From: Anaerolineae bacterium
GTDB taxonomy: Bacteria > Chloroflexota > Anaerolineae > Aggregatilineales > Aggregatilineaceae
NCBI GenBank assembly: GCA_034429275.1
Contig: DAOUFU010000013.1
Coordinates: 3,313 to 67,312 of the forward strand
Direction of reading: 5' to 3'
Length of the DNA: 64,000 nt
The notes beneath the pieces were generated by a model. The model was not told the origin of the DNA. It saw only the letters and a list, made by a program, of their open reading frames with translations, and ran no database searches. Positions 1-64,000 of this stretch are shown here, in pieces. Every line of letters begins with the position of its first letter. Positions within the stretch are counted from its first letter, which is position 1. Position numbers and translations under genes: made by a program.

Positions 1-385
1 GAGCCAGCCGAGGGAACAAGTCATACACACGCTGGCGGTTGGCTTCGATGGCGGCGCGATCGCTGCCCAGCGAAAACGCGCCCATGTTCAGGTTTTCGTT
101 CACCGTCAGCGTAGGGAAAATCTGGCGACCTTCCGGGGCCTGAGTCATGCCCAGGTAGACGATCTGGTGAGCGGGCATCTGGTGAATGGGCGTGCCGTCG
201 AAGATGATCTCGCCCGAACGCGCGCGCAGCAGGCCGGAAATAGTGCGCAGCGTGGTCGTTTTGCCGGCCCCATTGGCCCCAATCAAGGTAACCACCTGGC
301 CCGCTTCCACCGAGAGCGAGATGCCCTTCAGCGCGCGAATGCTGCCGTAGTAAGTATTGACATTGCGAAGCTCAAGCAAAGGCAT
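1..385 (-). CDS. livF: Branched-chain amino acid ABC transporter ATP-binding protein (LivF-type); C-terminus cut by window edge
   Basis: Reverse translation from ATG (cat at 383-385) reads MPLLELRNVNTYYGSIRALKGISLSVEAGQVVTLIGANGAGKTTTLRTISG... with Walker A GANGAGKTT. It overlaps the livG stop by 14 nt and continues past position 1. Confidence 0.8.
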   Translation of the reverse strand, partial: MPLLELRNVNTYYGSIRALKGISLSVEAGQVVTLIGANGAGKTTTLRTISGLLRARSGEIIFDGTPIHQMPAHQIVYLGMTQAPEGRQIFPTLTVNENLNMGAFSLGSDRAAIEANRQRVYDLFPRLA

Positions 386-1286
386 GGCGATACCCTTCGT
401 CTTCGTCCTCGCCCAGATACGCCGTGATCACCTTGGGATTCTGCTGAATCTCGGCGGGTGTGCCCTCGGCGATCTTGCGCCCATCATCCAGTACGACGAT
501 GCGATCCGAGATGCTCATCACCACCTTCATATCGTGCTCGATGAGCAGGATCGTTACCCCTTTTTCGCGGATGCGGTTGATAGTCTGCATCAAGGCCAGC
601 CCTTCAGCCTCATTAAGGCCCGCCGCCGGTTCATCCAGAATCAGCAGTTTAGGATTGGTCGCAAGTGCCCGCGCGATCTCCAGGCGGCGCTGGTCGCCAT
701 AGGGCAGGTTGCGTGCCAGTTCGTTGGCAACACCTGCCAGCCCGATGAATTCCAGGTGCTGCATCGACTGGTCAATGATGTACTGCTCTTCGGCCCGCTC
801 AGAGGGCAGGCGCAGCAGGGCACTGAGCGCCCCGGCTTTGGTCCGGTGATGCTCGCCCGCCATGACGTTTTCGAGCACGGTCAGCCGGGGGAACAGCCGG
901 ATAGTCTGGAAAGTGCGCGCGATTCCACGCTCGACCACGTCGTGCGGGCGCAGCACCGGCACGATCCCCAGCAGCGGCAGTACCAGGCGCGGCACCTGGG
1001 GAACCAGGTTGCCCAGCCGGGTGAAGGTGGTGCGCAGCCAGCGCTGAGTCTTGCCGGGATAGGTCTGGACAATCACCTTGCCATCAAATTTCACCGTGCC
1101 CTCGGTAGCCGGGTAGATGCCGGTGATCACATTAAACACGGTGGTTTTGCCCGCGCCATTGGGGCCAATGATGCTCAGAATTTCGCCCTTCGAGACACTG
1201 AAATCCAGGCCGTCGATGGCGCGCAGCCCACCGAAATCTTTGCTGAGTGCGGTCACTTCGAGTAGGGTCATCTCTGGTGTCCTCAC
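372..1286 (-). CDS. livG: Branched-chain amino acid ABC transporter ATP-binding protein (LivG-type) with an internal insertion
   Basis: 304-aa ORF with Walker A GPNGAGKTT, Q-loop ARTFQ, signature-like LPYGDQRRLEIARAL, Walker B LLILDEPAAG and LIEHDM. Operon position is between the permeases and livF. Confidence 0.85.
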   Translation of the reverse strand: MRTPEMTLLEVTALSKDFGGLRAIDGLDFSVSKGEILSIIGPNGAGKTTVFNVITGIYPATEGTVKFDGKVIVQTYPGKTQRWLRTTFTRLGNLVPQVPRLVLPLLGIVPVLRPHDVVERGIARTFQTIRLFPRLTVLENVMAGEHHRTKAGALSALLRLPSERAEEQYIIDQSMQHLEFIGLAGVANELARNLPYGDQRRLEIARALATNPKLLILDEPAAGLNEAEGLALMQTINRIREKGVTILLIEHDMKVVMSISDRIVVLDDGRKIAEGTPAEIQQNPKVITAYLGEDEDEGYRHAFA

Positions 1287-3031
1287 GAGGTGGCCTGTGC
1301 CGCCACTGCCACCGGATCGGGTGCGTCGGCCAGCGCCGACACCACCACACCACGCCGCCGTTCCGGGATGATCCCTGCCGGGCGCAGCACCATCATGATC
1401 ACCATCGCTACACCCATCAGGCCATCACGCCAATCCATGATGCGGAAGGCTGTGATCTGCCGCTCCAGGTCCGGCCCCAGGGCGTTGCCAAACGCCAGCG
1501 CCACAACGATATAAGCCGCCACCGCGCCCAGCACCCAGGGACGCGCGTTCTCGGTGCGCCGTCGGGCCACTTTCGAGATGATGATAACCAGCAGGGCCAT
1601 CGCCAGGCCCAGGGCGCGCAGCGCAGGCTCGTTCAAGACCACAGCGGGCAGCAGGAAGGCGATCACCGCTGCCCCGCTTTCCACCAGGGCAGAGCGCAGG
1701 CGTTCGCGCGCGCTGAACAGGTACAGCCCCAGGATCGCAGCCAGGATCACAACCGGCGTCGTCCCCTTATACAGGAAGGTCGGCCCCACGTCGCGCAACA
1801 GCTCCGGCAGTGCGACCATCCCCAATGTGCCCACCAGGATGCCGGGGATCGAGCCGCTCCCACCCAGCACCACGATGCAAAACATGATCACTGACTGCAA
1901 GAAGTTGAAGCTCTCCGGGGCAACGACCGTGAAGCGGCTGGCATAGAGCACGCCTGCCACGCCCGCCCATGCCGATCCGATGGCAAACGCCATGAGCTTG
2001 ACCTGGGTTGTATCGATACCCATCGCTTCAGCGGCGAGCTGATCTTCGCGCACGTAGAGCCAGGCGCGCCCCAGCCGCGAGTCTTGCAGCCGCCGCATCC
2101 CCACAATGGTCAGCACGATGAAGGTCAGCACCAGGTAATAATAAGGTCGCGCGTCGCGGCGGAAGGCGACCGGCGTCCACTCGATGCCCAGGACCGTTGT
2201 CGAGTCCTGCACATTGAAGTATTCGTCCAGGCTGTAGTCGATCTCGGAGACGATCTGATCGGTGCGGGCCAGCATCAGCAGCGAGAAGACCGCCACCACC
2301 GCCACCATAGCAGCTGCCTGCCCCCACATCGAGGTGCGCTCGCGCAGCGAGGCCGCGACCACCAGCACTACCACTCCCATCGCCATCGAGACGATGAACA
2401 ACTGCCTGTGATCGAGCGCCTGCGGCAGGTAGTAGGCTGCCGCCAGCACAACCGCGCCCCCCCAACGGAGAATCGGGCCGCCCTTGCGCATGGTATAGAC
2501 ATACAGCGCCAGCAGAACCGCCAGCACGATCACCGGGACCGGCTGGGCCCAGGGCAGCGGAAGCTCCGGGCGACCCGCGCCAAACAGGCCGTTCGAGCCG
2601 CCGGTGATTCCAAAAATGTTGTTCGTCATGCTGATGCGGAAAATCTCGCCAAAGGCGATGGTGACAATACACAGGTAATCCCCGCGCAGGTGCAGCATGG
2701 GCCGGAAGACCACCACCGCCACGCCGCCCGCCACCAGTGCCGCGATGGGGATGGTCGCCAGCATGGTGATGTTGTGGTCGATGCTGAGGATGGCGGCAGT
2801 ATAAGCCCCCAGGCCGAAGAAAGCCGCGTGTCCAAGCTGGAACAGCCCGGCATAACCGACGATGATATTCAGGCTGAGGCCGAGCATCACATAGATGCCG
2901 GCGAACACCGCCAGCGAGGTCCGCGAGCGGTCCATAAACGAAAAATAGGGCAGCGCAATCGCCAGCAGCAGCAGGGCAGCCTGCCACATCCAGGGCGCGG
3001 GGCGTGGGAGTCGTTTGAGAGCCTGGTCCAT
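1283..3031 (-). CDS. livM: Branched-chain amino acid ABC transporter permease (LivM-type, long form)
   Basis: 582-aa polytopic hydrophobic ORF with 4-nt overlap to livG. Its start is adjacent to the livH stop. It has the typical LivM-like core (GYAGLFQLGHAAFFGLGAY...) plus extra membrane segments. Confidence 0.8.
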   Translation of the reverse strand: MDQALKRLPRPAPWMWQAALLLLAIALPYFSFMDRSRTSLAVFAGIYVMLGLSLNIIVGYAGLFQLGHAAFFGLGAYTAAILSIDHNITMLATIPIAALVAGGVAVVVFRPMLHLRGDYLCIVTIAFGEIFRISMTNNIFGITGGSNGLFGAGRPELPLPWAQPVPVIVLAVLLALYVYTMRKGGPILRWGGAVVLAAAYYLPQALDHRQLFIVSMAMGVVVLVVAASLRERTSMWGQAAAMVAVVAVFSLLMLARTDQIVSEIDYSLDEYFNVQDSTTVLGIEWTPVAFRRDARPYYYLVLTFIVLTIVGMRRLQDSRLGRAWLYVREDQLAAEAMGIDTTQVKLMAFAIGSAWAGVAGVLYASRFTVVAPESFNFLQSVIMFCIVVLGGSGSIPGILVGTLGMVALPELLRDVGPTFLYKGTTPVVILAAILGLYLFSARERLRSALVESGAAVIAFLLPAVVLNEPALRALGLAMALLVIIISKVARRRTENARPWVLGAVAAYIVVALAFGNALGPDLERQITAFRIMDWRDGLMGVAMVIMMVLRPAGIIPERRRGVVVSALADAPDPVAVAAQATS

Positions 3032-3032
3032 A

Positions 3033-3965
3033 TCACACCTTCTCCGCGACAGTCTCGCCCAGAATCCCGGTCGGGCGAGCGATCAGGATGGTGATCAGCA
3101 GGACATACGCGATCGCATCCTTCCAGGCAGAGGCATCCGCCAGCCCCAAATTCGGCCCATAGGCGACTACCATAGTCTCAGCAATGCCCAGGATGAATCC
3201 CCCCAACACCGCGCCGGGGATGTTGCCGATGCCCCCCAGAATGGCGGCGATGAAGGCTTTGAGGCCAAAGACCCATCCCAGGGTGAAGTTGAACGACCCA
3301 TAATAGATGCCGATCAACACCCCGGCCAGCCCACCCAACGCCGGGCCAATGAAGAACACCAGCGAGATGATCCGGTCCACGTTGATGCCCATCAGGCGGG
3401 AAACGTTGTGATCGAGCGAGACAGCGCGCATGGCCGTGCCGATGCGCGTGCGCTGTACGAACAGGTACAGCCCGGTCATCACCGCGCCGCAGACCAGCAG
3501 CATCAACACCTGCAAGCCAGAGACCGACACGCGGTCGGTCAGTTGCAGCGCGGGCAGGTCGGAAAGCAGCCCTTGTGGATAGGTGCGCCAGCGCGCATTG
3601 GACAGGTTGCGGGCGATGGCTTGCAGGGTGAAGGCCGCGCCCAGGGCCGAGATGATGGGCGAGAGGCGGCCCGCCGAACGTAACGGACGATAGGCCACGC
3701 GCTCCACCGTCATGCCCATCAGGCCGATAAAGACCATGACCAGCACAGAGGCGACCAGGATCGCCACCAGGTCCATATCCGTCAGCCCGGCCAGGACCGA
3801 GGTGAGCAGCCCCCAGCCGGCCAATGTTCCCCACATGAACATATCGCCATGCGCGAAATTGATCAGCTTGAGCACGCCGTACACCATCGTATAGCCGAGC
3901 GCGACCACCGCATAGAAGCCGCCAATGGTCAATCCATTGATGAGTTGCTGTAAGAATGTTTCCAT
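3033..3965 (-). CDS. livH: Branched-chain amino acid ABC transporter permease (LivH-type)
   Basis: Polytopic ORF. I prefer the internal ATG at 3965 (METFLQQLINGLTIGGFYAVVALGYTMVYG...), which matches the canonical LivH N-terminus. The ORF track extends to 4010. Confidence 0.8.
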   Translation of the reverse strand: METFLQQLINGLTIGGFYAVVALGYTMVYGVLKLINFAHGDMFMWGTLAGWGLLTSVLAGLTDMDLVAILVASVLVMVFIGLMGMTVERVAYRPLRSAGRLSPIISALGAAFTLQAIARNLSNARWRTYPQGLLSDLPALQLTDRVSVSGLQVLMLLVCGAVMTGLYLFVQRTRIGTAMRAVSLDHNVSRLMGINVDRIISLVFFIGPALGGLAGVLIGIYYGSFNFTLGWVFGLKAFIAAILGGIGNIPGAVLGGFILGIAETMVVAYGPNLGLADASAWKDAIAYVLLITILIARPTGILGETVAEKV

Positions 3966-4046
3966 GAGTGCGCGTCTTTCCAAAGCAGGGAGTCGATGAG
4001 GGAGCGGCATTTCACCGCCCCCTCACTGGCTGGCTGTAAGTGAATT

Positions 4047-5210
4047 TTATTCGGCGCTTTCGGGCTGCGGCTGTTCAGGATAGTACGCGATCTCACCCTC
4101 GGCGTTGATCTGGTACAGGGCGTGAATGGTGCCCAGGCGGTCACCCTTCTCGTCGAAGCCCAGGATCGGGCCGCTCAGCCCCGGATAGTCCTTGAAGTCC
4201 TCGTGCAGATAGGCGGCCAGCTCTTCAGGATCGGTGCTCTCGGTCTCGGTGATGGCGTGCGCAATCACGTTGAAAGCTTCGGCGGCCAACATCCACCAGA
4301 CGCTGCTGGGCGGCTCGCCATAAGCCTCTTCAAAATCCTTGACGAACTGGATCGCTTCGGGATATTCCAGGTCCTTGGGCAGCGGCTCAGTGGTGATGTA
4401 AGTCCCAGCCGCAGCATCAACGCCCGCGATCTCGACCATTTCGGGGTTGTTGCTGGCATTGCCCATCATCCACTGGATATTCAGGCCAAGCTCGGCAGAC
4501 TGGCGCAGCAGCAAGCCGCCTTGGGCATGGTAGCCGGTGAAATAGACGACATCCAGGCCCGCGTTGCCGATATTGGTCAGAATGGGGCTGAAGTCCTGGT
4601 CATCCGGGTTGATGGCGTCGAAGAATGCCACTTCCAGCCCGGCTTCCTCAGCGTAGATTTTGGTCCAGTCGGCCAGGCCCTTGGCATAGGTCGAGTTATC
4701 GTGCAGAATGCCAATTTTCTTTGCGCCGAGCACCTGGTCCATCGCCATAACGGCAAACAGGGCCTGGCGATCATCGAGGAAGCACACGCGGAAAAACTGG
4801 GTGAATCCCTTTTGGGTCAGGCGCGTAGCGGTCGAAGAAGGCGTGATGTGCAGGATGCCTTCCTCAGCATAGATTTCAGAGGCCGGTTCGGTGGCGGTCG
4901 AGTTATACGCACCGATTACCGCGATCACGCCCGCATCCACCAGGCGGTCAGCTACCAGCGCGGACTGGGTGGGATCGCCCGCGTCATCTTCGATCACCAG
5001 CTCCACCGGACGTCCCAGCAGGCCGCCCGCTTCGTTCACCTGGTCCACCAGCAGTTGGACTGCTTTGACGAACCCCTGACCTTCATAGGCATAATCGCCG
5101 GTCATGGGACCTTGCAAGCCGATCTTGATCGGCTCACCTTCCTGGGCATTGACCAGCGGCCCCAATGCCATTGTCGCCAAAACCACAAGCACCAAAAGAC
5201 GTTTTATCAT
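4047..5210 (-). CDS. Periplasmic/extracytoplasmic branched-chain amino acid-binding protein (LivJ/LivK family, type I PBP)
   Basis: 387-aa ORF with an N-terminal signal peptide (MIKRLLVLVVLATMALGPLVNAQ) followed by IKIGLQGPMTGDYAYEGQG..., typical of Leu/Ile/Val-binding proteins. It is the first gene of the liv operon. Confidence 0.8.
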   Translation of the reverse strand: MIKRLLVLVVLATMALGPLVNAQEGEPIKIGLQGPMTGDYAYEGQGFVKAVQLLVDQVNEAGGLLGRPVELVIEDDAGDPTQSALVADRLVDAGVIAVIGAYNSTATEPASEIYAEEGILHITPSSTATRLTQKGFTQFFRVCFLDDRQALFAVMAMDQVLGAKKIGILHDNSTYAKGLADWTKIYAEEAGLEVAFFDAINPDDQDFSPILTNIGNAGLDVVYFTGYHAQGGLLLRQSAELGLNIQWMMGNASNNPEMVEIAGVDAAAGTYITTEPLPKDLEYPEAIQFVKDFEEAYGEPPSSVWWMLAAEAFNVIAHAITETESTDPEELAAYLHEDFKDYPGLSGPILGFDEKGDRLGTIHALYQINAEGEIAYYPEQPQPESAE

Positions 5211-5684
5211 CTCTGCCTCCCAGGATGAAAAACCAAAGGTACATGAACAATCACACGGCTGGCCTGGCAGTGTCGATCGCCCTGACCTGCTCGATCAACG
5301 CCCTCTTGAATACAAGCGGCCACTGGACGCCTGAAGTATTGACGGTCTCGGCTGAGCTGTCCTGGGCAATGAGCACAAACATCAACACCGCCTGATCGGA
5401 TCTATTAAATGATCAATCGCGTTGTTTGGCCTCCTTTCTTGGGTGGATGTCGGTCTTTGCCTTCTACCGCAGAAAGCCTCCCAACAGCAGTGGAGGAAAG
5501 AAGATTGGGAAGTCAGTAAGTTTTTTCGGTCATCAGCCGGACTGGCAATTACGATTAATTTACCGGATACGAACAAACACGTCAAACGGATTAACGACAG
5601 CGAGTCAACACCTTACCCGCTCGTGGCGCAGGCTAACGCACTGCATGCCCGGTGAAAAATCCCGGCTGCCACACTTTGAAAACG

Positions 5685-5733
5685 TTAAAGATCATTAAAC
5701 AAAGCATACTCGGACTTTAAACATTACTTACTA
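5685..5733 (+). promoter_or_regulatory. Candidate Pho-box-like array of phased direct repeats upstream of pstS
   Basis: TTAAAG (5685), TTAAAC (5695), TTAAAC (5717) and TTACTA (5728) recur at roughly 10-11 bp or 22 bp phasing in an AT-richer tract about 90-130 nt upstream of the pstS start. PhoB/PhoP-type boxes are phased direct repeats. Confidence 0.3.
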
Positions 5734-5818
5734 CCATCTTTATCTGTGCTGTCTACCATGTGCATCGTGTTTGAGGCAATGATGCCCATCCGTTGTGGAA
5801 CCTGATGAGGAGAACTCG

Positions 5819-6904
5819 ATGCAACACACCCGTTGGATGAAACTGTTGGCCCTGGCTCTTGTGCTGACGCTGGTCATTCCCCTCTCTGCTGTGCTGGCGC
5901 AGGGCGAAGAACCGATTGTCCTGCCCGAAGTTGACCCGCTGAGTGTGACCGGCGACATTGCCATCGCCGGCAGCTCGACCGTCGAGCCGATTACGGTTGC
6001 GATGGTGGCGCGCTTCAATGACGATGGCTTCTTTGGCAACATTACCGTGGCCGAAACCGGCACAGGCGCGGGGTTCGAGCGTTTCTGCAAAGAAGGATCG
6101 ATCGACATCGCCAATGCCAGCCGCCCGGTAAAAGACTCTGAGATCGAGAACTGCGCCGCCATTGGTCGCACCAACGTGCTGGAATTCCGTGTCGGCACAG
6201 ATGCCCTCACCATCGTGGTCAACAAGAACAACGACTTTGTGACCCAACTGAAGCGCAGTGAAGTCATCAAGATCTTCACCGGCGAAGTCACGAAGTGGAA
6301 CGAGATCAATCCCGACTGGCCCGCCGAGACAATCCAGCTCTTCACCCCCGGCACCGACAGCGGCACCTTCACCTTCTTTGGCGAAGCTGTGCTGGGTACC
6401 AAGGGAATCTATAAAGAAGAGCAGGCCCGCACCGAAGCGCTGCTGGCCGCCAACCCCACCGTTAGCGAGAATGACAACACCCTGGTGGAAGGCGTAATGG
6501 GCAGCCCTTATGCAATCGGGTACTTCGGCTTCGCCTACTACGTCGAGAACCGCGACAACCTCACCGCCATCGCGATTGCCGACGACGTGACCTACGATGA
6601 CGCCGATAATATCGTCGCCGTGCCCGAAGAAGAATGGGCCAATGCCGAGAAGCCGATCGAATACATTGAGCCTAACGAAGAAACCGCCGAATCAGGAACC
6701 TATATGCTGAGCCGCCCGCTGTTCATCTACAGCGACGCCAGTATCCTCAACGAGAAACCCCAGGTCGCTGCCTTCATCAACTACTACCTGATGAATGCCA
6801 ACGAAGTCGTGACCGAGGTGGGCTACTTCCCCGTCAGCGTTGAGGCCCTGAATGCGGCCAAGCAGGCCTGGCTCGACGCGATGGGCGTCGAAGCCGCCCA
6901 GTAA
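5819..6904 (+). CDS. pstS: Phosphate ABC transporter substrate-binding protein PstS
   Basis: The ATG at 5819 is preceded by GAGGAG (5807-5812). Signal peptide is MKLLALALVLTLVIPLSAVLAQG. PstS-like motifs are AGSSTVEPI, TGAGFERF and ANASRP. It is followed by pstCAB. Confidence 0.85.
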   Translation: MQHTRWMKLLALALVLTLVIPLSAVLAQGEEPIVLPEVDPLSVTGDIAIAGSSTVEPITVAMVARFNDDGFFGNITVAETGTGAGFERFCKEGSIDIANASRPVKDSEIENCAAIGRTNVLEFRVGTDALTIVVNKNNDFVTQLKRSEVIKIFTGEVTKWNEINPDWPAETIQLFTPGTDSGTFTFFGEAVLGTKGIYKEEQARTEALLAANPTVSENDNTLVEGVMGSPYAIGYFGFAYYVENRDNLTAIAIADDVTYDDADNIVAVPEEEWANAEKPIEYIEPNEETAESGTYMLSRPLFIYSDASILNEKPQVAAFINYYLMNANEVVTEVGYFPVSVEALNAAKQAWLDAMGVEAAQ

Positions 6905-6940
6905 ATCGACCGCGCACGCACGGCAGCGCGCATCTGGACA

Positions 6941-6965
6941 AGGGGAGGAAATTGTTTCCTCCCCT
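6941..6965 (+). terminator. Strong intra-operon hairpin between pstS and pstC (possible partial terminator or stabiliser)
   Basis: AGGGGAGGAAA-ttg-TTTCCTCCCCT forms a perfect 11-bp stem 37 nt after the pstS stop. There is no long U-tract, so it is more likely an attenuating or processing hairpin than a full terminator. Confidence 0.4.
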
Positions 6966-6996
6966 CTTGTGGTGAACATAGCCTGAGGACAGGATT

Positions 6997-7989
6997 ATGG
7001 ACAACCCGGCCATCATGATTCAACAGAAAAGCCAGCCTTTGGTGAGCAGTCTGGAAGAACAGCCACTGCTGCGCAAGCAGTTCCGGCGTGGGGAAGCGGC
7101 TATCCAGGGGTTTTTGTTTTTATGCGGGTTCCTCACCATCTTCACAACGATTGCCATCGTGGTGATCCTGGGGCGCGAATCTCTGCTTCTGGTCACGTCG
7201 GAATATGTCGATGCCAGCGGGGCCATTCACCGGATCACGCCGCTCGACTTTGTGAACACACTGAACTGGCAGCCGCACCGCTTCGAAGTCGGCATCGCCC
7301 CACTGGTCACGGCCACCGTGATGAGTTCGGTGATCGCCATGCTGGTCGCCATTCCGCTGGGCCTGGGATCAGCTATCTACCTCAGCGAATATGCGTCGCC
7401 GCGCGTGCGGAATACGCTCAAGCCGGTGCTCGAAGTGCTGGCTGGGGTGCCGACCGTGGTTTACGGCTTTTTCGCCCTGCAGTTCATGACCCCGCTGCTC
7501 AAAGACCTGTTTGGGCAGGGCACAGTCGAGACCTTCAACCTCGCCTCCGCCGGCATGGTGATGGGGATCATGATCCTGCCGCTGGTGGCGTCGATGAGCG
7601 AGGATGCGCTGAGCGCGGTGCCCCGCTCGCTGCGCGAAGCTTCGTATGGGCTGGGATCAACCAAGTTCGAAACGACGATCCGCGTTGTCCTGCCCGCTGC
7701 CGTATCGGGCATCATCGCCGCGTTCATCATCGCCATCTCGCGCGCCATCGGTGAAACGATGATCATGGCGATTGCGGCGGGAGCGCGCCCCAATCTGTCG
7801 CTCAATCCTTTCGAGTCTGCCTGGACCATGACGGGCTACATCGCCAGCATCAGCGGTGGCGACCTGGCCTACGACACATTGGACTACAACAGCGTATTTG
7901 TGGTGGGTCTGCTGCTGTTCGTCATGACCTTTGGCCTCAACCTGCTCAGCCGCGCCGTTGTCGCCCACTTCCGCGAGGTGTACGACTGA
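6997..7989 (+). CDS. pstC: Phosphate ABC transporter permease PstC
   Basis: 330-aa polytopic ORF with the EAA-like loop ([23 protein letters not shown]) typical of PstC. Position is between pstS and pstA. Confidence 0.85.
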
Positions 7990-7990
7990 G

Positions 7991-9655
7991 ATGGCCAGCA
8001 GCGTTGCCTTGTTCACTGTTCTACTGTTCAGCCTGCTGCTGGGCGTCAACGGCAGCATGACTTCCTCATCCATCGCCGCCCGCCGTGGATACAGCCCCAA
8101 ACTGGGGATGATCGCGGGGGGCATCGTCGGTTTTGCCAGCACCTGGCTGGCCGCCGTGCTGCTCTGGGTCGTGGCAAGCGATGCCATCGGGGCAGTGGGT
8201 GGGTTTGTGGGCGGCCTGGTTGGGCTGGTCACCCTGTGGAACCTGACCCCGGATCGCAGCGCCCAGCAGGATGGACTGCCCGAAGGCGAGAACCTGCGCC
8301 GCAATGTGACGGCGCGCCACCTGCGGGGCAAGTTGATGCGGGCGTTGTTCCTGGCTGCCGTTGCTTTCGCGCTGCTCTCGCTGGCCACGCTGATCGCAAC
8401 CGTGCTTGACAAGAGCGTCGGTTACACCGCAGTCCAGTATGCGGTCGAACCGGAAGATCTGCTCGTGAACGGGCAGCCAACCGGGCGTGGCCTGGAACAC
8501 CTCTCCGAAGATGAGCTGGCCCTGGTCCTGGCCGAAGGCGTGCGCGTGGCCCGGCTGCGCGTGGCCGTCTTGGAGCAGGTACGCGGAGCCAGCCAGGATC
8601 AGTTCGCCGACCTCAGCCAGCAGCCACTCCGGCTTCTGCTGAGCGGCCACAATTATCCCGCCGAACTGGCCGACCTTCCGTTCAACCAGGTTGATGCTTC
8701 ACAGGCAGCAGAAATTCTGAAAGCGAACCTATCAAAAGAAGATCTGCGGCAGATTGTACTGGACGAGATCATCCAGCCGCAGATCGTCAAGGGGTGGCCC
8801 CTGTGGGAATCGCTGACCAACAAGGGCGACATCAAGGCCACGATGGCGGAAAAGTATCCGCAGGCCCGCCTGGAATGGCATTCGTGGCTGAACTGGGACT
8901 TCATCAGCAGTCCGCTCGATCCACGCCGCCCTGATGCGACAGGGTTGCGCCCGGCACTGTATGGATCGGTGATGATCATCTTGATCACCATCGTTGTCGC
9001 CTTCCCGATCGGGGTCGGCGCAGCCATTTACCTGGAAGAATACGCCAGTAAAAACCGGCTGAACGACCTGATCCAGACTAATATCAGCAACCTGGCCGGC
9101 GTGCCCTCGATCATCTACGGGATGCTGGGGCTGGGGATATTTGTTCGCGCGTTGAGCCACCTGACGAGCGGCAACGTCTTTGGGACGACTACCGCCAATG
9201 GCCGGACTGTAGTATCAGCCGGGTTCACACTGGCCCTTCTGATCCTGCCGTTGATCATCATCAACGCGCAGGAAGCGATCCGTGCTGTGCCCAATTCGCT
9301 GCGCCAGGCCAGCTATGGGCTGGGCGCTACCAAATGGCAGACGATCTGGAACCACGTGTTGCCCTATTCCATGCCCGGCATTCTGACCGGGACGATCCTG
9401 GCGATCTCGCGCGCCATCGGCGAAACTGCTCCGCTGATCCTGGTTGGAGCCGCCACCTATCTAACTCAAGACCCCAAGGGACCATTCTCCAGTTTCACCG
9501 CGCTGCCGATGATCATTTATCGCTGGACGACCCTTCCCCAGGCCGAATTCCGCAACGCCGCCGCTGCCGCCATCATCGTGCTGCTGGTGATGCTGCTCAG
9601 CCTGAACTCAATCGCGATCATTCTGCGCAACCGCTTCAGCAGGAGACTCTCATGA
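7991..9655 (+). CDS. pstA: Phosphate ABC transporter permease PstA, long form with an approx. 270-aa N-terminal extension
   Basis: The ATG at 7991 lies immediately after the pstC stop (TGAG-ATG). The C-terminal half has the PstA core ([30 protein letters not shown]). The N-terminal half has extra TM helices plus a soluble segment. Confidence 0.8.
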
Positions 9656-10440
9656 CCGTCAGCACCACCAGCAAGTATGCTATCGAAATCGAGGACCTCA
9701 ACATCTATTACGGCGATTTTCTGGCGGTGAGCGGGGTTAACCTGAAGATTGAGCCGAACAAGATCACCGCGCTGATCGGGCCATCGGGCTGCGGCAAAAG
9801 CACCCTGCTGCGCTCGATCAACCGCATGAACGACCTGATCCCCGGCACACGCACCGAGGGCAGTGTCTGGTTCCGGGGCATCAATTTGTACGATCCCCAA
9901 GTGGACGCCGTTGAGGTACGCCGCCGGATTGGGATGGTGTTCCAGAAGCCGAACCCCTTCCCAAAGTCGATTTTCGACAACATCGCCTATGGCCCACGCA
10001 TCCTGGGGCTGAAAGACAAAGCCGTGCTGGCCGACATCGTCGAGCGCAGCCTGCGGCAGGCCGCGCTGTGGGATGAAGTGAAGGATAATCTGAAAAAGTC
10101 GGGGTTGGCCCTTTCCGGTGGGCAGCAGCAGCGCCTGTGCATCGCCCGCGCGCTGGCCGTCGAACCGGAAATGATCCTGATGGACGAGCCATGCTCGGCT
10201 CTTGACCCCATCGCCACGCTGCGCATCGAGGAATTGATGCGTGAGTTGAAGAGCAGCTACACGATCGTCATCGTCACGCACAACATGCAGCAAGCGGCGC
10301 GTGTCTCTGAATACACCGCGTTCATGCTCTCGAACGAAAAGCGCGCGGGTGAGCTGATCGAATATGATCGCACCGAGACCATCTTCAAGAAGCCCAGCGA
10401 TCCGCGCACCGAAGATTACATCACCGGGCGATTTGGATAG
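9652..10440 (+). CDS. pstB: Phosphate ABC transporter ATP-binding protein PstB
   Basis: The ATG at 9652 overlaps the pstA stop (ATGA). Motifs are Walker [10 protein letters not shown], signature [14 protein letters not shown], Walker [12 protein letters not shown] and H-loop VTHNMQQA. Confidence 0.9.
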
Positions 10441-10464
10441 ACCGCGAGAACCGGCTGACACGCC

Positions 10465-10492
10465 AGGCTGCCCACAAGGCAGCCTTTTTGTT
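10465..10492. terminator. Bidirectional rho-independent terminator between convergent pstB and mrpG
   Basis: AGGCTGCC-cacaa-GGCAGCCT is followed by TTTTTGTT on the plus strand. It lies in the 64-nt gap between two convergent operons. Confidence 0.6.
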
Positions 10493-10504
10493 GGCGGCGC
10501 TCAA

Positions 10505-10915
10505 TCAGGGTTCCGAGGGTGTGGTTTCTTTGATGTCAAGCGAATCGCCGGTGGATTCGCAGCTATCGAGGACATGCGTCACCGGGTCGTAATGCCCTGC
10601 CAGCTCATCGGCGATGGTCTCTTTCGCCAGCTTGACGCCTACAAAATAGCCCGCCCGGCCCAACATATGCGCGGCGATGGGCGCGGTCAGCAGCAGGAAA
10701 ACGATCGTCGCCGCTGCACGGCTGGTGATTCCCACATTGTCGAAGTGAACGGCCACCGCCGCCAGAATGAAGCCGGACCCCAGGGTAGCTGCTTTGGTGC
10801 TGGCCGACATCCGCAGGAACAAATCGGGCATCCGCAGCACTCCCAAAGCGGCAACCAACATAAACAGCGCCCCTCCCAGCATCAGCGCGGCGGTCAAGAC
10901 ATCCTGCATTGTCAC
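10505..10915 (-). CDS. mrpG: Na+/H+ (cation/proton) antiporter subunit G
   Basis: 136-aa ORF with LGVLRMPDLFLRMSASTKAATLG (MnhG/PhaG signature region). It has a 4-nt overlap with mrpF and is the last gene of the mrp operon. Confidence 0.8.
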   Translation of the reverse strand: MTMQDVLTAALMLGGALFMLVAALGVLRMPDLFLRMSASTKAATLGSGFILAAVAVHFDNVGITSRAAATIVFLLLTAPIAAHMLGRAGYFVGVKLAKETIADELAGHYDPVTHVLDSCESTGDSLDIKETTPSEP

Positions 10916-11178
10916 ACCCTCCGTTCGATGTAATACGCAAAAGCAACCGTCCCCAGGAATGAGATCAGGGCCATCGCGATAGCCACATCGAGGAAGGCTG
11001 CCTGCTCAGTTGCAATCGCATAAGCAGCGATGATTCCAATTCCCAGCGCGCTCATCAGGTCTAGCGCGACCACCCGGTCGGGCAGGCTGGGTCCGCGCAC
11101 CAGCCGCACGAACACGATCCCCACCGAGAGAACCAGCATAGGCATCACTATGTAGGTGGTGAAGTCATCGAGGTTCAT
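10912..11178 (-). CDS. mrpF: Cation/proton antiporter subunit F
   Basis: 88-aa membrane ORF with VRLVRGPSLPDRVVALDL, typical of MrpF/MnhF. It overlaps both neighbours by 4 nt. Confidence 0.8.
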   Translation of the reverse strand: MNLDDFTTYIVMPMLVLSVGIVFVRLVRGPSLPDRVVALDLMSALGIGIIAAYAIATEQAAFLDVAIAMALISFLGTVAFAYYIERRV

Positions 11179-11651
11179 TTTCGCAGCAACTCCATCACAC
11201 GGCGCTCAAACCCCTGCTTGATCTCCTGGCGAAAGCTGTCCAGGTCGTCAACAAAGATGGTATGAACGTACATCACGCAGCGATCCTGCGAGACATCCAG
11301 GTAGAGCGTGCCGGGGGTCAGCGTGATCAGGTTGGCCAGCAGCGTGATTTCCGCGTCTGTCTGAATGTCGAGCGGGATGGCGACAATCGCCGGGCGCATG
11401 ATTGGGCGCGGCGAGATGACCATAAGCATGACGCGCAGGCTGGCCACCACCAGTTCTTTGAAAAAAAACAGCGCAAAACCTACCGCCTGCGGGACCTTGA
11501 CGAAATAATTGGATGGCTGCATCAAGCGTTGAGTCAGCCACAGCAGGGCAAACCCCACTGCAAAGCCCACCGCCAGGTTCGCCGGGGAGAAGGTGCCGGT
11601 CAGTGCGGCCCAGGCCAGGGCCAACAGGTTATTCAGTAAGAACAGGGTCAC
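11175..11651 (-). CDS. mrpE: Cation/proton antiporter subunit E
   Basis: 158-aa ORF with two N-terminal TM helices and an MnhE-like C-terminal domain. Operon position is between D and F. Confidence 0.75.
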
Positions 11652-13150
11652 GCGCCACCTCCTAACACGGCCCGAATATATAGCGTCGGATCGAGCAGTT
11701 GGGCTGCCGCCTCCTGGGCCAGCTTGAGCACCGGCTCCGCCCCGATGCCCATGATCAGGGTCAGCGCGGCCAGCGTGACGGTGGGCGCCAGCAGCGAGAA
11801 ACGATTCGTCACCGGCGAGAACGCGGTGTCAGGGTCGCCATCGGGATAATCCTTCCAGAAGGCTTCGGCCCAGATCTTGGTCATCGAGAAGAGCGTCAGC
11901 ACGCTCACGACCAGCGAAACACCGACAATCACATAGTCGGAGGTCTCCAGCCCGGCACGGACCAGGGTCAGCTTGGCCCAGAACCCGGAAAACGGCGGCA
12001 GACCCGCCAGCGCCATCGCCGGAAGGAAGAACAGCACGGCCAGGCCGGGCCGCGCGCGGTACAGGCCGCCCAGGTGCTTGAGATCGTAGCTGCCCGCCAC
12101 CTGTCGCACAATCCCGCTGACCAAAAACAGCGCGGACTTGGCGAAGATCACGTGCACCATGAAGTAGATCGTGCCGGTGAGCGCCAGTTCGCTGAACAGG
12201 CCCAGCCCCATCAGCAGGTAGCCGATCTGGCTGATGATATGGAACGACAGCAGCCGCCGGACTTCCGTCTGGGCGACGGCCCCCAGCACACCGGTGACCA
12301 TCGTGAACCCAGCGATCACCAGCATGAGCGTGTGTGTGTAGTTCACGTCCTGCACAAAGATCAGCGTGAAGACGCGCACCAGGGCATAAACGCCCACTTT
12401 CGTCAGCAGGGCGGAAAACAACGCCGTGATGGCAATCGGCGGGGTGTGGTAGGACGCAGGCAGCCAGAAGAACAACGGAAACAGGCCCGCCTTGATGCCA
12501 AACGCGATCAAAAACAAGACAGCCAGCACCGTTGTCAGCCCATAATCTACCCGCCCACTGCTGACCTGCCGCGCCAGGTCGGCCATGTTCAGCGTGCCGG
12601 TCACGCTGTAGAGGATGCCGACCGAGGTCAGGAACAAGGCAGACGACAGCAGGTTGATGGTGACGTACTTCAGCGCGCCTTCAAGCTGCTCGCGCTGGCC
12701 GCCCAGGGCCATCAGCACAAACGACGCGATCAACATCACCTCGAACCAGACATACAGGTTGAACATATCCCCGGTCAAAAATGCGCCACTGACACCCATC
12801 AACAGCGTGTGCAGCAGGGGATAGTACCCAAAGGCTTCGCGGTCCCTGTCGATGCTGCCCAGTGAATAGACGGCCACCAGCAGGCCCATCAGGCCTGTCA
12901 TCGCCACCATGATCGCGCTGAGCAGATCGGCCACCAGGGTGATGCCGAACGGAGCGGGCCAGTTGCCGATCTGGGTGGCCTGGATGCCATCGCGCCAGAC
13001 CAGCGCCAGCAGCACGAACCCCGATACTACGTGAGCAATCGCGCCCACCACATTGATCCGGCGCTGAACGGCGAGGTTATGCCAGAACAACATGGCACTG
13101 ACAGCCGTCAGGAAAGGCACCAATACCGGCAGCAAGAGCACAATATTCAT
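11648..13150 (-). CDS. mrpD: Cation/proton antiporter subunit D (NuoM/N-like)
   Basis: 500-aa polytopic ORF with NuoM/NuoN-type proton-pumping subunit features ([27 protein letters not shown]). Confidence 0.85.
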
Positions 13151-13539
13151 GTGCGACTCCTCGGTTTGATGTCCGGCAGCTTGACTTTGGTCCGTTCTTC
13201 GGTCGAACGGATGCCGTCGAGATCATCAGTATTGGTAGATTGGTAGGTGCGCTTGAACAGCACCAACGCGAACGCCTGCACTCCAAAGCCGATGACCAGC
13301 GCAGTCAGGATCAGCGCTTGCGGCAGCGGATCGGCAAACGGCTCGGCAGGCCGGGTCATGCCCTCAGCGATCAACGGGGGCGATCCGCGCGTCACGCCGT
13401 TCACCGTGAAGATCAGCAGGCTTGAGGCATATCCTAACAGCGACAGCCCGATCACTACCTTCACAAAGCTGCGGCGCATCATCATGTACAGCCCGGCGCT
13501 GTAGAGTGCGCCGATCAATATAGCGAGCAGCACTTCCAT
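13147..13539 (-). CDS. mrpC: Cation/proton antiporter subunit C (NuoK-like)
   Basis: 130-aa ORF with three TM helices and a NuoK-like N-terminus ([23 protein letters not shown]). It has an unusual charged C-terminal tail. Confidence 0.8.
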
Positions 13540-13541
13540 CG

Positions 13542-13961
13542 CTAACTTTCCCCCTCGGCCTCGATCAGCGCAAAAATGATGGTGAGCACCACGCCAATCA
13601 CCACCAGATAAACCCCGATGTCAAACATCAACGGCGTGCCCAGCTTGCCGATGACGCCTATTTCACGCGTATCCCAGCGCGCGGTCATGAACGGGCGGCC
13701 ATAGAACCACCCAACCACACCGCTGACCGCCGCAATCATCAGCCCGACTCCGATCAAGCGGCGTGAACTGACGCGCAACAGCAGGCGAGCAGCTTCCACG
13801 CCGTAAGCGATGGCGTAGAGCGCAAAAGCAGTCGCCGCCACCAGCCCGCCGACAAATCCTCCACCCGGCTCGTTGTGCCCACGCAGCAGCGTAAAGATCG
13901 AAAACAGCAGCAGCAGCGGCAGCAAATAGCGAGTAGCCGTTCGCAAAACTACCGAATCCAT
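13542..13961 (-). CDS. mrpB: Cation/proton antiporter subunit B
   Basis: 139-aa ORF with the MnhB signature [14 protein letters not shown]. Confidence 0.8.
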
Positions 13962-13993
13962 ACCCCTTCCCTCCCAGATCGTGCGTTCACGGC

Positions 13994-16363
13994 CTAATCC
14001 GCTGTCGGTTCCGTGGGCCGAACGGCAGCTTGCTGAATCGTGTCGCGCGGGATGCTGGCCTGCGATTCTTCTGTCGGGGCGGGGCGCAGCTTGAGCAGCG
14101 CAAAGACGCCCGCCGCCGCCACCGACAGCACCACGATCTCGCCCAGGGTGTCAAATGCCCGGAAGTCCACCAGGATCACGTTGACAATATTTCGCCCTTT
14201 GGCCAGGACCAGGCTGTTTTCGGCGAAAAAGGATGTGAGCCGCGTGTGAGAGGCGTCCGCCGTCACCACCAGCACAATCAGAGTCATCATGATCCCGGCG
14301 CTGAGCGCGATAATCGCATCGCGGATGTGGGCGGGGCGGTTGGTCAGCCGCCCGAAGCGCGGCAGGCGGTAGAGCACCAGCACATACAACAGCACTGTCA
14401 GAGTCTCGATGGCGAACTGGGTCATGGCCAGGTCTGGCGCGCCAAAGAAAATGAACAGCAGGGCGATGCTGTAGCCCACCGTGCCGAGCGCCGCCACCGC
14501 CGCCAGCCGCGACCGAACCTGCGTCACGGTGAAGGTTGCGGCCAGGATCACGACGGCGATCAGCACCTCATAGAATCGGGCTTCGGGCGCGCGCCAGACG
14601 CCGTCCAGGGGCACCTGCGAGAGCAGTGTATAGCCAACAACTGCCGTGGTGAACAGGACGATAGTCATCAGGTACACGCGGAGATAGCCGTTTTGCAGCA
14701 CGCGGGTCTGGTAATCTGCCGTCCACAACATGCCCGCCAACGTCGCGCGGTAGCCACGCTCTGGGCCGAAGCGGTTGCCCACATCGACCCTGGCCGCGTA
14801 GGGCAGCGCCTTGTGGCGCAATGCATACAGGGTGAGGCCCGCCGCGACGGTGAGCACGCTCAACAGCAACACCACGTTCAGGCCGGGCCACAGCACCAGC
14901 TCCACCTTTGCGCCGGAATTCAGCGTCGCCCGCACCGCCCCCTTGACCAGGTAGGTAGCAGCTACGGACGGCAGGAACCCAAACGCCAGCCCAAGCGCCG
15001 CCAGCAGAACCGGTCCCAATGTCATGCTGAGCGGGGCTTCATGGGGCGTGTGTGGAGTCTGACCCGGCTTGCCCAGGAATGGTTTGAGGCTAACGAGGGC
15101 AGCGGCCACTACCGTCAGGATGCTGCTGAAAACCGCGAGCGTCGTCAGAATCGCGGCCAGGTTCGGGGCATCATAGGCGGCTTTGTAAAAGACCTCCTTG
15201 GCGATAAAGCCGAACAGCGGCGGCAGTCCGGCCATCGACGCTGCCGCCAGCAGCGCCGCCGTACCGGTGAACGGCATTGCGCGCCAGAATCCGCCCATCA
15301 TCGTGCCATCGCGCGTACCGGTCTCGTGATCCAGCGACCCGGCCACCAGGAACAGCGCGCCTTTGTACAGCGAATGCGCCACCAGCATGGTGAGCGCCGC
15401 CTTCACCGCATAATCGGTCCCGATGCCCAACAGCATCACCAGAATGCCCAACGAACTGACCGTCGAATAGGCCAGGATGCGCTTGAGATCGACCTGCTGC
15501 CACGCGATAAACGCGCCGAGGACCATAGTCACTGCCCCGAAAGCAGTGACCATCCCCTGCCATTCATCGGTGCCGCCCAGGATCGGATTCAGGCGCGCCA
15601 ACAGGTAAATGCCCGCCTTGACCATCGTGGCCGAATGCAGGTAAGCGCTGACAGGCGTCGGTGCAGCCATCGCTCCGGGCAGCCAGAAATGAAAGGGGAA
15701 CTGGGCCGACTTGGTGAAGGCTCCTGCCAGCACCAACACCAGGATCGCCGGGTACAGGCTGCCGGCCTGCACCACTGAGGACTGAGTCACCATTGCACTG
15801 ATGGTATATGTTCCGGTCACGTGGCCGAGCAAAACCAGGCCAGCCAGCAGCGCCAACCCACCGCCGCCGGTGACCAACAGGGCCTGCAGCGCCGCCTGCC
15901 GGGAGTCGGCCTTGTCGTGCTTGAAACCGATCAGCAGGTAAGAACTGATGCTGGTGAGTTCCCAGAACACAAACAGGGTGATCAGGTTATCGGCCAGCAC
16001 CACGCCCAACATCGCGCCCATGAACATCAACAGGTAGGCATAGAAGCGGCCCAGCAACGGGTCGTGCTTCAGGTAGCCGCTGCCATATAGCACAACCAGC
16101 ACCCCGATGCCGCTGATGATCAAGGCGAACACCAGGCCCAACCCATCCATGCGAAAGGCCAGGTCGATCCCCAGCGATGGAATCCAGGCAAAGGACTGCT
16201 CGAAGGTGCGCCCGTCGGCGATACGCGCCAGGTATGAGCCAAGATAGACCGTGATGCCAAACGGCAGTAGAGCGATCACCCAACCCGCCCGGTCGCGCAA
16301 AGTGCGCTGGATGAGCGGGGCAAACACTGCCGCGGCGAATCCGGCCAGCACTGCCATCACCAT
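13994..16363 (-). CDS. mrpA: Cation/proton antiporter subunit A (NuoL-like plus MrpB-like C-terminal domain)
   Basis: 789-aa polytopic ORF with a NuoL-type core ([46 protein letters not shown]). It is the first gene of the seven-gene mrp operon. Confidence 0.85.
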
Positions 16364-16536
16364 AACTGACTCTCCTCATCCTGCTGTGTGTATGTTGATC
16401 CTGGTCGGGAGATCATAAAAAACGGTTTGAGGCTGTCTCTATGATGTTCGCAAGATTTGATCGGTTGCACAAGGTTTTTTTGGACAAAACCTGCTCATTA
16501 CATACCTGATGGGTGCCCAGTGGTGATCCAGACCTA

Positions 16537-16545
16537 TGTTACAAT
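16537..16545 (+). promoter_or_regulatory. Candidate extended -10 promoter element for ppk2
   Basis: TGtTACAAT lies in the AT-rich divergent mrpA/ppk2 spacer, about 48 nt upstream of the ppk2 ATG. GAGGACTGGAG serves as the RBS. I found no convincing -35. Confidence 0.3.
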
Positions 16546-16592
16546 ATTAACAATATCATTCACACGTTTGACACCATCAGCGAGGACTGGAG

Positions 16593-17495
16593 ATGGGTAA
16601 ATCGAACGGGAAAAAATCCGATCACGCCGTGAAAGTGAACGGCAAATCCGCATCAAAAAAGCTGCCCAAATCGACCGTCAAATGTATCTCCAATTCGTTT
16701 TATGAAGCCGAGCTGAAACGCCTGTACTTAGAGTTAGTCAAGCTGCAATACTGGATTCAGGATCAAGGACTGCGGGTGCTCATCACCTTTGACGGGCGCG
16801 ACGCAGCAGGCAAAGGCAGCATCATCAAGCGGCTCACCGAACCGCTCAACCCGCGCGGCGTGCGCATGGTCGCGCTGGGCAAACCCACTGAGCGCGAACA
16901 AACCCAGTGGTATTTTCAGCGGTATGTGGCGCACCTGCCCTCTGCCGGTGAGATCGTGATCTTCGACCGAAGCTGGTACAACCGCGCCACCGTCGAGCAC
17001 ATTATGGGGTTTTGCACCGACCGGCAGTACTGGGAATTTTTGCGCTCCGCGCCAGAGTTCGAGCGTATGTTGGTGCGCAGCGGGATCATCCTGCTCAAAT
17101 ACTGGCTCTCAGTGAGCGATGAAGAGCAGGAACTGCGCTTCCAGTCGCGCGCGGCAGACCCCACCCGGCGCTGGAAGCTCAGCCCCATCGACCTCAAATC
17201 GCGCGAGATGTGGGTCGAATATTCCAAAGCCAAAGACATCATGATGGAATACACCGACATCCCCGAAGCGCCCTGGTACCAGGTCAACGGGGACGACAAG
17301 CGCCGCGCGCGGCTCAACGTCATCCGCCACATCCTCAGCATGATTCCCTACGAGGACATCATCCCGGAGCCGATTGAGCTGCCAGAGCGCCCGCCCGATG
17401 ACGAAAACTACACCCGTCCACCCATGAACGCGCATATTTATATCACCGATCATTATGCCGATAAGGTGAACAGCGGCAAAAAATCGAAGAAGTGA
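16593..17495 (+). CDS. ppk2: Polyphosphate kinase 2 (single-domain PPK2)
   Basis: 300-aa ORF with classical PPK2 motifs: ITFDGRDAAGKGSIIKRL (Walker A-like), WYFQRYVAHLP and IFDRSWYNR. Confidence 0.85.
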   Translation: MGKSNGKKSDHAVKVNGKSASKKLPKSTVKCISNSFYEAELKRLYLELVKLQYWIQDQGLRVLITFDGRDAAGKGSIIKRLTEPLNPRGVRMVALGKPTEREQTQWYFQRYVAHLPSAGEIVIFDRSWYNRATVEHIMGFCTDRQYWEFLRSAPEFERMLVRSGIILLKYWLSVSDEEQELRFQSRAADPTRRWKLSPIDLKSREMWVEYSKAKDIMMEYTDIPEAPWYQVNGDDKRRARLNVIRHILSMIPYEDIIPEPIELPERPPDDENYTRPPMNAHIYITDHYADKVNSGKKSKK

Positions 17496-17564
17496 TAGGG
17501 ATAGGTGGATGATAACCTGCCCGCGTGCCGACCCAAAATCACCCTTCCGGTAGTGCAATGGGCG

Positions 17565-17573
17565 TGCTATAAT
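17565..17573 (+). promoter_or_regulatory. Extended -10 element (TGcTATAAT) giving a near-leaderless tadA transcript
   Basis: TGCTATAAT at 17565-17573 would place the predicted TSS around 17580, 3-4 nt before the ATG at 17584. No Shine-Dalgarno precedes either candidate ATG. Confidence 0.4.
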
Positions 17574-17583
17574 GCGCCGCACG

Positions 17584-18045
17584 ATGGACGACATCACCTG
17601 GATGCACGCGGCCCTGGACGAAGCCCGGCGCGCCCTGGAGCATGACGACGTGCCGATCGGCGCGGTCGTTGTGCGCGGGGACACGCTCATCGCGCGGGCA
17701 CACAACCGGCGCGAGGCCGATGGCGACCCGACTGCCCACGCCGAACTGCTGGCTATCCGGGCGGCCTCACAGGTGATCGGCCATTGGAGGCTCGAAGGCT
17801 GCACGCTTTACTGTACGCTGGAACCGTGCGCGATGTGTGCGGGCGCGATGGTGCTGGCGCGCGTGCCCCGGTTGGTCTTCGCCGCCTCTGACCCTAAGGC
17901 TGGGGCTGGAGGCAGCATCATGGACCTGCTGCATCATCCCCGGCTCAACCACCTGGTTGAGGTGGTTGGGGGCGTCCTGGCCGACGAAAGCGCGGCCCTG
18001 ATCCGGGATTTCTTCGCCCGGCTGCGCGCCGAAGGGCAAAAGTAA
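17584..18045 (+). CDS. tadA: tRNA-specific adenosine deaminase TadA
   Basis: CDA-fold zinc motifs HAELLAI and TLEPCAMCAGA are present, with N-terminus MDDITWMHAALDEARRALEHDDVPIGAVVV. The ORF track starts at 17572, but that ATG lies inside the -10 element, so 17584 is preferred. Confidence 0.8.
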   Translation: MDDITWMHAALDEARRALEHDDVPIGAVVVRGDTLIARAHNRREADGDPTAHAELLAIRAASQVIGHWRLEGCTLYCTLEPCAMCAGAMVLARVPRLVFAASDPKAGAGGSIMDLLHHPRLNHLVEVVGGVLADESAALIRDFFARLRAEGQK

Positions 18046-18084
18046 CGCGCGGCCAGGGCTTTACAATTGAATAGTTCGACATAC

Positions 18085-18171
18085 GGAGGGGTGCCAGAGT
18101 GGTTGAATGGGGCGGTCTCGAAAACCGTTGTAGCGCTTGCGCTACCGTGGGTTCGAATCCCACCCCCTCCG
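18085..18171 (+). tRNA. tRNA-Ser (anticodon CGA), class II with long variable arm; CCA not encoded
   Basis: Acceptor GGAGGGG pairs with CCCCTCC. Anticodon arm is GCGGT-CTCGAAA-ACCGT (anticodon CGA). Variable stem is GTAGCGC-tt-GCGCTAC. T-arm is GTGGG-TTCGAAT-CCCAC. Confidence 0.9.
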
Positions 18172-18221
18172 CCTTGTTTTTCTTTCTCCGTGTCCCCTCT
18201 GCACATTTCTTGTGATCGCCC

Positions 18222-19265
18222 ATGACCGCCAGACACTCCCCGCGACCATCACCGGGCCGGACGCTGCTGTTGGCATTGGCGCTGCTGGCGCTGCTGTGTG
18301 CCGCGCTCGAATCTGGCGCGCGCCTGTTGATCGAGCCGGGATCGCGCCGGCTGGGCATTGGCAGCAGCAATCCTTACGTTGATGCCAAAGTGGGCGCGGT
18401 AGAGCGCCTCATCGACCGGGAAGGTTCGCTCGACTGCCTGCTGATCGGCAGCTCGGTCGTGTTCTATGGCCTGGTGCCCCAGGTGATCGAGCAGGCGTAT
18501 CGCGAGCGGACCGGGCAAGCGATCGCCTGCTATAACCTGGGCATCCCCGCCTTGACCGCGACCGGAGCCGAGGCACTGGCCGAAGCCGTCGTCGCGCGCT
18601 ACCAGCCGCGCCTGCTGGTCTATGGGTTCACGCTGCGCGCGCTGGCGCAGGATGTCCCACAGAGCAAAGAGGTCTACCAGCAGATCGTCGGGACGCCCTG
18701 GATTCGTTACCAGCGCGGCGAGTGGACGCTCGAAGGCTGGTTGATCGCCCAGTCCGACGCGCTGCGCTATTACCTGCCCTACCGGGACTGGATGCGCAGC
18801 GATTACCGCCAGCGCGAAGATCCGTACCGCCAGGCGGAGTCTGGCGGCGGCTATGCGCCTTTTGCCGGCGGCGGCGCGCTCAATCCTGAAACAGTGCATA
18901 TTCCTGCCTATTTCAGCCCTTACCGGCCCGATCCCGACGCGCTCAAAGCCTTTGCCGGGCTGGTCGCGCTCAATTCGCCAACCACGCAGGTGCTGCTGAT
19001 CGAGATGCCGCTGCCGCGCTTTTTCCTGGAGCAGATGGAAGGTGGCATAGCCGGTTACCTGGGCGAAATCGAGTCGCTGGCAGCGTGGGGGAAACGGTAC
19101 GGAGTGCCGCTATGGTCACTGTCGCCGCTAGACCTGGTGCCGCTCGAAGGGTGGGCCGAAGATGCGCACCATGTCAACGACCTGGGCGCGATCCAGGTCA
19201 GCGCGTGGTTGGGCGTGGCGCTGGCCGATGCTGCCATGACCGGGACGTTACCTCTGCCCCACTAG
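18222..19265 (+). CDS. Hypothetical membrane-anchored protein, possibly SGNH/DltD-like hydrolase fold
   Basis: 347-aa ORF with an N-terminal TM anchor (TLLLALALLALLCAAL). CLLIGSSVVFYG resembles an SGNH block I and EDAHHVNDLG resembles a block V DxxH. The fold assignment is weak. Confidence 0.55.
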   Translation: MTARHSPRPSPGRTLLLALALLALLCAALESGARLLIEPGSRRLGIGSSNPYVDAKVGAVERLIDREGSLDCLLIGSSVVFYGLVPQVIEQAYRERTGQAIACYNLGIPALTATGAEALAEAVVARYQPRLLVYGFTLRALAQDVPQSKEVYQQIVGTPWIRYQRGEWTLEGWLIAQSDALRYYLPYRDWMRSDYRQREDPYRQAESGGGYAPFAGGGALNPETVHIPAYFSPYRPDPDALKAFAGLVALNSPTTQVLLIEMPLPRFFLEQMEGGIAGYLGEIESLAAWGKRYGVPLWSLSPLDLVPLEGWAEDAHHVNDLGAIQVSAWLGVALADAAMTGTLPLPH

Positions 19266-19280
19266 CCTCGCGCGGCGCAG

Positions 19281-19310
19281 TTAGCGCGATCGGCGCGTCC
19301 TCATTACAAT
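19281..19310 (+). promoter_or_regulatory. Candidate promoter for the cold-shock gene
   Basis: TTAGCG-18 nt-TACAAT lies about 60 nt upstream of the csp ATG. That would give the long 5' UTR typical of csp genes. Confidence 0.3.
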
Positions 19311-19368
19311 GATAGCGTGCGCGGGCCGGAAGCTCGTGTGTAGATGGGGTAAGAAGGAGCAAGCAGCA

Positions 19369-19590
19369 ATGTCACAAGAACGTCACACCGGCGTGGTAAA
19401 GTGGTTCAATTCGCAAAAGGGATACGGCTTCATCGCGCCGGATGATGGCCCAGATGTGTTCGTCCACTACAGCGCAGTGGTCATGGAAGGCTTCCGCGAT
19501 CTGCGCGAGGGCGAGCGCGTCGAATTTTTCATCGTCGAGGGGCCGAAGGGGCCACAGGCCAGCGAAGTCGTCAAGGTGGCGCGCCGCTAG
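19369..19590 (+). CDS. Cold-shock protein (CspA family)
   Basis: The ATG at 19369 is preceded by [21 protein letters not shown] (RNP1) and VFVHYSAV (RNP2) are present. Length is 73 aa. Confidence 0.9.
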
Positions 19591-19619
19591 GCGATGCGCG
19601 TAGAGGAGCAAACGCCCCG

Positions 19620-20372
19620 GTGAGCGATACTCTCGCTGGTGCACGGCTCGAAGGTTTTGTCTCGGTGCGGGCGGCACTTAAGAGCGGCAGCCGCCCGATC
19701 GAACGTATCGTGCTGCGGCGCGACAAAATGGACCGCGCCGTTGCCTGGCTCGAACACGAAGCTGCGCGTCGGCAAATTCCGGTTGAACGCGTCGATGCGG
19801 CCATCATTGACGCCCTGGCCGAAGGCAGTACACATGGCGGGGTCGTGGCCGAAGTCGGGCCGCGCCAGTTTGTCCCGCTTGACCAGATCGCCGCCGGGCA
19901 GCCTGCGCCCTTTGTGGTGATGCTGGATGGCGTTGAAGACCCGTTCAACTTTGGGCAGGCTGTGCGCGCGCTTTACGCAGCGGGCGCGCACGGGTTGGTT
20001 CTCCGTCCGCGCAACTGGCTTTCGGCGGCGAGCGTAGTTGCGCGTGCCTCTGCCGGGGCGACTGAATGGATGCCCACCGCCACAGCCGACACCGCGCAGG
20101 ATGCCGCCGAGGCGTTCCGCGCGCGTGGGCTGCAGGTCGCGGTGGCCTCCACCGAGCGCGCCATCTCCCTCTACGATGCCGACCTGACCAGGCCATTGTT
20201 TCTGGTCATCGGCGGCGAAAAACGCGGCATTACCCGGTCCTTCGAAGACCGCGCCGATCTCCGGCTGGCGATCCCCTACGCCAGCGACTTCGACCAATCG
20301 CTCGGCACGGCAGCAGCGGCGGCGGTGATCGCCTTCGAGGTTATGCGACAGCGCCGCGCGCGAGGAATCTGA
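19620..20372 (+). CDS. TrmH/SpoU-family RNA 2'-O-methyltransferase (RlmB-like)
   Basis: GTG start with GAGGAG upstream. SPOUT motifs are LDGVEDPFNFGQAVR, LVIGGEKRGI and IPYASDFDQSLGTAAAAAVIAFE. Confidence 0.75.
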   Translation: MSDTLAGARLEGFVSVRAALKSGSRPIERIVLRRDKMDRAVAWLEHEAARRQIPVERVDAAIIDALAEGSTHGGVVAEVGPRQFVPLDQIAAGQPAPFVVMLDGVEDPFNFGQAVRALYAAGAHGLVLRPRNWLSAASVVARASAGATEWMPTATADTAQDAAEAFRARGLQVAVASTERAISLYDADLTRPLFLVIGGEKRGITRSFEDRADLRLAIPYASDFDQSLGTAAAAAVIAFEVMRQRRARGI

Positions 20373-20386
20373 ACGGAGCAGCCCCG

Positions 20387-20872
20387 GTGAGCGACGATCC
20401 ACGCCCGACGCGTAAGCAGCCCCAAACCGCCAAAGGACCGCGCCGGGTTCCGGCCATCGAAGCCGTCTACAAAGGCGCGGCGATGCGTTCACTGTTTGAG
20501 GTGCAGTTCGCCAAACAGCTCGATGCACGCGACATCGCCTGGACCTACGAACCCGAACGGCTCAAGGGTGGGCGCTACCTGGTCGATTTTCATCTGCCCG
20601 CACTGAAATGCTGGGTCGAGGTCAAGGGCCGCTTCGAGGCGCGCGACGAAATGCTGCTGCCAATGGTAGCGCGCAACCTGCGAACCGAGCGCGGTGAGCG
20701 CCTGTTCCTCTACATGAAGACTGCCGCCTATCGCGTCACCGGGCAGGGCTTCGAGCCGCTCACGCACGAGGGCTTCTGGGCCGCGATCCAGGATACCACC
20801 CAGAGCGCCGACGATCTGAAGCTCCCCGATCGCAGCAAGCCCCGGATCCGCCGCCCCTGGCAGCCTGAATAA
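20387..20872 (+). CDS. PD-(D/E)XK nuclease resembling phage T7 endonuclease I (junction-resolving enzyme family)
   Basis: GTG start with GGAG 8 nt upstream. SLFEVQFAKQLDARDIAWTYEPERL...YLVDFHLPALKCWVEVKGRFEARD parallels the T7 endonuclease I core (S.LE..v.kqLe..gi.f.YE...Y.PDF.LP....VE.KG). The D...E-x-K catalytic pattern is visible. Confidence 0.5.
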   Translation: MSDDPRPTRKQPQTAKGPRRVPAIEAVYKGAAMRSLFEVQFAKQLDARDIAWTYEPERLKGGRYLVDFHLPALKCWVEVKGRFEARDEMLLPMVARNLRTERGERLFLYMKTAAYRVTGQGFEPLTHEGFWAAIQDTTQSADDLKLPDRSKPRIRRPWQPE

Positions 20873-20954
20873 AGCGCTCGTCCCCTCCATTAATCTTCCA
20901 TACCCCGAATGCTTATCAGATACTCATGCAAAACCCGTTGCGTTTGTCAAACAA

Positions 20955-20974
20955 ACATGTACAATACATGTACA
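20955..20974 (+). promoter_or_regulatory. Direct repeat ACATGTACA-at-ACATGTACA (operator-like) upstream of the fasciclin gene
   Basis: Two 9-nt copies are separated by 2 nt, and each contains the palindromes ACATGT and TGTACA. It overlaps a TACAAT -10-like hexamer about 40 nt upstream of the ATG at 21013. Confidence 0.3.
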
Positions 20975-21012
20975 TTCGATGAACGAAACGACAACAAGAG
21001 GAGATCAACACC

Positions 21013-21978
21013 ATGCGTAAGGTCACTACCCTGTTCCTGTCCATCGTCATGATGCTGGTCCTGGTTGCCCCAGTTGTGGCGCAGGGCGAAAAAGACATCG
21101 TTGACATCGCGGTCGAGAACGGCAGCTTCACCACCCTGGTCGCCGCCGTGCAGCAGGCCGAACTGGTGGATGCCCTGAAGGCCGAAGGCCCCTACACCGT
21201 GTTCGCCCCCACCGATGAAGCATTCGCCGCCCTGCTCGAAGAAACTGGAATGACGGCTGAGGAACTGCTGGCCGCTGAAAATCTGTCTGACATCCTGCTG
21301 TATCATGTGGTCGCGGGTGCATTTGACGCCGCCTCGGTGATTGAGCTGGTGGGCGATGCCGACTATGTGCTGGTCGATACTCTCAATGGCACGCCGCTCA
21401 AGGTCAGCGTGGACATGGGCAACGTGTACATCAACGATGCGATGGTGGTCATGCCCGATGTGATGGCTTCGAACGGCATCATTCACGTGGTGGACAGCGT
21501 CATCATGCCGCCCAGCAAGACCATTGCCGAGATCGTGACCGAAGCCGCGAGCGCTGAGGAAGGCGCGGAGTTCACCACCCTGCTGGCCGCTGTGGCGCAG
21601 GCTGGCCTGGCCGAAGCTCTCTCCGGTGAGGGTCCCTTCACCGTGTTCGCCCCGACGGATGCCGCTTTCGCAGCCGCGCTCGAGGCCCTGAACATCTCCG
21701 CTGAAGACCTGCTCGCCAGCGAAGGCCTGGCCGGTATCCTGCTCTACCATGTCGTAGGTGGCGAGGAACCGCTGTACTCGAACGATGTCGCTGCGGCGCT
21801 GGCCGAGGCGGGCGAGGAAGGTCTGAAGGTCGAGACGCTGAACGGTGCTTCCTTCACCGTGACCGCTGACGACGAGGGCATCTATGTGGACGGCGCGAAG
21901 ATCATCATGACCGACATCATGGCCTCCAACGGTGTCATCCACGTGATCGACGCGGTCATCCTGCCCCCGGCAGAGTAA
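21013..21978 (+). CDS. Secreted protein with two fasciclin (FAS1) domains
   Basis: Signal peptide is MRKVTTLFLSIVMMLVLVAPVVAQG. There are two copies of the FAS1 pattern: F.TL..AV..A.L...L...GP.TVFAPTD.AF.AL, LLYHVV.G, and SNG.IHV.D.VI.P. Confidence 0.85.
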   Translation: MRKVTTLFLSIVMMLVLVAPVVAQGEKDIVDIAVENGSFTTLVAAVQQAELVDALKAEGPYTVFAPTDEAFAALLEETGMTAEELLAAENLSDILLYHVVAGAFDAASVIELVGDADYVLVDTLNGTPLKVSVDMGNVYINDAMVVMPDVMASNGIIHVVDSVIMPPSKTIAEIVTEAASAEEGAEFTTLLAAVAQAGLAEALSGEGPFTVFAPTDAAFAAALEALNISAEDLLASEGLAGILLYHVVGGEEPLYSNDVAAALAEAGEEGLKVETLNGASFTVTADDEGIYVDGAKIIMTDIMASNGVIHVIDAVILPPAE

Positions 21979-22006
21979 ATCTCGCTCCATAGCAGATGGG
22001 CAAAGC

Positions 22007-22043
22007 ACAGGGCCGGGAGCGTATCCCGGCCCTGTCTTGTTGT
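22007..22043. terminator. Bidirectional terminator between convergent fasciclin and CaCA genes
   Basis: CAGGGCCGGGA-gcgta-TCCCGGCCCTG is followed by TCTTGTTGTT. Confidence 0.55.
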
Positions 22044-22066
22044 TCGCCCGGCGCGGCACCTCGCGC

Positions 22067-23065
22067 TCAGCCGATCAATCCCCGGTCGTAGATGAGAATC
22101 ATGCCTGCGAAATAGCCAATCGCAATCAGCAGCGAATCGATCTCCACCACCAGCACGCGCGCCTCGCGCGGGGCCACGTTGCGGAACAGGATTCCCAGCA
22201 GGGCCACATGGGTCAGCAGCAGGGCGATGGTCCCGGCCAGCATCATATCGGCGGAGACTGCCTCGAGGAAGCGCCCCTCGGTCATAAAAAAGTCGGTGAC
22301 GCCCAGCGTAAAAATGTTGAAGGTGTTGCTGCCGAACAGGTTGCCGGCAGCCATCTCGTAGGCTCCGATGCGCGCCGCAGCGATGGAGGTCACCACCTCC
22401 GGCAGCGAGGTGAGAATGGCGACCAGGGTGATTCCCACAAAACCGGCGCTCAACCCGGTTTCCTCGGCGATCTTGATCGCGCTGCGCACCATCACCGGGG
22501 TGATGGCGACCAGGGTGACAGTTGCCAACGCAAACCCGATCAGGGCATACCGCAGGCTGGGCACATCGTCCGCGATGGCTTCCGGCTCGGCAACGCTATC
22601 CGCAGAAGGGCCGCTGAACAACAGGCGGGTAACGACGACGTATCCCCCGATGAGCACCAGGCTGTCCAGCCCAACCCACCCGATCTGGACATCGACCTGC
22701 GCCACGATGAAAAACATCGCCAGGCCGGTGATTGCAACCGCCATCCCTGCGTTGAGCGCAAACACCACTCCCAACCGGCCCAGAAAGTGAGTTCGCACAT
22801 ACAGGATGCCCAGCACGGCCAGCAGAAACATATTGAACATGTTGCTGCCGAACACATTGCCAACTGTGAGGCCCGGCTCGCCCTGTTCGATGGCATTGAT
22901 CGAGGTCAGCAGCTCCGGCAGTGAAGTAGCCCCGGCCAGCAGCAGCGTGCCGACAAACATACCGCCCAACCGGGTGCGCAGAGCGATCACATCGCCGTAC
23001 CTGGCGAGCTGAATCGCGGCCACGATGATCACCAGGCCGCTGGCAAAAAACTGCACCCAGATCAT
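22067..23065 (-). CDS. Ca2+/cation antiporter (CaCA, YrbG/NCX-like sodium/calcium exchanger membrane protein)
   Basis: Start at the internal ATG 23065 (MIWVQFFASGLVIIVAAIQL...). Two alpha-repeat signatures are present: GATSLPELLTSINA and ILTSLPEVVTSIAAAR. There are about 10 TM helices. The upstream part of the ORF-track extension overlaps the PII-like gene. Confidence 0.8.
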   Translation of the reverse strand: MIWVQFFASGLVIIVAAIQLARYGDVIALRTRLGGMFVGTLLLAGATSLPELLTSINAIEQGEPGLTVGNVFGSNMFNMFLLAVLGILYVRTHFLGRLGVVFALNAGMAVAITGLAMFFIVAQVDVQIGWVGLDSLVLIGGYVVVTRLLFSGPSADSVAEPEAIADDVPSLRYALIGFALATVTLVAITPVMVRSAIKIAEETGLSAGFVGITLVAILTSLPEVVTSIAAARIGAYEMAAGNLFGSNTFNIFTLGVTDFFMTEGRFLEAVSADMMLAGTIALLLTHVALLGILFRNVAPREARVLVVEIDSLLIAIGYFAGMILIYDRGLIG

Positions 23066-23436
23066 AGGCGATCCTCGCTTTGTGCAGTGTGCGAGCGGCC
23101 CGGAACGCCCTTCACCAGCGAGAGTTCCCACGACGCCAGCACGCCGTTGTTCGGCCCGTCCAGGTCCCCGACAATCTGCTCGGCGGCCTGCAGGCACGCG
23201 CGAACCATTGCTTCGTCCGGCACAATGGCGAACAGGGTATAGTGCTCCATCTTCACCCGGCTGGTTTCGCTGAGCGCGCCGAACACATAGCGCGCGCCGA
23301 GCGGTCGCCGCAGGTGAGCGCGGTTCATGCCAGATGACTCGATAATCGTGACCCCCGTCACTCCCACCACGCGCCATGCATCAAGGACGGCCTCCAGGTA
23401 TTGGGGGTTGTCGAGCACAAACATCACCATTTGCAT
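23062..23436 (-). CDS. PII-like signalling protein (ferredoxin-like fold), translationally coupled to the CaCA gene
   Basis: 124 aa from ATG 23436 (MQMVMFVLDNPQYLEAVLDAWRVVGVTGVTIIESSGMNRAHLRR...HYTLFAIVPDEAMVRACLQAAEQIV...). The spacing follows a beta-alpha-beta-loop-beta-alpha-beta pattern like PII/SbtB-type proteins. Its stop overlaps the CaCA start (ATGA). Confidence 0.55.
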   Translation of the reverse strand: MQMVMFVLDNPQYLEAVLDAWRVVGVTGVTIIESSGMNRAHLRRPLGARYVFGALSETSRVKMEHYTLFAIVPDEAMVRACLQAAEQIVGDLDGPNNGVLASWELSLVKGVPGRSHTAQSEDRL

Positions 23437-23461
23437 GATCGGATTCCTTTCGGTGATTAGC

Positions 23462-25111
23462 TCAAGAGAGGATGGCGGCAATCCGCGCCTGTTCGTCCAG
23501 CGGTTTCCCCTTGCGATCCACTGCGCGCACCGCTCCCTCCAGGCTGCGGGTGCGCACACGTCCGGGGGCGTAGGGGTTATTCACCAACTGGGGCGCATCC
23601 ATCAACCCCAACGCGACCGCGCGCGCCAGCACCGCCGGGTCGCTGAACGGGTCTTCGGACTCCTGGCCCAGGCTGCGGATAGCCTCCAGCAGCAGATGAG
23701 TCTCGGCGATCAGTTCCTGTTTGCGACGCTGTACGGCAGGGTCGTGGGTCATGTCCGGGTTGCCGCGCAGGGCAGTATCGATCACTTCCTGAGTCATGAC
23801 CGCGCTTTCGATCACCTCGTCCGCGGTGACAGCGTGATCGGCCTCAGGATAGCCCACCACGTGGATGATGTGCGGCCTGACGGCCATTTGCAGCATGGTG
23901 CTTTGAGCCATGTGCGCCCGCGCCCGCTGAAGGTTCACCGGGTAGCTGAGCAGACCGGAGCGAGTCTGCCGCCAGACGCGGAAATCTGCATCGGCAAACC
24001 CCTCGCTGAGTTCGAGAATCGCCAGGCAGCGCGCCAGATCCATCGCGTTAGAAAGCTGGGGCGGACTTTGGAACATATAGGTCAGGATATAATCGCGCAC
24101 GCCGAAACGTTTGGCATTGTGCGCATACAGATAGGCCGAGGCACACACCACGACATCGGGCGCATCGCGCATCCCCCAGTGGTAGGATTCGTTGCCCTCG
24201 ACCGGGATATCGCGCTCGCCGTGCCAGCGCATGAGGTCCTGGTGCTCGCGGATTGAGTGTTCCAGCGGCGAAGGGCCGCGACCATCCATCGCATTGAACC
24301 AGAACAGCGAAGTCGCGCACCAGGCATTGTGAATGGTCCGCACCAGCATGTCAGCATAGCGCAGATGATCGGCGGTGCCGGAATAGGAACGCAGCAGGGG
24401 ATAGTTCCCCCGGCGGCTGGCCTGGTAGAGCCGCTCCAGGTCGTCTTCGGTGCGGAAGGGGACGCCGCCCGCACCCTTGCTGCGCGGGTCCTGCTGGGCG
24501 GGCAGGAAGAAGTTCTCTTGCGCGTCCTGATCGGCCCCCAGCGAGATCACATCGAGCACCGCCGCCTCGGCAATGCGGGCAATGCCTTCCACCGTCGGAT
24601 CGATGGTCTGGGCAGGGATGCCAAAGTGGTGACGCAGCAGCGGGTAGGGCGACTTCCACCGGATGCGGTCCACCGTGCGCTGCGGATAGGCGGAGGCGTC
24701 CCGCGGCTGTGCAGGCTCGCCGCGCAGCACAGCGCGCACCTGGTGCGGCGATTCGTCGCCCGAAAAGACCGCATCGAAGTATCCCAACTCGCGGGCGACC
24801 TCGGCGACAGGCGGAGTGCCGCCGAAAAACACGCGCTTGTGCCCCAGGATACCGGCGGCTTCGAGCATCCCACGCAGATCGGTGAGCAGGGTGCGGGCAT
24901 TTTCCGGGGTCAGGCGGTAGCTGATGCCGATCACGTCGGGATCGAACGCGACCACCGCATCCATGAAAGCTTCGAGGTCGGTGGCCGGGCCGGTGAAATA
25001 CGTTTCGCAGCCTTCTTGCTCGGCAGCCGCCAGGAAACGAGTCACTCCCGCGACATGTACGCAGTCGCCCAGGCTTCCGGCCAATACTCTTTCGGTCGTC
25101 GTATGAGCCAT
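23462..25111 (-). CDS. Fused B12-binding-domain (GlmS-like) plus GlmE-like mutase-type protein; non-canonical cobalamin motif
   Basis: The N-terminal ~130 aa (RVLAGSLGDCVHVAGVTRFL...DVIGISYRL...VFFGGTPP) mirrors the methylaspartate mutase S Rossmann domain. The remaining ~400 aa end with a GlmE-like tail (ARAVALGLMDAPQLVNNPYAPGRVRTRSLEGAVRAVDRKGKPL). The motif reads D-C-V-H-V-A-G rather than DxHxxG. Confidence 0.5.
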   Translation of the reverse strand: MAHTTTERVLAGSLGDCVHVAGVTRFLAAAEQEGCETYFTGPATDLEAFMDAVVAFDPDVIGISYRLTPENARTLLTDLRGMLEAAGILGHKRVFFGGTPPVAEVARELGYFDAVFSGDESPHQVRAVLRGEPAQPRDASAYPQRTVDRIRWKSPYPLLRHHFGIPAQTIDPTVEGIARIAEAAVLDVISLGADQDAQENFFLPAQQDPRSKGAGGVPFRTEDDLERLYQASRRGNYPLLRSYSGTADHLRYADMLVRTIHNAWCATSLFWFNAMDGRGPSPLEHSIREHQDLMRWHGERDIPVEGNESYHWGMRDAPDVVVCASAYLYAHNAKRFGVRDYILTYMFQSPPQLSNAMDLARCLAILELSEGFADADFRVWRQTRSGLLSYPVNLQRARAHMAQSTMLQMAVRPHIIHVVGYPEADHAVTADEVIESAVMTQEVIDTALRGNPDMTHDPAVQRRKQELIAETHLLLEAIRSLGQESEDPFSDPAVLARAVALGLMDAPQLVNNPYAPGRVRTRSLEGAVRAVDRKGKPLDEQARIAAILS

Positions 25112-25123
25112 GATGCTTTCTCC

Positions 25124-26245
25124 TTACAGGCCGTCAAGCTCAACTTCGCCTGTCTCGGCCAACTGGGTGATCTCCGTCACCGACAGCCCCTCCAGCCCCA
25201 TCCGCTTGAGGGTGCGCCCGCGATGGCGATAGTCAGTGCCGTGCATGATGCAGGCCAGCTGGATCATGGCCTCCATACCCAGCACGTCCACCCCAAAGCG
25301 CCGCCCTAATTCCGCGATGGGCACCAGGCTGTAGGGGACATCCTCAAAGATGTAGCGATGACGTAGCACCCGCGGCGCGGTGATTCCCCGGTAGCCGGGA
25401 TTGGCGTGGATGGCTTCTTCCAGCGTGTCGCCATGCGCCGAATAGGCCCGTGCCAGCCATTCTTTGGCGGTTTGCGCGCGGATGCCTAGAGCAGTCGCCA
25501 CCGTCACGCGCTCGCGATCCAACCGTTCGAGGATGCGGCCCACAGTGGGGGTGACCCCATCGATATAGAACTCAAAATCGCCGCCGGTCGCTTCGATCCA
25601 TCCGGCATTGAGCAGAGTCAGCGCCGGATGAAAGATCGCCCCCATGTTGTTGAGACTGGTATACAGCACGTTTTTGGCGGCGATGAACTGTGGATAGACC
25701 TCCTGCACCAGGTCCAGCACTTCCTGTGTGCGAATAGCAGGCAGCGCGGCCAGGGGCAGCGTGTTCTTTCGTCGGAAGATGTGCGCTTCAGCCGGGCCAA
25801 CGCTGCGGCTGGCGAACAAAAAGGTCTCGGCTTCCGCGATGGTGACATCGGCGGTGCAGCCGCCCTCGCGCAAGACTTCGCGGAACTCGAACGCGCCGCC
25901 TGTGCGTCCAGGGTTCAGCACAACGACCTGCCCATCCTTGAGGAAGGGCGCGCACGCCAGCGCTACATCGCGATGGGCCGAAGCGGGAACGACCACCATG
26001 ATCAGTTGCACGCCGTCGATGGCCGCTTCCACGTCGCTCGTCACACATTTGAGATGGCCGAACTCCATCCGCCCGTCTTCAAAAGTGATCTCGATGCCTT
26101 TGCGCACGGCGATAGTTTCGATGTTTTCGTAGGTGCGGTTATATAACCGGACCAGGTAGCCGTGCACTGCCAGATCGGCGGCCATCGCTTTGCCGCCATG
26201 ACCTGCGCCGATCACACAAATCTCAAGTTCTTTGCCATAAGACAT
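25124..26245 (-). CDS. NAD(P)-dependent opine (octopine/nopaline) dehydrogenase family protein
   Basis: The ATG at 26245 has a GGGGGAAGG RBS. Rossmann motif is ICVIGAGHGGKAMAADLA. C-terminal family motifs are IFHPALTLLNAGWIE and YIFEDVPYSLVPIAELG. Confidence 0.7.
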   Translation of the reverse strand: MSYGKELEICVIGAGHGGKAMAADLAVHGYLVRLYNRTYENIETIAVRKGIEITFEDGRMEFGHLKCVTSDVEAAIDGVQLIMVVVPASAHRDVALACAPFLKDGQVVVLNPGRTGGAFEFREVLREGGCTADVTIAEAETFLFASRSVGPAEAHIFRRKNTLPLAALPAIRTQEVLDLVQEVYPQFIAAKNVLYTSLNNMGAIFHPALTLLNAGWIEATGGDFEFYIDGVTPTVGRILERLDRERVTVATALGIRAQTAKEWLARAYSAHGDTLEEAIHANPGYRGITAPRVLRHRYIFEDVPYSLVPIAELGRRFGVDVLGMEAMIQLACIMHGTDYRHRGRTLKRMGLEGLSVTEITQLAETGEVELDGL

Positions 26246-26440
26246 TGACCTTCCCCCATTTCTTGCGAGATGATTCTTCCGGCAGGTAAGGGTGGAAGAA
26301 CAGCCTGATCGTGCCCCAAAACGGCCCCAAAACAACTGAGGCCCAGGACCGTTGAGCCGCTACGATTATAGAGCACCTTGCCCGACCGCCCCATAAACCG
26401 TGATGCCGCGTATGAGGCGGCAGTAATGGAGCAACGGGAC

Positions 26441-26478
26441 CAGAAAAAACAATCGCCCCGGCAGAGCACCGGGGCGAT
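26441..26478 (-). terminator. Rho-independent terminator after the repeat-protein gene
   Basis: On the minus strand, TCGCCCCGG-tgctctg-CCGGGGCGA is followed by TTGTTTTTTCTGG. It lies about 70 nt after the stop at 26549. Confidence 0.65.
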
Positions 26479-26548
26479 GGACATTCTGACTCTCGATTAT
26501 CCAGGTTTGCCGATCAGTTAGGGCATCCCTGGGCGTTTGCCTACCCGA

Positions 26549-27166
26549 TTACTCGTTGGTCGGCTCGCTGGAGGTGACACCGGGAGTCTCGTCGCCGTCG
26601 ATGCTGATGCGCTCGGCACGCGATTTGATCTCCTCATCGGCGTTCTCTTTCTTCACCGATCGTTTGACTTTTTCGATCGCAGCGTTCACGTGATCGCCGA
26701 AACGCTGCCCGATGTCCTTCCAATCGGCCTTTTCTTTGTCCACACCGACCAAAGCGCCGATCCAGCCGCGCACATCATGCTCGATCTTTGAACCGATGTC
26801 ACTCCACGACGCCTCGGCATTCTCGCCGCCCGCCTTCACCAAACGGGCCACAGTGTGCCGGGTGCGCGCTTCCATCTTGGAGGTGATATTCGACCAGTCG
26901 GCATTCTCTTCGGCACCGACCCAGCTACCGATGGCAGCGCGAGTCTTGGAGTCCATCTTGCTGCCGATGGTTGACCAATCGGCATTCTCTTCCGCGCCGA
27001 CCCACCCGCCGATCATGCGGCGCAGGTTGGTATCGATCCGGGTCGCCAGGTCGGTCAGGCTTCCCTTATCAGGATCGTCGGCCCATTCGTTGACAGTTTC
27101 TTTGATCTGATCATCCAGGTGAGCACCCATCTCTTCGGGAGTGGGGGTGGTATGATTATCGGACAT
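26549..27166 (-). CDS. Acidic tandem-repeat protein of unknown function (approx. 27-aa 'IG.WVGAEENADWS.I.SKM' repeats)
   Basis: 205-aa ORF with a CAGGAGAAGG RBS. It has 4-5 degenerate repeats, two nearly identical at DNA level, and no signal peptide or TM helix. Confidence 0.7.
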   Translation of the reverse strand: MSDNHTTPTPEEMGAHLDDQIKETVNEWADDPDKGSLTDLATRIDTNLRRMIGGWVGAEENADWSTIGSKMDSKTRAAIGSWVGAEENADWSNITSKMEARTRHTVARLVKAGGENAEASWSDIGSKIEHDVRGWIGALVGVDKEKADWKDIGQRFGDHVNAAIEKVKRSVKKENADEEIKSRAERISIDGDETPGVTSSEPTNE

Positions 27167-27304
27167 GGCATCCTTCTCCTGTGTGAATTCTGCTGTTGAC
27201 CGCGTGTTTACCTATCTGTACGTCGAAGCGAGATGGGAGGTTGCTGCGCGAGCGCGCTTCTTATACTTTATTTATACACCGAAATGCCCAAACGTGAACG
27301 AATC

Positions 27305-28369
27305 TCACCAATGCTGGAAAATCACATCGCACGGGCGGAGGGGACTGCCATCGCGCGCGGTGACGGCCAGCCGCAGCACCCAATAGCCCAGTGGTTGATC
27401 GGTCATATCCACCGGGCCGGTTGTGAGCGGCGAGTCTGTCACCGGCAAATCGTCCGCACCGTCACCTGTAGATGTGCGGAGTATCATCCATCGCTCGGGT
27501 TGAGCCGTGCGTGAGAACACCGGACCAAGATAGCCCATCAGCAGGGTATATGTGCCGAGATCGGGCGGCTGAACAGTGCCGAAGACGGTCAGCCGATCGC
27601 CGATCACATCGCTGTTGAGCGGGCGAGTGATCTGGATGGCGGGGTCCATGCACACCACATACAGCAAGGCAGGAGTCGCGCCAAGCGATGGCGTAGCCGG
27701 GAGCGCAGGAACCGGCTCACTGATGCCCGCCCATTCGCGCAGATCGGACCACGTCCGCGCTGCGCTGCCCGGTGAGAGCACGACATAGGTCAGGAACGAC
27801 AGGTTCATCCACAAAGCCAGCACCAGGGTCACCAGGATACGGCGGTAAGGGCTGCGCCACAGGCCAACCAGCGCCAGCCAGGCCGGTTCCAATGCTCCCA
27901 ACCGGTGATCTTTCAGCCATTCAGCAAACAGTCGCCATTCCGGCTCTGGAGCACGCATCCCGGCATAGGCACTGCCAGTCGGATCATCGACCACCTGCTG
28001 CCACCAGGGGCCTGCTGGGGGGACGTTCCACCTCGATACGCCCTCAAAGGGGCTGCGCGAACGCACTGAGGGATCGGCCCAGGCATCGTGGGGTGAAGCA
28101 GAACGATCGGGCGGCGTATAGGGCACATAGGGCCAGCGCATGCGGTCGTAACGGCGGCGCAGATCGGGGTTACCCAACACATCGTATGCTTCGTTGAGCA
28201 GCATCAGGCGCTCGGTTGCCCATTCCACCCGGTCGGGGTTGCGATCGGGATGGGCATCGCGAACCGCCTTGCGATAGGCGCGCCGGATCATCTCCGGAGA
28301 GCTTTGAGCATCGATCCCCAGAATCGCATAATAATCGCGCTGGGGATTGTAGGTCACCTGGCGACGCAT
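27305..28369 (-). CDS. DnaJ (J-domain) membrane protein
   Basis: The N-terminal J domain (DYYAILGID...AYRKAVRDAHPDRNPD...LNEAYDVLGNPDLRRRYD) carries the HPD motif. It is followed by a Pro/Trp-rich linker, two TM helices and a C-terminal ~130-aa extracytoplasmic domain. Confidence 0.8.
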   Translation of the reverse strand: MRRQVTYNPQRDYYAILGIDAQSSPEMIRRAYRKAVRDAHPDRNPDRVEWATERLMLLNEAYDVLGNPDLRRRYDRMRWPYVPYTPPDRSASPHDAWADPSVRSRSPFEGVSRWNVPPAGPWWQQVVDDPTGSAYAGMRAPEPEWRLFAEWLKDHRLGALEPAWLALVGLWRSPYRRILVTLVLALWMNLSFLTYVVLSPGSAARTWSDLREWAGISEPVPALPATPSLGATPALLYVVCMDPAIQITRPLNSDVIGDRLTVFGTVQPPDLGTYTLLMGYLGPVFSRTAQPERWMILRTSTGDGADDLPVTDSPLTTGPVDMTDQPLGYWVLRLAVTARDGSPLRPCDVIFQHW

Positions 28370-28402
28370 GGATGGGTAAGACTCGCAAAGACTCGGCTGG
28401 GT

Positions 28403-28750
28403 TTACCGACGACCATACTTACGTTCGGCTTCGGCCAGGTCATCCGGGCTGACTTCGAGCATCACCATACCACAGTTGCGGCACACCAGGGCGTTGACCC
28501 GGAGCAAGTTCCGAAACGGGCGCAGCATTCGCGAGATTTTGGGGAGCTTGAGTGCGCGCGGGGCAAGCTGCAGCTGGCGAAACTTGTCGCTGTAGTCGAT
28601 CAGGTAAGCGGAGGCCATGTCGGTTGCGCCACAGCGTGGGCAGCGTCCCCGGATGATGTTAGTCGGGCCGCCTTCGGGCAGCGAGATCGGCGGCGCAACG
28701 GTGGGCGGCGGCGTCCCGCCTGGGGTCAGGTTCTTTGGATCGTTGGACAT
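28403..28750 (-). CDS. Small zinc-ribbon protein (CxxC...CxxC)
   Basis: Internal ATG 28750 (MSNDPKNLTPGG...) has an AAAGGTGAAG RBS. CPRCG and CRNCG pairs are about 50 aa apart. It lies immediately upstream of the J-protein gene. Confidence 0.6.
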   Translation of the reverse strand: MSNDPKNLTPGGTPPPTVAPPISLPEGGPTNIIRGRCPRCGATDMASAYLIDYSDKFRQLQLAPRALKLPKISRMLRPFRNLLRVNALVCRNCGMVMLEVSPDDLAEAERKYGRR

Positions 28751-28957
28751 TGCTTCACCTTTACCAAAACACGGACCAGGGCGTGTTGCATTGATTATAC
28801 ACAACCTGGGGTTTTCCGCTGAGGCCGCTAACAAACGTGCTTTGCCGTGCATAAATATTATGGAACCGCCCACGATTGGGGGGCAAAAAACTGGGCGGTT
28901 GCGAGATGATAAAAGCGTGGGGAGAAATCGCAGAGCGGAGGAGAAAGGGCGACCAGA

Positions 28958-29206
28958 ATGCATAACGGACGGGTGAGGATGTATTTCTTGCGGGTTACCA
29001 GTGTGGGCATCTTCAACGCGCTGGTCAGCAGCGCCGAAGAGCGGGCTGAACTGCACGGAGCAGTATATGAAGCAAGGCGCAGCCGGGGCTACTATGAGCT
29101 GGTTACCCCCAGCGAATCACTCTGGCGCGAGTTGTATCTCTACGGGCAAATGTTGGCCCAGGCCCAGGACGAAACCATCGAAGGGGGCGAAGAGTTGACG
29201 AACTGA
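28958..29206 (+). CDS. Possible small hypothetical protein (82 aa)
   Basis: It is the only sizeable ORF in an otherwise 545-bp non-coding gap and is followed by the hairpin at 29259-29290. It has no recognisable motifs and a weak RBS. Confidence 0.25.
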   Translation: MHNGRVRMYFLRVTSVGIFNALVSSAEERAELHGAVYEARRSRGYYELVTPSESLWRELYLYGQMLAQAQDETIEGGEELTN

Positions 29207-29258
29207 GCAGCTCTAGCGGGAACTCTAGCGGGAGCCGGACGTGGGGCCGGTCATACAG

Positions 29259-29290
29259 ACAGAAGCCACGCCTGTTCGCGTGGCTTCTGT
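29259..29290. terminator. 13-bp hairpin between the small ORF and the 3' end of tRNA-Ser(GCU)
   Basis: ACAGAAGCCACGC-ctgttc-GCGTGGCTTCTGT is followed by TT on the plus strand. On the minus strand it sits 6 nt after the tRNA CCA end. Confidence 0.5.
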
Positions 29291-29296
29291 TTGGAG

Positions 29297-29389
29297 TGGC
29301 GGGGAGGACAGGATTCGAACCTGCGAACCGGTTTAAGGCCGGTTAACCGCTTAGCAGGCGGCCCCAATCGTCCACTCTGGCACCTCCCC
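29297..29389 (-). tRNA. tRNA-Ser (anticodon GCU), class II, CCA encoded
   Basis: The reverse complement gives GGGGAGG...CCTCCCC-G-CCA. Anticodon arm is GCCGC-CTGCTAA-GCGGT (GCU). It has a long variable arm and T-loop GGTTCGAATCC. Confidence 0.9.
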
Positions 29390-29412
29390 GTATTGAGCGC
29401 ATCTTGAGGTTA

Positions 29413-29502
29413 TGGCGGAGGGAGAGGGATTCGAACCCCCGGAGACGTTACCGCCTCAGTGGTTTTCAAGACCACCGCCATAAACCACTCGGCCATCCCT
29501 CC
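29413..29502 (-). tRNA. tRNA-Ser (anticodon UGA), class II, CCA encoded
   Basis: The reverse complement gives GGAGGGA...TCCCTCC-G-CCA. Anticodon arm is GTGGT-CTTGAAA-ACCAC (UGA). It has a long variable arm and T-loop GGTTCGAATCC. Confidence 0.9.
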
Positions 29503-29574
29503 GGAGTGCGGCATCCGATAGAGATACTTCCAGACGCGGCGCACCGGGATGCAGCGCATCCTGGATGCGGCGGT

Positions 29575-29603
29575 AGTATAGCATGTTCGCCGGGGTGGGT
29601 CAA
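29575..29603 (-). promoter_or_regulatory. Near-consensus sigma70-type promoter for the tRNA-Ser(UGA)-tRNA-Ser(GCU) pair
   Basis: The minus strand reads TTGACC-17 nt-TATACT (with TGc immediately upstream). It lies about 65 nt upstream of the first tRNA. Confidence 0.55.
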
Positions 29604-29635
29604 CCGTATCTTTCGTGTTGAGCGAAGCACTCCAG

Positions 29636-32600
29636 TTATAGATCGCGGTCTAGCTCGCCGGGGGCAGGCACCGGCAGTGTGATAGTAAAGGTGCTGCCTC
29701 GCCCTGGCGCGCTCTCTACATCAATGCGCCCGTCGTGCAGTTCCACGATTTCGCGCGTGATGGCCAACCCCAGCCCGGTACCGGAGGCAATTTTGGCGGC
29801 TTCCTCCGTGCGGAAGAACGGATCGAAGACGTACACCTGTTCTTCAGGCGGGATGCCGATACCGGTATCCTTCACCCACAACCGGACGGAATCGCCATCG
29901 CGTGTCAGCCCCACCTGCACTATCCCTCCATCAGGCGTATATTTCACCGCGTTCCCGAACAGGTTGCGCAGCGAGCGCATCAACTGGGCGGAGTCGCCAT
30001 AGACGTACTGCACACCGGCCAGCCCGGTCGCATCGATCACCAGGTCGCGCTCGCGGGTGACGGCCAGCATCGACTGGATCAGGTCGCGGCTGTGAGCTGC
30101 CAGGTCGAACCATTCCTTGTTGGGCCTGGCCCGGCGTGCATCGAAGCGCGACAGTTCCAGAATGTCCTCGACCAGCTCCCTGAGCACATTGGCCTGGCCG
30201 TAAATTTGCCGCACGATCCGCAAGCGTTCTCCGTCGTCGAAACGATCGTAATATTTGGCCAGGCTGCTGATCTCCAGCAGAATCGCAGAAAGCGGGGTGC
30301 GCAGCTCGTGCGAGACGGTGGAGACAAACCGCCCTTTGAGATCGTCCAATTCCCGGTAGTAGGTCACATCGTGCAACACAATTACCGTGCCCGTCACTTC
30401 GCCGGCGGGATCGTGTATGATGGCGCTGCGCGCCTGGATCGCGCGGCGGGGGATGCGCTGAATCACACTACAGACCTCATGCCGATCGTTGGCCCCATCG
30501 GCATCGATCAGCCAGCATGGCCAGTAGAGGTCTTCACGAGATGCATACGGGCAGTCCCCCTCAATGCATTCCATCGGCAGGCCGGTTGCAGGGTTGACCA
30601 GCGCCTCGATCGGCAGCGAAAACTCGACCGATTCCGGCGATCCCAACCGCGCGATGCGCCGCTGGAGCCAGTCCCACAACAGGCTGGCCGCACGCTGTGC
30701 CCCACCGCGCTCGGCAGGATAAAAGCGGAATAATGCCTCGCCCGCCGGGTTGATGACGATCGGCGTCTGGACCTGATCGAACACCAGAATTCCATCCGCC
30801 GCGCTCTGCAAAATGGCCCCGATGCGCGCACTGCTGTGCACCGCCTCGGCGTACAGTTGCGCATTGGCCAGCGCGACGCCGACCTGCCGCCCAATGGCAT
30901 CTACCATGCGCATTTCTTCATTGCCCCAAATGCGCGGCTGGTCGTGGACCAACGTGATCACCCCCATGATTTGTCCCTGCCGCCAAATAGGAACATCCAG
31001 CATGGCGGCAATTCCAATCTCACGGGCCAGTTCCGGAGGCGAAGGCGGTGAGCCATCTTGAACCAAGGTGTTGGGAGTCAGGCTGATCATGCCGTCAAGC
31101 ATAGATTGGGTCAGGCCGCGCTGGGCAGCGACACTGAGCGATTGCGAGGACGCATCCAGCAGGAAGATCGCCCCACCGGTGATACCCAAATGCTCGACCA
31201 GGGTTGCCAGCACGCCGTCGAGCATCGCCCCGGTATCGAGCGAACTGCTCAGTGTCTCGGCGACGGCATTACGCACGCTCAAATCGGCGGTGCGCTCGTT
31301 GACACGCCGCTCCATCTGGTCGGCGTGGCGCTGAATCTGAGCGTAAAGCTGGCGATTCTCAATCGCCGCCGCCACACGCTCGGCAAAGACATTCAACACA
31401 TGGCGATCCTGGGCGGTGAAGGCATCCAACTCGATGCTTTGCAGGTCCAGCGCACCGATCGATTCGCCGCCGGAGGACTTGAGCGGGATCACCAGTTCGG
31501 AGGCTGTGCGGGGGTCTCCCACAATATACCGGTCATCGAGCCGCACGTCCGGCGCGTAGACAGGTTCGCCGGTGCGCACTGCCGATGCCACCAGGCCGGG
31601 TCCGTCCAATTGTAATGCATGCGGCGACTGAATCTCGTAATCACCTGCCCGGCTGATAGTGTGAAGATTTCCCGTCTCCGGATCGAGCAGCAGCAGGCCA
31701 CAAGCCACTCGTTTGAAGGTGCCCACCACCGTTTGCACGATCTGGTTACTCAGGTCGCGCATGGTGGTGACGGCGGGCAGCGCCGAAAACAGGAACGACG
31801 TTCCGCGGTAGAGCACCGCCAGCTCATCCACTGAGCGGCGCACTTCATCGTAGAGATGTGCGTTGTTGAGTGCCACAGCCGCCTGTTCGGCGAACATCTG
31901 GAGCACTTCGCTCTGCTTATCGGAGAATGTATGAGGTTGAGCGCCGTCAAGCACGATCAAGCCGATTGTCCGCTCGCCGATGCGGATTGGACAGGACAGG
32001 ACCGAGCGGATCCAGGCTGTCTCGGGCATCTCCACCCAATCCGGATCAACCAGTGTGTCGCCGATACAAGTCGGTTGACCGGCCTCCAACATGCGTACCA
32101 GCGAAGGCCACGCATTGAGCGGAATCTCCTGCCTATACATCCATTCGGTGGTACCGTAGGCTTCGTACCCACGCGCGCGTGCCACGCGCACCTGGTTACC
32201 TTCGATTAGCATGACATTGGCGGCATCGTGAGGCACCACCCGCTCGATATTGGCCAGGATCAGGTCGAGCACAGTATCGGGGTCAAGCGTGCGATTGATC
32301 GCGGTGAGGGTTTCGCGCAGGGTTTCGGCCAGCGTGCGCTGCTCACGCTCGGCAGCATAGAGCTGGGCGTTACGCAGCGCGATAGCCGCCTGGTCGGCAA
32401 AAGCTTTGAGCCGCCCGGCGTGCTGCGGTCCAAAAAAGCCCGGCGTTGCGCTGTCCAGGTTCAGCATCCCAACCGTTTGCCCCTGGATGCGAATGGGCGC
32501 AGAAGCAAACGAGCGAATCCATTTCGTTTCGGGGAACTCGTGCCACCAGCTGGCAGTAGTCACATCGCTGACGATGAGCGCCTCGTCCTGTTCCATCCGC

Positions 32601-35155
32601 TCGCGCAGCATGTAATAGGGATCGTCCAGGGAAATCACGACCTGGCGCATGTAATCGTCCAGGCCGCGTCCAGAATAGCCCCGGAAGCCGATCACGCGCG
32701 CCAACTGCGCCTCGTGGTTGATGATCATGATATTAGCCGCATCGTGCGGCACGACACGGCCAAGCATAACGAGCAGGCGATCGATCACCAATGCCGGGTC
32801 AAGGGTGCTGGTGAGCGTCGTCGCCACATCGCGCAGAGCTTCGGCCAATGCCCGCTGCTCGCGCTCGGCAGACTGTGTGCGTTCGCGCAGGATGGCCGCG
32901 CCCAACGCATTGGACGCGCTGCGCAGCGCCTCGATTTCGACAGGCAGCCACCGCCGCTCTCGCTCGCAATCCACCAACCCCCAAAAGCCCCACCATTCGT
33001 TTTCGACAAAGATCGGCATCAAGGCGACGGAAAGAGCATCTACCTCCAGCAGCAGATCGCGCGCCGAACCCGACATCTCGCGCAGCACGCCATACACAGG
33101 CTGCCCGGCAGCCAGCCGGGTGCCCCATGAATCCTCGGTCAGGAAAAGCGGGAGGTTCCGATAGCGCGACCGCTCCACTGGTTGCTTGGAAGACGTCCAC
33201 CAGTGACGCAGGCTGCTGACCATCTTGCCTTGTGGACCAGGATGATTCGCGCACAGGAAGGAATAACTCATCGCAGTCGCTTCGCCCAGGGCCTTGATCG
33301 ACTCGCGCAGTGCGGAATCCAGGTCATCAGCGCGCACCAGGCGCTCGCTCATATCCGCCAGCGCGTCGAGGATAGCATCGCGACGACGCAGAGCCTCATC
33401 CATGTGCCGACGTTCGGTAATATCGCGAACGACCGCCAGCACATGTTCGGGACCACTGGCCACCATGCGCACTTCAAAAAAGTATTCGCCGTCAGGGAGA
33501 TGGAGTGGATATTCCCAGACTTGCATCTCGCCTGCCAGCGCCTTTTCGATCCGTGCCAGAAAATCTTGCCGCGCGTGAGCCGAGACCAGGTCGCCGATTG
33601 GAGTGCCCAAAATTTCCTCTGGGGAGGCCGACAGACGACCCTCGGCCCAATTCGACTTGACATTGACAATAGTGCCTTGCCGGTCGAACTGCAGCATAAG
33701 GTCGGGGATCGCCGCCAAGACAGCACGGTTTTGTTCCTCACTGGCGCGCAGCGCGTTCTCGGTAGCTTTGCGCTCGGTGATGTCGCGCACGATATACAAC
33801 ACTTCATCCGGTGCGCTGACCACTGCGCGCCCCTCAAAATCGCGCGTGTGCCCGGAAAAATCGAGCTGGTATTCGAGCACCTGCATCGTGCCGGTATCCA
33901 GCGCACGCTCTATCGCCGCACGTAGCCGCTGCGCATAGGCTTCTGGAAGCTCGTCCTCAACCTTGCGACCAATGATCGTGTGCGCATCCCCTACCAGGAC
34001 ATCTTCTTTGCCTTCGGCCTGCACATCCACCACGATGCCGGCCCGGTTGAAGCAAAACAACAGGTCGGGAAGGGCACGCAGCAGCGCTCGCTGACGGGCT
34101 TCGCTGCGGCGCAGGGCGTCTTCGGCGGTCTGCCGCTCGGTGACATCGTAAGCCACGATCTGGATGGCCGGCTGTTGCTCGTAGACGAAGGGGATGATTA
34201 CACTTTCCACCTCAATGCTGGTCCCATCGAGCCGAACGATCTTGTGCTGCATGGGTGGCATATTCTCGCCCTGCATCACCAGGCCAATACGCTGCTCGGC
34301 GGTGGCCAGGTCATCGGGTGCGACAATGCGGTCCACAGTCAGGCCGATCACCTCATCCATTGAGTGCCCGCCCAGCAACCGTACGCCCGCCGGGTTCACA
34401 TAGACCACACGGCCTTCCTGCATCACCGCGATAGTCACCGGCGCATATTCAATCAAGCGCCGGTACCGCTCACGCGCTTCGATCAACTCGGTCTGGCGCG
34501 CCTGATCAATCTGTCCCAACTGGTGCGCCACCAGGATGACCAGGCTAGACACGCCAACCAGGTAGCCGATCCACAAATCGCCTGCGGTGACACCCTCGAA
34601 TACAAAGGGAACCGGCAGCAGCACCAAGACATTGAACCCCGCCAGCGCTGCCGTCCACCGCCACGAAAACCACATACTGCACAACAGAACGGGCACAATC
34701 AGGTACACTTGCAGCTTCAGATCGTCCGAGTCGCTGATGGGAAGACTGATCCCCAGCAGGCCAAGATCGAGCACGAGCACGATCAGCGCGGCGACCCGCC
34801 TGTAATGGTAGGTGCGGCTGTACCGCCAGCCGAACAACAGCGCGATCACCAGCCCGGCAGTGATCAGAAAATCGTCGTCTTCCAGCGCCGATTGACCATC
34901 GATGACCAGGCTGCCCCCCAGCCCCAAAGTCAGGCCGATGCCTGCCAGCGCCATCAGCATCGCGGCCAACAAGCGGGCGCTGCGGCGCTCGCGCTGCGGC
35001 ACGGAATCATCGGGCCGGGTCAGCCCAAGCACCAGTCGGACCATGCTTTTCCAGGGATGCGAAACCAGTGCTCGCATAGGGTTCTCCCTGTCACCTACTT
35101 CACCCACTCTCGTTCTGATTCTATTGTCTCCGATTTTGATGGGATGGATAGTCAA
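29636..35155 (-). CDS. Giant hybrid-architecture sensor histidine kinase (N-terminal TM block, multiple PAS and GAF domains, HisKA plus HATPase_c); no adjacent response regulator
   Basis: 1839-aa ORF with repeated PAS-type (DITERK/DVTERQ/DITERR endings) and GAF-type modules. H-box is SHELRTPLSAI, N-box is NLFGNAVKYT, G1 is DTGIGIP and G2 is GTGLGLAI. The true start among several Met codons is uncertain. Confidence 0.85.
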   Translation of the reverse strand: MTIHPIKIGDNRIRTRVGEVGDRENPMRALVSHPWKSMVRLVLGLTRPDDSVPQRERRSARLLAAMLMALAGIGLTLGLGGSLVIDGQSALEDDDFLITAGLVIALLFGWRYSRTYHYRRVAALIVLVLDLGLLGISLPISDSDDLKLQVYLIVPVLLCSMWFSWRWTAALAGFNVLVLLPVPFVFEGVTAGDLWIGYLVGVSSLVILVAHQLGQIDQARQTELIEARERYRRLIEYAPVTIAVMQEGRVVYVNPAGVRLLGGHSMDEVIGLTVDRIVAPDDLATAEQRIGLVMQGENMPPMQHKIVRLDGTSIEVESVIIPFVYEQQPAIQIVAYDVTERQTAEDALRRSEARQRALLRALPDLLFCFNRAGIVVDVQAEGKEDVLVGDAHTIIGRKVEDELPEAYAQRLRAAIERALDTGTMQVLEYQLDFSGHTRDFEGRAVVSAPDEVLYIVRDITERKATENALRASEEQNRAVLAAIPDLMLQFDRQGTIVNVKSNWAEGRLSASPEEILGTPIGDLVSAHARQDFLARIEKALAGEMQVWEYPLHLPDGEYFFEVRMVASGPEHVLAVVRDITERRHMDEALRRRDAILDALADMSERLVRADDLDSALRESIKALGEATAMSYSFLCANHPGPQGKMVSSLRHWWTSSKQPVERSRYRNLPLFLTEDSWGTRLAAGQPVYGVLREMSGSARDLLLEVDALSVALMPIFVENEWWGFWGLVDCERERRWLPVEIEALRSASNALGAAILRERTQSAEREQRALAEALRDVATTLTSTLDPALVIDRLLVMLGRVVPHDAANIMIINHEAQLARVIGFRGYSGRGLDDYMRQVVISLDDPYYMLRERMEQDEALIVSDVTTASWWHEFPETKWIRSFASAPIRIQGQTVGMLNLDSATPGFFGPQHAGRLKAFADQAAIALRNAQLYAAEREQRTLAETLRETLTAINRTLDPDTVLDLILANIERVVPHDAANVMLIEGNQVRVARARGYEAYGTTEWMYRQEIPLNAWPSLVRMLEAGQPTCIGDTLVDPDWVEMPETAWIRSVLSCPIRIGERTIGLIVLDGAQPHTFSDKQSEVLQMFAEQAAVALNNAHLYDEVRRSVDELAVLYRGTSFLFSALPAVTTMRDLSNQIVQTVVGTFKRVACGLLLLDPETGNLHTISRAGDYEIQSPHALQLDGPGLVASAVRTGEPVYAPDVRLDDRYIVGDPRTASELVIPLKSSGGESIGALDLQSIELDAFTAQDRHVLNVFAERVAAAIENRQLYAQIQRHADQMERRVNERTADLSVRNAVAETLSSSLDTGAMLDGVLATLVEHLGITGGAIFLLDASSQSLSVAAQRGLTQSMLDGMISLTPNTLVQDGSPPSPPELAREIGIAAMLDVPIWRQGQIMGVITLVHDQPRIWGNEEMRMVDAIGRQVGVALANAQLYAEAVHSSARIGAILQSAADGILVFDQVQTPIVINPAGEALFRFYPAERGGAQRAASLLWDWLQRRIARLGSPESVEFSLPIEALVNPATGLPMECIEGDCPYASREDLYWPCWLIDADGANDRHEVCSVIQRIPRRAIQARSAIIHDPAGEVTGTVIVLHDVTYYRELDDLKGRFVSTVSHELRTPLSAILLEISSLAKYYDRFDDGERLRIVRQIYGQANVLRELVEDILELSRFDARRARPNKEWFDLAAHSRDLIQSMLAVTRERDLVIDATGLAGVQYVYGDSAQLMRSLRNLFGNAVKYTPDGGIVQVGLTRDGDSVRLWVKDTGIGIPPEEQVYVFDPFFRTEEAAKIASGTGLGLAITREIVELHDGRIDVESAPGRGSTFTITLPVPAPGELDRDL

Positions 35156-35225
35156 AAAGGTTTAAACACAAAAGGGGCGTAGCATGTACGCCCCCGATGA
35201 ACCGACGAATTCTTGCTAACCGACG

Positions 35226-36626
35226 TTATAGCGAGTAGACCTGGTGAAGCTCCGGCACATCGACCTGTTCGTATCCCGCATCGGTACGCAGGGCCTGGGC
35301 CAACGCAGCCGCCGCGTCTGGCTCACCGTGAACCAGGAAGGTCCGACGTGGCCGCTTGGTGATCGCTTCTGCCCATGCCAGCAGTTCGCCGCTGTCGGCA
35401 TGGCCAGAAAAGCCGTTGATTACCTCTACTTGTGCGCGCAGAATATGTTCTTCGCCGAAGATGCGAACTTTTTCCTGCTTTTCGACGAGACGTCGCCCCA
35501 ACGTGTCGGGTGCCTGCCAGCCCACGATGAGAATGGTGTTCTTCGGGTCTTCGATCCGGTTGCGGAGATGGTGCAGGATGCGGCCTGTTTCGGCCATGCC
35601 GCTCGCGCTGATCACGATAAACGGCTCGCGCATGAAGTTGAGTTCCTTGCTCTGCTCAACCGAGCGCGTATAGCGCAGCATATCGAAGCCAAAGGGATCG
35701 CCCTCAGCCAGCATAAAATCGCGGATTTCGCTGTCGAAGCATTCCGGGTGCAGCCGATAAACCGCCGTCGCGTTGATGGCAAGCGGGCTGTCAACAAACA
35801 CCGGCAGTTGGGGGATGTCGCGCTGGTTGATCAGCCGGTGCAGCGTGTAGACCAACTGCTGAGTGCGCCCGACTGCAAAAGAAGGGATCACCACCGCACC
35901 GCCACGCCGATAGGTGTCGTTGATGATGCGTTCCAGTTTGCGCTCCGCATCGTCGTAGGGTTCGTGCACGCGGTTGCCATAGGTGCTTTCGAGAAGCAGC
36001 ACATCGGCGTGATCGACGGTTTCGGGGTCGCGAATGATCGGGATACCGGCGCGGCCCAGGTCTCCGCTGAAGACCAGGCGCACATCGCGCCCGGCGTCGC
36101 GGTCTTCGATGTCCAGCACGACAATCGCGCTGCCGAGCATGTGACCGGCGTCGTAGAAGGTGACGTAGACGCCAGAGGCAATCTCCCGCTGGCGATGATA
36201 GCCGATGGCATTGAAGTATTCGAGGCTGTTAACCGTATCCTCAACCGTGTAGATCGGCTGGATAGGCGGCTCGTTGTTCCGGGCGCGTTTTTTGTTGACG
36301 AACTGGGCATCTTTTTCCTGAATATAAGCGCTGTCCATCAGCATCGTCGAGCACAAATCGCGCGTGGCAAAGGTGCACACGATGTCGCCGGTGAACCCGC
36401 TGCGCACCAGGTTGGGGATGTTGCCGCTGTGGTCGATGTGCGCATGGCTGAGAATCATCACGTCTACGGCGCTGGCATCGAATGGCAGGTTGCGGTTGCG
36501 CTCGTACGATTCCTGGCGCGCGCCCTGGTACAGCCCGCAGTCGAGCAGCAGGCGCTGGCCGTTCACTTCGATCAGGTGCTGGGAACCGGTAACGGTCTGT
36601 GCGGCCCCATGAAAGGTGATTTTCAT
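35226..36626 (-). CDS. Metallo-beta-lactamase / beta-CASP family ribonuclease-like protein
   Basis: The ATG at 36626 has a GAGGGAG RBS. N-terminus is MKITFHGAAQTVTGSQHLIEVNGQRLLLDCGLYQG, with the HxHxDH motif SHAHIDHSG. The C-terminal region is beta-CASP-like. Confidence 0.75.
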   Translation of the reverse strand: MKITFHGAAQTVTGSQHLIEVNGQRLLLDCGLYQGARQESYERNRNLPFDASAVDVMILSHAHIDHSGNIPNLVRSGFTGDIVCTFATRDLCSTMLMDSAYIQEKDAQFVNKKRARNNEPPIQPIYTVEDTVNSLEYFNAIGYHRQREIASGVYVTFYDAGHMLGSAIVVLDIEDRDAGRDVRLVFSGDLGRAGIPIIRDPETVDHADVLLLESTYGNRVHEPYDDAERKLERIINDTYRRGGAVVIPSFAVGRTQQLVYTLHRLINQRDIPQLPVFVDSPLAINATAVYRLHPECFDSEIRDFMLAEGDPFGFDMLRYTRSVEQSKELNFMREPFIVISASGMAETGRILHHLRNRIEDPKNTILIVGWQAPDTLGRRLVEKQEKVRIFGEEHILRAQVEVINGFSGHADSGELLAWAEAITKRPRRTFLVHGEPDAAAALAQALRTDAGYEQVDVPELHQVYSL

Positions 36627-36719
36627 ACGTTGCACTCCCTCGGAATAGTATCCAGCCAGCCGATCCACTCCGGCGATGATCGCCGAAGTGCCTGCCAACA
36701 GCCTGCCCAATCCACCGTT

Positions 36720-37904
36720 TTATGGCTCGCCCGGCAGATCGCCGGACATCCCGGCGACTGCCTGCTCTATCACGGCGATCAGCTCGGCCCCATACCGCAC
36801 ACGCCGCCAGGGACCCAACCCCTGAATGCCGTCCAGTTCTTCCAGGCGCTGCGGAGCCAGCCGCGCCAGCGTCCACAAAGTTTCGCGCGGCACAATCACA
36901 TCCGACTCCACCCCGCGCGCTGCCGCGCGCGCCTTGCGCCAGTTGTGCAGGGCATCGTACCGCGCCTGGACATCGGGCGAGGGTGGCGTGCTGCGGTGTG
37001 GTGGATGGGGTGGCCTGGCCTGACGCCCGCGCTGCACAGCTTCGACGATGGCCGGGCCATCGCGCTGTACCAGGCGCGGGGCCAACCCACGCACGGTGAG
37101 CAGGTCCTCCGGGCGGCGCGGAGCCAGCATGGCAATCTCTACCAGCGTGCGATCGCCAAAGACTTTGAAAGGCGGCCAGTCGCGGGCCTGGGCAAGGGCA
37201 TCGCGCAGCAGGTACAACTCGCGGACAATCGCCATCTGCTGGCGGGTGAGCAACCGGGTATCGTGCAAGCGCCAGTAGCCTTCGGGATCGAAGCTATGCC
37301 CGGCAGGGGCAAGCGCGGGCAGGTCCGCGAAGGTTTCGAGCGCTTCTTCCAGGCAGCCCGTCGCCACCAGTTCTGCATGCAGCCGGTCCCGCAGCATCGG
37401 CAGATAATGGGTATCCACCTGGGCATATTCCAGTTGATCGGGGGGCAGAGGCCGGGTCGCCCAGTTGGCGCGCTGATATTTCTTCTGCGCCCGCACGCCA
37501 AACTGCTCTTCGAGGATGTTCCCCAGGCCGGTCTTGGCCCACCCGCAGATGCGCGCCGCCAGCATCGTATCGAAGACGGATGCGAATTCGAAGCCAAAAT
37601 CGCGCTTGAGCGAGATGATGTCATATTCGGCGGCGTGGAACACCGTCTCGATGGCGGGATCGGCCAGCAGTGTGCCCAGAGGACTCATATCATCCACCGC
37701 CAGGGGGTCTACAATCACATCCTGCGTGCGTGTGGAAAGCTGTACCAGGCAGACCCGCTCATTATAGGCATAGAGACTGTTGGACTCGGTATCCACGGCG
37801 AGCAGCGGTTCGCGCCGTAGTTTATCGACCAGGCGGCGCAGGTCAGCGGTTCGCCGGATATACTGAGGGCGCGCCAGAGCCGGTAAATGATCGGTCACAC
37901 CCAC
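36720..37904 (-). CDS. rnd: Ribonuclease D (DEDDy 3'-5' exonuclease plus HRDC)
   Basis: LAVDTESNSLYAYNERVCLVQLST (ExoI), FHAAEYDI (ExoII) and YAQVDTHYL (ExoIII) are present, followed by an HRDC-like C-terminal half. It overlaps the corA stop by 10 nt. Confidence 0.8.
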   Translation of the reverse strand: MGVTDHLPALARPQYIRRTADLRRLVDKLRREPLLAVDTESNSLYAYNERVCLVQLSTRTQDVIVDPLAVDDMSPLGTLLADPAIETVFHAAEYDIISLKRDFGFEFASVFDTMLAARICGWAKTGLGNILEEQFGVRAQKKYQRANWATRPLPPDQLEYAQVDTHYLPMLRDRLHAELVATGCLEEALETFADLPALAPAGHSFDPEGYWRLHDTRLLTRQQMAIVRELYLLRDALAQARDWPPFKVFGDRTLVEIAMLAPRRPEDLLTVRGLAPRLVQRDGPAIVEAVQRGRQARPPHPPHRSTPPSPDVQARYDALHNWRKARAAARGVESDVIVPRETLWTLARLAPQRLEELDGIQGLGPWRRVRYGAELIAVIEQAVAGMSGDLPGEP

Positions 37905-38812
37905 CCCCGATGATGGAAATAGAGCAGCATCGATGTTGCAATGGTGGCCATCAGGGCCATCACTACGATGAACGCCAGTGCATGATCCTGGATAGGCAGG
38001 GCGATATTCATGCCATAAATGCCGCTAATCAGGGTCAGCGGCAACATGATCACTGAGATCACGGTGAGGATTTGTATCGTCTCGTTCAGTCGGTAGCTGA
38101 CCAGGGCGTTCGCCATATCGGCCAGGCCGTTGATAACCTCGAAGTGGTCGTCGATAATTTCGGACGCCTTGACGATGTGGTCGTAGATGTCGCCAAAGTA
38201 CACATCGAGGTCTTCGCGGATGAAGGTACGATCCACTTTTTCGAGGTTGCCCACGATCACGATCTGGGGCCGGATGATCCGCCGCAGCGCGATGATATCG
38301 CGCCGGACAAACGCGAGGTCTTGCATCACCTGGCGCGAATCCTGCGAGAAGATTTCTTCTTCCAGGTGGCGGATGTTGGCATCGACCTTGTAGAGAATGG
38401 GCAGGATATAGTCCACCAGCCGGTCCACAACGGTGTAAAAGATGCGGCTCGCGCCGCGCCCCATGATCTGCTCGCGGGCTTCTTCGCTCGCTTTGCACTG
38501 CTCGAACAACTGGCGCAGCGGCTTGAGCGTGCCATCGCTGGAGGTCACCAGGTAGCCGGGGCCGACAAACATATCGACTTCAGTCGCCCGGCTGATGCGC
38601 TGGATGGGGTCCCAGATCGGGAACTGCATCACGACAAACAAATAATCATCATAATCGTCGATTTTGGGGCGCTCGATGCGGCTTTGCAGGTCTTCCAGGT
38701 CCAGTGGGTGAAAATAGGGATAGCGCTCGCGCAGTTCGTTGATGTCCTGTGCGGTGGCACGCTCGATATTGGTCCAGAAGACACGTCCGTGCTGAATGGT
38801 TTCCATACTCAT
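37895..38812 (-). CDS. corA: Magnesium/cobalt transporter CorA
   Basis: 305-aa ORF with a cytoplasmic N-terminal domain, two C-terminal TM helices and the YGMN signature (SGIYGMNIALP). Confidence 0.85.
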   Translation of the reverse strand: MSMETIQHGRVFWTNIERATAQDINELRERYPYFHPLDLEDLQSRIERPKIDDYDDYLFVVMQFPIWDPIQRISRATEVDMFVGPGYLVTSSDGTLKPLRQLFEQCKASEEAREQIMGRGASRIFYTVVDRLVDYILPILYKVDANIRHLEEEIFSQDSRQVMQDLAFVRRDIIALRRIIRPQIVIVGNLEKVDRTFIREDLDVYFGDIYDHIVKASEIIDDHFEVINGLADMANALVSYRLNETIQILTVISVIMLPLTLISGIYGMNIALPIQDHALAFIVVMALMATIATSMLLYFHHRGWV

Positions 38813-38922
38813 GGGTGCCTATTATGGCGCGGGGATGGCCTGGGGGCAAACCATAACCTGGGTTAAAATGACCACGCCGAGGGCAGCGGAGCAGACCGCA
38901 GCCCCTGAGAGAAGGGGGTCTT

Positions 38923-39780
38923 ATGCAAGAATTTGCCAACCGGGTCGCGGTGATCACCGGGGCCGCGCATGGCATCGGATATGGACTGGCCGAGCGGGCA
39001 GCGCAGGAAGGAATGCGCGTCGTGATGGCCGACATCGACGCGGAAGCGCTGCACGCCGGCGCGGAGGCGCTGCGGGCTGCCGGGGCCGATGTGCGCGCTG
39101 TTGTGACCGATGTCAGCCAGTTTGACCAGGTTGAGGCGCTGGCCGAAGCCGCGTTGGACGCTTTCGGCGCGATCCACCTGGTCTTCAGCAATGCCGGGAT
39201 TAGCTCACTGGACGACCTGCATAAGCCCGTTTGGGACGTGCGCGCGAGTGAGTGGAAGAATGTCATCGCCGTGAATATTGGCGGGGTGGCGAACAGCATC
39301 CGCGTATTCGTGCCGCGCCTGGTAGCCCAACCCGATGAGAGTCACCTGGTGTTCACCGCCTCGGAGACCGGGCTGGATACTGCGCCGGGCATGGGACTCT
39401 ACCGCGCGACCAAGCATGCCGCCGTCAGCCTGTGCGAAGGGCTGTACCAGGACCTTCAACAGCACGGCCTGGGCGACAAGATCGGCGTTTCGCTGCTGTG
39501 CCCCGGCCCGGTGGATACCCACATCACACAGGGCGCGCTGGCCCGCTTCGCCGCCGAATCCGGCGGTGCCGCACCCGACGCGCCTGTGGCCAAAGCCGCT
39601 GCCCACGTGATCGAGGTGCTGCGCCAGGGCATGACGCCTGCCGAGGTCGCCGCGCGAACTTTTGACGCCATCCGCGCCCGGCAGTTCTACATCATCACGC
39701 ACCCGGAAGTGAAAGAGCGTGCCCGCCAGCGCGTGGACAACATCATCCGCGAACAGCCGCCCGCCAATCCCTGGGCGTGA
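38923..39780 (+). CDS. Short-chain dehydrogenase/reductase (classical SDR)
   Basis: TGAAHGIGYG (TGxxxGxG), NAG and YRATKHA (YxxxK) are present. Confidence 0.8.
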   Translation: MQEFANRVAVITGAAHGIGYGLAERAAQEGMRVVMADIDAEALHAGAEALRAAGADVRAVVTDVSQFDQVEALAEAALDAFGAIHLVFSNAGISSLDDLHKPVWDVRASEWKNVIAVNIGGVANSIRVFVPRLVAQPDESHLVFTASETGLDTAPGMGLYRATKHAAVSLCEGLYQDLQQHGLGDKIGVSLLCPGPVDTHITQGALARFAAESGGAAPDAPVAKAAAHVIEVLRQGMTPAEVAARTFDAIRARQFYIITHPEVKERARQRVDNIIREQPPANPWA

Positions 39781-39861
39781 ACCCGATCGAGCCGCAGCCG
39801 GACGCGCATCCGGCTGCCGTTTTTTTGACATAGGTTTAAAAACAATTAAACAATATGGGTA

Positions 39862-39890
39862 TTGACAATATTTGAGTGCCAAACTATACT
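39862..39890 (+). promoter_or_regulatory. Consensus-like sigma70 promoter for rnj with a long 5' leader
   Basis: TTGACA-17 nt-TATACT would place the predicted TSS near 39897. That leaves an approx. 180-nt untranslated leader before the ATG at 40080. Confidence 0.6.
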
Positions 39891-40079
39891 TATTTCTCGT
39901 GGCACTTCTTCAGACGTCAACTCCCCCTTTTCGCACGCAACTCCATTTCGATTGTGGTCGGCAAGGTAGAAGACCCGGCGGGCTGAATCGCATAAGCGAC
40001 CGCCAGGGAGCTTCGCTGTTGGCGTTGACCGAAGAGCCGCACTCGCAAGTCTCATTGAACAACAACGAATAGGAAACAC

Positions 40080-41699
40080 ATGGCTCGAAAACTACGGATC
40101 CTCCCCCTGGGCGGCCTGGGGGAAATTGGCAAAAACATGACCGTCTATGAATATGGCCGCAATATGATCGTGGTCGACTGCGGCGTGATGTTCCCCGACA
40201 GCGACATGCACGGCATCGACCTGGTCCTGCCCGATTTTCAGTACGTGGTTCAGCACCAGGATATGCTGCGTGGAATCGTGCTCACCCACGGGCACATGGA
40301 CCACATCGCCGCGCTGCCCTACCTGCTGCGCGAGATTCGGACGACCATCTACGGCACGCCGCTCACATTGGGGCTGGTCGAGCGTCAGCTCCGCGAGAAA
40401 GATGTGCTGCACCGCGCCGATCTGCGCCCCATTGAGTCGAACAAGCCGATCCATCTCGGCCCGTTCGAGGTGACGCCGTTCGCCGTCGCTCATTCGATCC
40501 CCGATTCGGTCGGGTTTGTGATCAACACGCCGGTCGGCACAGTGGTGCATACCGGCGACTATAAGCTCGACGAGACACCTGCCGGTGGACGCACCACCGA
40601 CCTGGAAGCACTGCGTCGGCTCACGCCCGATGGCGTGCTCGCCATGTTGGGCGACAGCACCAACGCCGACAAGCCGGGCCGCACGCTGACCGAACAGGTC
40701 GTTGGCGAGACTCTCGATCGCCTGCTTGCCGGGGCCGAAGGCCAGCGCGTCATCATCGCGACCTTTTCCTCGCTGCTGGCGCGCCTGCAGGAAATCATGA
40801 CGCTGGCTCACAAGCATGGGCGCAAAGTTGCGCTGACCGGGCGCAGCCTGGTCGAGAATGTGCGGCTGGCCCAGGAACTCGGCTACCTGGAAGTGCCGGA
40901 GGGCCTGCTGGTCGAGGTCAACGCGCGCATCCCCAGGCACAAGATGTTGATCCTGGCGACCGGCTCGCAGGGCGAGCCACGCTCGGCGCTGACGCAGATG
41001 GCAAACGATGAACACCGCCAGGTGCGCGTTCAGCCTGGCGACCTGGTGATCATCTCTGGCGGCACCATCCCCGGCAACGAGGGCGATGTTGGCCAGATGC
41101 TCAACAAGCTGTTCGAGCACGGCGCAAACGTGATCTATGGTGCGCTGGAAACGGTGCATGTCTCCGGTCATGGCAGCCGCGACGAGCTGCGCGCCATGAT
41201 CGAGGCGGTCCGGCCACGTTACCTGATCCCCGCGCACGGCGAAGCCCGGCACCTGCACCTGCACAGCCAGATCGCGCAGGGGGCCGGAATGCCCGCTGAA
41301 AATGTGTTCATTCTCAAGAATGGATCGCCGTGGTTGACCGATGGTCAGAATGCCTGGACGGAAGACCCCATCGCCGTCGATGAGGTGTATGTCGATGGGC
41401 GCCTGGTGGGCGAGATCGGGGAAATTGTGCTGCGCGACCGCCATCGCCTCTCGCAGGATGGGTTCATCGTGGCGCTGATCCCGGTGAATGCGGAGAACCG
41501 GCTGGCGGGCGAACCGCAGTTCGTGAGCCGGGGATTTGTGCACCTGACCAACGCCGAAGACTTGTTCGAAGCGGGGCGGCAGGAAGTCAAACGGCAGTAC
41601 AGGCGCGGGGCGCACAGCCTGCGGCGCTCGCTAGAGGACTTCTTCTACCAGCAGACACTTTCGCGCCCGGTCGTGCTGCCGCAATTCATCCAGGTCTAA
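40080..41699 (+). CDS. rnj: Ribonuclease J
   Basis: N-terminus is ILPLGGLGEIGKNMTVYEY. Other features are DCGVMFP, the HxHxDH motif THGHMDHI, a beta-CASP insertion and an RNase J C-terminal domain. Length is 539 aa. Confidence 0.85.
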   Translation: MARKLRILPLGGLGEIGKNMTVYEYGRNMIVVDCGVMFPDSDMHGIDLVLPDFQYVVQHQDMLRGIVLTHGHMDHIAALPYLLREIRTTIYGTPLTLGLVERQLREKDVLHRADLRPIESNKPIHLGPFEVTPFAVAHSIPDSVGFVINTPVGTVVHTGDYKLDETPAGGRTTDLEALRRLTPDGVLAMLGDSTNADKPGRTLTEQVVGETLDRLLAGAEGQRVIIATFSSLLARLQEIMTLAHKHGRKVALTGRSLVENVRLAQELGYLEVPEGLLVEVNARIPRHKMLILATGSQGEPRSALTQMANDEHRQVRVQPGDLVIISGGTIPGNEGDVGQMLNKLFEHGANVIYGALETVHVSGHGSRDELRAMIEAVRPRYLIPAHGEARHLHLHSQIAQGAGMPAENVFILKNGSPWLTDGQNAWTEDPIAVDEVYVDGRLVGEIGEIVLRDRHRLSQDGFIVALIPVNAENRLAGEPQFVSRGFVHLTNAEDLFEAGRQEVKRQYRRGAHSLRRSLEDFFYQQTLSRPVVLPQFIQV

Positions 41700-41720
41700 C
41701 GTCGATCGCTCGTTTTTTCG

Positions 41721-41754
41721 GCCCCTTCTCACCCAGAAGGGGCTGTCCTGTTTT
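41721..41754 (+). terminator. Rho-independent terminator after rnj
   Basis: GCCCCTTCT-caccc-AGAAGGGGC is followed by TGTCCTGTTTT. Confidence 0.65.
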
Positions 41755-41778
41755 ATGTCCTGTTTTAAAGGATGAATC

Positions 41779-43212
41779 ATGTCATCATCTACATCACACG
41801 CCACGGGCACAATCAAATGGTACAGCCAATCGCGCGGATTCGGCTTTGTCACGCCCGATCATGGCGGCAAAGATGTCTTTGTGCACCATTCCGCGCTCGA
41901 TCGCAGCCTGCAGGCGCGCCTTGATACCGGCGACCGGATCGCCTTCACCGTTGCGCAGAGCAAGCGCGGACCCACCGCCGCAGCAATTACCCTGCTGAGC
42001 AGCGCCCTCGACGCTCAGCCCGCTCCATCATCTGTCACAGCACACGATGGAGCCTCGTTTGCCGATCTTGGGCTGCTGCCCAATCTTTTGCGTGCCGTGG
42101 GCGATGCCGGATACACAGAACCGACGCCGATCCAGGTGCAGGCGATCCCCTATGTGCTCGCCGGGCGCGACGTGTTGGGCTGCGCCCAGACCGGCACCGG
42201 CAAAACTGCCGCCTTCGCGCTGCCCATTTTGCAGCGGCTGGCCGCGGCGCAAGCCGAATCACTCCGCGCCAACGGCAGAGGCAAAAGCCAACATCAGCGC
42301 GCCCCCCGCGCGCTGATCCTCTCCCCCACGCGCGAACTGGCGATCCAGATTGGCGAGAGTTTTAGCGTTTACGGACGCCATACCGGCCTGACCAACACGG
42401 TGATCTTCGGCGGTGTGGGGCAGAATCCCCAGGTTCAGGCGCTTCAGCGCGGCGTCGATATTCTGATCGCCACGCCGGGCCGCCTGCTGGATCTGATGGG
42501 GCAGAAGGCGGTTTCGCTGACCAGTATTGAAGTGCTGGTACTGGACGAGGCTGACCGGATGCTGGATATGGGCTTCATCCACGATGTCAAGCGTATCCTC
42601 AAGCAGGTGCCCACGCCGCGCCAGACGCTGCTGTTTTCGGCTACGCTGCCGCGCGAGATCATTGAGCTGGCCGACCTGATGCTGCACAACCCGGTAGAAG
42701 TCGCCGTCGCGCCGGAACAACCGACCGTTGAAGCCATCGAGCAGGCGGTGGTTTTCGTCAGCAAAAAAGATAAACACCCGCTGCTTCAGCGTGTATTGAG
42801 CGGATCAGATGTCTCGCGGGCCTTGGTATTTACCCGTACCAAGCACGGGGCCAACCAGGTGGTCAAGGTGCTCAACCGGACCGGCATTCAGGCCGAGCCG
42901 ATTCACGGCAACAAGTCACAAACGGCTCGCCAGCGTGCGCTCCAGAACTTCCGCGAAGGCAAGACTCGCGTGCTGGTCGCGACTGACGTAGTCGCGCGTG
43001 GGATCGACGTCGAGGATATCTCGCACGTCATCCAGTTCGATCTGCCCAATGAGCCGGAGACATACGTTCACCGCATCGGGCGAACCGGGCGCGCCGGGGC
43101 TGCGGGCATCGCGCTGGCCTTCTGCACCGAGGACGAGCGTCCTTTCTTGAAGGACATCGAGTCGCTGATCCGCATGAGAGTACCGGAACTGCGCGACTAT
43201 TCGCAGCCGTAA
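41779..43212 (+). CDS. Cold-shock-domain::DEAD-box RNA helicase fusion (RhlE-like core)
   Basis: N-terminal CSD is [31 protein letters not shown]. Helicase motifs follow: Q motif/[11 protein letters not shown] (I), PTRELA (Ia), DEAD ([13 protein letters not shown]), SAT and [10 protein letters not shown] (VI). Confidence 0.85.
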
Positions 43213-43240
43213 GAGCTAACCCCCGATCAGTTGACCAGGC

Positions 43241-43285
43241 ACCGGGGCGCTGTATGGTTCGCAGCGCCCCGGTTGTGTTGTTGTA
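43241..43285. terminator. Bidirectional terminator between helicase and RIO kinase genes
   Basis: ACCGGGGCGCTG-tatggttcg-CAGCGCCCCGGT is followed by TGTGTTGTTG. Confidence 0.6.
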
Positions 43286-43291
43286 TCTGGC

Positions 43292-44389
43292 CTAGTCCAG
43301 CTCTTCGGCGCGGCGCGCCTCTTCTTCTTCCTCTTCGATGAAGGGCGCGTCGCGCTCGGCCCGCTCCATAGGAGTTAGCCCGGCATAGCGCCGCCAGTAG
43401 GTCGCCATCAGGTCCGCCGGGTCGCGCCGGTAGCCCTGCGCCGCGAAATAATCGCAGATGCGGGTCAGGTCGCGCTGGAGGATCATATAGGCGTTCGGGT
43501 TGGTATGAATGTCGGTGATCTGCGGGAAGTCGATCAGGGTGATCTCCCCCTCCCAGTACAGGATGTTATAGGCGGAGAGATCGCCGTGAGTCACCCCCAG
43601 CGACAGCATCAGTTCGACATTGCGCATCACTTCGTCGAACAGCGGCCTGGCTTCGCCGCGGGCCAGCCTCACCGTGTTGAGGGTCGGCGCGGCAGTGTCT
43701 TCATCGCCGATGTAGTCCATCAGGATCACGTTGTCGCCCGCTGCCCAGGGCTTGGGTACCGATGCGCCCGCGTCCAGCAGGGTTTGCAGCGTGGTCATTT
43801 CGTGCATCAGCCACGAGGTATGCTGGAGCTTGCGCCCGAAGCCGGTCCCTTTGGCGATAGCGCGCGCCTCGCGGAAGTCGCTGTCGTTCAAGCGCGTGCC
43901 GTCCGAGAGCATGACCTCGCGCCCCTGGCGGTAAGCGTGATCGTTGCGCAACTGGCGGAACATGCGCGGGCGGTAGACTTTGGCCGCCAACAGGTTCACG
44001 CCGGTGGATTCGTGCGCGGCGCAGCGGTAGACACTGGCTTCTTTGCCGCCGCGCACCAGGGCCAGCACATCGGTGATGAATGACTGTTCATAGAGCGGCG
44101 TCAGCGATTGCAGCAGCCACCCGGTCTCATACTTTGAGGGGACATAGGTGGTTTTGAAGCCGCCCTCCAGCCCATCAGTCTCGGCCAGCGTGATCGCCTC
44201 GTCGGGCTGGGTATTCACCGTCGGAGGAACAACACGAGGCTTGCGCTTGCGGTGTTCCTGGCGGCGCGTGCGCACAGCGTTGAAGCTGTCTTCATAGGCT
44301 TCATATTTGTCGTCCGTCTCCGATGAGCCGAACGAACGGTAGATCGTACGATCAGAATGTTTAGCCACTGCGAGAATCCTCTCGCGCAT
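43292..44389 (-). CDS. RIO-type serine protein kinase
   Basis: RIO signatures are GGKEASVYRC (ATP loop), HGDLSAYNIL (catalytic loop) and LIDFPQ (metal-binding). The start is uncertain: ATG 44389 or GTG 44368. The longer ORF-track N-terminus overlaps the upstream GNAT gene. Confidence 0.7.
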   Translation of the reverse strand: MRERILAVAKHSDRTIYRSFGSSETDDKYEAYEDSFNAVRTRRQEHRKRKPRVVPPTVNTQPDEAITLAETDGLEGGFKTTYVPSKYETGWLLQSLTPLYEQSFITDVLALVRGGKEASVYRCAAHESTGVNLLAAKVYRPRMFRQLRNDHAYRQGREVMLSDGTRLNDSDFREARAIAKGTGFGRKLQHTSWLMHEMTTLQTLLDAGASVPKPWAAGDNVILMDYIGDEDTAAPTLNTVRLARGEARPLFDEVMRNVELMLSLGVTHGDLSAYNILYWEGEITLIDFPQITDIHTNPNAYMILQRDLTRICDYFAAQGYRRDPADLMATYWRRYAGLTPMERAERDAPFIEEEEEEARRAEELD

Positions 44390-45302
44390 CTGGATGCGCG
44401 TTATCTGGTCTGTGTTCAGGTGAAGCGGTCGTGCCGGAAGGCACGACGCACAAGGACGACGTGTAGTCGCGCGTGTGGCGGAACCCAACCGCCAGCGCCG
44501 TCCGAGCAGAGGCAGTGTTCTCGGCATGGCAATGCCAGCCGACCGACTGCCAGCCGAGCGACAGCGCATGTTCGACCGCCGCCGCTGCCGTGATCGTCGC
44601 CAGGCCGCGCTGTCGGTAGTCTGGCCGGGTATGGATGCCGATCTCGCCGTACACTCCGCCTTCGCCGGCGGTGCTGACTCCATCCGCCAACGACCAGCTC
44701 ACCACCTGTGGACCGGCGAGAGCAGCATGGAGCATCACCACGCCGAACCCATGCGCCAGGAAGTTAGCGCGCTTGCACCAGTTGTTGCTGATCCACTCGT
44801 GCACATGGTCAGGCCAGTTGATCTCCGGCGATTCGAGCAGCGAGTCGTCGATCAGGTGCACGCTGAACCCGTCGGGCAGCGCGGCACGCCAGTCGAACGT
44901 CACGCGCGAGCAAAGATAGTGTTGGCGCGCCAGCGTCACCAGTGGAAAGGGGGCGATCGACTCCCACAAGGGCAGCCAGCCCGCCGCGCAGGTGACCAGC
45001 AGCGCGTTGAAGTGATAGCCTTCGGGATGGAAAATCGTGCCGGTGATGAGCGCGCGCAGCGCCTCGCCAAAGGCAGGCACCGCCGCGTCCCCGGCCAGAA
45101 ACGATCCTTCCGGCGTGATCAGGAACGCAGCGCGCGGATTATCGAGCGAGTCCGTCCAGGCGCGGCCCGGACACGTCCCTTCCAACACCGCGCCGATGCA
45201 GGCGTTCCAGGTCGCCAGGTCATCCGCCTCAAACAGCGGGCGAATGCGCCCGGCCTGCTCCACAGGGACCACGATGAGTGATGATGAAACGGTCATGTTC
45301 AT
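44361..45302 (-). CDS. GNAT-family N-acetyltransferase with N-terminal accessory domain
   Basis: 313-aa ORF. The C-terminal part has the acetyl-CoA motif YRQRGLATITAAAAVEHAL followed by HCHAENTASARTALAVGF. Confidence 0.55.
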   Translation of the reverse strand: MNMTVSSSLIVVPVEQAGRIRPLFEADDLATWNACIGAVLEGTCPGRAWTDSLDNPRAAFLITPEGSFLAGDAAVPAFGEALRALITGTIFHPEGYHFNALLVTCAAGWLPLWESIAPFPLVTLARQHYLCSRVTFDWRAALPDGFSVHLIDDSLLESPEINWPDHVHEWISNNWCKRANFLAHGFGVVMLHAALAGPQVVSWSLADGVSTAGEGGVYGEIGIHTRPDYRQRGLATITAAAAVEHALSLGWQSVGWHCHAENTASARTALAVGFRHTRDYTSSLCVVPSGTTASPEHRPDNAHPDAREDSRSG

Positions 45303-45351
45303 CCCTCCTTCGGCGCGGGCGATTCCTCAGTCCTGAGATCGCCCGCCGCCG

Positions 45352-46551
45352 CTAAAATACTTCGTGCAGGTAAGGGGCCAGCGGCGGGAACATCTCCCGC
45401 AGCACCGCCTGAACTTCAGGCGAGGGATCGCCCCAGCCCCGGAAGGGGATCATCGCCGGGTCGTGCGTGCCGTACACCAGCGCGCCCAACCCCTGAATGC
45501 CCAGCGTACAGTCGGTTGATACGCCATCGGCCAGCCGCGTCACGACCAGCGCGCCGTCCACCGACTCGAAACGGTAGCAACCCGCGTTCCAGCCGCAGAA
45601 CGGGTCTTCGATGCGCGCGCTGAATGCGCCGGATCCAACCGGCAACCCGGCCAGGCCGGTCACATTCACCACGCGGCCCAGCGGCGCGTCACCTTCCTGG
45701 TAGCGCACGGTCAGATCGGGCCACCACAGCTCAGCAGCTTCGGTGGGTCTCAGCGTCAGGGTGACTTCGTTGACCTGGTCCACGTGGCGCGCGATCCAGT
45801 TCAGCAGCAGGCCAAGAGCGGCGCTATCATGCGCGTAGAAGTTCGGCACAGACATTCGGAAGCTGTGCGGATCGCTGCTGCGTTCGAGTCGGTAGACCAT
45901 CAGCCCGCGCACCTCGCCATCGATTCGCGCCAGCGCCAGCCACCAGTCGTTGTATTCACGCCAGAAGTGTGATGGCACATCGTAGACCGCCATGCCGTGT
46001 ACATGGTCGCGCAGGCGGCGCAGATAGGCGCGGTAGTCGTCCCAGCCCTGCGCGATGGGCACGCGCTCGACTGCTCCCGGCAGATCGCGCCGCAGCAGCC
46101 CGCCGAGATGGGCGGGATTCAGCCGGGCGCGCCTCGACTGGGGAAAGCCCACGTATCCCAGGCGCTCGTAGAACGACTCGCGAAAGGCGTAGAGGGTGCT
46201 GAATGCGACTCCTTCCTGGTGGGCAGCTTCCAGCAGCGCCTGCATCACGCGCCGGGCATGTCCGCCGCGCCGGTAAGCCGGCTCGCAGGTCACTCCCCAC
46301 ACGCCCCAGCAAGCGGCCAGCCTGCCCCGGATGTTCTGTGTCATGGGCAGGTAGCTGGCCGAAGCTGCCGCCACATCGCCCTCGCGCAGCAGGAAGGTTT
46401 CCGTCCCTTCAGCGATACGGCTCCAACTGGCGAGATGGTCGCCTTCCATCGGCTCGATGGGGGGCGACGGCTGAAAGGCGTAGTTGAGTAGCGGCCCCAG
46501 GTCCTTCAGGCAGTCGGGCGTCGCATAGCGGCGGATGGTGATCTCAGTCAT
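45352..46551 (-). CDS. Eis-like (enhanced intracellular survival type) GNAT acetyltransferase with C-terminal SCP2-like domain
   Basis: Internal ATG 46551 (MTEITIRRYATPDCLKDLGPLLNYAF...). The length (~399 aa), the motif YRRGGHARRVMQALLEAA and the three-domain layout resemble Eis/GNAT-SCP2 proteins. Confidence 0.55.
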   Translation of the reverse strand: MTEITIRRYATPDCLKDLGPLLNYAFQPSPPIEPMEGDHLASWSRIAEGTETFLLREGDVAAASASYLPMTQNIRGRLAACWGVWGVTCEPAYRRGGHARRVMQALLEAAHQEGVAFSTLYAFRESFYERLGYVGFPQSRRARLNPAHLGGLLRRDLPGAVERVPIAQGWDDYRAYLRRLRDHVHGMAVYDVPSHFWREYNDWWLALARIDGEVRGLMVYRLERSSDPHSFRMSVPNFYAHDSAALGLLLNWIARHVDQVNEVTLTLRPTEAAELWWPDLTVRYQEGDAPLGRVVNVTGLAGLPVGSGAFSARIEDPFCGWNAGCYRFESVDGALVVTRLADGVSTDCTLGIQGLGALVYGTHDPAMIPFRGWGDPSPEVQAVLREMFPPLAPYLHEVF

Positions 46552-46821
46552 GGTGATGATCCTTTTGGGTTCACAGGCAAACCAAACAAAACGCAGTCGC
46601 GCTTGAGGAATTTTAGGGAGAGGCTGGGGGAGAATCTGGCTGCAGGCGGCGCAACCACCAGGTGGCGAACGCCGTGCGCAGACCTCACCCGGCGTCGGGC
46701 CTGGTCGCCTCAAACGCGGGTGAAGGGGTTAGCAACTCGCCTGGGTACTGCGCCGGAAACCGCGTGCGCGGTGTGAAACTGAAACTCGATCAGTCGATGG
46801 GACTGGCAGGCGCGCAGTCAG

Positions 46822-46884
46822 TCAACAGGCAGGGGCAGGCGAATCCTGACCCGCAGGTGTCACGAAATTATTGACTTGGGCCAT
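46822..46884 (-). CDS. 20-codon upstream ORF (MAQVNNFVTPAGQDSPAPAC) with strong Shine-Dalgarno
   Basis: GGAGG (46897-46893) lies 8 nt before the ATG (46884). The promoter at 46936-46965 lies about 45 nt upstream. It is followed by a 270-nt untranslated stretch before the Eis-like gene. Confidence 0.4.
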   Translation of the reverse strand: MAQVNNFVTPAGQDSPAPAC

Positions 46885-46935
46885 GAATGTCGCCTCCTCA
46901 GGATGCGAAAAGAACGCGGTAACACAACGCTTTGC

Positions 46936-46965
46936 ACTATAGCATAGAGCGCAAACGCCTGTCAA
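46936..46965 (-). promoter_or_regulatory. Strong promoter driving the uORF / Eis-like GNAT leader
   Basis: The minus strand reads TTGACA-18 nt-TATAGT, with TGc directly upstream of the -10 (extended -10). Confidence 0.55.
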
Positions 46966-47025
46966 GGGGCGCGATCTTCGCGTGTTTTCCATCGTCTGGC
47001 GCGATTTCCCGCAGCAGCAGCCCTG

Positions 47026-47034
47026 TGCTATACT
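47026..47034 (+). promoter_or_regulatory. Extended -10 element (TGcTATACT) predicting a leaderless mRNA for the 47-58 kb operon
   Basis: The -10 hexamer ends at 47034, and the ATG at 47041 sits exactly where a TSS would be expected (7 nt downstream). No Shine-Dalgarno is present. Confidence 0.45.
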
Positions 47035-47040
47035 GGCGCT

Positions 47041-47334
47041 ATGACGAATGCTGAGCACCTGCCCGACCTTGAGCTGTGGCAGCCGCGGCTGGCCCGGTGG
47101 GGCGAGCGGCTGCGTGCCCTGCGGTTGAGCGGCCCCGCCGGGGTGATCCTGGATGTGTTGGAACCGCTGGGGCCGTTCGGCGCTCACCTGCTGTGGGTGA
47201 TGCAGCCGGCGCTGGCGCTGGTCGTGCGCCGCGACGACGTGGACGCGCTGGCGCGCCTGCTCGATGCACCGGGTGGGTTCGCCTGGCTGCGCGATCACCT
47301 GCTGGACGAGCAGGATCGCTCCCCGGAACGGTAA
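47041..47334 (+). CDS. Small hypothetical protein (97 aa), first gene of the unknown-function operon
   Basis: The ORF begins at the leaderless-type ATG. Its central hydrophobic stretch (VILDVLEPLGPFGAHLLWVMQPALALVV) is on the same strand and closely spaced with downstream genes. A competing antisense ORF was rejected. Confidence 0.45.
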   Translation: MTNAEHLPDLELWQPRLARWGERLRALRLSGPAGVILDVLEPLGPFGAHLLWVMQPALALVVRRDDVDALARLLDAPGGFAWLRDHLLDEQDRSPER

Positions 47335-47395
47335 CCTCACCAACGGCTGAGGGGGACGGCATGGTGCACACCTATTTCATCAGGATACCGGCCTT

Positions 47396-48139
47396 ATGAT
47401 CACCAACAGCGAGATCACGTGGGTCTTTCTGGCGTTGGGTCTGGTGCTGACCTTTGTCGGGCGATTCATCGTGCGCCGCTTACAGGTGCAGATGCGCACG
47501 ATCAACGCCTATGCCATGCTGCCCGAACTGGCAGCGGATGCCGTCGAGAGCGCCAACCGCGTGCATCTCTCGATGGGCAGCAGCGCGCTGGGCGCGAGTG
47601 GCACCCTCAGCGCGCTGGTCAGCGCCGAGGTGATTTACCGCATGGCCCAGCGTTTTGCCGTCAGCCGCCATCTGCCGCTGCTGACCGTCAGCGAGCCGCT
47701 GACTCTGCCGCTCGCGCAGGATACGCTGCGGCGCGCCTATGAATTCCGGCGCAGCACCGCGCACTTCCGCACCAGTGCGGCAGCCTGGATCCCTTATGGG
47801 CCGCGCTCGCTGGCATTCGCGGCAGGTGCCGCCAGCCTCGCCGCCGATGCCGATGTCAGCAGCACCATCGCGCTGGGCGGGTTCGGGTACGAGCTGGCCC
47901 TGATCGGCGAAAGCGCGATCCTCAACGACCAGGACCTGATCGCTCACAGCAACCTGGTCGAAGGGCAGGCAGTGGCCTACGCCCAGGCGGATCACATGCT
48001 GCTGGGCGAAGAGCTGTATGTTGGCCCGGCCTACCTGGGCGGGTCGGCTTTGGAACGCGGCGGAGTGTTCGCGCTGGATGCGCTGCGCTGGCTGGTGATT
48101 GTGGGTATCCTGGTAATCGCGCTCGAAAGCGCCCTGTGA
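47396..48139 (+). CDS. Hypothetical bitopic/ditopic membrane protein (247 aa)
   Basis: It has an N-terminal TM (ITWVFLALGLVLTFVGRFIV), a C-terminal TM (LRWLVIVGILVIALESAL) and an Ala/Ser/Leu-rich ~190-aa domain between them. I recognised no family. Confidence 0.6.
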   Translation: MITNSEITWVFLALGLVLTFVGRFIVRRLQVQMRTINAYAMLPELAADAVESANRVHLSMGSSALGASGTLSALVSAEVIYRMAQRFAVSRHLPLLTVSEPLTLPLAQDTLRRAYEFRRSTAHFRTSAAAWIPYGPRSLAFAAGAASLAADADVSSTIALGGFGYELALIGESAILNDQDLIAHSNLVEGQAVAYAQADHMLLGEELYVGPAYLGGSALERGGVFALDALRWLVIVGILVIALESAL

Positions 48140-48167
48140 CCGGTTTGCCCGGCTAACTCATGACGAG

Positions 48168-48827
48168 GTGAACGGCGTGAGACGTCACCGCTTGATCAAT
48201 TTTATCGCTACCGTGATTGTGGTCAGCACCCTGCTGCTGACTCTGCTTGGCCTGTCCACCAAACAGGGCAGCCTGCCCGCCGATCTGACCGCTTTTGTGA
48301 TCACATTGGTGGCGGTGGTGGGAGCGATCGCCGTGCTGGTGGGCCTGCTGAACCTGCTGGCGGTTCACCTGGGGCGGATTTCGCGCAGTGAATATGGCTG
48401 GCCCTACAGCATCGTTGTGGTGGTGACGGCGGCCCTGGTGATCGCCCTGCGCGTGCTGGATCGCCAGGGCATCTGGTCGGGCAAGCTGGAAGGCGAGCAG
48501 ATGAGTCTGCGCGTCTTCGAGGCAGTGCAGGTCAGCCTGGAATCGGCGCTGGGGGCGCTGCTGGTCTTTTTCCTGGTCTATGCGGCCTATCGCCTGATGC
48601 GCCGCCAGGTGACGGTGCCCCATCTGCTGTTCACGCTGGCGCTGGTGATCGTGTTGTTGGGCTGGATTCCGCTCAAGGGTGTCGATACGCTGGCCGATGT
48701 GCAGCGCTGGCTGGTGCGTGTGCCGGTCAGTGCAGGGGCGCGCGGCTTGTTGATCGGTGTCGGGTTGGGCACGGTGATGGTAGGCGTGCGCGTGTTGATC
48801 GGCCACGACCGGTCGTTCCGCGGCTGA
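48168..48827 (+). CDS. Hypothetical polytopic membrane protein (219 aa, approx. 6 TM)
   Basis: GTG start and a strongly hydrophobic periodic pattern. I recognised no family. Confidence 0.6.
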   Translation: MNGVRRHRLINFIATVIVVSTLLLTLLGLSTKQGSLPADLTAFVITLVAVVGAIAVLVGLLNLLAVHLGRISRSEYGWPYSIVVVVTAALVIALRVLDRQGIWSGKLEGEQMSLRVFEAVQVSLESALGALLVFFLVYAAYRLMRRQVTVPHLLFTLALVIVLLGWIPLKGVDTLADVQRWLVRVPVSAGARGLLIGVGLGTVMVGVRVLIGHDRSFRG

Positions 48828-48948
48828 GCGCCGATCCACCGGTTACGAGTGTGGTTTACGATTGTGGTCTGTCCGTCGAGTGCCGGACGCAGCAAGCCGC
48901 GTCCCTCTTTCATCCAACATTGGATTTGGCTAAAGTCAGGAAGACGTT

Positions 48949-51900
48949 ATGCCGGACGATCCTAATCTGTTTGATGACGCTGATTTTTGGTCCGGGGAGA
49001 CGCCGGGCAGCACTAACTCTGCAGGGGGCGCTCGTCCGCCCTGGCAGAGCCACCCCGGCGACCCTTCGGCGATGACGGGCGCGCGTCCGGCGGAGCTTCC
49101 GCCCTGGCAGCAGCATCCCGCATCCTCCACGCCTGCCCGGTCAGCCCCCATGCAGCCGCCGCCCTGGCAAGCTCATCCCGGTCCGACTCCCACGCCGCCG
49201 CCTGGCGGCCAGCCCGGTGAGCCAGCCTGGGACGAAATCGGGTGGGCGGTTGATCAGCCGGATGCAGACCGCGCCGCCTCAGCAGCAGGGGCTGACGAAT
49301 TGCCCCAGGGCCTGACCGGGATGCTGCCCTGGCGCAGCGAGACTCAGAGCGCGCCGGCAGGCCCGCCCTCCAGTGCGGACGATTCCGCATGGTTGGAGTC
49401 GTTTGGGCAGACGGGGTATGACAGCAGTTCCAGCCTGCCGCAAGATGACGGTGACCTCAGCTGGCTGACCGGCGACAGCAGCAAGCCCGTTGAACCCGCT
49501 GCCGAGACCGGGGCTGATGGGCTGCTGTGGCCGGATGATGACTTGTTCGCTGGATTGGAAGCGGATTCCACCCCGCCAGCCGAAACCGAAACAGCCCCCT
49601 CTAGCGGAGTCATTCGCCGCCTGGCGCGGCCCCAGGATTCGGTGCCGCCAGCCGTCGAAGCTGCGCAGCCGCAAGCCGATCTCACCGTTGAAGACCTGTT
49701 CGACAGCGCCTTTGGCGATGCCTTCGAGGACATCCTGGGCGAATCCGCCTCTGGCACCCCCGCAGACGCGGGTACAGCGGGCGAGGGTGATGCGGATCTC
49801 TGGCCCGGCGATGAGGCAGCCGCCGAGAAGTCGTTCGCCGAAGAACAGCCGCCCGCCGCCGGAGACCTGCCCGACTGGCTGCGCACCGAAGCCACGCCTC
49901 CAAGTGCGCCTCTGGCTGAAGCATGGGGCACCGAAACAGCCGAGGCTGACACATCCGGCGAAGAAGAAACGCTCCCCGCCTGGGCCGAAGATGGTGCATC
50001 GTTCGCGGCGCAAAGCACCCCCACCAATCTGTCCTATGATGAGTGGGAACAAGCACAGATCGCCCGCGAGCAGGAAGCCGCCAAAACCGAAGAAGATCGC
50101 CTGCTCGAACAGGTCCCCGACTGGTTCGCCCAGCCCGATCAGCCTGCCGCTCCCGCGCCTGATTCTGAACAACCCGCCGGGCCTGAATTCGTGCCGGATT
50201 GGTTCACCGGGCTAGAAGCCCAGAACCTGGAAGCTGCACCCGATTGGTTCCAGAAAATTGACTATACTGCCGATCCGCTGGCGGCCCCTCCCAGCGAGCC
50301 AGAACCTCCGCCGGTCCATGATGCCGTCATGCCGGACTGGCTGCGCCCCGATGGGCTATTGGAACTGGCGGGCCAGGAAGAGTCACCGGCTGAAAGCGAG
50401 CAGCCAGCGGCGGATGAATGGGCAGTCGATGAACCCTTGCCCGATGAGATTGACTTTTTGAACCGCCTGGGTGGAGCATCCTCTGGCCGGGGAAAACAGC
50501 CGCCTGCACCGCCTCCTGCGCCACCGGCAGCCGCGCCGGGCGACGAGGAATGGCGGCGAGCTTTTGAGCCTTCGCCGGAACCGGAGTTTGCCCAGGCCCC
50601 ACCGCCCGTAGGCGATTTCGTCGAGCGGTTTGACCCGTTCGCGCCAGTCGAACCGGCTCCGCCCCCTGCGCCTGAAGCGGCGGCATTCGATCTTGGGCCA
50701 GGCACGCTCGATTGGCTGCAAGACCTCTCTGCTGAGGACTTGAGCGAACCTGAGCCGGAACCGGTCTTCCCGGCAGAACAGCCTGCTGCACCCGAACCTG
50801 AACCCGCCGAGGATTTGCTGCTGGAAGAAGTGAAGGTAGACAGCCAGGCGATCGACAGTCTGCTGGGAATCAGCGACTCGAGCATGGCGCTGGTTGTACC
50901 GCAAGAGCAACCGGTCGCTGCGCCGGAAGAGATCACTTCGTTCGAGTGGCCCGAAGAAGACCCCTGGCTGGCGCTGGAAAAAGCCGAAGCCGCTGCCGAT
51001 GAACGCTTCGCAGGGGCCGAAGTCTTCCCCGAAGAGCAAGCTGCGGAAGACCTGCTCGCCGCCGAGATATTCGAAGCAGATCGCCCCACAACACCAGAGC
51101 GACCGGCCACCGCTGCCAAAGCGGCCCCCGCGCCGCCGCCTGCCGAGGAACCTCCGGTGGCCCCGCGAGAAGCGGCCCGTCCCCAGTGGCTCGAAGAGAT
51201 GCGCCCTGCCGATCTACCGGTGACGTTGATCGCAGGCGGTGCCAGGCTCGATATGATTCAGCACAGCCTGGACGATTTGCCCGATGGGCTGCGCAGCCTG
51301 CACGAGCGGCTCAGTGACGAGCAATCGTTCGCTGAGGCCACGCGCAGTGTCCAGCCGCCGCCTGAAAGTGGCCCACTGGCCGGTATTGTGGACTCGCTGT
51401 CTGCAGTCCCGGCGGCGCTGCCTACCATCCGGCGAGAGGCTATCGTCGAAGGGTTGGTGATCTCACCGGAAGAACAGCGGCGGATTGAGCGCCTGCAGGC
51501 CGTGCTCGACCTGCTGGCTGCCGAAGAGGAAGAAGCCGAAGAAGCACCCGTCGAAGGGTTTGGCTTCAGCTCGACCGCGCCGTTTGATTTTGGCGGCGAA
51601 GAAGTGGACGAAGAAGCGGCGGCGGTGGCTGAAATTTCCGCCAAATCGCGCCCACGCCGCCCGCACCGCTACAAATTTGACCGGCTGGTGATCCTGCTGG
51701 CGATGCTGGCCGCGCTGGTCGTGCCGTTTGTCACCGATGTGGTGCATTTCGCCGCCGATCCGCCCCCACTGGCAGGCGATCAAGCGGCGGTAGCGAGCGC
51801 AGTAGACGCGCTGCTGCCCGGCGATATTGCGCTGGTGGCGCTGGAATATGGCCCTACGGCAGCGGGCGAGCTGGATGGGTTGGCCGAGGCTGTGCTGCGC

Positions 51901-52578
51901 GACATCATCGCACAGCGCGCCGTGCCGGTCATGATCAGCACGAACCCGGCAGCCGCGCTGCACGCCGAAGCCGTGATCGCGCCGCTGCGTGACGATTCCC
52001 TGCTGCTCAAGGCGCGTGGCGACGGCGAATCTGCCCTGGCCGCCGGGGAAGATTACGTGCTGCTGGCTTATCTGCCCGGCGAGGCGGTTGGTGTGCGCTC
52101 GCTGGCCCAGCCGCCGAGCGGAGCGGAAGCCGTGCACCCGGCCTTCAAGACAGACCTGCGAGGCGAAGAAACGGCGCTGACCGTGCATAACATGGCAACA
52201 GATGTCGCCCTGATCGTCGTCGTGAGCGAAGACTCTGCCGGGGTGCGGACCTGGGCGGAACAGCTCGAAAGTGTGCCCACGCTCAAAGTGGCGCTGGTGA
52301 CCGCCGCCACCGAACCGCTCGTCGAGCCATACGTCAATGCAAAGGGATATGTCGGGTACCTGGCCGGGGTGCGCGATACCTACAGCTACAACGCGGCACG
52401 AAACAGCACCACGCGCGAGCCATATGTTGTACCCGAGGGCATCACGTTTGACGTGCCCGACCCCGAAAGCGCGCGCTGGCACAGCATGGCCCTGGGCGCG
52501 GCGGCGGCAGCAGCCGTGATTGCACTGGGCACAATGGTGAATCTGATCCGGGCTTTAGGACGGAGGCGCAGCCGGTGA
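48949..52578 (+). CDS. 1209-aa acidic Pro/Trp-motif repeat protein with two C-terminal TM helices bracketing an approx. 270-aa domain
   Basis: AGGAAG RBS. The first ~900 residues are low-complexity (D/E/P/A-rich) with PPWQxHP x3 and at least 8 copies of a [hydrophobic]-P-D-W-[LF] motif. TM1 is LVILLAMLAALVVPFV and TM2 is ALGAAAAAAVIALGTMVNLI, followed by an RRRSR tail. Confidence 0.75.
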   Translation: MPDDPNLFDDADFWSGETPGSTNSAGGARPPWQSHPGDPSAMTGARPAELPPWQQHPASSTPARSAPMQPPPWQAHPGPTPTPPPGGQPGEPAWDEIGWAVDQPDADRAASAAGADELPQGLTGMLPWRSETQSAPAGPPSSADDSAWLESFGQTGYDSSSSLPQDDGDLSWLTGDSSKPVEPAAETGADGLLWPDDDLFAGLEADSTPPAETETAPSSGVIRRLARPQDSVPPAVEAAQPQADLTVEDLFDSAFGDAFEDILGESASGTPADAGTAGEGDADLWPGDEAAAEKSFAEEQPPAAGDLPDWLRTEATPPSAPLAEAWGTETAEADTSGEEETLPAWAEDGASFAAQSTPTNLSYDEWEQAQIAREQEAAKTEEDRLLEQVPDWFAQPDQPAAPAPDSEQPAGPEFVPDWFTGLEAQNLEAAPDWFQKIDYTADPLAAPPSEPEPPPVHDAVMPDWLRPDGLLELAGQEESPAESEQPAADEWAVDEPLPDEIDFLNRLGGASSGRGKQPPAPPPAPPAAAPGDEEWRRAFEPSPEPEFAQAPPPVGDFVERFDPFAPVEPAPPPAPEAAAFDLGPGTLDWLQDLSAEDLSEPEPEPVFPAEQPAAPEPEPAEDLLLEEVKVDSQAIDSLLGISDSSMALVVPQEQPVAAPEEITSFEWPEEDPWLALEKAEAAADERFAGAEVFPEEQAAEDLLAAEIFEADRPTTPERPATAAKAAPAPPPAEEPPVAPREAARPQWLEEMRPADLPVTLIAGGARLDMIQHSLDDLPDGLRSLHERLSDEQSFAEATRSVQPPPESGPLAGIVDSLSAVPAALPTIRREAIVEGLVISPEEQRRIERLQAVLDLLAAEEEEAEEAPVEGFGFSSTAPFDFGGEEVDEEAAAVAEISAKSRPRRPHRYKFDRLVILLAMLAALVVPFVTDVVHFAADPPPLAGDQAAVASAVDALLPGDIALVALEYGPTAAGELDGLAEAVLRDIIAQRAVPVMISTNPAAALHAEAVIAPLRDDSLLLKARGDGESALAAGEDYVLLAYLPGEAVGVRSLAQPPSGAEAVHPAFKTDLRGEETALTVHNMATDVALIVVVSEDSAGVRTWAEQLESVPTLKVALVTAATEPLVEPYVNAKGYVGYLAGVRDTYSYNAARNSTTREPYVVPEGITFDVPDPESARWHSMALGAAAAAAVIALGTMVNLIRALGRRRSR

Positions 52579-53252
52579 CTCCTGAGACTCTTGATCTGAT
52601 CGCCGGGTGGGCGGGCCTGGTGCTCACCCTGATGATATTCAGCTACCTGCTGGGCGATAATGCCCTCTACCGGGTGGCAGTGCACGTCCTGGTGGGTGTC
52701 GCAGCCGCCTATGCGGCCATCGTGGCCGTCGAGAGCGTGCTGGTGCCCTGGTTCGACCAGACCCTGCTGGCCAAAGCCAGCGACAATGATGCAGCGACTC
52801 TGGCCGCGCTGCGTGTGGTTGGGCTGATTCCAGTGCTGGTGGGCGTGCTGCTGCTGCTCAAATCCTCGACTCGGCTGGCTCCGCTGGGCGATCTGGGCAT
52901 GGCCTGGATCATCGGAGTGGGCACGGCGGTGTCGCTGGTGGGAGCGGTCGCCGGAACGATCCTGCCCCTGGCGCGCGAAACGGGCGAAAGTCTGGGCGAT
53001 AATGCGCTGGAGGGAGTGATCCTCGTGGCGGGGGTGATCGTCACGCTGCTCTACTTCCAGTACCTTGCCGTTGAACGGGGCGGCAAAATGCAGCGCCCCC
53101 TGGGGCTGAGCATCCTCAGCCGGATCGGGCAGGGCGTCATCGCGCTCACCCTGGGCGCGCTGTACGCCGGCGCGATCCTGACCAGCCTGGCAATCTTCAG
53201 CGATGTCATCCGCCGGCAGCTTGAGTTCATTCTGGACCGGATAGGGGGCTAG
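52575..53252 (+). CDS. Hypothetical polytopic membrane protein (225 aa)
   Basis: The GTG start overlaps the upstream stop (GTGA). It has about 6 hydrophobic helices. I recognised no family. Confidence 0.65.
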   Translation: MTPETLDLIAGWAGLVLTLMIFSYLLGDNALYRVAVHVLVGVAAAYAAIVAVESVLVPWFDQTLLAKASDNDAATLAALRVVGLIPVLVGVLLLLKSSTRLAPLGDLGMAWIIGVGTAVSLVGAVAGTILPLARETGESLGDNALEGVILVAGVIVTLLYFQYLAVERGGKMQRPLGLSILSRIGQGVIALTLGALYAGAILTSLAIFSDVIRRQLEFILDRIGG

Positions 53253-53256
53253 GGCT

Positions 53257-55086
53257 ATGGCGTTTGAGCACATGAACTCCGTGCTGGTGGCGGATATTGG
53301 CAACGCGCACACGCGCCTGGTCCTGATCGACCTGGTCGAAGGGAAATATCGCCTGATCGCCTCATCGCGGGCGCGCACGACCGCCCAACCACCCCTGAAC
53401 AGTGTGGGACTGGGGCTGGAACATGCCGCCCAAATCATGACCTCGACAATTGGCCGCACCTTGATCGACCCCGACCCGGAGCGGCTGTTCAAAATGCCGG
53501 AAGAAGATGGTCACGGGGTCGATGGATTTGTAGCGACCAGCAGCGCCGGGCGTCCGATGCGCGTCTTTTTGGTTGGGGTGACGCCGGAAATCAGCCTGAC
53601 GAGCGGTCGCCGCGCGCTGGGCGGCGCATACGTGACCATCACCGGCATGCTCGGCCCGCACGACACGCGCAGCGATACGCAGAAGATCAACGCCATCCTG
53701 CGCGACGATCCCGATATGATCCTGATTGTGGGTGGGACAGATGACGGCGCGGACGATATTCTGCTCGACCAGGTGCGGTTGGTAGCCCGCGCGCTGTCCT
53801 TGATCCGGCGCGGCACGATGCCCACCGTGTTATTTGCGGGCAACCAGGCGGTGCGCAAAGCTGTGCGCGCCATCCTCAACCCGATCACCGAGGTCTATAC
53901 CGCCCGCAATGTGCGCCCCACGCTGGATGAGGAGCAGTTGTTCCCGGCACAGCTTGAGCTGGCACTGGTTTATGATGACTACCGCGCCAAATCGCCTGGC
54001 GGTTTCGCCGAAGTCGGGCGGCAAAGCCAGATCGGCATCGTGCCCACTACCCAGGGCTACCTGAGCGCGATGCGCTACATGACTGCGCTCAGCGAACGCC
54101 CGGTCGGCCCGCTGTGTATCGACATCGGCAGCAGCAACAGCATGATGGTCACCAGCATCGATGGTGAGGTCCAGGTGGCCATCCGATCCGATCTGGGCAT
54201 GGGGCATTCGATGGTGAGCACGCTGGAACGGCTGGGCGCAGAGCATATCACGCGGTGGCTGCCGTTCGATCTAGCTGAGCGCCCGCTGCTGGATTATGTC
54301 CACAACAAGCAGCTGCGCCCCACCACCATCCCGGCCACCTCCGAAGAGCTGATGCTGGAGCAGGCCTTCGCGCGCGCCATCACCGTGCAGATGATCGAGG
54401 AGCTTCGGCCAAGCTGGAACCAGGGACGCAGCCTGCTGCTGCCCCCTTTCAGCCCGATCATCGCAGCAGGCGCGATCTTGACCGAGGCTCAGCATCCCGG
54501 AATTTCGGCACTGATGCTGCTCGACGCGCTGCAGCCGGTCGGCATCACCGAGCTTCGGCTCGACCCGCACAACCTGCTCTCGGCGCTGGGCGTAGTGGCT
54601 TATCTCAAGCCGGTGATGATGGTGCAGGCGCTCGAAGCGGGCGGGCTGGTCACGCTGGGGACGGCCTTCTGCCCCCTGGGGCATGTGCGCCAGGCAAAAG
54701 ACGCCATGACTATCCGCGTCCGCCTGCCCGATGGCCGCGTGCTCAACAAGCGGCTGCTGGGCGGCGATCTGTGGATGGCCCCGGTGCTGCCGGGCATCGC
54801 GTGCGAAGTGGAGATTCGACTGCGGCGCGGCCTGTCGATCAACGGCAAGCAGCGCATCCGTCAGCGCGTGATGGCCGGGGCAGCAGGCATTATTTTTGAC
54901 GCGCGTGGGCGTCCTTTCAACCTGCCGCGCCCCCGCGACCGCGTGGCGCGCTATCTCCGCTGGCAGCAGGCTATGACCGGCCAGGAACCGGGCGTCGCGC
55001 CGCCCGAACCGCCGCCGCCGGACGAAGCGTTGATCCCCGATCTGGGCGAACTGACCGGGCTGGAGGATAGGGTCGAGGTGAGATAA
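53257..55086 (+). CDS. GlmL/MutL-type ASKHA (actin/Hsp70/sugar-kinase fold) ATPase, 609 aa
   Basis: Phosphate-1-like VLVADIGNAHTRLVLID, phosphate-2-like LCIDIGSSNSMMV and the GlmL-family-like IVGGTDDGADD motif are present. It has a Pro-rich acidic C-terminal tail. RBS is GGGGG. Confidence 0.6.
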   Translation: MAFEHMNSVLVADIGNAHTRLVLIDLVEGKYRLIASSRARTTAQPPLNSVGLGLEHAAQIMTSTIGRTLIDPDPERLFKMPEEDGHGVDGFVATSSAGRPMRVFLVGVTPEISLTSGRRALGGAYVTITGMLGPHDTRSDTQKINAILRDDPDMILIVGGTDDGADDILLDQVRLVARALSLIRRGTMPTVLFAGNQAVRKAVRAILNPITEVYTARNVRPTLDEEQLFPAQLELALVYDDYRAKSPGGFAEVGRQSQIGIVPTTQGYLSAMRYMTALSERPVGPLCIDIGSSNSMMVTSIDGEVQVAIRSDLGMGHSMVSTLERLGAEHITRWLPFDLAERPLLDYVHNKQLRPTTIPATSEELMLEQAFARAITVQMIEELRPSWNQGRSLLLPPFSPIIAAGAILTEAQHPGISALMLLDALQPVGITELRLDPHNLLSALGVVAYLKPVMMVQALEAGGLVTLGTAFCPLGHVRQAKDAMTIRVRLPDGRVLNKRLLGGDLWMAPVLPGIACEVEIRLRRGLSINGKQRIRQRVMAGAAGIIFDARGRPFNLPRPRDRVARYLRWQQAMTGQEPGVAPPEPPPPDEALIPDLGELTGLEDRVEVR

Positions 55087-56195
55087 TGGCATACCGTCCT
55101 GAGACCACTGTGATCATGGGCATGGCGCGCATCCTGCGCGACCGATCCCTTCCCCCAAAGGCTATCTCGCGCCCGGTCCACACCCTCACCGGCCAGAAAG
55201 TCGAGGCCAGCACGGTGGTGCTGGAAGGCGACATGCTGAGCGATTATCACGTTATCGATGCCGCCGCACATTTCCGCCTGCGCGACCTGCCGATGCTCGC
55301 CAGCATGATCCACGTCGGCGTAGGGGACCGGGTGACCAAGGGGCAAGAACTGGCCTCGCGGCGCAAAGGACGCGGCCCCAAAACGCTGCTCTCGCCTATC
55401 GATGGCATCGTGGTGCGGGTGGATGGCGGGCAGATCACGCTGCAAGAAAGCGCCGCCCAGATCGAACTGCTGGCGCGCATCCCCGGCGAAGTGGAAGTCC
55501 TGGAATCGGGCACGGTGCGTGTGACTACCAGCGGCGCGATCATCCAGTGTGCCTGGGGCAACGGCAAGTTTGTCTATGGGACGTTTCGCTTCTTGCCGGA
55601 TGATGGTTTCGCTGGCCTCAGCCGCGAGGACGTGCGCATCTCGCAGTACCGCGGCGTGGTTATCATCAGCCCCATCCCCATCGACAAAGGCGATCTGCTG
55701 GTCGCCCAACAGCAAGAGCTGAGCGGCGTGGTGGCCCCCAGTATGCCCGCCTACTTGCGCGAATTCGCGATGGGGCTTACATTTCCCGTAATTGTAACAG
55801 AAGGATTCGGCCAGCGGCGGTCTACCGCGTTGATCTATCACCTGTTGCAGAGTAACATCGGGCGTCAGGCGACCTTTGACGCGGTCATCCCCGATCCCTG
55901 GTCGGCAGACCGGCCTGAGATCGTCATTCCGCTGCCGTCAGGGGGCATTCTGCCGCCAACACCGGCCTTTGACCTGCCTTTAGAGACTGGTGCGCAAGTG
56001 CGTATCACACGCGCGCCCTGGGATGGATTGCTGGGTGAGATTGTGGAGCTGCCGCAGGCTCCGCAACTCGTCGATAATGGGCTGCGGCTGCCGTGCGCCC
56101 AGGTACGGCTGCCGGACAACCGGACCGTGACCGTCCCCCTGGCGAACCTCGAACTGCTGGGGACGTTGGGTGGGGCGCGGAGCACGGGCCAATAG
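55086..56195 (+). CDS. Hypothetical protein with barrel-sandwich-hybrid (lipoyl/HlyD-like) hairpin and KOW/SH3-like C-terminus
   Basis: The start overlaps the upstream stop (TAATG). VGVGDRVTKGQELA...SPIDGIVVRVDGGQITLQ resembles a barrel-sandwich hybrid. GAQVRITRAPWDGLLGEIVEL resembles a KOW motif. No TM helix. Confidence 0.6.
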   Translation: MAYRPETTVIMGMARILRDRSLPPKAISRPVHTLTGQKVEASTVVLEGDMLSDYHVIDAAAHFRLRDLPMLASMIHVGVGDRVTKGQELASRRKGRGPKTLLSPIDGIVVRVDGGQITLQESAAQIELLARIPGEVEVLESGTVRVTTSGAIIQCAWGNGKFVYGTFRFLPDDGFAGLSREDVRISQYRGVVIISPIPIDKGDLLVAQQQELSGVVAPSMPAYLREFAMGLTFPVIVTEGFGQRRSTALIYHLLQSNIGRQATFDAVIPDPWSADRPEIVIPLPSGGILPPTPAFDLPLETGAQVRITRAPWDGLLGEIVELPQAPQLVDNGLRLPCAQVRLPDNRTVTVPLANLELLGTLGGARSTGQ

Positions 56196-56209
56196 CGCGG
56201 AGGACTTAT

Positions 56210-57904
56210 ATGCCAGACGATGACCTGTTTCGCGATGATTTGTTTCCCGAAGACGAGAGTGAATTCTTTGACGACCTGGCCAGCGAAGAGCCATTTTTCC
56301 CTGGCGAAGAGGATGAGTTCCCCTTCGATATGGACGAATCCGCCCAAGAGCAGGGAGGGGTCAGCCGGGCCTTCAAGATTCTCGGTGGGCTGCTGCTGGT
56401 AGCAGCCATCGGCGTAGTCGCGCTGGTGATCTGGTTGGTGCTCGGAAGCGACCAGGGCCCCACCGACAACGAGAGCACCTCGACGGCAGTGATTGCCACC
56501 AATACGGCGGTTCAGATTGCCTATCAGAACACGGTGACGGCCCAGGCATTAATGGTTCAAGCCACCGAAAATGCCGTCCAAACGCAAATCGCGCTCGCAA
56601 CCGCGACTGAAAACGCCTTCCAGACTCAGCAGGCCGTCGCAGCCACCAGCGCCGCCCAAACGGCCACGGCTGAGTTCATTGCCAGCCAGACGGCCCAGGC
56701 TGCCGCCACGCAGACGGCGATTGTGCAGGCCACCCAGGCCGAAGCGGAGCGGCTGCTGCGCATCATCAAGGGTCAGCTGGTCGGCGAAGGCGAACTGAGC
56801 TTTGCCAATGCAACCCTGCGGCTCTACCGCGACGATGGCAACGGCGAGTTCAACCCGGCGGCTGGTGCTGCCATTCCCACGCCAGCGCCTCTGACCGGTG
56901 CGAGCACGGCTGTGCCGCTCCCGGCAGCCCAGGCAACGACCGTCCCGGTGAATACCATCACCTACGGCGCGACCGTGGAAGGACTGCTCGAAGGGAACGC
57001 GCCCGACCTGTGGTATTTCTCCGGTAAATCGGGCGACGTGGTAACGGTCAGCGCCGTGGCGGCCAACAGTATGCAGACCGATATGTTCCTCGACCTGAAG
57101 GGGCCAAGCGGAAGTTCGCTGACGACAGACGACGACTCCGGCGGCAATTTCAACGCGTCGATCATCGCCTATGAGCTGCCCGCGACCGGCAACTATGTGA
57201 TCGAAGTCAGCAGCGTCTCTGGCCCCGGTGCGTATACACTGTCGCTGGAACTGGGCGGGCCTGCTTCTGCCCCAGGGGCTAACCCGGCCCCCACTGCCGA
57301 AACGGGCGGCGTGAGCTATGTGCCGCGCGCGGCAGGGCTGAACATCGGCGCGATCGAGGTGGCTGCCCAGGGCAACACCACGCCGGTCCCGACCAATACA
57401 CCTCAGCCTGCAGGCGGCGATGAAGCCGTCAGTGAGCTGATCGTGCCGCAGGATGGGTCGTTCGATTTTGGCGAAATGGAAGAAGGCACTTACTGGATCG
57501 AGATCGACTACGACTCGCTGTCACCGGCGCTTCAGGCCCTGTATCCGCCTGGCCAGCCGATCATCTTCCAGGTGATTGTGCCCACATCGGGAGAACCGAT
57601 CATCATCAGGCCGCCTGTGCCCGGCGCAACGCCCACATCTACAGCCACCGCCACCCCGGCAGGCCCCTCGGCCACGCCCGGCGGCGAATCGCCAACCCCG
57701 TCTGGACCGGTGACAATTACCCCTTCGCCCGAACCTGGCACTCCGGCCACACCGGCTGCCCTGCCGACCACTGGCTTCTTTGGTGACATCGGCGACTCGA
57801 CGGGCGCGCTGGAGGGATCGAGCGGGCTGATGATCCTGGCGATTGCCGCAGTGGGGCTGGTTGCTGTAGTGTTCATCGCACGGCGGCTGCGCACATCTGG
57901 CTAA
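56210..57904 (+). CDS. Surface protein with N-terminal acidic cytoplasmic tail plus TM anchor, Q/A/T-rich stalk, PPC-like beta-domain and C-terminal LPXTG-type sorting signal
   Basis: GGAGGA RBS. N-terminus is MPDDDLFRDDLFPEDESEFFDD, followed by TM ILGGLLLVAAIGVVALVIWLVL. ATENA[VF]QTQ repeats are present. The pre-peptidase-C-terminal-like segment is YGATVEGLLEG...GNYVIEVSS..GAYTLSLE. The C-terminus has LPTTG (57761-57775), a hydrophobic helix and an RRLRTSG tail. Confidence 0.7.
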   Translation: MPDDDLFRDDLFPEDESEFFDDLASEEPFFPGEEDEFPFDMDESAQEQGGVSRAFKILGGLLLVAAIGVVALVIWLVLGSDQGPTDNESTSTAVIATNTAVQIAYQNTVTAQALMVQATENAVQTQIALATATENAFQTQQAVAATSAAQTATAEFIASQTAQAAATQTAIVQATQAEAERLLRIIKGQLVGEGELSFANATLRLYRDDGNGEFNPAAGAAIPTPAPLTGASTAVPLPAAQATTVPVNTITYGATVEGLLEGNAPDLWYFSGKSGDVVTVSAVAANSMQTDMFLDLKGPSGSSLTTDDDSGGNFNASIIAYELPATGNYVIEVSSVSGPGAYTLSLELGGPASAPGANPAPTAETGGVSYVPRAAGLNIGAIEVAAQGNTTPVPTNTPQPAGGDEAVSELIVPQDGSFDFGEMEEGTYWIEIDYDSLSPALQALYPPGQPIIFQVIVPTSGEPIIIRPPVPGATPTSTATATPAGPSATPGGESPTPSGPVTITPSPEPGTPATPAALPTTGFFGDIGDSTGALEGSSGLMILAIAAVGLVAVVFIARRLRTSG

Positions 57905-57969
57905 GATTGCAGGTGCGCGCGTTGCACCAGATCGGCGAATAGGTTACACTCCGCGTTAGTGTTGTTCAG

Positions 57970-57996
57970 GGGCGATCCATCAGGATCGCCCTTTAT
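57970..57996 (+). terminator. Terminator of the 47-58 kb operon
   Basis: GGGCGATCC-atca-GGATCGCCC is followed by TTTAT. It lies 65 nt after the stop at 57904. Confidence 0.55.
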
Positions 57997-58038
57997 CCAG
58001 TCTTAATCATCTCTGCCCGGTCAAAACGATCTCGAACG

Positions 58039-59439
58039 GTGATTCCTGGTATGTCTTCGACACCTTCGCGCGTGGCACGCTGCCGACCCCATGATGTGGT
58101 GGCGATTGTCGATTTGCTGGCAGTCGGTCAACCGGTCGCCGTAGTGGGACTCAGCAACTTCGGCAAATCGACCCTGATGCGCCAGATGGTCGAGCCGAAA
58201 GTCGGCGCAGCCTATCGAGACATGACCGGGCGCGAGGCGCTGTTCGTCTACGTCGATTGCAACCGGATGCTCGAAATGAGCGCGCAGGGACTCTACGAAG
58301 CCATCCTGCGGGCGATTCTCGAAGCGCTCACCGGCGATCCTGGCCAGGCGGCACTCAGCGGCACGCTGACGGAACTCTATGGCAAAGTCGTCGAGTCGCG
58401 CAGCACGTTTGCGATCCCGCTCGCGTTCAACGACGCCATCATCGCGCTGCTGGAGGACCCGGCTCAGCGTGATGTGATCCTGCTGCTGGACGAGTTCGAC
58501 GACGTGCTGACCGGCCTGGAAGAGCGCGTGTTCCTGAATTTCCGCGCCCTGAAGGACAAATACACTCACCGGCTCAATTACGCGATCGCCACCCTGCGCC
58601 CGCCTTCGGCGGTGGGCGGCGGCGATAATCTCAACGAGTTTCTCGAACTCTTCGCCGCCCAGAAATATCACCTGAAGCCGCTCAGCCCGGAGGATGCCGC
58701 CGCCGTGGCAGCGGAGATATTCGAGCAGGCGGGCGACCATCTCGATCCCTGGGAAAGGGAGTTCATCCTGGCCCAGGCGGGCGGGCACCCAGGGCTGATT
58801 CGTGCGGCCTCACACGTGGTCATGGAAGTAGAGTCCGGCGTGCCAGCGACCTACACCCAGCAGGCGCTGGATGTGGCCAGCGACGTGTGCCAGAACCATC
58901 CGCTGGTGCGCGGCGAGCTAAGCCGCCTGTGGCAGCATCTGCTGCCCCACGAACGTGAGGCGGCGACTCAGGCAGCAGCACACGGGATCGCCAGCCTATC
59001 CGACGATCAGCGTTCCCTGCTGGTCACGCGCGGGCTGCTGGTCGAAAGCGGCACGTCAGCCCGCCTGTTCGCCGACCTGTTTGCTCACTATGCCCGCCGA
59101 CAAGGACTGGTGCATCACAACGCGCCCCAGGGCGTGTGGATCGATGTGGATGCAGGGACGGCTCAGGTCAATGGCCGGGTGGTGGATTCGCTGACCGATC
59201 TCGAATACCGCCTGCTGCTGCTGCTCTATGGGCGCGTTGACAAAATCTGCGACAAGTACCAGATTGTCGAAGCGGTATGGGGGCAGGATTATCTGGGTGA
59301 GGTAGATGACGCCCGTGTTGAGAAACTGGTGAGCAGGCTGCGCGCCAAACTGGAACCGGACCCCGCCAACCCGCGCTATATCATCACCGTGCGGGGCCGG
59401 GGATATAAACTGGACCAGGGCGGCAGCCTGGAGGAATGA
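58039..59439 (+). CDS. P-loop NTPase (AAA/STAND-like) fused to a C-terminal OmpR/PhoB-type winged-helix DNA-binding domain
   Basis: Walker A is VVGLSNFGKST and Walker B is ILLLDEFDD. The C-terminal part is LTDLEYRLLLLLYGRVDKICDKYQIVEAVWG...VEKLVSRLRAKLEPDPANPRYIITVRGRGYKL (trans_reg_C-like). Start is GTG 58039 or ATG 58051. Confidence 0.7.
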   Translation: MIPGMSSTPSRVARCRPHDVVAIVDLLAVGQPVAVVGLSNFGKSTLMRQMVEPKVGAAYRDMTGREALFVYVDCNRMLEMSAQGLYEAILRAILEALTGDPGQAALSGTLTELYGKVVESRSTFAIPLAFNDAIIALLEDPAQRDVILLLDEFDDVLTGLEERVFLNFRALKDKYTHRLNYAIATLRPPSAVGGGDNLNEFLELFAAQKYHLKPLSPEDAAAVAAEIFEQAGDHLDPWEREFILAQAGGHPGLIRAASHVVMEVESGVPATYTQQALDVASDVCQNHPLVRGELSRLWQHLLPHEREAATQAAAHGIASLSDDQRSLLVTRGLLVESGTSARLFADLFAHYARRQGLVHHNAPQGVWIDVDAGTAQVNGRVVDSLTDLEYRLLLLLYGRVDKICDKYQIVEAVWGQDYLGEVDDARVEKLVSRLRAKLEPDPANPRYIITVRGRGYKLDQGGSLEE

Positions 59440-59562
59440 GGGTGGGCAGTTCATGAGGGTAAGCATGAACAGCCTTGCAGGTGTGATGGTGGGCCACATT
59501 CTGGATATGATCGGGTTTTCCCGCGTGCTTTGGCACGATGTTCCGCAACAGGCATTCTGTAG

Positions 59563-62500
59563 ATGATGTACTGGCTTCTGCTTCTGATCGGCCTGTATGC
59601 TGCCCTGGCCTCGACCATCTGGCAGCATCACCCGCGCAGCATCTCCAATGCGATCCTGGCGGTGTATATTGCGCTGGCCGCTGTCTTTGCGGCGGGCCTG
59701 CTCATTGTCGGCACAACCGCCGAACATGCTACCGCCGAAGTGGGCGGATTTTTGGTAATGGCCGCTTCGGGATGGCTGCACTGGCTTGTGCTGCCCCTGG
59801 CGCTAACGGGCCTGTTATTTGAGTCGTGGCTGCGTGCTCACTGGCGCGCGATTGTAATGGTCACGGGGGCAATAGGCGTCGCCATCCTGGCCATCGTGGC
59901 GATGGGGTCGCCAGTCGAGATCGAAGCAGGCCGAAATGCGCTCCAGTGCCCTTTGCGTGGAGTGTGTGATACCCCAGGGGTAGCGGCACTGGGAATTTTC
60001 ACCAGCCAGGTTGGCCTATGGATTGTCGCATTCCTGGGGTGGCGGCACGGGCGCATTGCCCTGTGGTTCGAGGCCGTACCGCTGATGGTAGCGGCACTGG
60101 TGGCGGCCCTGCTGCCGATTGTGGTGGAGTGGGTCCCGGTCCAGCGGCAGATCGGCCTGCTAGCCCTTAGCTCGATGCCCCCTGTGCTCGCGCTGGCCAG
60201 CGTGGTGCTGGTCAACAGCCGCCGTGTTGCACGCGCGGCCTGGCTGGAACATGAACTGGCTCACCTGAGCGAAGCCGCGCTGGTGATCGACAGTGACCAG
60301 CATGTGATCTGGCAGAATGCCGCTGCGCTGCGCTGGCTGGGCGGCAGCCCACCCGGCGCGATGACCGCGCGTCATCTTGCCGATGTGATTGTGCCTGCCG
60401 AACTGCAGGATATGCTTAGCCGAATGCTGGCCGAGCGAATCCCGGCAGCAGAACTGCGCGTGGAGATGAACCACGAGGACCTGGTCTTACTGGTGGCAAA
60501 CCAACCGTTGGAAGCCGCCGCCAACCTGCCCAATGCCCGCCTGATCACCCTGAGCGATATGACAGCCTCGCGCATACGCCGCGATCTGCAAGAGCGCAGC
60601 CGCGAACTGCTGGCGCTCAGCCGGGTGAGTTCCGACATCGCTTCATCGCTAGATGTCACCCAGGTTGTTGCCCATGCGTTGAACCAGATTGTGACCCTCT
60701 TCCCGGCGGATTGGGTGTTGATCTACCTGACAGACCAGGACAATCCCCAGGTGCTGCGGCTGATCGACGAAGTCCACCAGAACGGCGCGACCGCGCTCTT
60801 TCCGGCAGTGATCGACCTTCGGAATCAATCGGAACTCCACGCGATTGTGGGAGGCGGTGAACCCGTATATGTGGCCGATGCCAACGAGTCGCCGTATGCC
60901 AGTCAGCTGGCCGCACTCAGTATCCAGTCAGCAGCCGTGATCCCGGCGCGCGCGTCGGATTACCTGACCTGCGCGCTGATCATGGCGTACCGCGCTCCGC
61001 ATTCCTACGACGCGGTGGAATGTGCGATCCTCGAAAGCATCGGGCAGCAGGTGGCGGTCGCCGTGCGCAATGCACGCCTGCACGAACGCGAGCGCCGTCA
61101 GCGCCAGATCGCCGAAACCTTGAGCCAGGTCGCGGGCGTTTTGGGCAATGTCAACCTGACAACGGCACTGCAAGACCTGTTGGCCCGGCTGTCGAGGTTG
61201 GTGGCCTTCGAGTGTGCTACCGTAATGCTCAACGACTCGCCGGGATGGCTGCGAATCGCGGCGGCAGAAGGGTTGATCGAGACCGAATCGCCCGATGTGT
61301 TGACCGAAATGCGGATCGAGATCAACGCCTATCACTATCTGCGACAACTGCTGGAGCATGGCGCGCCACAGTTGGTCAGCGATACCCGCACCGCTCCCTT
61401 CTGGGGCGCGAAGGGCTGCACGATTGGCTCGTGGATCGGCGTGCCTCTGATCGTGCGCCAGCAGGTCCTGGGCTGTTTCAGCCTGACCCACAGCCAGCCG
61501 GGTTTCTTTTCGGACGATGATCTGCAAATGGCATCCACCTTTGCCGCGCAGGCAGCCATCGCCGTGGAGAATGCCCAGTTGTTCCAGCGCGAACAACAGC
61601 GCCGCGAACAGGCCGAGCTGCTCTACCAGGTATCGCACAACCTGGTCACCAGCGCCGATCTCGACAGCGCGCTGCGTGGAGTGCTGGTGGACCTGGCGCG
61701 CATCTGCCCGTTCGACCGCGCACATATCGGGCTGCTCAACGCGAATGGCACGACGTGGGTGCCGCGCGCTATCTATCCCACCGACGCCGCGCCCCCTCGC
61801 GATGGAGTTGTGCCCGTCGAATCCTACCCGCTGATCGAGCAGGTGATCACCACTCGCCAGTCGCTGCTGGTGAACGATACCCGCCAGCACCCCTTGTGGA
61901 AAGCCGGACATTCTGAACTGCATGAAGTCCGGTCATGGCTGGGAATTCCGCTGGTGGTACGCGACCGAATTGTGGGCATTTTCAACATCGACAGTTTCAG
62001 CCCGAACCAATTCACCGAAGAATGCCTGCGAATTGTCCATACGTTCAGCGTGCAGGTTTCGGGCGTGGTAGAGATGTTCCGCCTGCTGGAAGAGGCAGAC
62101 CGCCGGTTAGGGCATCTGCGGCTGGTCAATGAAGTCGGGCGCTATACTGCCGCGATCTTGCGCGTGCGAACCCTGATCGACAGCGTGGCCGCGCGCCTGT
62201 TTAGCCGCCTGGGCTACCACCAGATCAGCCTGACCCAGGTTGAAGGCGGCGAGCTTTCTGTGCTGGCGGTATACATCAACGGCAGCTACGTGCAGCCCGC
62301 CAACGATGGGTATCCGGCCCCATGTGTGAATACCCAGCGAGCCTATGAGCAGGCGGTGCCGATATGGGTGCAAGCTGACCCCACCGCTGCTTCCCAGCCT
62401 GATTCCAGGCACACAAAGGGCACCAGCTCGATTCTCGCTGTACCGATGATCCTGGCAGACGAAGTGATCGGCGTGCTGACGGTAGAACGGCGCAGCCCTC

Positions 62501-63750
62501 AATTCATCTCGCAGGAAGATATCGACCTGCTCGAACCGCTCAGTGCCCAACTGGCGATCTCAGTCTCCAACGCGCGCTTGTTCGAAAAGGTACGCCAGCA
62601 GGCGCTCGAACAAGAGCGGCGCGTGATCGAGCGCACACACCAGATTCGTCAGCAACAGGAGCACACGGAAGCGATCCTTAGTTCGGTTGCCGACGCCGTG
62701 ATCGTGCTCGATCTGCATGGGCAGGTGATCAAGGTCAACCGGGCAGCACGCGAATTGTTCGAACACTATGATCTGGAAATCAACCTGGGCGCGCACATCA
62801 CCGCACTGGTCGAGCGCGCGCAGGCCCAGGAGACCAGCGGAGAGAGCGAAATCGGCAGCCTGTTCACCGAAGAGATCGAAGTCGGGGCGATTGTGCTACA
62901 GGCGAAAGCAGCGCGAGTCCGTGCGGGTGATGAACTGCTGGGCACAGTGATTGTGCTGCGCGACATTTCGGCGCTGAAAGAACTGGACCGAACGCGCGAT
63001 ACGTTTGTGTCGCACGTCTCGCACGAACTGCGCACCCCGCTGGCCAATGTCAAGCTGTACCTCTCTCTGCTGGAAAAAGGCCGACCCGAACGCCGCGCCG
63101 ATTATCTAGGCGTGATCCAGACCGAGATCGACCGGCTGGAGCGGCTGATCACCGATCTGCTACAGCTCTCGCGCCTGCGCGCCGAATATCATGGCGAGCG
63201 CGAGCCTGTGCGCGACGTGATCCAGATGGATGCCTTGATCCAGCAGGTATTGGACGCCAACAGCGCGCGCGCTGAAGAACAAAACAAACATCTGACCTAC
63301 GAACCGCAATCCGGGCCGCTGCCACAGTTGGTGGGCAATGCCGATCACCTGGTGCGAGCGCTGACCAACCTGATCGGCAACGCGATCAGTTACACACCGG
63401 AAGGTGGCTCAATTGTCGTGCGTAGCAAGGTTGTACAGCGTGGCGAGCACGCCAGTTCAGAATGGGTTATGATTGAAGTATCAGACACCGGCCTGGGGAT
63501 TCCTTCCGATGAACTGCCGATGATCTTCGACCGGTTCTATCGTGGTTCCAACGTACGTACATCGATTCCGGGCACCGGGTTGGGGCTGGCGATCATTAAG
63601 GAGATCGTAGAACTACATGGTGGTACAATTGAGGTTGATAGTGAGCTAGGGCGCGGCTCAACGTTCAAGTTGGCGTTGCCCGTGGGGTTAGTGGAGGAGC
63701 TTGAGGGTGTCGCAGAACAACACGGAGAAAACAACGATCTTAGTGGTTGA
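59563..63750 (+). CDS. Giant sensor histidine kinase (N-terminal ~7-TM block, PAS, multiple GAF, PAS, HisKA, HATPase_c)
   Basis: 1395-aa ORF. H-box is SHELRTPLANV, N-box is NLIGNAISYT, G1 is DTGLGIP and G2 is GTGLGLAI. Several GAF-like modules end in AVENAQLF / AISVSNARLF. Confidence 0.85.
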   Translation: MMYWLLLLIGLYAALASTIWQHHPRSISNAILAVYIALAAVFAAGLLIVGTTAEHATAEVGGFLVMAASGWLHWLVLPLALTGLLFESWLRAHWRAIVMVTGAIGVAILAIVAMGSPVEIEAGRNALQCPLRGVCDTPGVAALGIFTSQVGLWIVAFLGWRHGRIALWFEAVPLMVAALVAALLPIVVEWVPVQRQIGLLALSSMPPVLALASVVLVNSRRVARAAWLEHELAHLSEAALVIDSDQHVIWQNAAALRWLGGSPPGAMTARHLADVIVPAELQDMLSRMLAERIPAAELRVEMNHEDLVLLVANQPLEAAANLPNARLITLSDMTASRIRRDLQERSRELLALSRVSSDIASSLDVTQVVAHALNQIVTLFPADWVLIYLTDQDNPQVLRLIDEVHQNGATALFPAVIDLRNQSELHAIVGGGEPVYVADANESPYASQLAALSIQSAAVIPARASDYLTCALIMAYRAPHSYDAVECAILESIGQQVAVAVRNARLHERERRQRQIAETLSQVAGVLGNVNLTTALQDLLARLSRLVAFECATVMLNDSPGWLRIAAAEGLIETESPDVLTEMRIEINAYHYLRQLLEHGAPQLVSDTRTAPFWGAKGCTIGSWIGVPLIVRQQVLGCFSLTHSQPGFFSDDDLQMASTFAAQAAIAVENAQLFQREQQRREQAELLYQVSHNLVTSADLDSALRGVLVDLARICPFDRAHIGLLNANGTTWVPRAIYPTDAAPPRDGVVPVESYPLIEQVITTRQSLLVNDTRQHPLWKAGHSELHEVRSWLGIPLVVRDRIVGIFNIDSFSPNQFTEECLRIVHTFSVQVSGVVEMFRLLEEADRRLGHLRLVNEVGRYTAAILRVRTLIDSVAARLFSRLGYHQISLTQVEGGELSVLAVYINGSYVQPANDGYPAPCVNTQRAYEQAVPIWVQADPTAASQPDSRHTKGTSSILAVPMILADEVIGVLTVERRSPQFISQEDIDLLEPLSAQLAISVSNARLFEKVRQQALEQERRVIERTHQIRQQQEHTEAILSSVADAVIVLDLHGQVIKVNRAARELFEHYDLEINLGAHITALVERAQAQETSGESEIGSLFTEEIEVGAIVLQAKAARVRAGDELLGTVIVLRDISALKELDRTRDTFVSHVSHELRTPLANVKLYLSLLEKGRPERRADYLGVIQTEIDRLERLITDLLQLSRLRAEYHGEREPVRDVIQMDALIQQVLDANSARAEEQNKHLTYEPQSGPLPQLVGNADHLVRALTNLIGNAISYTPEGGSIVVRSKVVQRGEHASSEWVMIEVSDTGLGIPSDELPMIFDRFYRGSNVRTSIPGTGLGLAIIKEIVELHGGTIEVDSELGRGSTFKLALPVGLVEELEGVAEQHGENNDLSG

Positions 63751-64000
63751 AGATGACATGCACTTGATGGAAGGGATTCACGACATCCTGGAAATCAATG
63801 GCTATAAGGTGCTGACTGCCACTAATGGGGCAGCAGGTTTGGAATTGCTGCGCGAGCAGCCGCTCCCGCCCGATCTCATTGTCTCCGATATTATGATGCC
63901 GCGCATGGACGGTTACCAGTTCTTCCAGGCGGTGCAGGCAGACAAAGCCTGGGAAGATATCCCGTTCATCTTCCTGACAGCCAAAGGCGAGCGCGAGGAT
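63707..64000 (+). CDS. Response regulator receiver domain (partial, runs off window end)
   Basis: GTG 63707 lies 9 nt after GGAGG (63693-63697), and an in-frame TAG at 63689 limits the upstream extent. Translation is VSQNNTEKTTILVVEDDMHLMEGIHDILEINGYKVLTATNGAAGLELL...DLIVSDIMMPRMDGYQFF...FIFLTAKGE. It overlaps the kinase stop by 44 nt. Confidence 0.8.
   Translation, partial: MSQNNTEKTTILVVEDDMHLMEGIHDILEINGYKVLTATNGAAGLELLREQPLPPDLIVSDIMMPRMDGYQFFQAVQADKAWEDIPFIFLTAKGERED

Follow-up and report, generated by a model that had tools for sequence, protein, structure and literature searches.

An opine dehydrogenase paired with a predicted single-chain B12-dependent isomerase, next to a PII-like/CaCA cassette, in an Anaerolineae bacterium

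Introduction

Four tightly spaced genes in the window, the 64,000-nucleotide stretch of Anaerolineae bacterium DNA analyzed here, raise the question of whether an opine dehydrogenase, a B12-dependent mutase-like protein (hereafter, the mutase), a PII-like protein, and a CaCA exchanger constitute one system, and what kind of reaction the mutase might catalyze. About a dozen adenosylcobalamin (AdoCbl)-dependent isomerase reactions are known to us, and new ones are rare.

[quoted passage not shown] The account covered 11 genomes and described the same gene pair, with D-Ala:D-Ala-ligase-like (Ddl-like) and asparagine synthase (AsnB) genes nearby, without a function, a fold assignment, or a motif analysis (Zhang et al., 2009; PMC2667541). 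Its description matches the window mutase. This prediction is the sole account of the family that was found in the searchable literature, and no characterized function was found there. The original prediction for this DNA, made from the sequence, had stated that no characterized pathway with this gene set was known; none was found, although the pair itself had already been predicted as a novel B12 family in 2009. New here are the assignment to a GlmE-type fold, the motif with Cys for Asp, the links to MutL, the glycan clusters in which distant subfamilies lie, and the family size.

Gene layout and boundaries

The locus consists of four genes, all on the minus strand (Table 1), and the public-metagenome gene calls for the same contig agree with this set. 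The genes are spaced as had been described, with gaps of 12 nt (opine dehydrogenase/mutase) and 25 nt (mutase/PII-like) and an ATGA overlap made up of the CaCA start codon (ATG) and the PII-like stop codon (TGA). The four-gene run was scanned for internal terminators, and no convincing one was seen. Of the two flanking terminators proposed earlier, both hairpins are present; the upstream one ends the neighboring gene (26549-27166), as had been stated, and sets the upstream limit of the unit. The downstream hairpin has a T-rich tail on the plus strand and a weak T-run on the minus strand, and it therefore serves mainly to terminate the fasciclin gene, which converges on this locus. A perfect TATAAT hexamer is a possible -10 element upstream of the dehydrogenase; no convincing -35 was seen for it, and the promoter scan did not list the hexamer.

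Table 1. Features of the locus and of one unlinked gene, in window coordinates.
Feature	Position	Strand	Basis or remark
GC-rich hairpin between convergent CaCA (-) and fasciclin (+) genes	22007..22035	.	Downstream limit
CaCA exchanger, YrbG-like cation/Ca2+, 332 aa	22067..23065	-	PF01699
PII-like protein, 124 aa	23062..23436	-	Predicted-structure matches
B12/GlmE-like mutase, 549 aa	23462..25111	-	PF02310 and GlmE-type fold
GlmE-type (beta/alpha)8 barrel with C-terminal helical/small beta region, residues 145-549 of the mutase	23462..24679	-	AF2, Foldseek
N-terminal cobalamin-binding Rossmann domain, residues 1-130 of the mutase	24722..25111	-	PF02310
Motif D16-C17-V18-H19-V20-A21-G22 of the mutase	25046..25066	-	Read in sequence
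Opine dehydrogenase, CENDH-type, NAD(P)-dependent, 373 aa	25124..26245	-	PF02317
Perfect TATAAT hexamer	26365..26370	-	Read directly, ~120 nt upstream of the opine dehydrogenase start
Hairpin with T-run, intrinsic-terminator-like	26452..26478	-	12-bp stem, 8 GC pairs, tail TGTTTTTTCT
MutL/GlmL-family gene, 609 aa, unlinked, ~28 kb away	53257..55086	+	PF13941 E 3.1e-57, 1-445 of 450

The opine dehydrogenase and its mutase partner

Judged by its sequence, the upstream gene encodes a genuine opine dehydrogenase of the CENDH type. The protein matches PF02317 (E 2.9e-49) and NAD_Gly3P_dh_N (E 1.8e-9) in Pfam, possesses the GxGxxG Rossmann motif as GAGHGG at residues 12-17 together with the C-terminal Octopine_DH helical domain, and aligns over its full length to CENDH (1bg6_A) at E 1.5e-79 with ~45% identity. 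His202, Arg292, and Asp297 of CENDH, which we take to be the catalytic residues of CENDH/OcDH, are all three identical in this alignment.

Of 60 informative Chloroflexota loci, 55 have the dehydrogenase gene next to the mutase gene, in every case with both on one strand, and the two genes diverge in a correlated manner (r = 0.84, n = 63). Mutase subfamilies of 25-30% identity likewise have an Octopine_DH partner (52/80 loci), so that the co-conservation anticipated for this pair extends to distant subfamilies. Because the two genes are so strongly co-conserved, a common unusual amino-acid or N-carboxyalkyl metabolite, as suggested earlier, is kept as a reasonable reading.

Domains and predicted structure of the mutase

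Pfam and the predicted structure bear out the B12-binding/GlmE-like fusion that had been proposed: as modeled, the 549 residues join a B12 Rossmann domain and a GlmE-type TIM barrel in one chain. The N-terminal domain matches PF02310 (E 1.6e-11) and, in profile comparisons, the solved B12 domains 2yxb, 4jgi, and 4r3u_C; its best sequence-only PDB matches include the corrinoid proteins of methyltransferase systems 1y80, 4jgi, and 7xcn. The remainder, residues 145-549, is predicted to hold the substrate and adenosyl site. The AF2 model (pLDDT 94.4) has eight strand/helix repeats, and Foldseek against the PDB places GlmE first (6h9e_B/1cb7_B; E 2.6e-16, TM 0.65, 443 aligned columns, 15-16% identity in the structural match), which is the likeness to a GlmE-type barrel that a structural comparison had been proposed to look for. 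The next matches are ornithine and lysine aminomutases (E 1e-10 to 1e-9) and methylmalonyl-CoA mutase, and the top 28 are all AdoCbl isomerases.

At the sequence level, the link to GlmE is weak. PF06368, the sole non-B12 Pfam family matched, reaches E 1.4e-4 in the window mutase, where its score of 20.9 bits is below the gathering cutoff of 26.6; among the 57 family members, 27 match it at E<=1e-3, down to E 2.5e-9. An hhalign comparison with the GlmE profile covers 354 columns at E 1e-3 and a probability of 21%. Owing to this sub-gathering score and this probability, the mapping of active-site residues is of low confidence.

The predicted cobalt-ligand motif

The string D-C-V-H-V-A-G is encoded where the original prediction had placed it; its reading as DxxHxxG, with the His shifted by one residue, was not borne out. 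Profile alignments to solved B12 domains and a 57-sequence family alignment both put His19 and Gly22 in the canonical register without gaps. The canonical Asp position is occupied by Cys in 43/57 sequences, including the window mutase (Cys17), and by Asp in 13/57, which are the distant subfamilies that keep DxHxxG, while Asp16, one residue before Cys17, varies among D, N, S, Q, E, and P. Because His19 and Gly22 align ungapped, the canonical Asp position holds Cys, and Asp16 is variable, the alignments define the subclass as CxHxxG, an Asp-to-Cys replacement with the His unshifted. His19 and Gly22 are each present in 56/57 sequences, and S64/Y65/R66/L67 and G98 show little or no variation, which gives the conserved B12 fingerprint CxHxxG-x41-SYRL-x29-GG. 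His19 is the predicted lower cobalt ligand. In known enzymes, the Asp of DxHxxG tunes the His-Co bond; since it is replaced in the mutase, cofactor handling may differ from that of the known enzymes.

Class membership and active-site residues

The mutase has the xHxxG, SxL, and GG elements and the (beta/alpha)8 barrel of class I (base-off/His-on) AdoCbl isomerases, and the His-Asp dyad of that class (Asp two residues before the His) is absent in the window protein. We infer that it is an adenosylcobalamin-dependent radical isomerase of the glutamate-mutase type. The residues R160, G164, S190, Y243, D276, E305, and H417, at or just after the barrel strands, are invariant superfamily-wide, and the near-invariant Glu423 aligns to GlmE Glu330, presumably the adenosyl-ribose-binding residue.

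GlmE Arg66, Arg100, and Arg149 are taken here to form the arginine claw that, with Glu171, binds and activates glutamate. In an alignment that is provisional (probability 21%), R66 corresponds to H162, R100 to Q198, R149 to the invariant Tyr Y243, and Glu171 to a variable residue that is Ala274 in the mutase. Profile-profile and profile-sequence alignments give the same register, and Arg160 stands two residues before, and Asp276 two after, a GlmE-aligned position. Because two to three of the three carboxylate-binding arginines of GlmE are replaced, the substrate is probably other than free L-glutamate. A PLP-dependent AdoCbl aminomutase (5,6-LAM, 4,5-OAM) was considered and rejected, since the conserved aldimine Lys is missing: no Lys is invariant or near-invariant across the 57-sequence alignment, and the window mutase does not retain the sole near-invariant Lys of the distant-subfamily alignment (K408 of P0172).

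Family extent, neighborhoods, and MutL links

Clustering at 90% identity gives at least 6,900 clusters for the family, clustering at 50% identity gives 753 (E<=1e-3), and at least 563 genomic stretches among GTDB species genomes match the mutase. The family is strongly conserved across Chloroflexota classes (57-86% identity across classes), and it also occurs within glycan clusters of Bacteroidota and Clostridia from gut and rumen. Loci of the distant subfamilies also carry ATP-grasp, DegT, Bac_transf, AKR, RmlA/B-like, and GT genes; the Chloroflexota pair is mostly alone, without ligase or sugar genes, and some loci add an AsnB-type amidotransferase or a MutL-type chaperone to it. One related locus (L060) has a D-glutamate-cyclase-like gene, and no methylaspartase gene was seen in the mutase neighborhoods.

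MutL/GlmL-type genes adjoin the mutase in 8/80 related loci, and MutL is fused to it in three cluster representatives (P0160, P0174, and P0177); this adjacency and fusion support adenosylcobalamin radical chemistry. The unlinked MutL/GlmL gene of the window (Table 1) is, by this association, a possible reactivase or chaperone for the mutase.

The PII-like/CaCA cassette

The small protein had been called PII-like, and its PII fold is confirmed at the level of the predicted structure. The AF2 model (pLDDT 80) has the order E2-8, H11-23, E30-34, E65-72, H75-89, and E99-104, with a long predicted T-loop at ~residues 37-63 that is low-confidence in the model, and the top 50 Foldseek matches in the PDB are all PII/GlnK/GlnB/PotN. 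In profile searches PII chains are best at E 0.03-0.3; the protein does not reach the threshold of Pfam P-II (PF00543; E 0.054, 14.3 bits vs. a cutoff of 25), and a precomputed PF00543 match exists in 1/88 relatives. The last gene is a CaCA exchanger, as predicted, with a PF01699 match of E 3.6e-36, two Na_Ca_ex repeats, and a TIGR00367 match of E 2.8e-30 that lies below the cutoff; its translated sequence shows ATSLPE and LTSLPE for the alpha-repeat signature G(S/T)SxPE.

In loci sampled by their PII-like genes, the PII-like and Na_Ca_ex genes form a translationally coupled pair of their own, with no mutase within 5 kb, in six of seven independent contexts, and they occur with the mutase in only 4/80 related loci. 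The four genes had been considered as one co-conserved unit, which these counts do not bear out; by its genomic distribution, the PII-like/CaCA pair is a cassette separate from the opine dehydrogenase/mutase pair. Since distant lineages have it next to the mutase cassette in two differing arrangements (L001/L002 vs. L067/L072), a loose functional link between the two is possible.

Proposed explanation and alternatives

The favored reading, with a probability of about 0.6, is that the run consists of two independent two-gene cassettes, a CENDH-type dehydrogenase with a fused AdoCbl isomerase and a PII-like protein with a CaCA exchanger, both probably co-transcribed in the window organism. The dehydrogenase would interconvert an amino acid plus a 2-oxo acid and an N-(carboxyalkyl) amino acid in an NAD(P)H-dependent reaction, and the mutase would act on that polycarboxylate, or on its amino-acid precursor, by a radical 1,2-rearrangement of the carbon skeleton that yields a branched dicarboxylic or imino acid. 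In other phyla, the neighbors of the pair are ATP-grasp ligases, a sugar aminotransferase, and glycosyltransferases, and there an amino sugar of a cell-surface glycan probably receives the product in amide linkage. The PII-like protein is the presumed regulator of the exchanger, by analogy with GlnK-AmtB and SbtB-SbtA. It is suggested only tentatively that the mutase represents a new AdoCbl reaction class, in which an opine or carrier-bound amino-acid skeleton is rearranged with an unprecedented Cys-His cobalt-ligand dyad instead of the universal Asp-His one and the branched product serves as a glycan block in Bacteroidota and Clostridia and as an envelope component or solute in most Chloroflexota.

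The mutase might instead be a bona fide glutamate mutase in fused form (L-glutamate <-> (2S,3S)-3-methylaspartate), whose 3-methylaspartate the dehydrogenase uses or makes, for example by condensation with pyruvate or by oxidative deamination. GlmE as the best structural match, PF06368 as the only non-B12 Pfam family, the D-glutamate-cyclase-like gene at L060, and the adjacency or fusion, in relatives, of MutL/GlmL, which is the accessory gene in operons for glutamate mutase, are in its favor, but the replacement of Arg66/Arg100/Arg149/Glu171 by His162/Gln198/Tyr243/a variable residue (in the low-confidence alignment), a GlmE identity of only 15-16%, and neighborhoods in which no methylaspartase was seen make it unlikely. 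Also doubtful is a mutase that acts on a carrier-attached amino acid, such as an aminoacyl-amino-sugar nucleotide, in glycan tailoring, with the Chloroflexota copy serving a cell-envelope polymer. The loss of the arginine claw would suit a substrate with one carboxylate amide-bound, distant subfamilies lie in recurring order among Bac_transf, LAL-type ATP-grasp, ATPgrasp_ST, DegT, and glycosyltransferase genes, and the 50%-cluster representative P0130 is fused to ATP-grasp and P0128 possibly to a Peptidase_M15-like domain; however, the Chloroflexota pair is usually without ligase or sugar genes, and known GlmE-type enzymes work on small free acids.

That all four genes are one system, in which the PII-like protein and the exchanger tie the making or export of the product to the ion or energy status, is very improbable. 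The common strand, the short gaps, the lack of a convincing internal terminator, and the adjacency in L001/L002 and, in a different order, in L067/L072 are consistent with it, but they are set against the 4/80 related loci, the unrelated neighbors in six of seven PII-side contexts, and the cargo of the CaCA family, which transports cations, not organic acids. Even less credence goes to a non-catalytic B12 domain, whether a corrinoid carrier or methyl-transfer protein, a B12 or light sensor, or a relic spoiled by the loss of Asp. The missing canonical Asp and the methyltransferase corrinoid proteins among the N-terminal matches would fit it, whereas the barrel resembles AdoCbl isomerases rather than methyltransferase or sensor modules, the MutL association supports an isomerase, and the conservation across classes, the invariant polar residues at barrel strand ends, and the Glu423 match to GlmE Glu330 point to an active enzyme.

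The mutase substrate, once identified, would add a B12-dependent reaction, would account for some of the cobamide that Chloroflexota and gut anaerobes require, and might bring to light a new class of glycan substituents of the branched or opine type; the obligate partner dehydrogenase offers a practical way to it. It would also test the effect on Co-C bond chemistry of a Cys that replaces the His-Asp dyad.

Comparison with known systems

The closest known system is glutamate mutase GlmS/GlmE (MutS/MutE) of Clostridium cochlearium/tetanomorphum (1CB7, 1CCW, 1I9C, and 6H9E), with which the window mutase shares the B12 Rossmann and (beta/alpha)8 fold, the MutL/GlmL association, and a Glu423 that matches Glu330. 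Whereas GlmS/GlmE consists of separate sigma and epsilon subunits, the window mutase has both parts in one chain of 549 aa that begins with the B12 domain; it has CxHxxG in place of the DxHxxG of GlmS and His/Gln/Tyr/variable residues at the positions aligned to the claw, and in place of methylaspartase it has an opine dehydrogenase as its obligate neighbor. Ornithine 4,5-aminomutase and lysine 5,6-aminomutase (3KOW, 1XRS, and 8T0V) are likewise AdoCbl enzymes, the next-best structural matches, and their operons also contain MutL-like genes, but they need PLP on a conserved Lys, and the mutase family has no invariant Lys.

CENDH, N-(1-D-carboxyethyl)-L-norvaline dehydrogenase (EC 1.5.1.28, Arthrobacter sp. 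1C, 1BG6), shares the fold, the GxGxxG motif, and the catalytic residues with the window dehydrogenase, which, in contrast, is genetically tied to a B12 mutase; no such tie is known for CENDH. The PII-type transporter regulators (GlnK-AmtB, SbtB-SbtA, and PotN) have in common with the window protein the PII fold, a long flexible T-loop, and the coupling, here translational, to a membrane transporter gene, while the window protein differs from them in falling below the Pfam P-II threshold and in having a CaCA exchanger as its partner.

Organization of the locus

The 549-aa mutase is predicted to be a widespread orphan GlmE-type AdoCbl isomerase, distinguished by a Cys-for-Asp B12 motif and by an obligate opine dehydrogenase partner of the type of N-(1-D-carboxyethyl)-L-norvaline dehydrogenase (CENDH). 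Its gene lies among four minus-strand genes with intergenic gaps of 12 and 25 nt and, between the PII-like and CaCA genes, an ATGA overlap read directly; this predicted layout is borne out by the ORF listing and by gene calls made independently on the contig in three JGI metagenomes. Both hairpins that had been proposed as bounding terminators are present, but the one beyond the CaCA gene is primarily the fasciclin terminator, since its T-rich tail lies on the plus strand. From their spacing, overlap, and flanking hairpins, the four genes plausibly form one transcript in the source organism. No matching -35 partner was found for the perfect TATAAT, a hexamer unlisted by the promoter scan, and Rfam at gathering thresholds gave only three tRNAs across the window and no riboswitch or other structured RNA upstream. 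GC content is even throughout at about 0.63, and a horizontal-transfer island was rejected on that ground.

Features of the window
Feature	Position	Strand	Remarks
Long tRNA gene	18085-18171	+	Rfam; the three are 87-90 nt
Hairpin	22007-22035	T-rich tail on +	12 bp; between CaCA gene and convergent fasciclin gene
CaCA exchanger gene	22067-23065	-	332 aa; ORF listing
PII-like gene	23062-23436	-	124 aa; ORF listing
B12/GlmE-like mutase gene	23462-25111	-	549 aa; ORF listing
Opine dehydrogenase gene	25124-26245	-	373 aa; ORF listing
TATAAT	26365-26370	-	Sequence reading
GC-rich hairpin with T-run	26478-26452	-	12 bp; 3' of upstream neighbor gene
Upstream neighbor gene	26549-27166	-	205 aa; its terminator bounds the four-gene unit; no Pfam match; internal repeats of type GxWVGAEENADWSxIxSKM
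Long tRNA gene	29300-29389	-	Rfam; in tandem with next, just downstream of histidine kinase gene
Long tRNA gene	29416-29502	-	Rfam
Large sensor histidine kinase gene	29636-35155	-	1839 aa from the ORF, 1813 aa in the gene call; PAS and many GAF domains
Gene for 1209-aa protein	48949-52578	+	N-terminal two-thirds Pro/Glu/Ala-rich, low-complexity
Membrane protein gene	52575-53252		225 aa; flanks MutL-family gene
MutL/GlmL-family gene	53257-55086	+	609 aa; PF13941 E 3.1e-57
Gene for 369-aa protein	55086-56195		Flanks MutL-family gene; weak NqrA/RnfC barrel-sandwich matches

The opine dehydrogenase and its pairing with the mutase

The 373-aa protein matches Octopine_DH (E 2.9e-49) and aligns over its full length with CENDH of Arthrobacter (1bg6; E 1.5e-79, about 45% identity), in which His202, Arg292, and Asp297 have identical equivalents. 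The predicted opine-dehydrogenase likeness is therefore upheld, and the homology identifies a genuine opine-dehydrogenase-type enzyme, more than a mere Rossmann protein.

When one genome per GTDB species was scanned, at least 563 stretches proved to encode a mutase relative, and the best 80 loci were analyzed. All 80 belong to Chloroflexota (Anaerolineae, Ardenticatenia, Thermoflexales, Roseiflexus, Chloroflexus, and Anaerolinea thermophila), and 60 are informative, having 1.3 kb or more of sequence on each side. An opine dehydrogenase lies within 3 kb of the mutase in 55 of these 60, on the same strand every time; it lies upstream of the mutase in 38 of them and downstream of it in the other 17. 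The extents to which the two genes have diverged from their counterparts in the window are correlated (r = 0.84, n = 63). Among the best 80 loci, occasional inserts or neighbors of the pair are an AsnB-type amidotransferase (13 loci), MutL (8), and a D-glutamate-cyclase-like protein (1). L001 and L002, which are most closely related to the window locus and have a mutase 86% identical to its own, have an AsnB-type glutamine amidotransferase (L001:4500-5984) between opine dehydrogenase and mutase where the window has the 12-nt gap.

In a Thermoflexales MAG (L060:3403-5846), mutase and opine dehydrogenase are separated by the D-glutamate-cyclase-like protein (PF14336, E 1.4e-70) and by an AsnB-like protein whose glutaminase domain matches weakly. 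Of the five loci with no opine dehydrogenase next to the mutase, two (L035:7740-8411 and L038:3468-4139) carry after the mutase a 223-aa protein, starting MAENKIPVVILGAGGYA, which is a candidate NeuD/PglD-type sugar acyltransferase.

Fold and cobalamin motif of the mutase

Pfam places a B12-binding domain at residues 8-118 of the 549-aa protein (E 1.6e-11) and a sub-threshold Met_asp_mut_E match at residues 358-541 (E 1.4e-4). Among 57 family members, B12-binding was matched in 43 and Met_asp_mut_E in 27 (best 2.5e-9), and no further Pfam family was matched. PDB searches by sequence only, with the single protein or the 57-sequence profile, never found GlmE and matched the B12 domain alone, so that the barrel assignment came from structure prediction and Foldseek. 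The AlphaFold2 model built from the 57-sequence alignment (mean pLDDT 94.4) has a Rossmann domain leading into eight beta/alpha repeats, with a helical region at the C terminus. In Foldseek against the PDB, the top matches were to the epsilon chain of glutamate mutase (6h9e_B, E 2.6e-16; 1cb7_B, E 6.6e-16; TM about 0.65 on the target over about 440 aligned columns), followed by ornithine 4,5-aminomutase, lysine 5,6-aminomutase, methylmalonyl-CoA mutase, and 2-hydroxyisobutyryl-CoA mutase. Model and ranking together make the original prediction of a fused GlmS/GlmE-like protein correct at the level of fold.

The B12 motif, D16-C17-V18-H19-V20-A21-G22 (25046-25066), had been described as carrying its His shifted by one residue, and this does not hold: when the protein is aligned by HMM to solved B12 domains, His19 coincides with the ligand His and Cys17 with the canonical Asp, and the 57-sequence alignment is ungapped across the motif. 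Positions 19 and 22 are His and Gly, respectively, in 56 of 57 sequences each, and position 16 is variable (D, N, S, Q, E, P, and others). At position 17, 43 sequences have Cys and 13 have Asp, the latter being the distant 600-630-aa subfamilies that read D-[PAV]-H-T-x-G. A conserved subclass thus exists, as CxHxxG and not as the anticipated DxxHxxG, and the alignments indicate that in the Chloroflexota-type subfamily the Asp of the His-Asp dyad is replaced by a conserved Cys. The remaining fingerprint, G22-x41-S64-Y-R66-L67-x29-G97-G98, is retained. We know of no characterized cobalamin enzyme with Cys at the position of the canonical Asp.

MutL/GlmL genes and alternative functions

MutL/GlmL-family genes (PF13941) stand immediately upstream of the mutase in eight of 80 related genome loci (e.g., L029, E 5e-166), and three 50%-cluster representatives (P0160, P0174, and P0177) are mutase-MutL fusions; adjacency and fusions are accessory evidence for AdoCbl chemistry. 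A corrinoid methyltransferase or sensor was rejected in view of the barrel fold and these MutL links. A PLP-dependent aminomutase is opposed by the absence of a conserved Lys, none being invariant in the family alignments. In the 64-kb window, no AsnB-, ATP-grasp-, or D-glutamate-cyclase-like gene was found, only the MutL-family gene, which is 28 kb from the mutase gene; its product could be the reactivase of the mutase or could serve something else.

The PII-like/CaCA cassette

Pfam gave nothing significant for the 124-aa protein (P-II at E 0.054), yet its best profile matches in the PDB are PII proteins only. Its AF2 model (pLDDT 80, with a low-confidence loop at about residues 37-63) retrieved only PII, GlnK, GlnB, or PotN among the top 50 Foldseek matches, which confirms the PII fold. 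The family is small, with 88 clusters. In six of seven independent genomic contexts sampled from the PII-like gene side, the gene is followed by a 329-333-aa Na_Ca_ex gene with a 1-4-nt overlap, and in the seventh, it stands alone. No mutase or opine dehydrogenase was found within 5 kb of the pair in those six contexts, whose neighbors are unrelated; the PII-like/CaCA genes are therefore a cassette of their own. The pair with a YrbG-type Na_Ca_ex recurs in unrelated neighborhoods of Anaerolineae (L167, L169, L171, L173, L174, and L175). Among the best 80 mutase loci, only four have it beside the mutase/opine dehydrogenase pair: L001 and L002 in the gene order of the window with AsnB inserted, and L067 and L072 in a different order. 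Co-conservation thus held for the opine dehydrogenase and mutase but not for all four genes, and the proposed single operon unit gives way to two juxtaposed independent cassettes. GlnK-AmtB, SbtB-SbtA, and PotN offer an analogy, on which the PII-like protein is presumably a PII-type regulator of the cation exchanger.

Distant subfamilies and proposed mechanism

A profile-free exhaustive search of 50%-identity cluster representatives gave 753 clusters with E<=1e-3, of which 173 had E<=1e-30. The relatives include 600-636-aa subfamilies with canonical DxHxxG, whose members in Rikenellaceae and Clostridiales MAGs are annotated as hypothetical or cobalamin-binding proteins, and one representative (P0130) is fused to an ATP-grasp domain. 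A metagenome scan with the distant-subfamily alignment returned 80 loci, whose neighbors were clustered and Pfam-annotated: Octopine_DH proteins of about 417 aa (52 of 80), L-amino-acid-ligase-type ATP-grasp (36), "sugar-transfer associated" ATP-grasp (25), DegT/DnrJ/EryC1 aminotransferase (23), Bac_transf initiating transferase (14), aldo/keto reductase (12), RmlB-like dehydratase (11), and glycosyltransferase (8). These genes recur in the order Bac_transf - ATP-grasp - mutase - ATPgrasp_ST - AKR - OpDH - DegT. That order of the distant DxHxxG subfamilies was seen among metagenome loci L099-L151 (e.g., L120:1-15794), within gut and rumen polysaccharide clusters (Rikenellaceae and Clostridiales MAGs). 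Since the mutase/opine dehydrogenase pairing survives at 25-30% identity in these distant loci, it is ancient, and gene content indicates that in these phyla the pair is embedded in glycan assembly.

By homology and context, the opine dehydrogenase would most likely form an N-carboxyalkyl amino acid by reductive condensation, which the mutase would most likely convert into a branched product by radical 1,2-rearrangement; in other phyla, the product would then be ligated onto glycans.

The family has been flagged once before, by comparative genomics, in Clostridia, Lactobacillales, Chloroflexi, and Thermotogae, with an octopine/nopaline dehydrogenase always adjoining and genes for D-Ala:D-Ala ligase and asparagine synthase in the vicinity; experiments on it were urged (Zhang et al., 2009; PMC2667541). 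No characterization or experimental study was found in full-text searches of the literature available without subscription.

Comparison with glutamate mutase

The GlmE sequence, verified against 1cb7_B, and a 25-sequence GlmE alignment were aligned to the mutase family profile. The hhalign probability was only 6-7% with the single sequence and a weak 21% (E 1e-3) with the alignment, a shallow profile because all GlmE homologues retrieved are at least 78% identical; the register was unchanged between the runs. The alignment spans 354 columns (mutase residues 158-540 against GlmE 62-440) and agrees in register with the Pfam match.

In this weak profile alignment, GlmE Gly68, Asp89, Gly151-Thr152-x-Asp154, and Asn170 correspond to Gly164, Asp187, Gly245-Thr246-x-Asp248, and Asn273 of the 549-aa protein, and Glu330, which binds the adenosyl ribose, to the nearly invariant Glu423. 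In contrast, Arg66 is replaced by His162 (with Arg160 two residues before), Arg100 by Gln198, Arg149 by the invariant Tyr243, and Glu171 by a variable residue with the invariant Asp276 two residues after. The residues invariant across the superfamily (R160, G164, S190, G216, Y243, D276, E305, D319, and H417) mostly map to barrel strands or directly behind them in the AlphaFold2 model, which is where the active sites of TIM barrels lie. On a provisional residue mapping, we read the radical machinery as conserved and the substrate pocket as different, and the 549-aa mutase is probably not a glutamate mutase sensu stricto but an enzyme acting on a substrate other than free glutamate.

Follow-up and report, generated by a model that had tools for sequence, protein, structure and literature searches.

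Organization of the gene cluster

The 64,000-nt stretch of Anaerolineae DNA analysed here (the window) carries eight open reading frames, designated A to H, on the + strand at 47041-57904, and all of them were found at the starts given in a preliminary description of the locus. They form a genuine eight-gene operon. The genes, flanking signals and downstream neighbours are as follows.

46965-46936, - strand: divergent promoter TTGACA-18-TATAGT (sigma-70 scan)
47026-47034, + strand: extended -10-like element TGcTATACT (read from the sequence), 6 nt before the ATG of gene A (47041)
47041-47334, + strand: gene A, 97 aa (ORF)
47396-48139, + strand: gene B, DUF6754 protein, 247 aa (PF20539, E=3.9e-11)
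48168-48827, + strand: gene C, polytopic membrane protein, about 6 helices, 219 aa (ORF, hydropathy/conservation)
48885-48904, + strand: hairpin GGACGC-N8-GCGTCC in the 121-nt C-D spacer (terminator-like scan)
48949-52578, + strand: gene D, acidic repeat protein, 1209 aa (ORF)
52575-53252, + strand: gene E, polytopic membrane protein, about 6 helices, 225 aa (ORF, hydropathy/conservation)
53257-55086, + strand: gene F, ASKHA ATPase of Pfam MutL/GlmL type, 609 aa (PF13941, E=3e-57)
55086-56195, + strand: gene G, soluble protein, 369 aa (AF2 pLDDT 86.6)
56210-57904, + strand: gene H, LPXTG surface protein, 564 aa (ORF)
57970-57996, + strand: GC-rich hairpin followed by TTTAT (read from the sequence)
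58039-59439, + strand: P-loop NTPase (AAA_16/nSTAND1-like) with a C-terminal OmpR-type winged helix (Pfam)
59563-63750, + strand: giant GAF/PAS histidine kinase (Pfam)

Independent gene calls on public contigs with an identical F gave the same lengths for D, E, F and G, and the base composition of the cluster matched that of the remainder of the window. D and E overlap by 4 nt (GTGA), E and F are 4 nt apart, F and G overlap by 1 nt (TAATG, in which the start codon of G overlaps the stop of F), and 14 nt separate G from H. The A-B, B-C and C-D spacings are looser (61, 28 and 121 nt), so the term translationally coupled, previously applied to the whole operon, is valid for D to H only.

The leaderless-type element described before the operon was recovered as a sequence match, TGcTATACT, and its position is compatible with a leaderless transcript of the operon. 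It was not among the matches of the sigma-70 two-hexamer scan because a good -35 is absent. Downstream, the hairpin GGGCGATCC-ATCA-GGATCGCCC (57970-57991) has a 9-bp stem and a 4-nt loop and is the probable operon terminator. The stem and loop agree with the earlier description of a terminator here; the T-tract is weak, and the hairpin was unlisted by the consensus terminator scan, failing on its T-run.

Conservation and distribution

Genes B to G were present, colinear and on a single strand in 48 of the 49 related genome loci with sufficient flank, in line with the synteny that had been predicted. A lay upstream of B in 47/49 such loci, and in about 55 of 57 loci G was immediately followed by an H-like gene. 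Together the eight form a unit that is conserved on one strand. One locus (L035) carries F-G-H-R without A to E. The B family comprises 509 representatives at 50% identity among 1.84 billion proteins, and DUF6754 proteins with only 25% identity to B were still found inside the same cluster. Every related locus bore a taxonomic label of Chloroflexota or Anaerolineae. The cluster has so far been found only in Chloroflexota, in Anaerolineae-labelled genomes, a restriction that draws on the top-ranking 80 of 428 genome matches plus a few metagenome contigs.

The NTPase-wHTH gene and the giant kinase, put forward earlier as possible regulators, do adjoin the cluster in the window, but across the family orthologues lay downstream in only 20/47 loci for the former (including the distant L004, L031 and L088) and 22/47 for the latter, a partial co-location. 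The NTPase-wHTH protein is a possible associated regulator of the cluster.

Searches of Pfam, NCBIfam, PADLOC, PDB sequences and Foldseek recovered no characterised system, as the preliminary description had anticipated; no known pilus, division, secretion, Nqr/Rnf, gliding or defence system was matched. A full-text literature search returned no paper naming DUF6754, PF13941 or TIGR01319.

Genes A, B, C and E

The product of A has no predicted membrane helix and no Pfam or NCBIfam match; its conserved core reads LLD..EPLGPLGAQ.LWVAQP. The other three are integral membrane proteins. B matched PF20539 with 43 bits (cut-off 27) and has no sequence relative in the PDB. Hydropathy and conservation place its helices at aa 7-25 and 224-242, bracketing a conserved, Ala/Gly/Ser-rich region of about 190 aa, which the basic residues after helix 1 suggest is cytoplasm-facing. 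Three small polytopic membrane proteins had been described; this fits C and E, whereas B, with two clear helices, is not plainly polytopic. C contains conserved polar residues (N62, H67, E125, R142, R192 and D214) and gave only sub-threshold Pfam matches, while E carries the conserved stretches SYLLGDN.LYR, PW, LLLLK, GTL.PL and YFQY and gave no Pfam match. Neither has a PDB relative, and homology between the two was undetectable (hhalign probability 0.3).

The ATPase F and its partner G

The domains of F and G are located as follows.

53281-54630, + strand: MutL domain of F (PF13941)
54649-54900, + strand: extra C-terminal beta domain of F, aa 465-548
54931-54978, + strand: conserved basic/aromatic helix of F, aa 559-574
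55281-55454, + strand: barrel-sandwich hybrid in the beta-rich N-terminal part of G
55605-55940, + strand: alpha/beta domain of G
55983-56156, + strand: KOW-like domain of G

The placement of F in the ASKHA/MutL superfamily was borne out by its score against PF13941 (194.8 bits, cut-off 27), by its AF2 model (pLDDT 90.5) and by its Foldseek neighbours, namely hydantoinase-type carboxylases, FtsA, PilM, sugar kinases and DdrA. The structural neighbours included the complexes PilM:PilN(1-12) and FtsA:FtsN(1-29). At the nucleotide site, D13, G15, T19, G159-G160-T161, D289, G291 and G405 were invariant in 36 sequences. F belongs to the MutL/GlmL family of Pfam and is an intact ATPase with the actin (ASKHA) fold. 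It has no sequence relative in the PDB and no Pfam match to MreB, FtsA or ParM, and it scored below every NCBIfam cut-off, with 86 bits for GlmL (cut-off 475), 63 for Or-4 (600) and 55 for TIGR01319 (204). F was rejected as a GlmL orthologue on these scores. F has its Pfam family, ASKHA fold and GGTD motif in common with the glutamate mutase accessory protein GlmL/MutL (PF13941, TIGR01319), to which the reactivases EutA and DdrA/PduG are related, but it differs in its extra C-terminal beta domain and basic helix and in its invariable position among membrane-protein genes; in no cluster locus with listed genes did a B12 mutase lie beside it. An additional domain at aa ~90 to ~215 lies inside the MutL-domain match. 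F probably spends ATP on conformational or chaperone-type work, in concert with a partner subunit.

G is a soluble multi-domain partner of F; no membrane helix was predicted. Foldseek returned domain-level matches only (TM about 0.8 for the KOW domain, at most 0.23 for the whole chain), and of 39 family members 16 matched RnfC_N, 12 NqrA_N and 10 KOW. A profile search with G also matched the KOW domain of Spt5. Its N-terminal part has the same small fold as the N-terminal barrel-sandwich hybrid of NqrA/RnfC, on weak matches that were sub-cut-off in the window G, but the alpha/beta and KOW parts are unlike these proteins, and no other Nqr/Rnf subunits and no FeS or flavin motifs were detected. 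On inspection, no conserved Lys occupies the place in the hybrid motif where the biotin/lipoyl lysine is usually found.

The double-anchored proteins D and H

Both D and H are, from their sequences, double-anchored membrane proteins with an acidic/aromatic tail and an ectodomain.

48949-51678, + strand: acidic, Pro-rich disordered region of D, predicted cytoplasmic, with 25 Trp motifs
51688-51744, + strand: helix 1 of D
51745-52491, + strand: alpha/beta ectodomain of D
52492-52548, + strand: helix 2 of D, followed by a basic tail
56210-56374, + strand: acidic/aromatic tail of H, predicted cytoplasmic
56390-56446, + strand: GxSR(T/A)F and helix 1 of H
57005-57214, + strand: PPC domain of H (E=1.8e-8)
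57761-57775, + strand: LPTTG of H
57824-57880, + strand: helix 2 of H, followed by RRLR

The previous descriptions of D as a two-helix acidic repeat protein, of G as a barrel-sandwich/KOW protein and of H as a PPC and LPTTG protein proved accurate. In neither D nor H was a basic N-region or signal peptide found, and in both a long acidic N-terminus precedes the first helix; hydropathy and the positive-inside rule put these tails, by prediction, in the cytoplasm. The tail of D spans roughly 900 residues (22% acidic, 5% basic). It begins with the conserved peptide MPDD.N.FDD and carries about 17-25 [DE]-L-P-D-W-L motifs; the family motif is [DE]-[LV]-P-[DE]-W-[LFM], with a median of 17 Trp per tail. 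Among about 14,000 ORF segments of at least 50 aa from the window and 89 loci, runs of at least three P[DE]W[LFM] occurred in D-family ORFs only. The ectodomain of D has no PDB relative, and distant orthologues gave an N-terminal Zn-ribbon match under the Pfam cut-off.

In H, a tail of 55 aa is followed by helix 1, a Thr/Ala/Gln-rich stalk, the PPC domain and a Pro/Thr linker. The PPC domain is a lineage-specific insert, and distant orthologues have 160-200 aa. Cell-wall-type modules were recognised on both ectodomains. In 11 of 35 D orthologues SH3_3 gave a match within the C-terminal 300 residues, in the stretch that separates the two membrane helices, and it scored above cut-off in three of them (L068, L070 and L083). 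H carries an LPxTG sorting signal with the conserved pattern PxTG-[FL]F-D...helix...RR. One H orthologue (L085) passed TIGR01167 LPXTG_anchor with 17.2 bits (cut-off 15.9), and a sortase gene lies 3 kb upstream of its cluster; the window H was under that cut-off. No sortase was found in the window, and one adjoined the cluster in just 1 of 89 loci. H shares with sortase-dependent LPXTG proteins a C-terminus in which LPxTG is followed by a hydrophobic helix and a tail of basic residues. It differs from them in having no cleavable signal peptide, in its acidic cytoplasmic tail, its long spacer from LPTTG to the helix, the missing Pro in several orthologues, and an N-terminal helix that looks uncleaved, so H would be membrane-anchored as well as wall-linked.

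Proposed assembly and alternative explanations

Our working interpretation, of less than even confidence, is that the eight genes together specify a single envelope-spanning assembly, inherited vertically. F and G would form a cytoplasmic ATPase module, and B, C and E the membrane core. Short linear motifs, namely the LPDWL repeats of D and the conserved peptides at the N-termini of D and H, would recruit the module to the membrane. As candidate sites for these motifs, G offers its KOW/SH3-like domain and F its C-terminal beta domain and its basic helix. Sortase processing would place H covalently on peptidoglycan with its N-terminal helix still in the membrane, and ATP-driven changes in F-G would thereby be coupled to the cell wall. 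The envelope-spanning module of the preliminary description is supported; the physical coupling of the ATPase to a wall-linked protein, with all docking steps, is what we infer. An enzymatic or chaperone role for F is equally compatible, because hydantoinase-type carboxylase subunits and sugar kinases rank with FtsA and PilM among its neighbours. The scarcity of sortase genes beside the cluster, the H orthologues without the Pro, the sub-cut-off score of the window H and the L035 locus also speak against the proposal.

By analogy, the working principle would be that of PilM-PilN (the type IV pilus alignment complex), FtsA-FtsN or MreB-RodZ, in which a cytoplasmic actin-fold ATPase sits on the short conserved N-terminal peptide of a wall-reaching bitopic protein, although the parts do not share ancestry with these systems. 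The complexes PilM:PilN(1-12) and FtsA:FtsN(1-29), found among the structural neighbours of F, offer a precedent for such a mechanism, yet F has no sequence-family match to PilM, FtsA or MreB and lies in another ASKHA branch, and the cluster is without PilN, PilO, PilP, PilQ, FtsN, MreC, MreD or RodZ homologues. The Agl-Glt gliding focal-adhesion complex is alike in concept, as Zn-ribbon- or peptide-bearing tails of bitopic proteins such as GltJ link an actin-fold system to the envelope. However, the recurrent weak matches of short H orthologues to the GltJ model reached 13-21 bits where the cut-off is 450 and covered a membrane helix plus a low-complexity region, and the cluster has no further Glt or Agl proteins.

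We consider it unlikely that the cluster is instead a biogenesis machine, in which B, C, E and the F-G ATPase would insert or translocate D and H, F acting as a chaperone on the acidic N-terminal tails and H being cargo that is sortase-linked afterwards. The acidic N-termini before helix 1, in proteins that carry no signal peptide, would suit such a machine, as would the conserved sorting signal of H and the lineage-to-lineage variation of its ectodomain beside conserved machinery. Among the relatives of F, GlmL, EutA and DdrA serve as chaperone-like reactivases that depend on ATP, and DdrA is one of the Foldseek matches of F. Nevertheless, none of the components looks like Sec, YidC, Tat, T7SS or another translocase, we know of no precedent for an ASKHA-driven translocase, and D is as conserved as the other components, which suggests that it is a component and not cargo.

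Somewhat less probable still is a cytomotive filament, with F polymerising like MreB, ParM or MamK and the LPDWL tail of D, possibly via G, concentrating or nucleating it at the membrane, as formin FH1, ActA and MamJ do. The actin fold and intact nucleotide site would allow this, D and H would supply membrane attachment, and the acidic, repetitive, multivalent tail of D recalls the MamK-MamJ pair of magnetosomes. But D has a membrane anchor, an ectodomain and a different repeat (LPDWL), F is not MamK-like, and magnetosome genes are absent. F is set apart from the filament-forming families by the lack of a Pfam match to them, by its two extra domains and by its GlmL/hydantoinase branch, of which no member is known to polymerise.

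A transporter or ion-coupled complex, with B, C and E as the channel, F-G energising or regulating it and D and H as accessory anchors, is more doubtful again. The presence of three different small membrane proteins whose hydrophobic segments contain invariant polar or charged residues would fit this, as would the resemblance of the barrel-sandwich domain of G to the N-terminal parts of NqrA and RnfC, which are peripheral subunits in ion-pumping membrane complexes. Against it, these matches fell below cut-off in the window G, no Nqr/Rnf membrane subunit, cofactor motif or transporter family was detected, and no substrate-related gene lay beside the cluster in loci with listed gene calls.

That F is a canonical GlmL, reactivating with G a coenzyme-B12-dependent mutase encoded elsewhere while the membrane genes are unrelated neighbours, is very improbable despite its Pfam membership, the public annotation of its homologues as 'glutamate mutase L' and a B12-binding-domain protein at 23462-25111, 22 kb from the cluster, since F fails both GlmL and TIGR01319, is about 150 aa longer than GlmL, adjoins a mutase subunit in none of the loci with listed genes and is surrounded by the same membrane genes in 48/49 genomes.

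The envelope-spanning assembly, as tentatively proposed, would most likely serve to build or maintain the envelope, or the septa, in these filamentous monoderms, and the cluster that encodes it is conserved across the Anaerolineae, the filamentous Chloroflexota.

Organization of the eight-gene cluster

The preliminary description placed eight same-strand ORFs in 47026-57996, and ORF calls returned every one of their starts exactly. These genes, A to H, and the associated features are as follows.

Features of the cluster and its surroundings
47026-47034, + strand: extended -10-like element TGcTATACT (sequence match), ending 6 nt 5' of the gene A ATG
47041-47334, + strand: gene A, ORF of 97 aa
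47396-48139, + strand: gene B, ORF of 247 aa
48168-48827, + strand: gene C, ORF of 219 aa
48885-48904, + strand: GC-rich hairpin GGACGC-N8-GCGTCC followed by CTCTTTC, inside the 121-nt C-D spacer
48949-52578, + strand: gene D, ORF of 1209 aa
52575-53252, + strand: gene E, ORF of 225 aa
53257-55086, + strand: gene F, ORF of 609 aa
55086-56195, + strand: gene G, ORF of 369 aa
56210-57904, + strand: gene H, ORF of 564 aa
57970-57996: GC-rich hairpin with a 9-bp stem and a weak T-tract, read from the sequence
23462-25111, - strand: 549-aa protein with an N-terminal B12-binding domain (Pfam), 22 kb from F and on the opposite strand

Genes D and E overlap by 4 nt and F and G by 1 nt, and the gaps are 4 nt between E and F and 14 nt between G and H. 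Since the A-B, B-C and C-D spacers measure 61, 28 and 121 nt, tight coupling is limited to D-H; the translational coupling proposed for all eight genes therefore stood for D to H and fell for the three upstream spacers. The leaderless-type promoter element claimed before the operon was located by sequence match only, and its placement before gene A would fit a leaderless mRNA. A hairpin 3' of the operon was likewise present, though its T-tract was weak. The hairpin in the C-D spacer, which is unusually long, could be an internal attenuator or a processing site.

Long antisense ORFs were also present in the cluster region, as expected given the 64-65% G+C, and the forward-strand set was singled out over them by conservation. 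An identical F was found on public metagenomic contigs, the longest of 148 kb, where independent gene calls gave identical lengths for D, E, F and G.

Conservation and taxonomic distribution

Homologues of F and of G in the protein collection were annotated, where named, as Chloroflexi, Anaerolineae or Aggregatilinea. The same gene order was found around three F homologues, one each from Aggregatilinea lenta, a genome bin of the Aggregatilineales and a contig of the Anaerolineales at 36-38% identity: small protein, DUF6754 protein, membrane protein, large protein, membrane protein, MutL protein, a protein of about 360 aa and a variable last gene. When one genome per GTDB species was scanned, 428 genomes encoded a relative. 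The best 80 of the 428 loci bore the labels Chloroflexota, Anaerolineae, Aggregatilineales, Ardenticatenia or Thermoflexus, except for two that were named simply 'bacterium'.

Synteny of the homologues in other genomes had been set as a test beforehand. Six-frame ORFs of the related loci were searched with the window proteins, and A-G were counted only in loci with enough flank (n = 49), taken from the best 80 of 428. In 48 of these 49 loci, B-G were all found in the same order and on a single strand, and A was present in 47. The exception, locus L035 (1-17000), carries F, G, H and R (the P-loop NTPase with an OmpR-type winged helix that follows the cluster) without A-E upstream, and could represent a second or a rearranged copy. 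Directly 3' of G, a gene ending in the H-type C-terminal signal was recognised by pattern in 49 of 57 loci, and inspection added another 6. For B, 509 representatives at 50% identity were obtained among 1.84 billion proteins, and three of the most divergent branches, which share about 25% identity with B, were again found within the A-H arrangement. The base composition of the cluster was that of the remaining window. Because synteny is conserved, distant branches included, these comparisons indicate that the cluster is ancient and has been inherited vertically as a unit, and that it is neither a random succession of ORFs nor a mobile island.

Among the most distant DUF6754 loci, only L004 was assigned taxonomically, to Anaerolineales; exact-sequence matching of housekeeping neighbours gave no organism names for these loci. 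A convergent phosphoglucomutase/phosphomannomutase gene lies downstream of the cluster in L004, L085 and L088, and NurA and HerA genes lie upstream of it in L004 and L088.

Protein F is an ASKHA ATPase of the Pfam MutL family

Protein F scored 194.8 bits against PF13941 (MutL; cut-off 27, E = 3e-57), with aa 9-458 aligned to profile positions 1-445 of 450. Its AF2 model (pLDDT 90.5, pTM 0.87) matched acetone/acetophenone carboxylase (hydantoinase-type), LsrK, FtsA, PilM, glycerol kinase and DdrA at a Foldseek probability of 1.0. In 36 diverse homologues, D13, G15, T19, D289, G291 and G405 of the nucleotide site were invariant. Profile and model together thus identify F as a predicted intact ASKHA ATPase of this family, with conserved phosphate-1, phosphate-2 and adenosine motifs, and its earlier placement in the ASKHA/GlmL superfamily was borne out. 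C-terminal to the MutL domain, aa 465-548 form a beta domain in the model; they are followed by a conserved basic/aromatic helix (aa 559-574) with invariant R562 and W569. A sequence-related solved structure was not found for F by PDB sequence and profile search. In L085, F is split into genes of 364 and 206 aa, probably due to a frameshift.

A canonical GlmL reactivase role for this MutL-family protein is very improbable, being contradicted by both the NCBIfam scores and the gene context. F stayed far under the NCBIfam cut-offs for GlmL (NF040745, 86.4 vs 475), Or-4 (62.7 vs 600) and TIGR01319 (55 vs 204), and no B12 mutase is adjacent: B12-mutase Pfam families were absent among the called neighbours in L001, L002, L004 and L085-L088, and likewise among the ORFs scanned in the window from 35226 to 63750. 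The sole B12-binding protein, that at 23462-25111, is encoded 22 kb away on the other strand, and an octopine-dehydrogenase-like gene (25124-26335) adjoins its gene. The label 'glutamate mutase L' on public F-type genes is probably misleading.

The PilM structures matched by F in Foldseek include a PilM:PilN peptide complex. The likeness to PilM of the type IV pilus exists at the level of the fold only: F had no PilM or GspL match at E<=0.1 in Pfam or NCBIfam, and the other seven proteins matched no PilM, PilN, PilO, PilP, PilQ, GspL or GspM family in these databases.

Protein G

The product of the gene after F was predicted to be soluble, with zero membrane helices. Its AF2 model (pLDDT 86.6) has three parts, namely a beta-rich N-terminal part with a barrel-sandwich hybrid, an alpha/beta domain and a KOW-like domain. 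The G family gave weak but recurrent RnfC_N, NqrA_N and KOW matches and a profile match to the Spt5 KOW, and the Foldseek domains were concordant, in agreement with the first reading of G as a soluble barrel-sandwich/KOW-like protein. Foldseek matches were confined to single domains, KOW and PA/swivel-like, and no whole-chain structural analogue was found by this search (TM 0.23 or less). Window G itself stayed below the cut-offs in the NqrA_N or RnfC_N test (18.1 bits vs 25 and 15.1 vs 25.6). Since the usual biotin/lipoyl-lysine position of the hybrid motif lacks a conserved Lys, G is not a carrier protein.

Membrane proteins B, C and E and small protein A

Protein B matched DUF6754 (PF20539) with 43 bits against a cut-off of 27. 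Two strong membrane helices lie around a conserved Ala/Gly/Ser-rich region of about 190 aa; R34, E51 and R231 are invariant, and H57, S59, E166, Q191, E205 and E206 nearly so. C and E, two different membrane proteins of six helices each, have invariant polar residues, and profile-profile comparison detected no homology between them. A is small and conserved and matches no known family. No PDB sequence relative was found for A, B, C or E, and PDB sequence and profile searches with F, G, B, C, E and the D ectodomain returned the KOW match and noise only.

The double-anchored proteins D and H

Of the first 900 or so residues of D, 21% are acidic, 5% basic and 15% proline, and this stretch holds 25 Trp in short motifs. 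In 43 full-length orthologues, these follow the pattern [DE]-[LV]-P-[DE]-W-[LFM]-x-[DE], and the number of Trp per tail has a median of 17. The first copy of the motif lies in a conserved N-terminal peptide, M-x-D-D-x-N/P-x-F-D-D-x-L-P-D-W-L. Among the ORFs of the window and the 89 related loci, at least three P[DE]W[LFM] motifs occurred exclusively in D orthologues. The topology of D and H was derived from hydropathy and charge bias. Basic residues precede helix 1 of D and follow its helix 2, which puts the tail in the cytoplasm and an alpha/beta domain of about 250 aa outside. A bacterial SH3 module, typically a cell-wall binding domain, was detected in the outside part of 11 of 35 orthologues, with SH3_3 above its cut-off of 27 (37-46 bits) in L068, L070 and L083. 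In these three loci (L083 3220-9255, L068 4241-9343, L070 3767-9355), D has 1700-2000 aa and carries SH3_3 between the two membrane helices.

In distant orthologues, the N-terminus of D gave a Zn-ribbon match (Zn_Ribbon_1, 18-21 bits, under the cut-off of 25) followed by LPDWL repeats. A CxxC...CxxC start replaces the acidic MPDD peptide in D of L085 (11394-13721), L086 (11427-14084) and L088 (7776-10664); the L086 protein has 25 Trp, mostly as 'GDLPDWL'.

The conserved core of H consists of an acidic Phe-rich N-terminal tail, G-x-S/N-R-T-F, a membrane helix, a Thr/Ala/Gln-rich stalk, a Pro/Thr linker, the signal [LVIM]-P-x-[TS]-G-[FL]-[FA]-D-D, and a second helix followed by R-R-x-R. In window H these last elements are LPTTG at aa 518-522, a helix at 539-557 and RRLR. 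The LPXTG-type signal was kept in about 55 of 57 loci, so that the description of H as an LPXTG protein was upheld. Against TIGR01167 (LPXTG_anchor, cut-off 15.9), the L085 orthologue scored 17.2 and that of L088 11.7, and window H had no match. The PPC-like domain reported for H was found by Pfam in the window protein; it is a lineage-specific insert, and distant orthologues have only 160-200 aa. By inspection, H showed neither a cleavable Sec signal peptide nor a basic N-region, and its 55 acidic residues before the first helix are unlike a cleavable signal peptide. Weak GltJ and FliL matches of H were rejected as membrane-helix or low-complexity artefacts.

No sortase gene was found in the 64-kb window, and one occurred within 10 kb of the cluster in 1 of the 89 loci, L085. 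There (7166-8074), the cluster is closely preceded by genes for a sortase (PF04203) and a PIG-L deacetylase, the sortase gene lying 3 kb upstream.

Overall, the acidic tails of D and H are predicted to be cytoplasmic, and their ectodomains carry wall-associated features.

Genomic neighbourhood

Pfam identified a RIO-type kinase and two GNAT acetyltransferases in divergent orientation upstream of the cluster, and R and a GAF/PAS histidine kinase of 1395 aa downstream of it. R lay 3' of the cluster in 20 of the 47 loci with enough downstream sequence, including the distant L004, L031 and L088, and the GAF/PAS kinase in 22 of the 47. A regulatory link of R to the cluster is plausible from this arrangement and is not universal.

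The window holds two multi-GAF/PAS histidine kinases, one of 1839 aa (29636-35155, - strand) and the 1395-aa one (59563-63750, + strand). The RIO1-domain kinase ORF (43292-44683, - strand) probably has an internal real start, since it overlaps the GNAT ORF at 44361-45302 by about 320 nt and its RIO domain covers aa 284-418 only. RNase J (40080-41699) adjoins the gene for a 477-aa DEAD-box RNA helicase (41779-43212, + strand; CSD, DEAD and Helicase_C, with the cold-shock domain N-terminal), and a few kb upstream are a beta-CASP/RMMBL nuclease (35226-36710, - strand) and an RNase D-like exonuclease (36720-37904, - strand). The nucleases and helicase of 35226-43212 look like an RNA-turnover neighbourhood. 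Three tRNA-Ser genes with anticodons CGA, GCT and TGA lie at 18085-18173 (+ strand), 29297-29389 (- strand) and 29413-29502 (- strand), two of them adjacent.

Comparison with known systems

The conserved unit comprises an ASKHA ATPase with a soluble partner, together with three or four membrane proteins and two proteins that are double-anchored. By sequence comparison, family-level assignment extends only to F (PF13941, not GlmL), B (DUF6754), the PPC insert of H and SH3b in some D proteins. The cluster lacks the features that define type IV pilus/T2SS alignment complexes, cytoskeletal actins, Nqr/Rnf and Agl-Glt gliding. Full-text literature searches found no paper naming DUF6754, PF13941 or TIGR01319, and nothing relevant on GlmL with actin, on glutamate mutase L in Anaerolineae or on an LPDWL motif. 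As a system, the cluster is thus outside every characterised kind compared. The earlier statement that it is not recognisable as a characterised secretion, division, motility or pilus system agreed with the lack of any family, PDB or Foldseek whole-system match. A known anti-phage defence system was rejected (no PADLOC match for nine proteins at E<=0.01), as was the cyanobacterial FcmB actin, which belongs to a ParM-derived family and is unrelated.

Possible function of the cluster

It is quite possible, if somewhat short of probable, that the products of A-H form one envelope-spanning assembly in which F and G dock on the tails of D and H and are coupled via B, C and E to the wall. F and G would be recruited by short linear motifs of D and H, for which the KOW/SH3-like domain of G and, in F, the C-terminal beta domain and the basic helix are candidate readers. 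B, C and E would couple ATP turnover to the ectodomains in contact with the wall. H, if processed by a sortase, would have its C-terminus on peptidoglycan and its N-terminus still in the membrane. In PilM-PilN, FtsA-FtsN and MreB-RodZ, a bitopic membrane protein is held by its N-terminal peptide, to which an actin-fold protein binds in the cytoplasm; the working principle suggested here would be alike, but no part of the cluster is homologous to these systems.

Other roles can be considered for the same set of proteins. That it is a dedicated biogenesis machine for D and H, the double-anchored proteins encoded with it, appears unlikely. An actin-like system that polymerises, with the multivalent tail of D as nucleator, would draw on the fold of F and the repeated motif of D; F had no MreB_Mbl, FtsA, ParM or MamK match at E<=0.1 in Pfam or NCBIfam, and we regard this reading as distinctly unlikely. 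A transporter or ion-coupled complex could be imagined from the membrane proteins B, C and E and the RnfC_N and NqrA_N matches of the G family; no Nqr or Rnf subunits were found among the neighbours by Pfam and NCBIfam, and this role seems improbable.

Within the reading as one envelope-spanning assembly, a more specific proposal can be put forward only tentatively: a new cytoplasm-to-wall coupling device, in which a GlmL-branch actin-fold ATPase with its KOW/barrel-sandwich partner, recruited in many copies by a multivalent LPDWL tail, would act on a protein both membrane-anchored and linked by sortase to peptidoglycan. If so, filamentous monoderm Chloroflexota would possess an ATP-driven system of their own that serves morphogenesis of the envelope or septum or a mechanical linkage, and the GlmL/MutL ATPase family would gain a function unrelated to B12 enzymes. 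A major branch of that family, annotated everywhere as 'glutamate mutase L', would be non-metabolic and membrane-associated, DUF6754 would be assigned a context and LPDWL would be a new bacterial short linear motif. In practical terms, the present annotation of F-type genes probably misleads.

Few bacteria of sediments, soils and digesters are as abundant and as little understood as the Anaerolineae, and to our knowledge almost nothing is known of how their monoderm filaments build envelope and septa. With its cytoplasmic ATPase, three novel membrane proteins, multivalent short-motif scaffold and doubly anchored, putatively wall-linked protein, this widely conserved eight-gene module offers a concrete entry point to the envelope biology of the Anaerolineae.

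Follow-up and report, generated by a model that had tools for sequence, protein, structure and literature searches.

The window, the 64,000-nt stretch of DNA analysed here, carries a five-gene cluster, A-B-C-D-E, whose order is kept across Anaerolineae, a class of filamentous bacteria (Table 1). The A-B-C-D(-E) synteny was found in all 31 relatives fetched and at 80 more loci; the cluster is present in every relative examined within the host's order and is widespread in Anaerolineae. The genes near C are for membrane proteins, acetyltransferases, a kinase and regulators. The D family counts at least 573 loci; at 50% identity, it has at least 2,936 representatives. Among the matches listed in a profile search with D, all are close relatives, the named ones are from Chloroflexota, and every source-given name is "hypothetical protein". 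The papers and family libraries searched contain no described system that matches the cluster, and the literature searched mentions neither PF13941 nor DUF6754 and holds no paper that ties GlmL to actin-like proteins in Chloroflexi. The cluster is a conserved, undescribed envelope-spanning module of Anaerolineae.

Table 1. Genes and features of the A-E cluster, in coordinates of the window
Feature	Coordinates	Strand	Description or basis
Gene A	48949..52578	+	1209 aa; translation
Gene B	52575..53252	+	225-aa polytopic membrane protein; no Pfam family; synteny conserved
Gene C	53257..55086	+	609 aa; GlmL/MutL-type ASKHA (actin/Hsp70-fold) protein; candidate peptide reader
Gene D	55086..56195	+	369 aa; soluble; candidate peptide reader
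Gene E	56210..57904	+	564 aa; wall-sorted protein; translation
Gene A, in-frame TAA (48931-48933) and AGGAAG ribosome-binding site (48938-48943)	48931..48943	+	fix the A start
A N-terminal peptide MPDDPNLFDDADFW (aa 1-14)	48949..48990	+	translation, orthologue comparison
Internal peptide copy in A, WPDDDLFAG (aa 194-202)	49528..49554	+	within the disordered region
Second internal acidic-Phe cluster in A, VEDLFDSAFGDAFED (aa 247-261)	49687..49731	+	within the disordered region
C C-terminal beta domain and helix (aa 465-575)	54649..54981	+	conservation, charge
Gene E ribosome-binding site GGAGGA	56199..56204	+	5 nt ahead of the ATG
E N-terminal peptide MPDDDLFRDDLFPEDESEFFDD (aa 1-22)	56210..56275	+	translation, orthologue comparison
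E whole cytoplasmic tail (aa 1-56)	56210..56377	+	net charge −18; 16% aromatic residues
E juxtamembrane SRAFK	56363..56377	+	[SN]R[TSA]F ahead of the TM helix near-universal across Anaerolineae
E signal-anchor TM helix (aa 60-78)	56387..56443	+	topology
E C-terminal sorting-type signal: LPTTG, hydrophobic segment 539-557, RRLRTSG	57761..57904	+	sequence

The original prediction held that A and E begin with the same acidic peptide, at 48949 and 56210, and translation confirms both N-termini; in particular, protein A begins MPDDPNLFDDADFWSGE. The start codons of A and E are well supported. In gene A, an in-frame stop (TAA) lies five codons upstream of the start. In gene E, a Shine-Dalgarno-like GGAG(G/A) or AAGG stands a few nucleotides before the equivalent ATG in 22 of 22 orthologues examined, with GCGGAGG as the usual form in most of the family. 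The public gene calls of NCBI and JGI give exactly the same A and E proteins from first to last residue, and a diverged second variant of E from another sample is identical over residues 1-32 and differs in later residues. Ribosome-binding sites, gene calls and the E variant thus agree with the called starts, which answers the earlier concern that the true starts might lie downstream of the peptides. Furthermore, conserved peptide residues show synonymous codon variation (GAC/GAT, TTT/TTC, CTG/CTC), indicating selection at the protein level.

Both N-termini had been predicted to be cytoplasmic, and the positive-inside rule together with the sorting signal of E bears this out. Protein A begins with an acidic, Pro-rich disordered cytoplasmic region of about 905 aa. 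A first TM helix (residues 914-932) leads to an ectodomain of about 245 aa, and a second, C-terminal one spans residues 1179-1197. The disordered region has a net charge of −144 and contains 25 Trp residues and nine xW[LF] motifs, and the juxtamembrane segment, RPRRPHRYKFDR, is strongly basic. The helix at 914-932 is flanked by seven K/R residues on its N side and none on its C side, and the helix of E by two and none, which places both N-termini inside. The C-terminal sorting signal of E puts its C-terminus outside, and the N-terminus must therefore be inside. E passes for a sortase substrate in its layout, with LPTTG followed by a hydrophobic segment and a basic tail in a genome that holds three sortase-domain genes, and a C-terminal signal of the [LIVM]Px[TSA]G type is present in 50 of 88 E orthologues. 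LPTTG is separated from the hydrophobic segment by 16 residues, a longer spacer than usual, and E matches no curated LPXTG-anchor model in NCBIfam.

The claim that A and E carry the same peptide holds in this species but not in relatives, where the starts of the two proteins differ. Taken literally, the proposed motif LF-x-DD-x-F misses A, whose LF-DD-AD-F needs a gap of one residue. N-termini are acidic in 47 of 64 distinct A sequences and in 81 of 88 distinct E sequences. Most orthologues have Pro, Ser, Ala or Gly as their second residue. The A peptide has the family consensus M[PS]DDxN[LF]FDDDxL[LV]PDW[LM]; specifically, the N-terminus reads MPDDFNLFDDDD in Aggregatilineales, while in Anaerolineales a zinc ribbon stands at the start in place of the acidic peptide. 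E of relatives starts MADDELFENLDDF or MGFEDLDDLSELDE. The peptide motif is not solely N-terminal, and copies also lie inside the disordered region of A.

How far the resemblance is shared was assessed against 116,528 candidate starts (ORFs of at least 150 aa) of the 5.0-Mb genome. The pattern M.D[DE].{0,2}[LFWYIM][FWY].{0,1}D[DE], defined post hoc, matches A and E and none of the other starts; for a looser pattern, the background frequency is about 2.3e-4. The two families share a core, D[DE]xN(x)[FYW][DEN][DE], which occurs within the first 16 residues of 8/64 A and 8/88 E N-termini, versus 1/116,528 background starts; among E proteins it is seen, for example, in MSFDDSNFDD of Anaerolineales. 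Composition-preserving shuffles of the E tail reach the observed A/E similarity in 2.8% of cases (p ~0.03), and the resemblance is partly compositional. A profile of the first 22 residues of A orthologues ranks A 5th and E 511th among the 116,528 N-termini, and the corresponding E profile misses the E protein of the window itself; composition correction swamps the scores of profiles this short and acidic, which leaves the search uninformative. Neither family was retrieved by profile searches with the other.

The simplest objection, that the starts are mis-called and the peptides untranslated, or that their likeness is a meaningless coincidence, draws on the shortness and low complexity of the motif and on the exact MPDD identity of A and E, which is confined to this species. 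It is already largely refuted, and we give it hardly any weight: in-frame upstream stops, conserved ribosome-binding sites, synonymous change and independent gene calls all back the starts, and the two matches to the motif are both in one operon.

In the comparison that the original prediction proposed, orthologues keep the N-terminal peptides. In A, residues 1-15 of the orthologues have a mean identity of 0.55 to the protein of the window, versus 0.14-0.30 in the disordered region just downstream. The retention of the acidic peptide of A and E in relatives suggests that it is probably a docking tag. In E, the N-terminus is less well conserved than the juxtamembrane [SN]R[TSA]F, the best-kept part of the cytoplasmic tail, and orthologue tails vary widely, from 13 to 100 aa, from −1 to −43 in net charge and from 0 to 15 in aromatic residues. 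In Anaerolineales, the E tail is compact, at about 24 aa (MSFDDxNFDD...PEESNNRTF), and conserved nearly residue by residue. Sub-lineages of E hold aromatic residues at fixed positions (F7 in MADDELF; F3 and F8 in MSFDDxNFDD), and the Asn of DDxNFDD is conserved.

The wide variation among E tails is what would be expected of polyanionic, disordered brushes that have no specific partner and are selected for composition, with the N-terminal likeness as a by-product; such brushes might provide electrostatic spacing, bind cations or polyamines, or hold the tail away from the anionic membrane. Consistent with this reading, the A/E similarity only mildly exceeds the composition-preserving null, the profile searches do not discriminate, and the acidity of the tail follows the overall acidity of C. 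Composition, however, does not account well for the fixed aromatic positions of the E sub-lineages, the conserved Asn, the near-invariance of the short Anaerolineales tail, or the first 15 residues of A, which form an island of conservation in a fast-evolving acidic region of similar composition. We consider brushes without a partner an unlikely explanation.

Similar N-termini were also found on proteins encoded elsewhere in the genome. FtsW, whose gene lies in the dcw cluster beside murG, murC and ftsA, starts M[AST]DxPQY[IV][DE]DDxEFNYADAL in 15/15 genomes of the family, and [PG]x[FY][VIFT] with one or two acidic residues is present in most Anaerolineae FtsW N-termini examined. An HtrA-like protease starts MGWxFDDFDxFDD in the family; in the order's other families, it carries a signal anchor of the ordinary kind. 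Since these two proteins carry similar conserved N-termini, the reader of the peptides need not be encoded in the operon. The peptides could instead dock on a general cytoplasmic hub, such as FtsA, FtsZ or another organiser of division or elongation, with the operon proteins as its clients; the lack of co-variation linking the tails to C or D, described below, points the same way. This is a reading to which we assign a low probability. In its details, the FtsW motif, Pro-x-Tyr/Phe-Val/Ile-acidic, is unlike those of A and E, so that the likeness stops short of showing one reader common to all three. In addition, a genome census at a loose threshold found acidic-aromatic N-terminal tails not enriched before a TM helix (0.33% versus 0.55% of all candidate starts), and two further candidate carriers failed: the sortase start MTYDITDD is an internal GTG, the true start being MRDKRPV..., and the conserved N-terminus of the LCP protein, [DE]NTVPTQPHNEP...HWYSFPGQ, is another motif. 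A hit to MADDFEDLYDD in a TIR-domain protein was rejected because that protein has no TM helix.

Proteins C and D, encoded between A and E, are the candidate readers named by the original prediction. C matches PF13941 (GlmL/MutL) over residues 9-458 (E value 3e-57; 194.8 bits, cut-off 27), but falls far below equivalog level (NF040745, 86 bits versus a cut-off of 475; TIGR01319, 55 versus 204), and no glmS/glmE mutase gene is present in the cluster. It is composed of an ASKHA core (residues 1-460), an all-beta domain (465-548), a helix (559-573) and a disordered tail; the predicted structure is an ASKHA model with a pLDDT of 91.8. Among the PDB neighbours of the model are FtsA, PilM, PilM:PilN(1-12) and FtsA:FtsN(1-29), a likeness at the level of the general ASKHA fold (TM ~0.3 by query and 0.4-0.47 by target). 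The stretch 501-550 is consistently basic (mean +4.5), and residues D548, R550, G551, R552, R562 and W569 are near-invariant. C is adjacent in all loci examined. D is composed of an N-terminal barrel-sandwich hybrid, a middle alpha/beta part and a C-terminal KOW/SH3-like barrel, a common peptide-binding fold. Its conserved Arg residues include R276, R306 and R309.

The proposal that the 609-aa ASKHA protein or the 369-aa protein reads the peptides has the docking precedents of PilN-PilM and FtsN-FtsA on its side; on the other side, we found no complementary charge co-variation between the E tail and C (core, C-terminal domain or whole) or D. The sole significant correlation is that of a more acidic E tail with a more acidic C overall (rho 0.65), which probably reflects lineage. 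Two lineages whose E has no acidic tail still retain the conserved Arg residues of C and D.

The basic segments beside the first TM helices of A and E raise a further alternative, in which the peptides would fold onto them (RPRRPHRYKFDR in A, SRAFK in E) or onto cytoplasmic loops of the polytopic partners as a regulatory or auto-inhibitory latch within the complex, instead of recruiting a soluble protein. Both segments are conserved, and in E the segment is the best-conserved part of the cytoplasmic tail. However, their 2-7 basic residues are too few to neutralise tails of −18 to −144, no co-variation speaks for such a latch, and the idea is reached by inference throughout; we regard it as very unlikely.

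We tentatively favour the reading that the A and E peptides are cytoplasmic docking peptides, read most probably by C and D, which are co-transcribed; to this reading we give a little less than an even chance. The peptides would act as short linear motifs, in which Asp/Glu residues cluster about a single bulky hydrophobic residue or a pair of them, in most cases Phe, on the free N-termini of two membrane proteins. In such an arrangement, A would be a scaffold, its disordered region some 900 aa long, and E a strap with a membrane anchor at its N-terminus and a wall-sorting signal at its C-terminus. As flexible "fly-casting" tags, the peptides may insert their aromatic side chains into a hydrophobic, basic-flanked pocket on a soluble cytoplasmic protein, thereby tethering that protein to A and E, or linking A with E by way of it. 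Several copies are present in the E tail, and A has one N-terminal copy and internal ones, so that binding is probably multivalent and individually weak. Binding itself and the identity of the partner we infer by analogy with FtsA and PilM, both of the actin fold, whose bitopic partners are bound by just such tails.

A broader version of the docking reading, in which acidic-aromatic N-termini form a lineage-wide "address code" gathering E, A, FtsW and the HtrA-like protease on a hub of C-D (a GlmL-type ATPase and its KOW partner), appears quite unlikely. If it were true, the operon would be a new kind of organiser of division or wall growth in multicellular filaments, built on an actin-fold branch (GlmL-type) that is not known to have been linked to membranes before; if the FtsW and protease peptides share the reader, the cluster would be linked to cell division or wall growth, in a phylum with little-studied envelope biology. 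A short, synthesisable, conserved peptide on the cytoplasmic face could serve as bait for the partner and as a handle on whether the actin-fold ATPase C is recruited to the membrane.

Among known systems, the family closest to C is GlmL/MutL, the glutamate mutase accessory proteins, whose model (PF13941) it matches; C differs from them in its additional basic beta domain, its sub-equivalog score, its membrane-protein gene neighbours and the lack of a mutase gene. In the PilN-PilM and FtsN-FtsA pairs, short N-terminal tails of bitopic proteins are bound by actin-fold proteins (bioRxiv 10.1101/2021.11.08.467742). E resembles PilN and FtsN in that its single N-terminal TM helix is preceded by a short, conserved tail on the cytoplasmic side (13-100 aa in 88 orthologues), of the same size in Anaerolineales as the PilN and FtsN tails, and in being encoded alongside an ASKHA protein. 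PilN has a hydrophobic tail and FtsN a basic one, whereas those of A and E combine strong acidity with aromatic residues, often hold several copies of the motif and reach 100 aa in E and 900 aa in A; co-variation of peptide with partner was looked for in C and D and not found. C itself belongs to the GlmL/hydantoinase-like branch rather than to that of FtsA and PilM, which it resembles at the level of the general ASKHA fold.

GpsB offers a second parallel: this cytosolic adaptor binds a number of cell-wall enzymes by their cytoplasmic mini-domains (PMC6335420). Here, too, different envelope proteins, namely A and E and perhaps FtsW and the HtrA-like protease, carry short, related motifs at their cytoplasmic N-termini that could direct them to a common hub. 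The motifs recognised by GpsB are basic and rich in Arg, whereas the A and E tails are acidic (net −18 in E); no GpsB-like protein is implicated, and the analogy is one of logic only.

Acidic-hydrophobic tips that recruit partners are known from the C-terminal DDDIPF of SSB, the acidic/GFGLFD end of the ribosomal P-stalk and the C-terminal peptide of FtsZ. These tips are C-terminal on soluble proteins, whereas the peptides of A and E are N-terminal on membrane proteins of an undescribed system. The two groups are alike in the run of Asp/Glu around, or ending in, Leu/Phe, and in where that run sits, at the loose end of a chain and on a disordered tether, often with more than one copy per complex.

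The window contains five tightly packed + strand genes, A to E, of which the first and last encode membrane proteins with an acidic N-terminal peptide, while C, an ASKHA ATPase, and D are the partners originally proposed for these peptides. A family search assigned no family to A or B. C matches Pfam MutL/GlmL (PF13941, E 3e-57), with a score far under the NCBIfam GlmL cut-offs; D gives barrel-sandwich and KOW signals, both weak; and E contains a PPC domain. Acidic-aromatic N-termini were looked for in the three same-strand genes upstream of A, and none was found. The 121-nt gap between a DUF2231-like gene and gene A contains a GC-rich hairpin with CTCTTTCATC after it, which might act as a weak terminator or attenuator and divide the eight-gene row; the number of sites does not exceed shuffle expectation.

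Features of the gene row and of related proteins encoded elsewhere in the same genome
Feature	Location	Strand	Description	Loci in relatives
Gene 5′ of A	47041	+		
Gene 5′ of A	47396	+	DUF6754	
Gene 5′ of A	48168	+		
Hairpin	48885-48904		GC-rich	
Gene A	48949-52578	+	1209 aa	
Gene B	52575-53252	+	225 aa, polytopic membrane protein	
Gene C	53257-55086	+	609 aa	
Gene D	55086-56195	+	369 aa	
CW_7-like segment of D	55485-55640		residues 134-185	
Gene E	56210-57904	+	564 aa	
Juxtamembrane motif of E	56363-56377		SRAFK	
FtsW	contig C93:270-1517		outside the window	L186-L209, L259-L277
HtrA/DegP-like protease	contig C53:31809-33176		membrane-anchored, outside the window	L162-L185
Small bitopic protein	contig C252:6575		251 aa	

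The original prediction held that A and E begin with the same acidic peptide, and translation gives exactly the N-termini it described, MPDDPNLFDDADFW for A and MPDDDLFRDDLFPEDESEFFDD for E. Gene A has an in-frame TAA five codons 5′ of its ATG and AGGAAG 6 nt upstream of it, while gene E has GGAGGA 5 nt upstream. A Shine-Dalgarno-like GGAG(G/A) or AAGG lies a few nucleotides 5′ of the equivalent ATG in 22 of 22 E orthologues examined, many of which also have an in-frame stop a few codons 5′ of it. The in-frame stop, the ribosome-binding motifs and the public gene calls, which contain exactly the same two proteins, agree that the true starts probably do not lie downstream of the peptides. The codons of the conserved N-terminal residues vary synonymously, and a diverged E variant from another sample is identical over residues 1–32 and changed at later tail residues.

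The K/R counts beside the transmembrane (TM) helices of A and E obey the positive-inside rule, which places both N-termini in the cytoplasm. At the C-terminus of E, LPTTG precedes a hydrophobic segment and then RRLR; its orthologues repeatedly show a [LM]Px[TS]G[FL][FL][SD]D signal, and three sortase genes are present in the genome, indicating that this end is outside. The N-terminal region of A comprises 905 aa, is acidic and Pro-rich, with a net charge of −144, and in other lineages opens with a zinc ribbon, a cytoplasmic feature.

Gene order A-B-C-D(-E) is maintained in 31 loci fetched from relatives and, on contigs of sufficient length, in 80 loci of the species collection, and C was found in 41 of 41 relatives. 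A orthologues within the family share the consensus start M[PS]DDxN[LF]FDDDxL[LV]PDW[LM]R, whose PDWL is degraded to DFW in the window protein. Consistent with N-terminal conservation, residues 1–15 average 0.55 identity to the window protein, against 0.14–0.30 over the following 100 or more residues. Across Anaerolineae, 64 distinct A N-termini comprise 47 acidic ones, 9 zinc ribbons and 8 others. In three relatives (loci L032, L033 and L036) the open frame of A is shorter and its 5′ part translates as Arg/Pro/Asn-rich, as though the acidic repeat region were frameshifted; these could be repeat-region assembly errors or genuine truncations.

The gene 3′ of D encodes a bitopic protein in nearly all loci. 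E-type tails span 13–100 aa, with net charge −1 to −43 and 0–15 aromatic residues, and the N-terminus is acidic in 81 of 88 distinct sequences; the Anaerolineales tail is compact (MSFDDxNFDD...PEESNNRTF). In most orthologues the tail finishes in [SN]R[TSA]F or a near variant immediately ahead of the TM helix, as it does with SRAFK in the window. This motif is more conserved than the N-terminal peptide, and the two lineages with a non-acidic tail still keep the near variant NRKF.

Against a background of 116,528 candidate starts (ORFs of at least 150 aa, whole 5.0-Mb genome), M.D[DE].{0,2}[LFWYIM][FWY].{0,1}D[DE] is matched by A and E only, and a looser pattern has a background of ~2.3e-4 per start. 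When the E tail was shuffled with its composition preserved, 2.8% of trials attained the A/E alignment score seen for the real sequences, indicating that much of the likeness arises because both tails are acidic and rich in Phe and Leu. As first worded, the shared motif fits A only if a gap is allowed. Within the first 16 residues, the core D[DE]xN(x)[FYW][DEN][DE] is found in 8 of the 64 A N-termini and in 8 of the 88 from E, versus 1 of the 116,528 background starts. Literal MPDD identity is confined to this species; in other genomes the A and E N-termini are similar in style, not in sequence.

The acidic-aromatic motif is not strictly N-terminal. The disordered region of A contains WPDDDLFAG (aa 194–202), VEDLFDSAFGDAFED (aa 247–261) and nine xW[LF] motifs, while the E tail is a series of [DE][DE]x[LF]F units. 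These copies suggest multivalent acidic-aromatic "stickers"; in A, the N-terminal one is the best conserved. Contig C224 encodes, on its minus strand, two more large acidic disordered proteins (ORFs of 913 and 776 aa) with PxW[LM] motifs, namely DPMxWLESLAKRQGA repeats, VPDWLAEAPE and IPSWLTES; one finishes in a TPR-like domain. The Trp motif of A is therefore not exclusive to the operon. Contig C252 encodes a small bitopic protein that combines the acidic N-tail MTRPNLPIEEFPDDFVEEDEDE with a single TM helix and a PPC-like domain at the C-terminus; it has the appearance of a shortened, paralogue-like relative of E.

A genome census of acidic-aromatic N-tails preceding a TM helix gave no general enrichment, and two matches are conserved in relatives. 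The first is FtsW, encoded by the SEDS gene that precedes murG, murC ... ftsA in the dcw cluster; its strongly conserved N-terminal cytoplasmic peptide reads M[AST]DxPQY[IV][DE]DDxEFNYADAL in 15 of 15 genomes of the family. Among the Anaerolineae FtsW N-termini examined, most retain [PG]x[FY][VIFT] and, directly after it, one or two acidic residues (GTFVKE in Anaerolineales, for example). The second is an HtrA-like protease starting with MGWKYDDPQFDFQ, in which MGWxFDDFDxFDD is conserved within the family, whereas orthologues from the order's other families begin with an ordinary signal anchor. Sortase and LCP matches did not hold up. The two conserved N-termini widen the docking idea to several envelope proteins, which such a tag may address to one hub, C-D or other.

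The confident model of C (pLDDT 91.8) comprises an ASKHA core (residues 1–460), an all-beta domain (465–548), a helix and a disordered tail. Residues 501–550 are basic throughout orthologues, and D548, R550, G551, R552, R562 and W569 are near-invariant. Its PDB neighbours, all general fold-level matches (TM ~0.3), are hydantoinase/acetone-carboxylase subunits, LsrK, FtsA, PilM (including peptide complexes), diol-dehydratase reactivase and Hsp70. D (pLDDT 93.6) has an N-terminal barrel-sandwich, a middle alpha/beta part and a C-terminal KOW/SH3-like barrel; it lacks a signal peptide and should be cytoplasmic. The orthologue profile of one D segment matches the CW_7 peptidoglycan-binding repeat of Cpl-7 lysozyme (PDB 5i8l, E 1.2e-8; also 4cvd).

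The proposal that the peptides dock onto a cytoplasmic partner is supported by their conservation and starts, but E-tail charge shows no complementary co-variation with C or D, and the conserved Arg residues of both persist where the E tail is absent. In one Anaerolineae lineage (L127, L137), the E-like protein lacks an acidic tail (MSQDLRDMLANRKFAIPLI), A has a double zinc ribbon, and C carries Gln in place of Arg at position 562, with a C-terminal domain that is not basic; in two genomes of one lineage, this amounts at most to a hint of co-loss. A docking motif appears to be the best available reading of the A and E peptides.

The D family numbers at least 573 loci in the species collection and 2,936 representatives at 50% identity, and all source-given names among the matches shown are "hypothetical protein". 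Other Chloroflexota classes have the C-D pair too, in some cases without any membrane partners: distant pairs at L145, L149 and L160 lack A, B or E-like genes and neighbour cupin, thioesterase-like and other soluble-protein genes. A soluble C-D module may be the older state, which Anaerolineae then coupled to membrane proteins. A literature search found no paper on PF13941, DUF6754 or a GlmL-type actin-fold protein in Chloroflexi. The peptides are of value mainly as an experimental entry point to an uncharacterised envelope system spanning class Anaerolineae. Their chemistry resembles that of acidic-hydrophobic tips such as the SSB C-terminus, and the closest known logic is that of PilN-PilM and FtsN-FtsA, together with the GpsB hub.
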